Shown piece after piece: positions 1 through 15,451 of a stretch of DNA of 15,451 nt. The DNA comes from a virus, in the IMG/VR virus record IMGVR_UViG_3300050505_000217; one strand, written 5' to 3'. How positions within the stretch are numbered: position 1 is the stretch's first letter; every line of letters starts with the position of its first letter. The notes under the pieces were generated by a model. That model had not been told where the DNA came from. It saw only the letters and a list, made by a program, of their open reading frames with translations, and made no database searches. A program made the position numbers and the translations under genes.

Positions 1-111
1 GTGGTCAACGTGACCCAGTACCTGCCCCGCGGGTGGCGTGGTGACGCCCTGGGCGACGCCCGCCGCCAGGCCCGTCGCGCCGGCGGCCTGTATCAACGGT
101 TCTCCCGATGA
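1..111 (+). CDS. 3' end of the tape measure gene (duplicate of 15325..15435; partial at the window edge)
   Basis: Frame 1 translates to VVNVTQYLPRGWRGDALGDARRQARRAGGLYQRFSR-stop. This is identical to the C-terminus of ORF 13948..15435. Confidence 0.9.
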   Translation: MVNVTQYLPRGWRGDALGDARRQARRAGGLYQRFSR

Positions 112-127
112 CCCGCACCGGCGACGT
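1..127. repeat. Terminal exact direct repeat, copy A (same as 15325..15451); circular-assembly overlap
   Basis: Read base by base, positions 1-127 are identical to 15325-15451. The identity is bounded exactly by the two window ends. Unique length is therefore 15,324 bp. Confidence 0.95.
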
Positions 128-1457
128 CGCCGCGCCGACGATCGCCCCCCACCCGATCGGCCCCGACGCCCCGATCGCCGGATGGCGGTGGCGGCCGTTG
201 ATCGGGCTCGAGCTGTTGCCCCAGGCCGCCTATGTGTGGGACGACACCGACGCCGACGTCACCTGGGACGACACGACCCCGGAGCGGGTGTGGGACGCCC
301 CGTTCACCACGCCGGGGGCGCTCGACGCGGTGTGCGACTGGATCGCCTGCGACATCGACCCGGGCGAACCCGACGAGCTGTACGTGTTCCCGCCGACCGT
401 CGCCACCGTCACGCTGGACAACCGGACCGGCAAGTACACCCCGTGGTCGGCGGACGGCCGTCTCGTCTACTGGGCGCCGGGCCGGCGGCTGTACGTGCTG
501 GCCCGCAACCCCGCCACCGCCGAACAACTGTGGTTGTTCTCCGGGCGGGTGGCGTCGTGGACGGTGAACGCGGATGACACGGTGACCGTCGTCGCCTACG
601 ACGGGCTGTCGTGGCTGGCCCAAGAGTTGGGCGGCGACCACACCTTCGGGACGCCGGGCGATTCGGTCGGTACCCGGATCAACGGGATCGTCTCGTCGGC
701 CGGCTACCCGGACCGGGTCGATCTCGACGCCGGCGGCGTCACGCTGTCGACCGTCACCGACGACCGGTCCCCGCTGGAGACGATCGAACGGGTCGCCCTG
801 TCCGACGGCGGCCTGTTCTACGGTGACGCCGACGGATCGGTCGACTATCGCAACCGCCTGTGGCGGGCCGGGCGCAGCGACCAGCCGACGTTGTTCACCG
901 TGTCCGACAACGTCTGTTCGGTGCCCGTCGTCGTGTGGTCGCCCGAGTTGGCCGCCGACGACGAACGTCTCGCCACCGACGTCCGCCTGGTCAACGACGC
1001 CGGGCTGGTCGCGGTGGCGACCGCGGCGGCGTCGGTGTGGCAGGGCGACGCCCGCTACCACCTGACCCACCCCGACCCGGACCTGTGGCAGTCCCAGGCC
1101 CAGGGCGACACGTTGGCCGCCTATCTGATCGCCCAACAGTCGACCCCGTCGATGGCGTTGCAACGCTTCGAGCTGTACGTGTTCGACCCGACCCAGCCCC
1201 AGGTGTGGGAGATGGCGGTACGCACCCGTCGCGGTGACCGGGTCAACGTGATTCACGACTATGTCGACCCCGACGGCACCACCGGACGCCTCGACCTGTT
1301 CGCGATCGTCCTGGGCGTCGCCCACAACCTGACCCCCGAGTCGTGGACGTCCACGATCCAGTTGTCGCGCACCGTCGACTACCGCGTCCCCGAGTTGTGG
1401 GATCTGACCCGGTTCGCCTGGGACGACGCCGACCCGGCCAACGTGTGGAGGTACTGA
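108..1457 (+). CDS. Minor tail protein (distal-tail/baseplate type)
   Basis: ATG 108 overlaps the tape measure stop (ATGA). The 449-aa ORF has strong third-position GC bias and lies directly after the tape measure. The sequence style (TLDNRTGKYTPW, GGLFYGDADGSVDYRNRLW) resembles actinophage minor tail proteins from memory. Not searched. Confidence 0.7.
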   Translation: MTRTGDVAAPTIAPHPIGPDAPIAGWRWRPLIGLELLPQAAYVWDDTDADVTWDDTTPERVWDAPFTTPGALDAVCDWIACDIDPGEPDELYVFPPTVATVTLDNRTGKYTPWSADGRLVYWAPGRRLYVLARNPATAEQLWLFSGRVASWTVNADDTVTVVAYDGLSWLAQELGGDHTFGTPGDSVGTRINGIVSSAGYPDRVDLDAGGVTLSTVTDDRSPLETIERVALSDGGLFYGDADGSVDYRNRLWRAGRSDQPTLFTVSDNVCSVPVVVWSPELAADDERLATDVRLVNDAGLVAVATAAASVWQGDARYHLTHPDPDLWQSQAQGDTLAAYLIAQQSTPSMALQRFELYVFDPTQPQVWEMAVRTRRGDRVNVIHDYVDPDGTTGRLDLFAIVLGVAHNLTPESWTSTIQLSRTVDYRVPELWDLTRFAWDDADPANVWRY

Positions 1458-1459
1458 CC

Positions 1460-2047
1460 ATGTCCGACAACCCCCCGGTTGCCACCGTCGACCCCGTCGT
1501 CGCCGACCGGTTGGCGGCGCTCGAGCAGTGGGTGTGGCAACAGCAGTCCCGTCAGGCCGACGTGCGCGCCAACCCGCCCGCCACGGTCGGCCCGTTCACC
1601 AACGTCCCGGCGCCGGGCTCGCCGATCCGGTCCGATTGGCCCCAGGCGACCGCCGGCTACCTGTCCGACAGCGCCCGTTTCCGCAACGGGACCGCGTCCG
1701 GCGGCACCGTCAACAACGGGACCGCGTTGGACATCGCCACGATCACGATTCCCGCCGCCATCTCGAGCCTGCGGGCCCAGGTGTGGGTCGTGCACTACAG
1801 CGTGCTGTTGACCGCGGCGGCCGCCGCCAAGGTCAACTTGAAGCTGTACGACCCGGCCGGCACGGCGATCTGGCTGGCCCAGTACGACGGGATCGCGTTG
1901 CGCACGGTGTCGTGGGCCAAGGCGGTGTCGGCGCCGGGCGCCTACCGGGTCAGTCTGGAGAACGTCACCGGCACGGCGGTGCCGGTGTCGACGTTCGCCG
2001 ACCCGGTCAACCACACCCTGTTCGCCGTCCAGGGCTGGACGGTGTGA
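1460..2047 (+). CDS. Putative tail fibre / receptor-binding minor tail protein
   Basis: ATG 1460 lies 8 nt after GGAGG (1447-1451) and 2 nt after the upstream stop. The 1343 start given in the ORF track would overlap the previous gene. The 195-aa product has a helical N-terminus (ADRLAALEQWVWQQQ) and a beta-rich C-terminus. Function is inferred from position only. Confidence 0.5.
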   Translation: MSDNPPVATVDPVVADRLAALEQWVWQQQSRQADVRANPPATVGPFTNVPAPGSPIRSDWPQATAGYLSDSARFRNGTASGGTVNNGTALDIATITIPAAISSLRAQVWVVHYSVLLTAAAAAKVNLKLYDPAGTAIWLAQYDGIALRTVSWAKAVSAPGAYRVSLENVTGTAVPVSTFADPVNHTLFAVQGWTV

Positions 2048-2049
2048 CC

Positions 2050-2217
2050 GTGTCGACGTTCGGGGACTGGGAGCCCGACGACGCCTGGGACGTCGAACCG
2101 GCCGACCCCGAACAGGTCGAGCGTCGCCGTGACCTGTTGCGCCGGCGCCGGTTCTCACCCGACCAGGTCGCCACGTTGATCGCCGATTGGTTGGCCCGCC
2201 AGGGGGCCGACCGGTGA
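2050..2217 (+). CDS. Hypothetical small protein (55 aa; acidic N-terminus, basic centre)
   Basis: GTG 2050 lies 2 nt after the upstream TGA, and its own stop overlaps the next start (GTGA at 2214). It fills an otherwise empty slot and has good GC3. The longer 1528 start in the track overlaps the previous gene and translates to Arg/Pro-rich sequence. Confidence 0.5.
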   Translation: MSTFGDWEPDDAWDVEPADPEQVERRRDLLRRRRFSPDQVATLIADWLARQGADR

Positions 2218-3074
2218 GCGGGATCTACTACACCGACCTGTTGGACGTGTTGACCGCGGCGGGTTGCACCGTCGCCGAGAGTGCGACGACCGACGGCTGG
2301 CAGTCCCGGGCCCGGTCGTCCGGCGGGTTCCCGTCGCCGCCGTTGGCGGTGTTCTGGCATCACACCGCGTCGGCCACGTCGCCCCCGAACGACCTGTCCT
2401 GGATGATCGACGGGTGCGACGACGCCCCGGTCGGGAACATGCTGATCGACCGTGACGGGGTGTGCTGGCCGATCGCCGCCGGCGCCTCGAACTGTGCCGG
2501 CAAGGGCGGCCCGGCCGCGTTCTCCCGTGGCACGATCCCCGCCGATTCGGGCAACACCCGTGGCTGGCAGATCGAGTGCGCCAACGACGGGGTGGGCGAG
2601 CCGTGGCCCCAGGCCCAGGTCGACGCGTGCTTCCGCGCGTCCAACGCGCTGAACGCCCGGTTCGGGAACGTGCCGACCGACGTGATCACCCACGCCCTCG
2701 GCGCCGGCGACGCCCCCGGCTGGACGTCGAGAAAGATCGACCCGGCCACCGCCGCCGCCGTCCAGGGGCCGTGGCGGCCGCGGTCGTGCTCGAGTTCGGG
2801 CACCTGGCACCTGGACGACATCCGCGCCGAGTGCGCCCGGCGCGCCGCGACCCCGACCCCGACTCCGGAGGACGACATGACCGACGAACAGGCCGCCCAA
2901 CTCAGTGAGCTGTATCAGGCGGTGTGCTCCCCGCAACCCGGGTTCACCGACCCGCAGGGCAAGACGATCAACGCGGCGTGGGCGGCGCTGTACGCCGAGG
3001 CGCTGATCGCCGGTGACGTCTACCGGATGCTGGTCGACATCCAGGCCCGGGTGACCCGGCTCGAGTCCGGCTAG
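2214..3074 (+). CDS. Endolysin, N-acetylmuramoyl-L-alanine amidase (Amidase_2/PGRP type) with a short C-terminal domain
   Basis: The motifs FWHHTAS, GWQIECANDG and ITHALG, together with the overall layout, fit zinc amidase endolysins. A Thr/Pro linker (ATPTPTPEDD) is followed by a ~65-aa C-terminal domain. I chose GTG 2214 as the start (GTGA coupling); TTG 2187 is the alternative. Confidence 0.8.
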   Translation: MSGIYYTDLLDVLTAAGCTVAESATTDGWQSRARSSGGFPSPPLAVFWHHTASATSPPNDLSWMIDGCDDAPVGNMLIDRDGVCWPIAAGASNCAGKGGPAAFSRGTIPADSGNTRGWQIECANDGVGEPWPQAQVDACFRASNALNARFGNVPTDVITHALGAGDAPGWTSRKIDPATAAAVQGPWRPRSCSSSGTWHLDDIRAECARRAATPTPTPEDDMTDEQAAQLSELYQAVCSPQPGFTDPQGKTINAAWAALYAEALIAGDVYRMLVDIQARVTRLESG

Positions 3075-3079
3075 GCGTC

Positions 3080-3274
3080 GTGGTCGGGGCGGTCGACTGG
3101 GCGAACGTCGATGTCGCCGGGGCGTTCGTGGTCGGGGCGATCCTCGCCACGGTCGCCGTGCTGCGGGTGGTCCGGGCGGTGTCGGTGATGTTCGCCGACG
3201 GTGACCGGCGTCGCGGCCATCGGCGCCGGTCACCGCCCGACGACCGTCCCGACGAGGAACAGACGAACGAATAG
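3080..3274 (+). CDS. Holin-like small membrane protein
   Basis: The 64-aa product has one hydrophobic helix (VAGAFVVGAILATVAVLRVV) followed by a highly charged Arg/Asp/Glu tail. It lies immediately after the endolysin and starts at GTG. Confidence 0.55.
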   Translation: MVGAVDWANVDVAGAFVVGAILATVAVLRVVRAVSVMFADGDRRRGHRRRSPPDDRPDEEQTNE

Positions 3275-3347
3275 GGTCGGCGGTGGCCGTGGGGCGACAT
3301 CCCTCGAACGGGGGTTGGACGGTGCACCAAGATGCGGGCCGACGGGT

Positions 3348-3407
3348 GTCACCGGCCCGGACCGTGGTCGGGAGGCGTGTCCCGACCGGACGGCCCGAGC
3401 CGGTGAC
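3348..3407. promoter_or_regulatory. 60-nt extended imperfect hairpin
   Basis: Paired by hand. 3366-3373 pairs with 3380-3387 (8 bp, 6-nt loop). After a 2-nt bulge (3388-3389), 3348-3365 pairs with 3390-3407 with two mismatches. About 24 bp in total. Confidence 0.5.
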
Positions 3408-3425
3408 CCAGTGCCCCGACCCGAC

Positions 3426-3460
3426 GTCACCGTGACCGTGACATGTGTCACCGTCGGTGA
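3426..3460. promoter_or_regulatory. Array of overlapping GTCAC/GTGAC palindromes (operator- or origin-like)
   Basis: Three palindromic units were found: GTCAC-C-GTGAC (3426-3436), GTGACA-TG-TGTCAC (3438-3451, extending to 9/10-matched arms at 3434-3455) and TCACC-GTC-GGTGA (3448-3460). There is also a tandem CGTGAC x2 (3431-3442). Further GTCAC/GTGAC copies occur at 3348, 3403 and 3515. Confidence 0.4.
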
Positions 3461-3798
3461 TCGCCGCGGGAGATGGGGCGACGCCCGTTGTACACCCCGC
3501 CCGGTCAACGCCGGGTCACGACCCCTTGAATGACAGATTTGTGATTCGCGTACCTGGTAGACGACCCGATCGTCTCGACGCCCCGCTGGCGGGGCGCCGG
3601 GAGACGCGCCCCGATAGGCGATCGGACCTGGCATCCGTCCCGTGCCGCGCGCGTCGCCCACCGACCCCGTCTGGACACACGTTCGACACCCCGCCTGTTT
3701 GGGAGCGCGCGTGTCCAGTACCTGGGGTTTCGGCCCTGTTCGGGATTATCTACCGAACGTAAGAATCATTATCGGCGCACTCGAGCCCGGACGCGACC

Positions 3799-3832
3799 GG
3801 GCCCGGTCCCCCGTTGGGGTGGGACCGGGCCC
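3799..3832 (+). terminator. Perfect 12-bp GC-rich stem-loop (candidate U-tract-less terminator or regulatory hairpin)
   Basis: GGGCCCGGTCCC (3799-3810) and GGGACCGGGCCC (3821-3832) are exact reverse complements with a 10-nt loop. No T-run follows. It lies between the end of the late genes (3274) and the first early gene (3974). Confidence 0.3.
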
Positions 3833-3973
3833 TAAGGTCTGGCGGCCGTTGCGAGACCTCACCCGCAGCGACCCGACACAATCCCGATCGCATCTCGGAG
3901 GTGTGCCAGTGCGGCACCGTACCACCCACCTGTCACACCGAAGCGGACACGCCGTGAAGTGTGAGGCGCCGAG

Positions 3974-4189
3974 ATGACCGGCACCGAGGCCGAGGCGTGG
4001 CGGGAGATGTACGACGCCCACGGCTGGATCGCCCGGGAAGTCGCCTGCGCCGTCGATGAGCTGCGCCCGATCGTGTTCGACGCCGTCGAACTGGCCGCCG
4101 TCCCCGCCGCCCTCGCCGACGTGCTGCGCCGGTTGGAAGCGGTCCACCGTGTCGCCGCCGCCGAACGCGAACGGTGGTACCGGTCGTGA
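3974..4189 (+). CDS. Hypothetical protein (71 aa, helical)
   Basis: ATG 3974 lies 7 nt after GAGG (3963-3966). GC3 bias is good. It is the first ORF after the long non-coding region. I recognise no motif. Confidence 0.6.
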   Translation: MTGTEAEAWREMYDAHGWIAREVACAVDELRPIVFDAVELAAVPAALADVLRRLEAVHRVAAAERERWYRS

Positions 4190-4713
4190 GCCGCCCGGCC
4201 GGCTTCCTCGACCCGCGCACCGTGCGCGCCTACCGTGCCGCCCACCGCGCCGCCACCACCCTCACCGAGTGCCGCGTGCTGGACGAGCTCGAACGGTGCG
4301 AACGTCGCCACGGCCGGGCCACCCCCAGCGTCGCCGGCACCGCCGCCCGCATCGGGCGCAGCCCCCGCACCGTGATCCGCGCGACCCGGGCGCTGGAAGC
4401 CGCCGGACGGCTGCGGGTGGTCCGCGACCGCCCCTACCGCGACCGTGCCGGATGCTGGCGCCGGGCCCGCACCAACCTGTACCGCGTCCTGTTGCCACCG
4501 CGAAACCCCTGGTCGCACCGAGGTGACATCGCCGACACGTCTATTGCCCCTTCGGGGGGCGATAGCGCGCCCGGGACGGCGCGCGCCGCTGTCGCGACCG
4601 GTCCGGCGCCGCCCCTGTTCGACCCGGACCACCCGCCCGGCCCTCTCGTCGGCCCCCCCGCCGACCTGCTCGCCGCCGTCCGCGCCGGTCGGTGCGCCGA
4701 GATCTACCGGTGA
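4186..4713 (+). CDS. Winged helix-turn-helix DNA-binding protein (possible replication or transcription regulator)
   Basis: GTG 4186 overlaps the upstream stop (GTGA). The segment CRVLDELERCERRHGRATPSVAGTAARIGRSPRTVIRATRALEAAGRLRVVRDR reads as a classic wHTH. The C-terminal half is Pro/Ala-rich. Confidence 0.6.
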   Translation: MSRPAGFLDPRTVRAYRAAHRAATTLTECRVLDELERCERRHGRATPSVAGTAARIGRSPRTVIRATRALEAAGRLRVVRDRPYRDRAGCWRRARTNLYRVLLPPRNPWSHRGDIADTSIAPSGGDSAPGTARAAVATGPAPPLFDPDHPPGPLVGPPADLLAAVRAGRCAEIYR

Positions 4714-4777
4714 GCGCCACACCGCTCCCCCTCGACTACGACCGCCGTGTCGTGGCGATGCTGTTGAGGCTCAGGAA

Positions 4778-4784
4778 GGGGGGG
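4778..4784 (+). other. G7 homopolymer / potential -1 slippery site (G_GGG_GGG)
   Basis: Seven consecutive G at 4778-4784. The best coding frame changes across this point (see findings). Confidence 0.6.
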
Positions 4785-4789
4785 CCGCC

Positions 4790-4972
4790 GTGTCCCGACG
4801 CGATCTCGTCCCCGCCGCTGTCGTCGTCGCCCTCGCCCTCACCGGCGTCCGGTCGGGAGACACCCGGGACCAACCAGACAGCCCCGACCGGACGCCGCAC
4901 CGTAACCCGGCGTGCGACTCGAGCGACGGACCACAGTTCAGGTGCTGGACCGACAAGGAGATGACCCGATGA
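4790..4972 (+). CDS. Small membrane/secreted protein (60 aa), possibly the 3' part of a frameshifted 4710..4972 gene
   Basis: GTG 4790 is preceded by AGGAAGGGGG. The N-terminal hydrophobic helix is VPAAVVVALALTG. By hand count GC3 is about 83%, against about 70% for the overlapping 4710 frame, and GC2 is much lower. Its stop overlaps the next start (ATGA at 4969). Confidence 0.5.
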   Translation: MSRRDLVPAAVVVALALTGVRSGDTRDQPDSPDRTPHRNPACDSSDGPQFRCWTDKEMTR

Positions 4973-5097
4973 GAGACGCCGACGAACCGGTGCCGTGTCC
5001 ACGCTGCGGCGAGCCGACCGACCGTGACGATCGGTACTGCCCGGCCTGCCGGGCCGAGTGGGCGTTGTGGTCCCAACGGATGCTGGCCGGGCCGTGA
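4969..5097 (+). CDS. Zinc-ribbon protein (42 aa; CPRC...CPAC)
   Basis: ATG 4969 lies 8 nt after AAGGAG (4955-4960) and overlaps the upstream stop. The product is MRDADEPVPCPRCGEPTDRDDRYCPACRAEW. Confidence 0.6.
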   Translation: MRDADEPVPCPRCGEPTDRDDRYCPACRAEWALWSQRMLAGP

Positions 5098-5152
5098 CCC
5101 CGACACGCTGGACAGATGACCGCGCGCGTACGTTCGACTAGCCTGGCCGGGC

Positions 5153-5431
5153 GTGGAACAGCTCACGCTCCCCCCGGAGCTGACCGCCGGCCTCGCCGCC
5201 CGCGCCCCCGCTCCCACCCTGTACGCGGTACGCGCCGAGATCCACACCCTGCGCGCCCAGGACTACGGATGGCGCACCATCGCCGCCCGGTTCAACGCCA
5301 CCGGCGTGCCGACACCGTCGGGACGGGGCCGGTGGTACGGGGCGTCGGTGATCCAAGTCGCCGACCCCAACGCCCACGCCGCCAAGATGCGCCGCTACCG
5401 GGCCCGCCAACGCGCCGCCCTGATCGCCTGA
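5153..5431 (+). CDS. Stand-alone HTH protein resembling the 'recombinase' domain of large serine recombinases (no catalytic domain)
   Basis: GWRTIAARFNATGVPTPSGRGRWYGASV matches the IA..LN..G.PTP.G..W....V signature of the recombinase/resolvase-HTH region. The product is only 92 aa. It starts at GTG with no clear SD, and GC3 is high. Confidence 0.55.
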   Translation: MEQLTLPPELTAGLAARAPAPTLYAVRAEIHTLRAQDYGWRTIAARFNATGVPTPSGRGRWYGASVIQVADPNAHAAKMRRYRARQRAALIA

Positions 5432-5441
5432 CCACGGGGCG

Positions 5442-6026
5442 ATGATCGCCGCCCTGTACGTCGAGGCCGGCGGGGTCTACACCGACGTCGCCGACGTCGA
5501 CACCTGGGACATCGCCCGTGACGCCCGCACCTATCCCGGGCCGTGGCCGGTGGTCGCCCACCCGCCGTGCAACCGGTGGTGCCAACTGGCCCCGGTCAAC
5601 GCCGCCCGCTACGGCACACCGATCGGCGACGACGACGGCACGTTCGCCGCCGCCCTGGCCGCGGTGCGCCGATGGGGCGGGGTGCTCGAGCATCCCGCCT
5701 ACTCGTTGGCGTGGCCCCGGTTCGACCTGCCCACACCCCGCCGCGGCGCCTGGACCCAGTCCCTCACCGACCCCGGGATGGTCACCGAGATATCCCAGGT
5801 GATGTACGGACACCGGGCCCGCAAACGGACCTGGCTGTACGCCGTCGGGGTCCAACCCCTCGACCTGCAATGGGGCGAACGACCCGGCCGTGTCGTCGTC
5901 GGCGCCGGCGTCCACACCGGTGAGTGCGCCGGACGGGGCCGCGCCGAACGTGACGTCCGCACCCCGCCCGCGTTCCGCGACGTTCTCGTCACGCTGGCCC
6001 GATCGGCGGTCACCGTTGGCCGATGA
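5442..6026 (+). CDS. Truncated DNA cytosine-5 methyltransferase-like protein (catalytic-core motifs only)
   Basis: ATG 5442. VVAHPPCNRW (Cys43), GVLEHPAYS (Glu83), MYGHRARKRTWLY and the C-terminal RTPPAFRDVLVTLA occur in the order and spacing of C5-MTase motifs IV, VI, VIII and X. At 194 aa there is no room for a normal AdoMet subdomain or target-recognition domain. Confidence 0.5.
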   Translation: MIAALYVEAGGVYTDVADVDTWDIARDARTYPGPWPVVAHPPCNRWCQLAPVNAARYGTPIGDDDGTFAAALAAVRRWGGVLEHPAYSLAWPRFDLPTPRRGAWTQSLTDPGMVTEISQVMYGHRARKRTWLYAVGVQPLDLQWGERPGRVVVGAGVHTGECAGRGRAERDVRTPPAFRDVLVTLARSAVTVGR

Positions 6027-6138
6027 ACCGCTGTTCGTCTGCCCGCGGTGTGGAACCGCGCTGCACCAGATCGCGCCGACACGGTGGTACTGCCATGCCT
6101 GTCGAATGGCCGTGCATCCGAAGACCGGCGATGAGTGA
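6016..6138 (+). CDS. Mini zinc-ribbon protein (40 aa), paralogue of the N-terminus of the next gene
   Basis: I propose TTG 6016 as the start. The product (L/M)ADEPLFVCPRCGTALHQIAPTRWYCHACRMAV aligns residue for residue with MSDQPLFACAECGQIL of 6131..7006. GC3 is about 30/40 in this frame. The competing ATG 6023 frame gives Arg-rich junk. Confidence 0.55.
   Translation: MADEPLFVCPRCGTALHQIAPTRWYCHACRMAVHPKTGDE
6022..6042 (+). repeat. 21-nt direct repeat, copy 1 (19/21 identical to 6137..6157)
   Basis: Compare gatgaaccgctgttcgtctgc with gatcaaccgctgttcgcctgc, 115 nt apart. They encode the D(E/Q)PLF(V/A)C start of the two zinc ribbons. Confidence 0.85.
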
Positions 6139-7006
6139 TCAACCGCTGTTCGCCTGCGCCGAGTGCGGCCAGATTCTCCCGCTCGACCAATGGGCGAGAC
6201 ATCACTGTCTCGCGCCAGCGGTCAAGAATCCGGCACTTGCCCGGTTCTACCTCGGTACCCACATGCCCGCCTGGCTGACCCGTGTCGACGTTCCCCTGTT
6301 CGTCTCCCAACGCCGCCTCGCCAAACGTCGCACATACCGACCGGCCCACACCCGATGGGCGCTCGACTCGGGGGCGTTCACCGAGATCTACCTCTACCGC
6401 GAGTACGCCACCACACCGGCCGCCTACATCGCCGCCGCCCGCCGCTACCGCGACGAGATCGGCCGGCTCGACTGGATCGCCCCACAGGACCACATGTGTG
6501 AGCCGTTCGTCCTCGCCACTTCCCGCATCGCCCGCACCGTCCCGACCGCCCAACGCCACACCGTCGACAACTACCTGACGTTGCGGACCCTCGCCCCCGA
6601 TCTGCCGATCATCCCCGTGTTGCAAGGCCAGACGCTGGCCGACTACTGGCGGTGCGCCGACATGTACGAACGTGCCGGCGTCGACCTGCACCGTGAACGT
6701 CTCGTCGGCCTGGGGTCGGTGTGCCGACGTGAGGCAACCGACGAGATCGCGCAGCTCGTCGCCAACCTGTCAGCCGACGGCCTGCGACTGCACGGGTTCG
6801 GGGTGAAGACAGACGGGCTGCGCCGTTACGGTTGGTGTCTCACGTCGGCTGATTCGATGGCGTGGTCGTATCGGGGTCGCAACATCCACCCGTGTCCACA
6901 CACCGGGGTGAAGTCCTGTGCCAACTGTCTGCCCCACGCCCTGGCCTGGCGGGAGCGGGCGATCGCCGCCGTGCCTCGCCCCGTACAACTGGGACTAGCG
7001 GTGTGA
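6131..7006 (+). CDS. dpdA: DpdA-like DNA (7-deazaguanine) transglycosylase, TGT superfamily, with an N-terminal zinc ribbon
   Basis: ATG 6131 overlaps the upstream ORF by 8 nt. Motifs in order: FYLGTHMPAWL, PLFVS, ALDSGAF (Asp79), APQDHMCEP, IPVLQG, GLGSVCRR, LHGFGVK, SADSMAWS (Asp241), and a C-terminal Cys/His cluster HPCPHTGVKSCANCLPH. This matches my memory of the DpdA family and the TGT catalytic landmarks. Not searched. Confidence 0.7.
   Translation: MSDQPLFACAECGQILPLDQWARHHCLAPAVKNPALARFYLGTHMPAWLTRVDVPLFVSQRRLAKRRTYRPAHTRWALDSGAFTEIYLYREYATTPAAYIAAARRYRDEIGRLDWIAPQDHMCEPFVLATSRIARTVPTAQRHTVDNYLTLRTLAPDLPIIPVLQGQTLADYWRCADMYERAGVDLHRERLVGLGSVCRREATDEIAQLVANLSADGLRLHGFGVKTDGLRRYGWCLTSADSMAWSYRGRNIHPCPHTGVKSCANCLPHALAWRERAIAAVPRPVQLGLAV
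6137..6157 (+). repeat. 21-nt direct repeat, copy 2
   Basis: See 6022..6042. Confidence 0.85.
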
Positions 7007-7018
7007 GCTGGGCCGACC

Positions 7019-7393
7019 GTGGCTGACCCTGCCTACCGTGAGCCCGCCTACCTGGCGGCGCTGTCGGTGCTGGCCGGCGGTGAGCATCGGTGTGTGTGGT
7101 GCGGGGCCCGGGCCTCGACACCCGATCACGTCCCGGCGTTGGCCGATCACCGCCACGTCGCCGGGTCGGGGTGCTGTCGGTTGGCGCCGGCGTGTCGTCG
7201 TTGCCAGTCGGCGGGAGGGGCGCAGGTGTCGAACCGTCGTCGTCGCGCGTCGTCGCGGTCGCGTCTCGCTCCGGGCTCGAGCGTTCTTGGATCGGGGGGA
7301 GCGGTTGGACGCCGCCGGCGTCCGGGTTCTCTCTCCCGCCGGGCCGGGACGCCCCGCGTAACTACGGTTCGGCCCGATGCGGACCGATCGTGA
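7019..7393 (+). CDS. HNH endonuclease (packaging-associated type)
   Basis: GTG start. CVWCG...TPDHVP...RLAPACRRCQSAGG is a CxxC / DH / CxxC HNH zinc-finger layout. It lies directly upstream of the terminase genes. The C-terminal ~50 residues are Arg/Ser/Gly-rich with weaker codon bias. Confidence 0.7.
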   Translation: MADPAYREPAYLAALSVLAGGEHRCVWCGARASTPDHVPALADHRHVAGSGCCRLAPACRRCQSAGGAQVSNRRRRASSRSRLAPGSSVLGSGGAVGRRRRPGSLSRRAGTPRVTTVRPDADRS

Positions 7394-7794
7394 CCCGTCC
7401 GCCCACGCCGCACCTGCCGGGCCTGGGCGACGACACCGGTGCCCGTGTCGCCCGGGTCCGCCGGTACGTCGACCGCCAGCTGCGGGCCCAACGGGCGATG
7501 GGCCAGATCGAACCGGTCGACGCCGGACTGGTCGGCCTGGCGATGACCGCGGCGGACGCGATCGACCGCGACGTCGCCGACCCGGACGTGTCCAGCTTCA
7601 CGCTGTACCGCGGGATCGACGTCACCGCCCGCCTGTTGCTCGAGCTGCGCGGGGAGCGCCGTGACAGCGCCGGCGATCTCGGCTACGACGACGAACTGGC
7701 ACGCCTCACCGCCGAGATTCGCGACGCCGCGCGATCCCGAGCGTCCGACCACGGGCCCGTCGACCCTGGCCCACCTGACCCGTCTGCGCCGTAG
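7390..7794 (+). CDS. Putative terminase small subunit
   Basis: GTG 7390 overlaps the HNH stop (GTGA). The 134-aa helical protein lies immediately upstream of, and overlaps, the large terminase. The call rests on position and size only. The upstream part of track ORF 7090..7794 is Arg/Gly-rich and overlaps the HNH gene. Confidence 0.5.
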   Translation: MTRPPTPHLPGLGDDTGARVARVRRYVDRQLRAQRAMGQIEPVDAGLVGLAMTAADAIDRDVADPDVSSFTLYRGIDVTARLLLELRGERRDSAGDLGYDDELARLTAEIRDAARSRASDHGPVDPGPPDPSAP

Positions 7795-9187
7795 ACCGCC
7801 GTACCCGTGGCAGTGGGATGTCGCCGACGTCGCCGGCGAGATCAACGACGACGGCACCGGGTTCCGTTACGGCGTGGTGGTGCTGTCGGTGCCGCGCCGC
7901 GCCGGCAAGACGACCCTGTCGCTCGCCGTCAACCTGGACCATCTCGACATCACGTCGGATCAGCGCGCCTGGTACACCGCGCAACGACGCGAGACCGCGG
8001 CCAAGCTGTTTCGCGACGAGTGGGTGCCGATGCTCGAGCCGTTGTCGCGGCTGTACCGGTTGCGCCGCTCCCAGGGGTCCGAAGGTGTCCACAAACGCCG
8101 CGGTTCGTCCCGCCTGCAGTTGTTCGCCCCGACCGCCGACGCGTTGCACTCGACCAACGCCGACACCGTCACCGTGGACGAGGCGTGGGCGTTCGACGTG
8201 GAATCCGGCGAAGCGTTGGAAGGTGGCATCCGCCCCGCCCAGTTGACCCGGCCGTGGCGTCAGACCTGGATCGTGTCGGCCGGCGGCACCGTCGAGTCGA
8301 CGTGGTGGGACCGTTGGCTGACCGCCGGCGCGTCCGGACTGCCCGGCGTCGCCATGTTCGACTACGGCGCCGACCCGACCGACCCGGGCTACGACCCGGC
8401 CGACCCGGCGGTGTGGGTCGGCGCCCATCCGACCGCCGGGATCGCGTTCGGCCTCGACGTGTTGCACCGGGAATGGGCGATCCGCGAATCGGACGCCGCG
8501 TTTGAACGGGCCTACCTGAACGTGTGGCCCCGCCCGTCGGAGGTGCTGGCGGCCGCCGGGGTGGACCTGGCGTTGTGGTCCGCCGCCGCCCGTCCGTCCG
8601 TCTCGGTGACGTCGGTGCGGGCGGTGGCGTTCGACGTCGCCGGCGACCGCTCGAGCGCCGCGGTCGCCGTGGCCGGCCCCGGCCCCGACGGTGCCACCGT
8701 GGTCGAAGTGATCGACGCCCGCCGCGGTGTCGGCTGGTTGGCCGCCGCCGTGCGCGACGCCCGCCGCGCCCATCCCGGCGCCCGTGTCGTCGCCGATTCG
8801 TTGGTCACCGCCGGGGTCATCGCCGAGCTGCGCCGGGTCCGGGTCGCCGTCGACCCGGTCGGCGCCGGCGACCACGCCCGGGCCTGCGGCGCGTTCTTGG
8901 ACGCCCTCGCCGACGGACGGCTGTCCCACCGCGCCCAGGCCGTGTTGGACGACGCCGTGATCGGCGCCGCCCGCCGACCGTTGGGCGACGCCTGGTTGTG
9001 GTCGCGGGCCCGGTCCGGGGTCGACATCTCGCCGTTGGTGGCGGTGACCCTGGCGGCGTGGTCGGTCGCCGTCGCCGCCCCCCGTGGCCGTGGCGCCGTC
9101 GTCGTCGCCGCTCCCGATCGCCCGGCCCCCAGGTACCCGGCGGGCCGTTTCGGCCGTCCTGGGGCCACCGGGGCGTCGATGCGTTGA
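7661..9187 (+). CDS. Terminase large subunit
   Basis: Features seen are Walker A VPRRAGKTT, a Walker B-like TVTVDEAW, and PYPWQW upstream of the P-loop. The product is 508 aa. GTG 7661 (after GGGGAG 7651-7656) is the only canonical in-frame start upstream of the conserved N-terminal motifs, and it gives a 134-nt overlap with the previous gene. Confidence 0.8.
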   Translation: MTAPAISATTTNWHASPPRFATPRDPERPTTGPSTLAHLTRLRRRPPYPWQWDVADVAGEINDDGTGFRYGVVVLSVPRRAGKTTLSLAVNLDHLDITSDQRAWYTAQRRETAAKLFRDEWVPMLEPLSRLYRLRRSQGSEGVHKRRGSSRLQLFAPTADALHSTNADTVTVDEAWAFDVESGEALEGGIRPAQLTRPWRQTWIVSAGGTVESTWWDRWLTAGASGLPGVAMFDYGADPTDPGYDPADPAVWVGAHPTAGIAFGLDVLHREWAIRESDAAFERAYLNVWPRPSEVLAAAGVDLALWSAAARPSVSVTSVRAVAFDVAGDRSSAAVAVAGPGPDGATVVEVIDARRGVGWLAAAVRDARRAHPGARVVADSLVTAGVIAELRRVRVAVDPVGAGDHARACGAFLDALADGRLSHRAQAVLDDAVIGAARRPLGDAWLWSRARSGVDISPLVAVTLAAWSVAVAAPRGRGAVVVAAPDRPAPRYPAGRFGRPGATGASMR

Positions 9188-9207
9188 CGTCGTTACGTAA
9201 CGACGTC
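9186..9207. repeat. Perfect 22-bp palindrome GACGTCGTTACGTAACGACGTC
   Basis: Verified to be its own reverse complement. It overlaps the last two bases of the TerL stop codon (9185-9187) and sits in a short, relatively AT-rich spacer. Confidence 0.9.
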
Positions 9208-9221
9208 GTACGTCGCGATCG

Positions 9222-9386
9222 ATGGCAACGAAATCTTCCGCCGATCCCGCCGCCGACCTGGCCGCCGGGAAGATCGATGACACCGAGTTTCACCGCCGCA
9301 TCGCCGAAGCCGGCGCCGCCGCGACGACCGCCGAAGCGTTGAACCCCCCCGACGCCGGCACCGGCGCCGCCGCCCCCACCACCTGA
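9222..9386 (+). CDS. Hypothetical small protein (54 aa, Ala-rich)
   Basis: Not in the supplied ORF track (below its length cutoff). Translated by hand: ATG 9222 to TGA 9384-9386 gives MATKSSADPAADLAAGKIDDTEFHRRIAEAGAAATTAEALNPPDAGTGAAAPTT. GC3 is high and it fills the TerL-portal gap. No obvious SD. Confidence 0.4.
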   Translation: MATKSSADPAADLAAGKIDDTEFHRRIAEAGAAATTAEALNPPDAGTGAAAPTT

Positions 9387-9390
9387 CGCG

Positions 9391-10569
9391 ATGGCGCGTC
9401 GGTGGGGGGAGCGGCTGGCCGGTCTGCTCGAGTTCGGCGCCGGCGTCCCCGTCCTGCCGTCGGGGGCGCCGGTGGCCGCCGCCGCGCCGGCGCGCCGTGG
9501 GGTCAACGTGTCCCGCGGGTTCTCGTCGCCGACGGTGCCGTGGGGCCTGGGCCCGCCGTTGGCCCCGGTCGACGTCGCCGACGGATGGGGCCTGGTCGAC
9601 CGTGACGCGGCGATGTCGTTGCCGACGATCCAACGGGGCCGTGACCTGATCGTCTCGGCGGTGTCGGCGTGTCCGTTCACGTTGTGGCGCACCGACCGGA
9701 CCGTGATCCCCCCGACCGACGAACGCATCGGCGACGCCGGATGGTTCGACACGCCCGACCCCGATCAGACCTGTCAGTGGCTGTTGGCGTGGACGGTGGA
9801 CGACCTGTTGTTCTACTCCGACGCCTACTGGCGGGTCACCGCCCGCTACGCCGACACCGGCTACCCGCGGGCGTTCCGCCGGATCGCCCCGGGCTGTCTC
9901 GACGTGCGCGACGGGTTCGTCATGGTCACCGACCCGCTGTACAACGACGGCCGGCCCGAACGTGTCGAGCTCGCCGACGTGATCGAGTTCTGCTCCCCGC
10001 TGGAAGGGCTGTTGAACAACGGCGGGCGGGCCATCGGGATCGCCCTGTCGTTGGACGCCGCCGCCGCCCGGTTCGCCGACAACGAAGTCCCCGCCGGCTA
10101 CCTGCGCCAACGCGAAGGGTCCGAGGATCTGACCACCGCCGAGATGGCCGACGAGACGGCGGCGTGGACGATCGCCCGGCGCACCGGCACCGTCGCCTAC
10201 CTCAACCAGTGGACCGAGTACGTCGAGGCGTCCTACGACCCGTCCCGGATGCAGGTCGTGGAAGGGCGCACCTATCAGGCGCTCGAGCTGTCCCGCCTGG
10301 CGAACATTCCGCCCTATCTGACCGGCGCCCCCGCCGGTACCGGGATGACTTATCTGAACGCCGAACAGGCCAAGGCCGACCTGATCGATTTCGGCGCCGC
10401 CCCGCTGATCACCTGTCTGGAACAGACGTTGTCGGGGCCACGGGTGACACCGCGGGGCCAACACGTCCGCTTGGACCTGAACGTGTGGCTGCGCAACCCG
10501 TTCAACCCGCCGACCCCGCTGTCCCAGCCCGAGGTGCCCGCCCCGCCCGTCACCGAGGTGCCGTCGTGA
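9391..10569 (+). CDS. Portal protein
   Basis: The 392-aa ORF lies between the terminase and the protease/capsid gene. Size and sequence style fit HK97-family portals. ATG 9391 lies 4 nt after the preceding small ORF. Confidence 0.8.
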   Translation: MARRWGERLAGLLEFGAGVPVLPSGAPVAAAAPARRGVNVSRGFSSPTVPWGLGPPLAPVDVADGWGLVDRDAAMSLPTIQRGRDLIVSAVSACPFTLWRTDRTVIPPTDERIGDAGWFDTPDPDQTCQWLLAWTVDDLLFYSDAYWRVTARYADTGYPRAFRRIAPGCLDVRDGFVMVTDPLYNDGRPERVELADVIEFCSPLEGLLNNGGRAIGIALSLDAAAARFADNEVPAGYLRQREGSEDLTTAEMADETAAWTIARRTGTVAYLNQWTEYVEASYDPSRMQVVEGRTYQALELSRLANIPPYLTGAPAGTGMTYLNAEQAKADLIDFGAAPLITCLEQTLSGPRVTPRGQHVRLDLNVWLRNPFNPPTPLSQPEVPAPPVTEVPS

Positions 10570-12245
10570 CCGCTGTCGCCGCCGCCGCCACCACCGACCA
10601 CCTGTCGGTCGTGTTCCACCGTCCGGTCGCCGCCGCCGGCGCCACCGGGGCGCGCACCGTCGGCGGGCTCGCCGTGCCGTGGGGGGTGCCGGGCCGGGTC
10701 GCCGACGGCCGTACCGTCGTGTTCGACCCCGGTTCGTTGGACGCCGCCGCCCGCCCGGTCGCGTTGCGCGACCACGACCGGGGCCGCGCCGTCGGACGGG
10801 TGGTCGACGCCGTCGACACCGGCGCCGGGATCGACGCCACCGTCCGCCTCGCCCCCCAGGTGCCCGACGCCGACCAGGTGTTGGCGTTGGCCGCCGACGG
10901 GGTGCCGTTGATGTTCTCGGTGGGGGCCACCCCGACCGACGCCGACTACGACGCCGACGGCACGTTGCACGTCCGTGCCGGCACCTGGGACGAGTTGTCG
11001 ATTCTCACGTTCGGCGCGTTCGGCGGGGCCACCGTCGACCGTGTCGCCGCCGCTGCAACCACCGGAGGAACCATGCCACCCGACCTGCTCACGTTGGACG
11101 ACGACGAGTCGACGCCGGACGAACCCGACGCCCCGCCCGAACCCGACCCCGACGCCCCCGACCCCGCCGACGGCGCCGAACACGTCACGCTCGAGCCGGT
11201 CACCGCGGCCGCCGGGTTCCGCCCGTTCCGCCGCGCCGCGGCGGCACGGGCCCATCCGTTCGCCGGTGTCGACCTGGCGACGCTGTCGCGCTACATCGCC
11301 GCCGCCGCCACGTCGGCCGACCCCCGGATCGTCGGCCACGTCCAGCGGGTGTTGACGTCGCCGGGCGCCCGGGCGTTCCCGTTGGACGCCCCGATCGCCG
11401 CCGCCCTCACCGACGTGACCCTGGTCGGCACCAACAACGTCGGCGCCGCCTACCGTCCCGGCTACCAGGCCGAGTTGGTCGACATCGTGTCGCACGGCTC
11501 GCCGGCGGTCGACATGGTCCGCCAGGGGAACCTCGAGCGGGGCGACTATCCGAACAAGACGTTCAACAAGTGGACCAAGGTGCCGACCGTCGCCCTGCAG
11601 TCCGCCGAGAAGGTGGCGATCAACACGACCCCCGTCCAGATCGTCCCGACCGCGGTGCCGGTGCAGACGTGGGCGACCGGCAACGACATCTCCCAACAGG
11701 CCCTGGATTTCGGGTCGCCGTCGTTCATCGACGACTACATCCGGGCCGCCGGCGTGTCCTACGCGTCGGTGATCGACACGTACGCGGTGACCGCCCTGTT
11801 GGCCGCGGCGACTGACGTGCCGACCGTGCTGGGCGACAAGCTGCCGGTGATCATCGGCAAGCTGTTCGCCGCGTTGAACCCGGCCAACGTCCCGGCCGGA
11901 CCGATGGTGATGTTGGTGTCGTGGGATCTCGGCGCCGGCGCCATGGGGATCGTCGGCCAGGACAACGCCCCGGTGTTCTGGGACGGCACCGTCAATTTCG
12001 GATCGTTCACCCCGTCGGTCGACATGGGCGGGCTCACCGTCCAGGTCGACCCGAACATGCCCGCCAACACCGCGATCCTGATGTTGGCCAACGCGGCGAC
12101 CTGGTACGACCTGCCCGGCACCCCGTTCAGCCTGCGGGCGATCAACGTCGGCCAGTTGGGCCTCGACGTCGCCGTGTACGGCTACGGCGCCCTGGGCGTG
12201 CAATACCAGGGGGCGATCGTCAAGACGACGGTGCCGCAGACGTGA
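10566..12245 (+). CDS. Prohead protease - major capsid protein fusion
   Basis: GTG 10566 overlaps the portal stop (GTGA). The N-terminal ~165 aa resemble the HK97-type (S78) prohead protease, with His in LRDHDRG and Ser in LMFSVG. A Pro/Asp acidic linker follows, then a ~330-aa HK97-fold capsid-like region. It is one uninterrupted frame. The portion of the 858-aa track ORF upstream of 10566 is Arg-rich and overlaps the portal gene. Confidence 0.75.
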   Translation: MTAVAAAATTDHLSVVFHRPVAAAGATGARTVGGLAVPWGVPGRVADGRTVVFDPGSLDAAARPVALRDHDRGRAVGRVVDAVDTGAGIDATVRLAPQVPDADQVLALAADGVPLMFSVGATPTDADYDADGTLHVRAGTWDELSILTFGAFGGATVDRVAAAATTGGTMPPDLLTLDDDESTPDEPDAPPEPDPDAPDPADGAEHVTLEPVTAAAGFRPFRRAAAARAHPFAGVDLATLSRYIAAAATSADPRIVGHVQRVLTSPGARAFPLDAPIAAALTDVTLVGTNNVGAAYRPGYQAELVDIVSHGSPAVDMVRQGNLERGDYPNKTFNKWTKVPTVALQSAEKVAINTTPVQIVPTAVPVQTWATGNDISQQALDFGSPSFIDDYIRAAGVSYASVIDTYAVTALLAAATDVPTVLGDKLPVIIGKLFAALNPANVPAGPMVMLVSWDLGAGAMGIVGQDNAPVFWDGTVNFGSFTPSVDMGGLTVQVDPNMPANTAILMLANAATWYDLPGTPFSLRAINVGQLGLDVAVYGYGALGVQYQGAIVKTTVPQT

Positions 12246-12649
12246 CGGTGGCGTGGACGTCGCCGGCGACGGTGTCGACCGCCCTGGGCGGCACCGTCGA
12301 GGCCGACGACGTCTACCTGGCCGCCTGTTGCGACGCCGCCAACGCGTGGGCGTTCCGCAAACGGCTCGAGGCCGGCTACCACGACGACCCGTTGGACGGT
12401 GCCGCCGCCCCGTCCCCCGACGTCGCAATGGGCGCCACGTTGTACGCGGTGGCGTTGTGGCGTGAACGTGCCGCCACCGACGGCTATCCGTCGTTCGAGG
12501 ATCTCGCCACGTACGCCCCGACCGGCGGGTCGTCGGGTCAGATCCGCCGCCTGTTGGGGATCGGCCGGCCCGCCACCGACGCCGGCGCGCTCGACCCCGC
12601 CACCGTCGCCGCCTACCGGGCCCGACGCGTCGCACGGTGGTCGCGGTGA
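12242..12649 (+). CDS. Head-tail adaptor (gp6-like connector)
   Basis: GTG 12242 overlaps the capsid stop (GTGA). The 135-aa product sits directly after the capsid gene, and the N-terminal style (..DDVYLAACCDAANAWAFRKR..) is typical of gp6-like connectors. Confidence 0.6.
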   Translation: MTVAWTSPATVSTALGGTVEADDVYLAACCDAANAWAFRKRLEAGYHDDPLDGAAAPSPDVAMGATLYAVALWRERAATDGYPSFEDLATYAPTGGSSGQIRRLLGIGRPATDAGALDPATVAAYRARRVARWSR

Positions 12650-13014
12650 CCGCGTCGATCAGCGCCGAGCGTGCCGGGATGGCCGACAAGTTGAACGCCG
12701 CCGGCGACCCGGCCCTGTTCGCCGCCACCGTCGACCCGGCCGCCAACCCGCCGATGATCCTGGTCGACGCCGCCAGCTACGACACCGCCGCCGGGCCCGG
12801 CGGATGGTCGGTCACGATCCCGGTGCGCGTCGTCGTGCCCGCGCCGGGCGACGCCGCCGCGCTGGCCCTGTTGGAAGCCGCCGTCGAAGCGGTCTACGCG
12901 GTGCTGGGGTTCGCCCCGGCCGAACCGCGGCCGTGGGCACCGAACCCCAACGTCGCCGCCCTGCCCGCCTACACGCTCACCTATCCGCGTCGGATCCCCA
13001 ATCCGACCTGTTGA
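12646..13014 (+). CDS. Neck / tail-terminator-like protein
   Basis: GTG 12646 overlaps the upstream stop (GTGA); GTG 12637 is the alternative. The 122-aa product lies between the adaptor and the major tail protein. Function is inferred from position only. Confidence 0.4.
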   Translation: MTASISAERAGMADKLNAAGDPALFAATVDPAANPPMILVDAASYDTAAGPGGWSVTIPVRVVVPAPGDAAALALLEAAVEAVYAVLGFAPAEPRPWAPNPNVAALPAYTLTYPRRIPNPTC

Positions 13015-13026
13015 ACAGAGGTTCCG

Positions 13027-13524
13027 ATGCCCCAGTCCCTGATGGTCTACACGTTCCCCAAGCTGGTCATCGCCGACACCCAGGCCGGTTTGGACACCGC
13101 CACCGAGACGTACGAATGCCAGGTGACCGCGGCAACCATCGATCCGACGGTGGCGTTCGCCACCGTGCCGTCGACCGGTTGCACCGGCCCGTCCCAGTCG
13201 CCCGGCACACCGTCGTGGACCCTCAACCTGGCCTGGCTGCAGGATTGGGCCGCACCCGCCGGCGGCCTGTCCGGCTACGCGTTCACCAACCGCAACACGC
13301 AGAAATGGGTCCGGTTGGTGCCCGACAAGAACGACGTCGCGGTGGCCGGCGAGGGACAGGTGTGGATCGCCCCGGGCCGGATGGGCGGCACGTTCGGCGA
13401 CGGGTCCGCCGGTGTCGCCGAGGCCGCCTGGCAGTTCATCGGCGAACCGTCGTTCGATTTCCCGGCGACCACCGTCGCCGCCGACACCGCCGACACCGCC
13501 GCCGACGACGCCGTCGCGGTCTGA
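13027..13524 (+). CDS. Major tail protein
   Basis: ATG 13027 lies after AGAGG. The 165-aa product is beta-rich and Thr/Ala-rich with an acidic C-terminus. It occupies the canonical slot upstream of the tape measure. Confidence 0.6.
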   Translation: MPQSLMVYTFPKLVIADTQAGLDTATETYECQVTAATIDPTVAFATVPSTGCTGPSQSPGTPSWTLNLAWLQDWAAPAGGLSGYAFTNRNTQKWVRLVPDKNDVAVAGEGQVWIAPGRMGGTFGDGSAGVAEAAWQFIGEPSFDFPATTVAADTADTAADDAVAV

Positions 13525-13526
13525 CC

Positions 13527-13940
13527 GTGGCCGCGTCGGGGGCGTTGCGCGCCGTCGCCGACCGGGTCGACGCCGCCGCCGCCGCCGTGTTCGACCGGCT
13601 CGAGTCCGAGGCGCGTCCGGTCGTGGCCCGCATCGGCGGGCCGGCGTTGCGCGGCAAGAAACGCCGCGGCCTGCCCGTCGCCCTGGCCCGCAACCAACAC
13701 CCCGACCTCACCGCCGACGGCGGCACGTTCCGCGTCCAGGGCACGGTGCCGGGATGGTTGTGGGCCAACACCGGCACCCGCCCCCACCGCATCCCCCGCC
13801 GTCGTAGCGGCCCGGAACGTCGGATGATCCTGCGCCATCCCGGGTCGCCGGGCCGGCACCGTTGGCGTCTCGTCGTCGCCGAGATCGGCCGTCTCGCCCC
13901 GCGAATCGTTCGCGACGAAATCGCCCGGGCTGTCAGGTAG
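13527..13940 (+). CDS. HK97 gp10-like head-tail joining / tail completion protein
   Basis: GTG 13527 lies 2 nt after the upstream stop. ANTGTRPHRIPRRRSGPERRMILRHPGSPG resembles the G-T..H.I.P......L.F.......HPG signature I associate with the gp10 family. GC3 is high. The 5' part of the 513-aa track ORF is off-frame junk overlapping three genes. Confidence 0.45.
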   Translation: MAASGALRAVADRVDAAAAAVFDRLESEARPVVARIGGPALRGKKRRGLPVALARNQHPDLTADGGTFRVQGTVPGWLWANTGTRPHRIPRRRSGPERRMILRHPGSPGRHRWRLVVAEIGRLAPRIVRDEIARAVR

Positions 13941-13947
13941 CCGACGA

Positions 13948-15435
13948 ATGGCCGAGAAAGTCCAAGTCGACGTCGAGCTGACCGGCGCCGCCAAGACGGT
14001 CGGCGGGCTCGAGGACGTCGCCGACGCCGCCGCGCACGTCGAGGACCACGACGCCGTCACCGTCACCGCCGACGCCGACGTCCACGACGCCCGCCGCGGC
14101 CTGGACGACGTCGCCACCGCCGCCGACGAGCTCGACGGCACCGACGCCACGATCACCGCCCGGTTGACCAACCAGACGTCGGGGCCGCTGGCGGACATCT
14201 TCGGTGATCTCGACAAGCTGTCGACCCGGGCGAAAGAGGCCGGCGACAAACTGGACGCCGTCGGCTCACCCGACCGTGGCAAGTTCTCGGCCAAGGGTCA
14301 GGCGATCTCGGATCTGACCGGCCCACTCGGCGACGTGTCGGGGACGGCGTCGGACGTCGCCGGCGTGTTCGACGGACTCGGCGACACCCTCGAGGGACTC
14401 GGCGCCAAGATGGGGGTGTCGACCGAGGCGATCATGGGGTCGTTGGGGGCGATCGGGTTCGGGGTGACCGCGGCGATCACGGCGTGGTCCTATTTCCGTC
14501 AGAAACAGGACGAGGCCCAGGCCGCACTCAAGAAGACGGCCGACGAGCAACGCAAACTGGCCGACCTGTTGAGAGAGGCCAAGTACGGCGAGGCCGCCCA
14601 GTCACTGGTCGACACGTACGGCAAGGTGTACGACGCCGCCCACAAGGCCGGGATCGGTGTCGAGGAAGTCACCAACTTTCTCGCCGGCTACACCGACGAC
14701 CTGCCCACCGCGACGGCCCACATTCAGGACATCGCCAAGGCCCAACACGACCACGGCGAGACGACCGCCACCCTGATCGCCGCCTATTCCCAGTTGATCG
14801 ACCCGGTGCTGTCGGCCCGTGACGGGATCGACAAGGCGAACGACTCGATCAAGACACAGGACGATCGGACCAAGGACGCCACCGAGGCGCTGCAGGCCCA
14901 TGCCACGTCGGCGGGGGTGGCGGCCGACGCCCAGCAACGGTTGAAAGACAAGACCGAACGTCTCGGCACGGCGTTCGACACCCTGTCCGGGAAGGTCGAT
15001 CTCGACGCCGAGTTCCACCAGTTCGAGGCGTCGATGGATACGGCGATGACGAACACGCAGAACGGCATCGCGATCACCGTCGCCGACGTCGACGGATACA
15101 AACGTGACCTGGTCGACCTGGCCCGCACCGCCGGCGCCAACCCGGTCGACGTCCAGTCGACGTTGAAGAAGTTGGACGCCGGCGACTACGCCGCGGTCAA
15201 GTCCGACGCCGAGCGTTACTACCAGAACAACCCGGTGGCGGTCGCCGCCCGGTTGCAGTTGGCCCGCAACATCGCCGTGCCGCCCGGTGTCATCGGCGCC
15301 TCACTCGGCGCCACCGCCGCGCCGGTGGTCAACGTGACCCAGTACCTGCCCCGCGGGTGGCGTGGTGACGCCCTGGGCGACGCCCGCCGCCAGGCCCGTC
15401 GCGCCGGCGGCCTGTATCAACGGTTCTCCCGATGA
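13948..15435 (+). CDS. Tape measure protein
   Basis: The 495-aa product is long, helical and Ala/Asp/Lys-rich, with a central hydrophobic segment (GSLGAIGFGVTAAITAW). It lies between the tail-shaft genes and the minor tail genes. Its stop overlaps the minor tail ATG (15432-15435, the same bases as 108-111). Confidence 0.75.
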   Translation: MAEKVQVDVELTGAAKTVGGLEDVADAAAHVEDHDAVTVTADADVHDARRGLDDVATAADELDGTDATITARLTNQTSGPLADIFGDLDKLSTRAKEAGDKLDAVGSPDRGKFSAKGQAISDLTGPLGDVSGTASDVAGVFDGLGDTLEGLGAKMGVSTEAIMGSLGAIGFGVTAAITAWSYFRQKQDEAQAALKKTADEQRKLADLLREAKYGEAAQSLVDTYGKVYDAAHKAGIGVEEVTNFLAGYTDDLPTATAHIQDIAKAQHDHGETTATLIAAYSQLIDPVLSARDGIDKANDSIKTQDDRTKDATEALQAHATSAGVAADAQQRLKDKTERLGTAFDTLSGKVDLDAEFHQFEASMDTAMTNTQNGIAITVADVDGYKRDLVDLARTAGANPVDVQSTLKKLDAGDYAAVKSDAERYYQNNPVAVAARLQLARNIAVPPGVIGASLGATAAPVVNVTQYLPRGWRGDALGDARRQARRAGGLYQRFSR

Positions 15436-15451
15436 CCCGCACCGGCGACGT
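15325..15451. repeat. Terminal exact direct repeat, copy B (same as 1..127)
   Basis: See copy A. It contains the tape measure stop and the first 20 nt of the minor tail gene (15432..15451, the same bases as 108..127). Confidence 0.95.

Follow-up and report, generated by a model that had tools for sequence, protein, structure and literature searches.

A gene at positions 6131–7006 (+ strand) in the genome of a small soil actinophage encodes a 291-aa protein that is, by profile match and modelled fold, a DpdA-family member of the tRNA-guanine transglycosylase (TGT) superfamily with a TIM barrel and an intact catalytic signature. On sequence similarity it belongs to the actinobacterial clade of 'DpdA-only' phages described by Hutinet et al. 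(2019, PMC6884629), a type already known. The phage therefore represents no new kind of system, and what sets its DpdA apart is a fused N-terminal zinc ribbon. Lone DpdAs of this clade are carried by hundreds of cultured mycobacteriophages and by at least 484 bacterial-genome loci (those listed being mostly from Actinomycetota), and we know of no role demonstrated since 2019 for a lone DpdA in hosts unable to make preQ0. A new lead is that about one third of the clade members share an operon with a gene whose product is related to the queuosine-precursor importer, which points to a base scavenged from outside the cell. With somewhat more belief than doubt, we lean towards the explanation that the enzyme is a stand-alone DNA guanine transglycosylase using a salvaged or host-supplied 7-deazaguanine for a protective modification.

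The phage genome and its accessory cassette

The window, by which we mean the whole stretch of DNA analysed (15,451 nt), carries a terminal direct repeat in which bases 1–127 are identical to bases 15325–15451. This identity marks a circularly closed assembly and therefore a complete genome, as the earlier note had also concluded; counted without the second copy of the repeat, it is 15,324 bp long. The genome holds about 22 genes, and those outside the cassette described below are structural, lysis, replication-initiator, and packaging genes. The whole window produced zero megablast matches against 50,697 phage records and contains no tRNA gene or Rfam family. A scan of positions 3000–8000 revealed no promoter-like site and no excess of terminator-like sites over chance, and a search of the gene-free gap at 3275–3973 for an integrase remnant found none. 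The terminase region (7390–9187, + strand) comprises a TerS-like gene (7390–7794) and TerL (7874–9187), according to sister-contig gene calls and a match to the phrog_9 terminase (E = 2e-43); TerL shares 35% identity with its counterparts in Rhodococcus phage RRH1 and Arthrobacter AN-cluster phages.

The block at 5442–7006, in which dpdA lies, has lower GC and GC3 than the rest of the genome. It is a 1.6-kb accessory cassette just upstream of the HNH/terminase genes, because the related 14.5-kb phage L264 lacks the entire block. On the left, the cassette is bordered by a 92-aa HTH-like protein (5153–5431, + strand) with 50% identity to an L264 protein that is there followed directly by HNH, TerS, and TerL. 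On the right, a terminase-associated HNH-like ORF (7019–7393, + strand; phrog_7785, E = 0.0028) starts after a 12-nt gap, and its CxxC...DH...CxxC motif resembles the N-terminal HNH of the HNH-TerL fusions at two related loci, L010 and L019. Its core has a GC3 of 0.80 and its tail (7232–7393), which is doubtful, one of 0.63, and gene callers left the ORF uncalled on the sister contigs. The HNH-like ORF goes with the terminase genes.

Between the first gene of the cassette and dpdA lies a mini zinc-ribbon ORF of 40 codons (6016–6138, + strand; TTG at 6016, stop at 6136–6138) with the pattern C-x2-C-x13-C-x2-C. It overlaps the upstream ORF (stop at 6024–6026) by 11 nt and dpdA, from its ATG, by 8 nt, and the tight packing described earlier, including the short gap before the HNH-like ORF, was confirmed. 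The mini ORF has weak Pfam zinc-ribbon matches and a GC3 of 0.73, compared with 0.60–0.64 in the two other frames. Its proposed paralogy received modest support from alignments with the DpdA N-terminus (43% over 30 aa) and with a third ribbon at 4912–5097 (48% over 29 aa), and no homologue of it occurs in 161 DpdA loci or in 80 loci of the family to which the upstream protein belongs. We also considered a 327-aa DpdA starting at ATG 6023, which overlaps the upstream stop codon as ATGA. This start was dropped because the 36 extra codons have a GC3 of 0.64, are rich in Arg, and hold no motif, whereas the other frame reads as the clean zinc ribbon with its higher GC3.

The first gene of the cassette (5442–6026, + strand) encodes a 194-aa protein of phrog_12600 (E = 1.7e-51). 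Its model (pLDDT 92) suggests a C5-cytosine-methyltransferase-like fold, and the top Foldseek matches are all C5 DNA methyltransferases but weak (E = 0.01–0.3 in the PDB; best BFVD match, 1.6e-4). Searches of Pfam and PDB sequences gave no match, even with a diverse family profile, and the C5-methyltransferase likeness claimed earlier is supported at the level of fold. Set against the C5-methyltransferase (PF00145) motifs I (FxGxG), IV (PC), VI (ENV), and VIII (QxRxR), the family has the invariant motifs AHPPC (PC-like), LEHPA (E-containing), and Q..YGH.ARK (Q..R.R-like). Motif I has lost its first Gly to another residue, and 194 aa is too short for a normal target-recognition domain. Its family, which is very large, consists of minimal C5-methyltransferase-like phage proteins; it is found also in microviruses, Pseudomonas phages, and Caulobacter phages, and is fused in places to NUDIX or HNH+AP2 domains, partners that offer no functional hint. 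The same family includes Gp8 of the Rhodobacter microvirus Ebor ('putative DNA methylase', phrog_12600; 35% identity to the Ebor region), although DNA methylation in Ebor could not be traced to Gp8 (PMC11980548).

Fold and active site of the DpdA protein

The 291-aa protein matches the Pfam DpdA family PF23859 with an E-value of 7.9e-80 (268.4 bits, with a cut-off of 27; profile positions 4–255 of 291) and phrog_1279 with an E-value of 2e-82. Its AlphaFold2 model (pLDDT 92) has as best Foldseek match the Salmonella DpdA structure 7UI4 (E = 9.3e-8), followed by eight TGT/QTRT1 entries; all nine have a probability of 1.0 and a TM of about 0.5, and E-values for the next fold class are worse by a factor of at least 100. 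When PDB sequences were searched by phmmer and by profile, only spurious R-spondin matches were returned, and the DpdA of phage Rosebush had zero matches there as well. The link to solved structures therefore comes from fold comparison. The assignment to the TGT/DpdA superfamily made in the earlier note is borne out by these profile and fold matches, and the features from which it had been drawn are all in place, namely the motifs FYLGTHMPAWL, PLFVS, ALDSGAF, GLGSVCRR, LHGFGVK, and SADSMAWS, both Asp codons, and a C-terminal Cys/His cluster.

Three Asp residues form the putative active site, and all are invariant among 62 aligned homologues. Asp79 (codon GAC, 6365–6367, + strand; LDSGAF) aligns with GDSGAF of the Rosebush DpdA, and its D-x3-F spacing is that of Asp95/Phe99 in Salmonella DpdA (PMC10164549). 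Asp241 (codon GAT, 6851–6853, + strand; SADSMAW) aligns with SVDSSGW of Rosebush. From these alignments, Asp79 and Asp241 would correspond to the general acid/base Asp95 and the nucleophile Asp256 of Salmonella DpdA, respectively. Asp120 (codon GAC, 6488–6490, + strand; APQDHM) is the candidate base-recognition residue, with Asp130 of the bacterial enzyme as its putative equivalent. The Cys/His cluster C255-x-H257-x5-C263-x2-C266-x2-H269 (6893–6937, + strand) is a probable structural Zn site, judging from its conservation in the same alignment (C266 invariant; C255 and C263 at least 90% conserved). Its spacing differs from the CXCX2CX22H zinc site of the bacterial DpdA (PMC10164549).

The N-terminal extension (6131–6241, + strand) resembles a zinc ribbon with C9, C12, H23/H24, and C25 as candidate ligands. 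It is modelled with a pLDDT of about 80 for residues 1–26, and a low-confidence linker follows (below 50 for residues 27–31). The extension belongs to the DpdA protein, since Met45 is the only in-frame start that lies between 6131 and FYLGTH, a conserved motif. No such ribbon is present on DpdA in the 61 other aligned homologues or in any of the 161 homologous loci.

Relatives and related systems

The protein shares 47% identity with gp20 of Mycobacterium phage Orion (E = 1e-73) and about 53% with proteins of hundreds of cluster K mycobacteriophages, and 399 of the 407 phage records with a DpdA match are Mycobacterium phages. The earlier statement that the gene could not be placed in any described system therefore does not stand. 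Identity to the 'DpdA-only' group (Orion gp20 and the 'queuine tRNA-ribosyltransferase' genes of clusters K and B1) is 47–54% over the whole core, and the group and this phage have in common a core of about 255 aa, the lack of preQ0 genes, and an actinobacterial setting. Unlike the other members, which have genomes of 60–68 kb, this phage has a genome of 15.3 kb and other genes next to dpdA, along with the ribbon fusion. In Actinomycetota, the clade is found in conjugative elements as well as in phages and prophages. Scanning IMG/VR with a single protein recovered one locus only, and an alignment query was thus used to collect the DpdA loci; as clustering of flanking ORFs was swamped by alternative frames at high GC, GC3-guided gene calls and Pfam counts were used instead.

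To the DpdA1 proteins of Rosebush (gp2), CAjan, and 9g, phages that carry a preQ0 pathway, the similarity is that of a shared superfamily. Alignment with the dPreQ0-inserting Rosebush enzyme brings the DSGAF, Gly-rich-loop, HG(F/W)G, and (A/V)DS motifs into register, and dpdA adjoins the terminase genes in both phages. However, the two proteins are remote (hhalign probability 69%; 385 aa in Rosebush), and the Rosebush gene is followed by queC-queD-queE-folE, none of which is present here. The bacterial DpdA of the Dpd restriction-modification island of Salmonella Montevideo (7UI4) shares the predicted Asp triad as well as the fold, yet it is only 13% identical and has 413 aa with a large insertion. 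That insertion makes up 30% of the bacterial protein, which also needs the DpdB ATPase (PMC10164549). In Pfam scans, no ORF of the phage genome had a domain matching DpdB, DpdC, or DpdD-K.

Precursor supply

Pfam scans of every plausible ORF of the complete genome detected no folE, queD, queE, or queC, and the Rosebush QueC, QueD, QueE, and FolE proteins found nothing below an E-value of 0.1 by tblastn; by both approaches, the genome has no linked precursor-synthesis or tailoring genes. Since the genome is complete and these genes are missing, the enzyme must use a base that the phage does not make, and on both points the earlier note was right. The relatives are similar, as only one of the 161 homologous loci has preQ0 genes within 10 kb of dpdA. 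Group 3 of Hutinet et al. (2019, PMC6884629), the 'DpdA-only' phages, is defined by DpdA without any protein for synthesis of G+ or preQ0, a definition that this phage fits.

A YhhQ-like queuosine-precursor transporter gene abuts dpdA in 48 of the 161 loci, lying on the same strand with its end touching or running past the dpdA start, and in 43 of 129 clusters after dereplication at 90% identity. The gene caller found 10 of the 48, and the others were located by tblastn. These proteins match Pfam Vut_1 (E-values down to 1.8e-12) and TIGR00697 'queuosine precursor transporter' (E = 1e-10 to 6e-5), but they score under the NCBIfam equivalog cut-off and their cargo is thus putative. YhhQ itself is given as a validated preQ0 transporter in the work cited by Hutinet et al. 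(Zallot 2017, cited in PMC6884629). The two-gene units occur in actinobacterial phages and integrative elements, and their DpdAs are 49–58% identical to that of this phage and interleaved with it in the tree. We had considered the linkage as the mark of a subclade that excludes this phage, an idea that was dropped because YhhQ-positive loci are scattered over the DpdA tree. This phage and its nearest DpdA relatives (L010, L173, L013, L177, L011/12, and L019) have no YhhQ-like gene.

Proposed mechanism and alternatives

Under the explanation we favour, Asp241 would attack the target deoxyguanosine at C1', Asp79 would serve as the general acid/base, guanine would leave, and a 7-deazaguanine-type base would be put in its place. 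The base would be drawn from the pool of the infected cell, imported or host-made but not phage-made, and in a third of the relatives the YhhQ-like transporter encoded in the operon could provide the import route. Modification would then be conditional on precursor supply, and modified phage DNA may be shielded from restriction. The dpdA gene probably arrived within the 1.6-kb cassette alongside an unrelated C5-methyltransferase-like gene and the small zinc-ribbon ORF. The YhhQ-like genes abutting dpdA, together with the frequent DNA methylase neighbours, favour a DNA transglycosylase supplied in this way. Taken as a class, DNA methyltransferases recur directly beside the dpdA genes of this clade, where they are among the commonest neighbours (13/112 upstream and 9/113 downstream, as raw counts). 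In locus L072, a C5-methyltransferase gene is followed by a DpdA gene of this clade, a PAPS-reductase-like gene, and Mom.

Against this explanation stand the lack of a YhhQ-like gene in this phage and its nearest relatives and the scores of the YhhQ-like proteins under the equivalog cut-off. In addition, Orion DNA, from the only phage of the clade to be tested, held no dPreQ0, dADG, dG+, dPreQ1, or dQ (PMC6884629). The Orion result is nevertheless what salvage would predict, because its host M. smegmatis has no preQ0 pathway (PMC6884629).

The same result would also fit a functionally diverged clade, whose enzymes may insert a base outside the five assayed 7-deazaguanines or may act as plain guanine DNA glycosylases, for example against host DNA; the absent preQ0 genes would then leave no gap for salvage to fill. 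In the published similarity network, singleton DpdAs cluster by themselves (PMC6884629), the loop reads GSVCRR where Rosebush has GGLVGR, and L072 holds a Rosebush-type DpdA with QueC/D/E/FolE only 5 kb from the DpdA of this clade, which suggests non-redundant roles for the two types. However, the enzyme retains its Gly-rich loop along with all three catalytic Asp residues, and in a third of the loci dpdA is paired with a gene related to the queuosine-precursor transporter; both points speak against such divergence, which we regard as unlikely. A more specific version is less likely again: the 'DpdA-only' clade, including the enzyme of this phage, would use a base outside the assayed 7-deazaguanines or exchange guanine for a purpose other than camouflage, and here, together with the mini C5-methyltransferase-like protein, would mark both G and C from a single 1.6-kb cassette.

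It is also conceivable, if improbable, that the target is tRNA, with the YhhQ-like importer and TGT-like enzyme forming a minimal queuosine-precursor salvage pathway that mobile elements bring to Q-less Actinomycetota. Queuine salvage by YhhQ and TGT in some pathogens is a comparable arrangement. The gene pair itself, the strong structural matches to TGTs, and the database annotation 'queuine tRNA-ribosyltransferase' are consistent with this possibility, but the best profile and fold matches are to DpdA rather than TGT, and the usual neighbours are DNA methyltransferases, Mom, and HNH. Moreover, the core of about 255 aa has no equivalent of the large bacterial DpdA insertion; in TGTs, the counterpart of that insertion touches the anticodon stem of the tRNA (PMC10164549).

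The earlier note had read the 194-aa protein, mini zinc ribbon, DpdA, and HNH as one new integrated deazaguanine-type system. The overlapping stop and start codons, the duplication of the ribbon and its fusion to DpdA, and the recurrence of methyltransferases beside this clade do point that way. However, that note had named beforehand a lack of co-occurrence between the 5442–6026 family and DpdA homologues as a refuting result, and no co-occurrence was found: the 194-aa family appears in 0 of 161 DpdA loci and DpdA in 0 of 80 loci of that family. The ribbons are found in no other locus, L264 does without the whole block, the 194-aa family extends to the microviruses and other phages listed above, and the HNH belongs with the terminase. 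The neighbours of dpdA in this phage thus form no conserved module, and the integrated reading is largely refuted and very improbable.

Finally, it is scarcely credible that dpdA is a decaying or inactive passenger, a view with which the negative Orion DNA and the absence of precursor supply from the genome would agree, as the ORF is intact with every family-invariant residue kept and a confident model, it occurs in identical copies on contigs of several samples, and its place among about 22 genes in one of the smallest tailed-phage genomes indicates a gene worth retaining.

Identity and classification of the DpdA protein

In profile searches, ORF 6131-7006 (+ strand, 291 aa) matches the Pfam DpdA family PF23859 (E 7.9e-80) and phrog_1279 (E 2e-82). 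The motifs from which the earlier note had read a DpdA/TGT-type enzyme were all found, with Asp79 at codon 6365-6367 and Asp241 at codon 6851-6853, and that identity is confirmed by both profiles, the motifs, the conserved residues and the fold. Across 62 aligned homologues there is no variation at D79, D120, E124, Q165-G166, G193/G195/S196/C198/R199, H221-G-F-G224, D241-S242 or C266. In a profile alignment with Rosebush DpdA, which inserts dPreQ0, LDSGAF is matched to GDSGAF, VGLGSVCRR to VGLGGLVGR, HGFGVK to HGWGIT and SADSMAW to SVDSSGW. The AlphaFold2 model (pLDDT 92) retrieves Salmonella DpdA (bDpdA, PDB 7UI4; E 9e-8) as its top fold match, followed by bacterial and eukaryotic TGTs; since sequence-only searches of the PDB gave no match, the tie to solved structures is one of fold. 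In bDpdA, Asp95 serves as acid/base and Asp256 as nucleophile, while Asp130 has also been given a role (PMC10164549), and we infer that D79, D120 and D241 are their respective equivalents. The reported absence of deazaguanine synthesis genes is borne out as well: QueC, QueD, QueE and FolE were not found in the genome, nor was a YhhQ-like transporter.

The earlier view that this enzyme fits no described system does not hold. Of the 407 phage records in which tblastn detected homologues, 399 belong to Mycobacterium phages. The best homologues (cluster K, ~53% identity) are labelled 'queuine tRNA-ribosyltransferase' or 'DpdA-like' and have no neighbouring preQ0 genes. Hutinet et al. 2019 described a third group of 76 phages with DpdA but without homologs of G+ or preQ0 biosynthesis, and saw singleton DpdAs from Mycobacterium phages fall into a similarity cluster of their own (PMC6884629); the window DpdA falls in this DpdA-only group, being 47% identical to Orion gp20 (E 1e-73). 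The same clade is very common in bacterial genomes, with at least 484 loci in GTDB representatives. The 80 listed GTDB loci are mostly from Actinomycetota (e.g., Streptomyces, Kribbella, Nocardia, Amycolatopsis, Saccharothrix, and Solirubrobacterales), and in bacterial genomes (loci L178-L256) the gene is often carried by integrative and conjugative elements of actinomycetes that have RepSA, TraG/TrwB, FtsK/SpoIIIE and integrase domains, not on prophages alone. Apart from one unusual fusion, the window DpdA is a typical representative of a class already described, and the literature searched gave no later resolution of what that class does.

Gene contexts and proposed function

When Pfam families were counted on the genes directly flanking DpdA at ~112 non-redundant loci, the commonest upstream family was Vut_1 (PF02592), followed by DNA methyltransferases on both sides (upstream: C5 at 6 loci, N6_N4 at 5 and UPF0020 at 2; downstream: C5 at 6 and D12, N6_N4 and Dam at 1 each). 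With Vut_1 proteins as tblastn queries, a gene for a multi-pass membrane protein of ~170 aa was found in 48 of the 161 loci of the clade, its end touching or overlapping the start of dpdA on the same strand (e.g., L015 9516-10043, L016 8440-8979, and L020 9489-9995, with 45 further loci). The 48 loci come from both viral contigs and actinobacterial genomes, and dereplication leaves the pair in 43 of 129 DpdA clusters (90% identity) or 29 of 100 (80%). The membrane proteins have significant E values against TIGR00697, 'queuosine precursor transporter', and against YhhQ model NF008406, with scores below the equivalog cut-offs. In a neighbour-joining tree of DpdAs the YhhQ-positive loci are scattered and the window's own small clade is negative. 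The CAjan cluster and ~9% of bacterial dpd islands are known to include YhhQ genes (PMC7544227, PMC11888242), and no description of a yhhQ-like/dpdA two-gene unit in the DpdA-only clade was found in the literature searched. Only one of the 161 loci, the 126-kb viral contig L072, has preQ0 genes within 10 kb. It carries two DpdA types (regions 1151-4825 and 8894-13028), the first Rosebush-type with QueC/QueD/QueE/FolE and, 5 kb away, the second of the singleton clade in a row of C5-MTase, DpdA, PAPS-reductase-like and Mom-family genes; this row is a dense DNA-modification island.

We lean, by a little, toward the window DpdA acting as a DNA guanine transglycosylase that would install a salvaged 7-deazaguanine, drawn from the cellular pool and not synthesized by the phage itself, a chain that we infer throughout. 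It is favoured because the catalytic set is intact, the fold resembles that of DpdA, and homologues have DNA-modification genes as neighbours and, recurrently, a precursor transporter as partner. As the window also lacks a transporter, activity would hinge on what its host imports or makes. In Orion DNA, dPreQ0, dADG, dG+, dPreQ1 and dQ were all not found, and the pathway genes are wholly absent from mycobacteria (PMC6884629). Salvage would predict this result, because the host lacks the pathway and no transporter gene lies near Orion dpdA (the medium is unchecked). A switch to another base or to glycosylase activity could also leave these nucleosides absent, and we regard it as a distinctly less probable explanation, set against the same catalytic set and transporter partner. 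It is unlikely that tRNA is the target in a minimal route of Q-precursor salvage; the cluster K labels and the TGT fold matches point that way, and the DNA-modification neighbours and the first rank of bDpdA point to DNA.

Neighbouring genes and the zinc-ribbon extension

The earlier note had proposed a new integrated module of 5442-7006 with the HNH gene, which is quite improbable. Adjacency in the window speaks for it, but the neighbours are not conserved: no homologue of the 194-aa protein (5442-6026, + strand) lies within 10 kb of DpdA at 81 IMG/VR or 80 genome loci, and DpdA is absent from all 80 IMG/VR loci with the 194-aa family. The related phage L264 (14,574-nt contig, 123-nt terminal repeat) has a TerL 64% identical to that of the window and DNA identity of 68-70% over TerS/TerL and structural genes, and its order of p92-like, HNH, TerS and TerL genes lacks a counterpart of 5442-7006. 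At 6001-7000 the G+C content drops to 67%, where most other intervals of the scan have 70-77%, and GC3 is 0.83 in the DpdA core and 0.68-0.73 in the ribbons against 0.87-0.91 in flanking core genes (p92 at 5153-5431, TerS, TerL). Because the neighbours are unlinked elsewhere, L264 lacks the block and G+C and GC3 are lower, 5442-7006 is an accessory cassette; DpdA and the 194-aa protein are united in the window lineage only. That the gene is an inactive passenger is hardly credible, its catalytic set being intact. The HNH ORF belongs with packaging and is similar to the HNH domain that begins the HNH-TerL fusion proteins of L010 and L019. Its 3' third (7232-7393) has a GC3 of 0.63, an Arg/Ser-rich tail and a terminator-like hairpin at 7305-7325 followed by a T-rich run; the true HNH gene may be shorter, or the early transcript may end here. 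A scan for terminator-like sites gave no more than chance.

The 194-aa protein belongs to phrog_12600, a family without a Pfam model that comprises ~8,000 or more proteins, in at least 1,898 clusters at the 50% identity level, and ranges from microviruses to actinophages, including phages of Pseudomonas, Caulobacter, Ralstonia, and Xanthomonas. Rare fusions join it to NUDIX or to HNH and AP2 domains. The description 'C5-methyltransferase-like' is a fair one for the modelled protein: its confident model (pLDDT 92) has only C5 DNA methyltransferases (DNMT3A/B, M.HaeIII, DNMT1) as best PDB fold matches, albeit weak (E 0.01-0.3, TM 0.3-0.42), BFVD matches are short phage 'cytosine methylases', and the invariant AHPPC, LEHPA and Q..YGH.ARK lie where motifs IV, VI and VIII are expected. 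Searches by profile and by sequence gave no match to PF00145 or to any PDB chain, and the half that would bind SAM is shortened. Microvirus Ebor has a homologue that has been named a putative methylase (PMC11980548).

Met45 is the sole in-frame start codon between 6131 and the conserved FYLGTH motif, so the 37-residue zinc-ribbon-like N-terminus belongs to DpdA. AlphaFold2 models it with moderate confidence on a floppy linker. Its paralogues are the 40-codon ORF just before it (43% over 30 aa) and a more loosely related third ribbon at 4912-5097. The 15-kb genome thus holds three short paralogous modules, one free-standing (4912-5097, 61 aa), one wedged between two genes (6016-6138) and one fused to DpdA (6131-6241). 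Neither the mini zinc-ribbon ORF nor the extension occurs at any of the 161 DpdA-clade loci. It is possible that the ribbon contributes DNA contact or partner binding.

Genome organization and relatives

Since bases 1-127 are identical to 15325-15451, the assembly is circularly closed, with a unique length of 15,324 bases and ~72% G+C. Minor tail proteins, an Amidase_2 endolysin and a holin-like protein precede a gene-free gap of ~700 nt (3275-3973); a replication-initiator-like HTH protein and small zinc-ribbon and HTH proteins lead to the region of interest, and TerS-like, TerL, portal, capsid, major tail and tape-measure genes follow. No tRNA genes or Rfam families were found in the window. 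At the position of the gap, L264 carries a tyrosine-integrase-like and an Xis/HTH-like gene; no remnant of either was detectable in the gap, nor was a promoter, RNA family or repeat found there.

TerL shares 35% identity with its counterparts in Rhodococcus phage RRH1 (14.3 kb) and in the Arthrobacter AN cluster (15.5 kb), and the window has no DNA-level match to phage records. The same phage is present on contigs of several metagenome samples. Soil metagenomes hold diverse high-GC tailed-phage genomes of 14-17 kb akin to it, with TerL identities of 30-77% (L258, L261, L262, L264, L173, L171, and others). Among these relatives, the accessory genes that separate the early module from the packaging module differ; some relatives have an integrase, which the window lacks.

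Follow-up and report, generated by a model that had tools for sequence, protein, structure and literature searches.

A widespread family of short phage proteins with a predicted fold resembling cytosine-5 DNA methyltransferases

The closest described systems are the canonical C5 DNA methyltransferases (PF00145; M.HhaI, M.HaeIII, DNMT3A/B), which share with the 194-aa protein considered here a basic character and carriage by phages and are at least ~320 aa long. The M.HhaI residues given in a preliminary description of this DNA (C81, E119, R163 and R165) proved correct in a sequence identical to PDB 10mh_A. Nearest in detectable relationship are PHROG 757 ("DNA methyltransferase") and related short phage methyltransferases of ~220-250 aa (Vc1, 225 aa; A0A6J5NZU5, 249 aa); the PHROG 757-type proteins are likewise phage-borne with a shortened recognition region, and are ~50 residues longer than the proteins of the family described below. 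Within that family, Gp8 of the Rhodobacter microvirus Ebor, a 163-aa protein encoded by a 6.6 kb ssDNA phage, was called a "putative DNA methylase" on the basis of HHpred and is the sole member with a published functional proposal (PMC11980548). In Ebor virion DNA 5mC made up 1.58% of cytosine calls, in any context and in an assay not designed for this question, and the authors were unable to link the methylation they saw to Gp8 (PMC11980548). This level does not support heavy C5 methylation. A precedent for an altered cofactor is provided by CmoX, a phage DNA cytosine C5-carboxymethyltransferase (PDB 8YF3) that carries an S-P-P-C motif and superposes on M.HhaI at 1.0 Å (PMC12783734). Unlike the 194-aa protein, CmoX is full-length (a 372-residue chain in PDB 8YF3); it retains motifs I-III along with an altered motif X (R350) and requires a phage CmoA, none of which applies to the protein studied here (PMC12783734).

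The window, a 15,451-nucleotide stretch of viral DNA (IMG/VR record IMGVR_UViG_3300050505_000217), encodes this 194-aa protein from an ATG with a GGGG run 4-7 nt upstream to a TGA stop that overlaps the ATG at 6023. The ORF list and a codon check confirmed the ORF together with every residue and spacing quoted in the preliminary description: VVAHPPCNRW at residues 37-46, with Cys43 encoded by tgc at 5568-5570; GGVLEHPAYS at residues 79-88, with Glu83; MYGHRARKRTWLY at residues 121-133, containing Arg127 and Arg129; RTPPAFRDVLVTLA at residues 173-186; and EAGG at residues 8-11. Cys43 and Glu83 are separated by 40 residues, Glu83 and Arg127 by 44, and G10 and C43 by 33. The overall interpretation built on these residues, a minimal C5-methyltransferase-like core, was partly supported by the analysis below.

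The protein belongs to PHROG 12600 ("unknown function") with an E-value of 1.7e-51. It had no match in Pfam (E up to 1), NCBIfam or PADLOC, and literature searches retrieved no characterisation of the family. The family comprises at least 7,998 clusters when grouped at 90% identity and 2,259 representatives when grouped at 50%, and nearly all are 185-230 aa long (187-251 aa for the 7,998 homologous clusters; median of 197 aa for the 120 closest homologues), with a median pI of 9.1. The carriers are tailed phages including Mu-like phages, prophages of many phyla and microviruses of 4.8-6.6 kb, and the gene is common, its clusters numbering in the thousands across soil and aquatic viromes and prophages. 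Ebor Gp8, also a PHROG 12600 protein, is 35% identical over 96% of the window protein. Conservation was assessed on 135 diverged representatives with a median pairwise identity of 45%. H40, C43, D64, G80, E83, P85 and A90 are invariant in all 135, while P41, P42 (133/135), H84, Q119, G123, K128 and T130 are conserved in at least 97%. The gene is genuine and complete, and the phage family to which it belongs is very large and uncharacterised. The window has 72% G+C, and such DNA yields many spurious ORFs, which could speak for a chance ORF; the preliminary description had also allowed for a pseudogene left by 5' or 3' truncation of a full-length methyltransferase. Thousands of homologues nevertheless share the same start, end and length, conservation is strong over the whole length, and the AlphaFold model is confident and compact. 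The family lengths and the full-length conservation refute truncation, and we regard a pseudogene or chance ORF as having practically no chance of being the correct explanation.

Two AlphaFold models of the protein were obtained, with pLDDT values of 90.3 and 92.4. Structure comparison, a check that the preliminary description had named, pointed to C5 DNA methyltransferases: with both models all 50 best Foldseek matches in the PDB were C5 DNA methyltransferases, including DNMT3A/B, DNMT1, ZMET2, MET1, DIM2 and DNMT5. These matches are weak (best E 8.6e-3, probability at most 0.94, TM 0.35-0.43, none with E < 1e-3). The best Foldseek matches in BFVD were short phage methyltransferase-like proteins at E 2e-4 to 4e-3 (TM 0.46-0.58 for those at E 2e-4 to 4e-4), among them a 249-aa SAM-dependent methyltransferase (E 4e-4) and the 225-aa Vibrio phage Vc1 cytosine methylase. 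A sequence link came from PHROG 757, which was matched by 26 of 65 family members (best E 2e-5); M.HhaI itself also matches this profile (E 4.9e-5), in a region that overlaps theirs. The window protein did not reach an E-value of 1 or better against PHROG 757, and a tblastn screen of the phage collection (E up to 10) turned up no PHROG 757 members.

Direct comparison of sequences gave no significant relationship. None of 65 diverse members matched PF00145, even at E up to 10, and searches of PDB sequences with the single protein and with two profiles returned nothing significant, the sole matches being a rotavirus VP8* (E 1.4) and, at the PPC motif, a thymidylate synthase (E 2.1). We also compared with hhalign the 135-sequence family profile to an alignment of 75 canonical phage C5-methyltransferases (IMG/VR loci and M.HhaI), used whole, with the recognition domain removed or in sub-regions, and to DNMT3A alone. 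The alignments of the family with the canonical enzymes were not significant (P 0.2-0.35) and were inconsistent beyond the PC motif; H-P-P-C was the sole segment aligned to PCQ/PCN. Two further pairings, that of the G-D-D-G-x-F helix with motif VII in some hhalign alignments and that of S-x-A-W-x-x-F-G-L-P with the S-x-A-Y-K-x-F-G-N stretch preceding motif X in hmmsearch, were judged to be chance because they would entail loss of the central strand 5 or a conflict with the predicted strand order. A thymidylate synthase or dCMP hydroxymethylase was rejected because the match at PPC is 20 residues long and no such structure is among the Foldseek matches. A cytidine-deaminase-like zinc site (H-x-E ... 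P-C-x-x-C) was likewise rejected, the motif order being reversed and C47 not conserved. The resemblance to C5-methyltransferases is one of predicted structure and of an intermediate family, not of direct sequence statistics.

Within these limits, a C5-methyltransferase-like core, in which the Cys of PPC and the Glu of EHP are spaced like motifs IV and VI, is upheld by Foldseek, by BFVD and by the PHROG 757 link. The coordinates of the elements that we could assign are given in Table 1.

Table 1. Position in the window of the 194-aa gene and of its segments with putative counterparts in C5-methyltransferases
Feature	Coordinates	Strand	Remark
C5-methyltransferase-like gene, PHROG 12600	5442..6026	+	complete, 194 aa
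Residues 2-13: strand 1 (I-A-A-L-[YF]-V) and G11/Y13 loop	5445..5480	+	candidate motif I remnant
Residues 19-29: second strand V-D-x-W, then R26-D27-A28-R29	5496..5528	+	putative equivalent of motif II and/or III
H40-P41-P42-C43	5559..5570	+	motif IV equivalent with putative catalytic Cys; H40 and C43 invariant, P41 and P42 at least 98%
G62-x-D64-x-G66-x-F68 and helix 67-78	5625..5675	+	D64 invariant; G62, G66 and F68 at least 94%
G79-G80-V-L-E83-H84-P85	5676..5696	+	strand 5 ending in Glu, motif VI equivalent; E83 invariant
Q119-x-x-Y122-G123-H124-x-A-x-K128-x-T130-W-L-Y	5796..5840	+	turn of strand 6-7 hairpin, motif VIII equivalent
Residues 136-173	5847..5960	+	in place of target-recognition domain; length variable
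T174-P175-x-x-F178-R-D-x-L182 ... A186	5961..6002	+	C-terminal helix, motif IX-like; helix H176-187

The distance from Cys to Glu is 40 residues, compared with 38 in M.HhaI, and that from Glu83 to the G123 turn is also 40, compared with 39 in M.HhaI (E119 to G158). E83 ends a predicted strand (E80-85) and is followed by H-P where canonical enzymes have N-V. Judged by order and spacing, the G62-F68 segment and the helix of residues 67-78 would correspond to the D-x-R-G-x-L-F stretch and the motif V helix. The hairpin that resembles motif VIII is flanked by predicted strands E113-118 and E129-135. The preliminary description had taken Arg127 and Arg129 for the motif VIII arginines, and here it was mistaken, since these residues are kept in only 75 and 29 of the 135 representatives, respectively; Q119, Y122, G123, H124, K128 and T130 are conserved instead, so that the basic residue is K128 and the canonical Q-x-R-x-R is replaced by x-x-K-x-T. 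Of the residues expected to be conserved in homologues, the PPC Cys and the EHP Glu are thus kept and the two arginines are not.

In the AlphaFold models a strand is predicted at residues 2-5 (E2-5) and no helix lies between residues 6 and 18, hence there is no helix A after strand 1. A4, L5, G11 and Y13 are conserved, position 6 is a conserved aromatic residue, and in place of the first Gly of motif I the family has E, D or Q; residues 2-13 could be a remnant of motif I (L-F-x-G-x-G-G). The EAGG that had been described as weakly motif-I-like is present, though among its residues only G11 is conserved in the family. In the second strand an acid stands at position 20 in 124 of the 135 representatives and W22 is found in 126, and D/E20 and D27 may be ribose- and adenine-binding acids standing in for motifs II and III. 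The match of residues 23-69 of one family member (P0199) to positions 63-103 of the PHROG 757 profile places the segment of residues 19-29 directly before the PC motif. Overall the region of motifs II-III is ~17 residues shorter than in canonical enzymes, and the stretch comprising motif I, helix A and strand 2 takes up 17 residues in the family against ~52 PHROG 757 profile positions. The description of the protein as lacking an AdoMet subdomain was overstated: helix A and the helices and strand of motifs II-III are indeed missing, but the N-terminal elements that remain (strand 1, the G11-x-Y13 loop, R26-D27-A28-R29, and the second strand with its terminal acid D/E20 and the W22 after it) are strongly conserved and, on their pattern of conservation, could form a minimal cofactor pocket.

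Such a reduced pocket raises the question of whether the protein has kept the fold and the Cys/Glu chemistry without being a simple AdoMet-dependent DNA methyltransferase. It might use another electrophile or cofactor, as CmoX does with carboxy-SAM, catalyze cofactor-free deamination or aldehyde addition at an activated cytosine, or act on RNA or free nucleotides and not on duplex DNA. In favour of this alternative, canonical elements that contribute to AdoMet binding (helix A, motifs II-III as such and motif X) are absent, and there is no F-x-G-x-G motif I. Moreover, three invariant or near-invariant histidines (H40, H84 and H124) surround the catalytic motifs and have no counterpart in canonical enzymes. 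CmoX documents a phage C5-methyltransferase homologue with a changed cofactor (PMC12783734), and few 5mC calls were obtained from Ebor DNA (PMC11980548). A fusion with a NUDIX hydrolase domain occurs in one member of the family, but this is a single case that may be a gene-calling artefact. On the other side, the conserved acid that ends the second strand and the Trp that comes after it form the classical ribose/adenine signature of AdoMet binding, and neither a CmoA-like cofactor-synthesis gene nor any other conserved partner accompanies the family. Microviruses of 4.8-6.6 kb carry the gene alone, which implies that the cofactor must be a ubiquitous host metabolite. We consider such altered chemistry unlikely, though less so than the other alternatives.

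Toward the C terminus, the claim that a normal target-recognition domain would not fit held: only 38 residues (136-173) are available, with many family gaps at positions 155-163 and a pLDDT that is low from about residue 150 (55-66 for residues 150-170). The C-terminal segment had been likened to motif X. No GN(A/S)V is conserved, however, and the family proteins end 8-20 residues past the T-P..F helix. By its sequence this T-P-x-x-F segment is closer to motif IX (R-x-L-T-x-R-E ... F-P-D-x-F) than to motif X; the family consensus has R-L-S-K-R-E before it, and hhalign pairs TP..F with the LTPRE region. The protein resembles the canonical enzymes in its predicted fold, its P-C motif and its motif IX-like helix and, as had been stated, is far smaller than any of them.

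Many small phage proteins are anti-defence binders, and the loss of the recognition domain and of much of the cofactor pocket from so small a protein might suggest that the fold has been kept here just for binding, be it of DNA, a cofactor or a host protein, as a DNMT3L-like factor, a decoy or an inhibitor of host defence. Inactive homologues such as DNMT3L have lost their catalytic residues. In the present family, by contrast, Cys43, Glu83, H40, D64 and P85 are invariant in the 135 representatives, a pattern typical of active enzymes, and a purely binding role appears improbable.

In the window the gene is followed by a 40-aa zinc-ribbon ORF (6016-6138) and by a DpdA gene (6131-7006; PF23859, E 5e-80), tightly packed and overlapping. 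This arrangement, and the overlap of the stop codon with the downstream start, would fit a subunit whose missing cofactor or recognition half is supplied by the zinc-ribbon protein or by DpdA; split C5-methyltransferases do exist (M.AquI, M.EcoHK31I). Comparison of loci points the other way. Among 164 homologous loci a DpdA homologue within 6 kb of the gene occurs only once, and the six loci of the closest relatives (63-72% identical proteins) have none, so that the coupling to a DpdA-like gene proposed in the preliminary description is not upheld. Clustering of neighbours over the 164 loci revealed no conserved partner gene, no family being present in more than 15. An N4/N6 DNA methyltransferase is the most frequent neighbour (15/164), followed by integrase, DnaB, RusA and SSB, and limited queries found a terminase nearby in 11 of the 164 loci; the family is located in phage replication or packaging regions, often next to amino-methyltransferase genes. 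Microviruses, in addition, encode the gene without any candidate partner. Together with the uniform family length, these observations disfavour a partner-dependent subunit, which we would rank slightly below even a purely binding role, although the protein could still homodimerise. DpdA, which acts in 7-deazaguanine insertion, happens to be adjacent in this ~15.3 kb phage after independent acquisition. For this window the suggested functional link to DpdA is therefore removed, and two independent DNA-modification genes adjoin.

Taking all this together, we put at about even odds the explanation that the 194-aa protein is a complete, stand-alone and strongly reduced enzyme with the fold of DNA cytosine-5 methyltransferases, encoded by a phage accessory gene, and its most likely role would be to mark phage DNA against host restriction. 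In the mechanism that we propose, the basic protein (pI ~9) would bind DNA and flip a cytosine out; Cys43 would attack C6, Glu83 would protonate N3, and K128 would replace the O2-binding Arg. A one-carbon group, most likely a methyl from S-adenosylmethionine held in a minimal pocket formed by G11/Y13, D20/W22 and D27, would then be added at C5, and the enzyme would be freed by beta-elimination. As there is no recognition domain, sequence specificity is expected to be very short or relaxed. The modified phage DNA would escape host restriction, and in the present phage the enzyme and DpdA would modify C and G separately.

A bolder reading, which we hold only tentatively, is that PHROG 12600 proteins (163-210 aa) are self-sufficient, active cytosine-C5 modifiers of nearly sequence-independent or dinucleotide specificity and by far the smallest enzymes of the DNA methyltransferase type known. 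With no target-recognition domain, helix A or motif X, they would have to bind their cofactor in a new way or use another one. If this reading is true, ssDNA microviruses of 5-6 kb and tailed phages of 15 kb disguise their DNA in this way.

If active, the family would show how little a protein needs for base flipping and C5 transfer, being ~60% as large as the smallest characterised C5-methyltransferases, and would reveal which canonical motifs are dispensable. Epigenome-editing fusions or methylation footprinting would then also have a very compact scaffold to draw on. If the family proves to be without methyltransferase activity, its invariant Cys/Glu/His set would be a sign that a familiar fold carries out new chemistry. 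That the smallest known phage genomes keep the gene indicates a strong benefit to the phage, presumably the evasion of restriction.

The gene and its Cys43 codon lie where the preliminary description placed them, and all the peptides and spacings quoted there proved correct in the window protein. The residues given for M.HhaI, a canonical DNA cytosine-5 methyltransferase, were also right; F18, E40, W41, D60, P80, C81, E119, Q161, R163, R165 and N304 were checked on a sequence identical to PDB 10mh_A. Over its full length the window protein matched PHROG 12600 ("unknown function", E 1.7e-51); Pfam, NCBIfam and PADLOC gave no match. At least 7,998 homologous clusters were found among 5.8 billion proteins, the best 120 being 187-251 aa long (median 197), and an HMM scan of all 1.84 billion representatives (50% identity) gave 2,259 family proteins at E ≤1e-3 and 417 at E ≤1e-30. 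The protein is thus a member of a genuine, complete and very widespread family, which refutes the suggestion that it is a truncated pseudogene. Only 14 of 50,697 records of isolated phages carry the family, yet these viruses differ widely: Pseudomonas phages Persinger, Doze, Frizzy and Meltemi, Caulobacter phages Jess A and RapA, Ralstonia phage PQ43W, Xanthomonas phage fSU1 and three microviruses (4.8-6.6 kb), one of them Rhodobacter phage Ebor. GTDB genomes hold 223 loci in Alphaproteobacteria, Myxococcota, Planctomycetota, Acidobacteriota, Actinomycetota and others.

Three longer members may be true fusions or gene-calling artefacts: P0242 (513 aa) has a C-terminal NUDIX domain (E 5.8e-13), P0139 (472 aa) an unexplained 200-aa extension at its N-terminus, and P0256 (364 aa) HNH_3 and AP2 domains together with a family-profile match that is broken into two parts, suggesting that a homing endonuclease was inserted. 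Two copies lie about 63 kb apart in one contig of Rhodoplanes elegans (loci L243 and L244, NZ_NHSK01000074.1) and two in separate contigs of Rhodoplanes serenus (L195 and L200), suggesting that each genome has several prophages, or gene-transfer-agent-like elements, that are related to one another.

Direct sequence tests did not tie the family to canonical enzymes. None of 65 members matched PF00145, the Pfam family of these enzymes, even at E ≤10, and hhalign of the family profile against 75 canonical sequences (phage C5-methyltransferases from IMG/VR plus M.HhaI) gave P 0.2-0.35, with the PC motif alone aligned consistently; the protein is not placed in PF00145. Two AlphaFold2 models built from different alignments had pLDDT values of 90.3 and 92.4 and pTM of 0.88-0.89, and for both the top 50 PDB matches in Foldseek were all DNA cytosine-5 methyltransferases (DNMT3A/B, DNMT1, ZMET2, MET1, DIM2, DNMT5), at weak scores (best E 8.6e-3, probability ≤0.94, TM 0.35-0.43). 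In BFVD the best matches (E 2e-4 to 4e-3, TM ≤0.58) were short proteins from phages, with annotations as SAM-dependent or cytosine methyltransferases. PHROG 757 ("DNA methyltransferase", 247 profile positions) was matched by 26 of the 65 members (best E 2e-5) and by M.HhaI (E 4.9e-5, residues 6-120 on positions 9-127); residues 18-142 of the member P0217 cover positions 53-170 and residues 23-69 of P0199 cover positions 63-103, and the PC and Glu motifs fall within the part common to M.HhaI and the family. The predicted strands (2-5, 19-22, 37-39, 80-85, 113-118, 129-135) and helices (50-57, 67-78, 176-187) map co-linearly onto the C5-methyltransferase core, as strand 1, one strand of the 2/3 pair, strand 4, the PC loop, helix D, strand 5 ending in Glu, a 6-7 hairpin with a Y-G turn and the final helix. 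Cys and Glu are 40 residues apart (38 in M.HhaI), and Glu and the Y-G glycine 40 (39 in M.HhaI). As predicted structure, BFVD matches, PHROG 757, co-linear elements and spacings agree, we accept the homology and consider it very likely that the family is related in fold and chemistry to the C5-methyltransferase catalytic core, with the motif IV Cys and motif VI Glu first proposed.

Conservation was assessed on 135 family representatives (median pairwise identity 45%). H40, C43, D64, G80, E83, P85 and A90 are invariant, and G11, Y13, D27, A28, Y31, P41, P42, W46, F68, H84, P99, W104, Q119, G123, K128 and T130 are conserved in at least 95%; position 20 is acidic in 124 and W22 present in 126. 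Thus the PPC and Glu elements of the earlier motif assignment stand but its motif VIII arginines do not, R127 being present in 75 and R129 in 29 representatives; C47 occurs in 34 and is not conserved either. A non-catalytic reading of the protein is disfavoured. The family signature runs [AS]-A-L-[FY]-V-x3-G-x-Y-x5-[VI]-[DE]-x-W-x3-R-D-A-R-x-Y-x-G-P-x-P-V-[VI]-A-H-P-P-C, then G-x-D-x-G-x-F ... G-G-V-L-E-H-P ... Q-x-x-Y-G-H-x-A-x-K-x-T-W-L ... T-P-x-x-F. The conserved A-x-S-x-A-W-x-x-F-G-L-P-x-P (residues 86-99) has no clear canonical counterpart and could be a rearranged cofactor-binding element; its weak resemblance to motif VIII (A-x-D-Y-G-V-P-Q) and to the pre-motif-X S-x-A-Y-K-x-F-G-N (hmmsearch E 0.1-1) was treated as chance.

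Canonical ENV is EHP in the window protein, and Q-x-R-x-R is x-x-K-x-T. The ~90-residue target-recognition domain is, as first noted, lacking in normal form: residues 136-173 take its place, vary in length across the family and are modelled poorly from about residue 150. The C-terminal segment had been read as motif X; its T-P-x-x-F, which follows R-L-S-K-R-E in the family consensus and is paired by hhalign with L-T-P-R-E, resembles motif IX, and nothing like motif X comes after it. The AdoMet subdomain may be missing only in part. Helix A is absent, since in the predicted structure strand 1 is followed by another strand with no helix in between, and D20 and C43 are only 23 residues apart, so that the motif II-III region has lost its helices and a strand. 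Even so, the first 35 residues rank among the best conserved of the family and keep an acid ending a strand and then a Trp (as in E40-W41 of M.HhaI) and another Asp, the nearly invariant D27, which makes a reduced AdoMet pocket there a plausible candidate. The main rival reading is the same chemistry with another cofactor or substrate; it is prompted by the loss of AdoMet elements, by three conserved histidines and by CmoX (PMC12783734) as a precedent, and we regard it as unlikely.

The window also encodes a clear DpdA, whose nearest relatives are ~53% identical DpdA genes of ~400 mycobacteriophages. The preliminary description coupled the two genes. By tblastn a DpdA homologue was found in only one of 164 family loci with 6 kb flanks (80 from IMG/VR, 80 from GTDB genomes and four others) and in none of six loci encoding 63-72% identical proteins, mostly small phage contigs of 15-17 kb with the gene near terminase or portal genes. 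Proximity to DpdA is not a family trait. No neighbour family exceeded 15 of the 164 loci; the commonest was an N4/N6 DNA methyltransferase (15), followed by integrase (11), DnaB (10), RusA (9), then helicase, SSB and VRR-NUC, and Dam-like and MT-A70-like methyltransferases were also present in the first 84 loci. With DpdA rare and no constant neighbour, the pattern is that of a self-sufficient phage accessory DNA-modification gene and not of a subunit, and a partner-dependent reading is likewise disfavoured. This survey demonstrates the partner independence of the family, as the alignment does its invariant Cys/Glu pair.

As the close relatives examined lack it, DpdA looks like a recent insertion together with an HNH gene. 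The 15 kb genome has no preQ0 synthesis genes, so the 7-deazaguanine precursor must come from the host. A small ORF between the C5-methyltransferase-like gene and DpdA overlaps both and encodes a CPRC...CHAC zinc-ribbon pattern without PHROG or PADLOC match; it begins with PLFVCPRCG, much like the PLFACAECG at the DpdA N-terminus, as if that part of DpdA had been duplicated. Homologues of the C5-methyltransferase-like gene sit immediately beside packaging genes in several phages that are small or Mu-like, which hints at late expression or a favoured genome-end insertion site. At one locus a canonical C5-methyltransferase gene ~2.3 kb downstream of a homologue appears to be split over two reading frames (motifs I-VIII and IX-X) by a frameshift or assembly error.

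Coordinates of features in the window and at four homologous loci
Sequence	Positions	Strand	Feature
Window	1-127 and 15325-15451		Identical ends
Window	5442-6026	+	C5-methyltransferase-like gene, ATG start, 194 aa
Window	5568-5570	+	Cys43 codon (tgc)
Window	5697-5738	+	Residues 86-99
Window	6016-6138	+	Small ORF, TTG start, 40 aa (LADEPLFVCPRCGTALHQIAPTRWYCHACRMAVHPKTGDE)
Window	6131-7006	+	DpdA (PF23859, E 5e-80)
Window	7019-7393		HNH gene
L251	1967-2551		Homologue between terminase and portal
L248 (Pseudomonas phage Doze)	4995-5591		Homologue directly upstream of the gene (annotated hypothetical only; taken for large terminase) preceding a Mup29-like (portal-type) gene
L247	5255-5857		Homologue between lysin and terminase
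L010	8878-10192		Canonical C5-methyltransferase gene, apparently split

The identical 127-base ends indicate that the window is a circular assembly; the complete genome, of ~15,324 bp (G+C 71.9%), is among the smallest of tailed phages, carries tail, lysin, replication, terminase, portal, capsid and tape-measure genes, and matched none of 50,697 phage records at nucleotide level.

The most likely reading is a stand-alone cytosine-C5 modifying enzyme. The protein (family median pI 9.1) would bind DNA and flip a cytosine out; Cys43 would attack C6, with Glu83 at N3/N4 and K128 at O2, and a methyl group would pass from AdoMet. Specificity would be relaxed or very short, there being no recognition domain, and the modified DNA would be shielded from host restriction. 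We give this full mechanism, AdoMet methyl transfer and restriction protection included, an even chance.

Only one published statement on the family was found: an HHpred match (E 2.3e-8 to UniProt Q67472) led to the label "putative DNA methylase" for the homologue Ebor Gp8 (163 aa), from a phage whose DNA gave 5mC calls at only 1.58% of cytosines (PMC11980548); the methylase guess is thus already in the literature. Absent from Pfam and NCBIfam and labelled unknown in PHROGs, the family counts as a new, extreme short variant within the C5-methyltransferase kind, at the short end of a series in which size falls from canonical enzymes (at least ~320 aa) through PHROG 757 (~247 positions) and PHROG 12600 (~195 aa) to Ebor Gp8. 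Its function is a predicted one, and its architecture would surprise a specialist.
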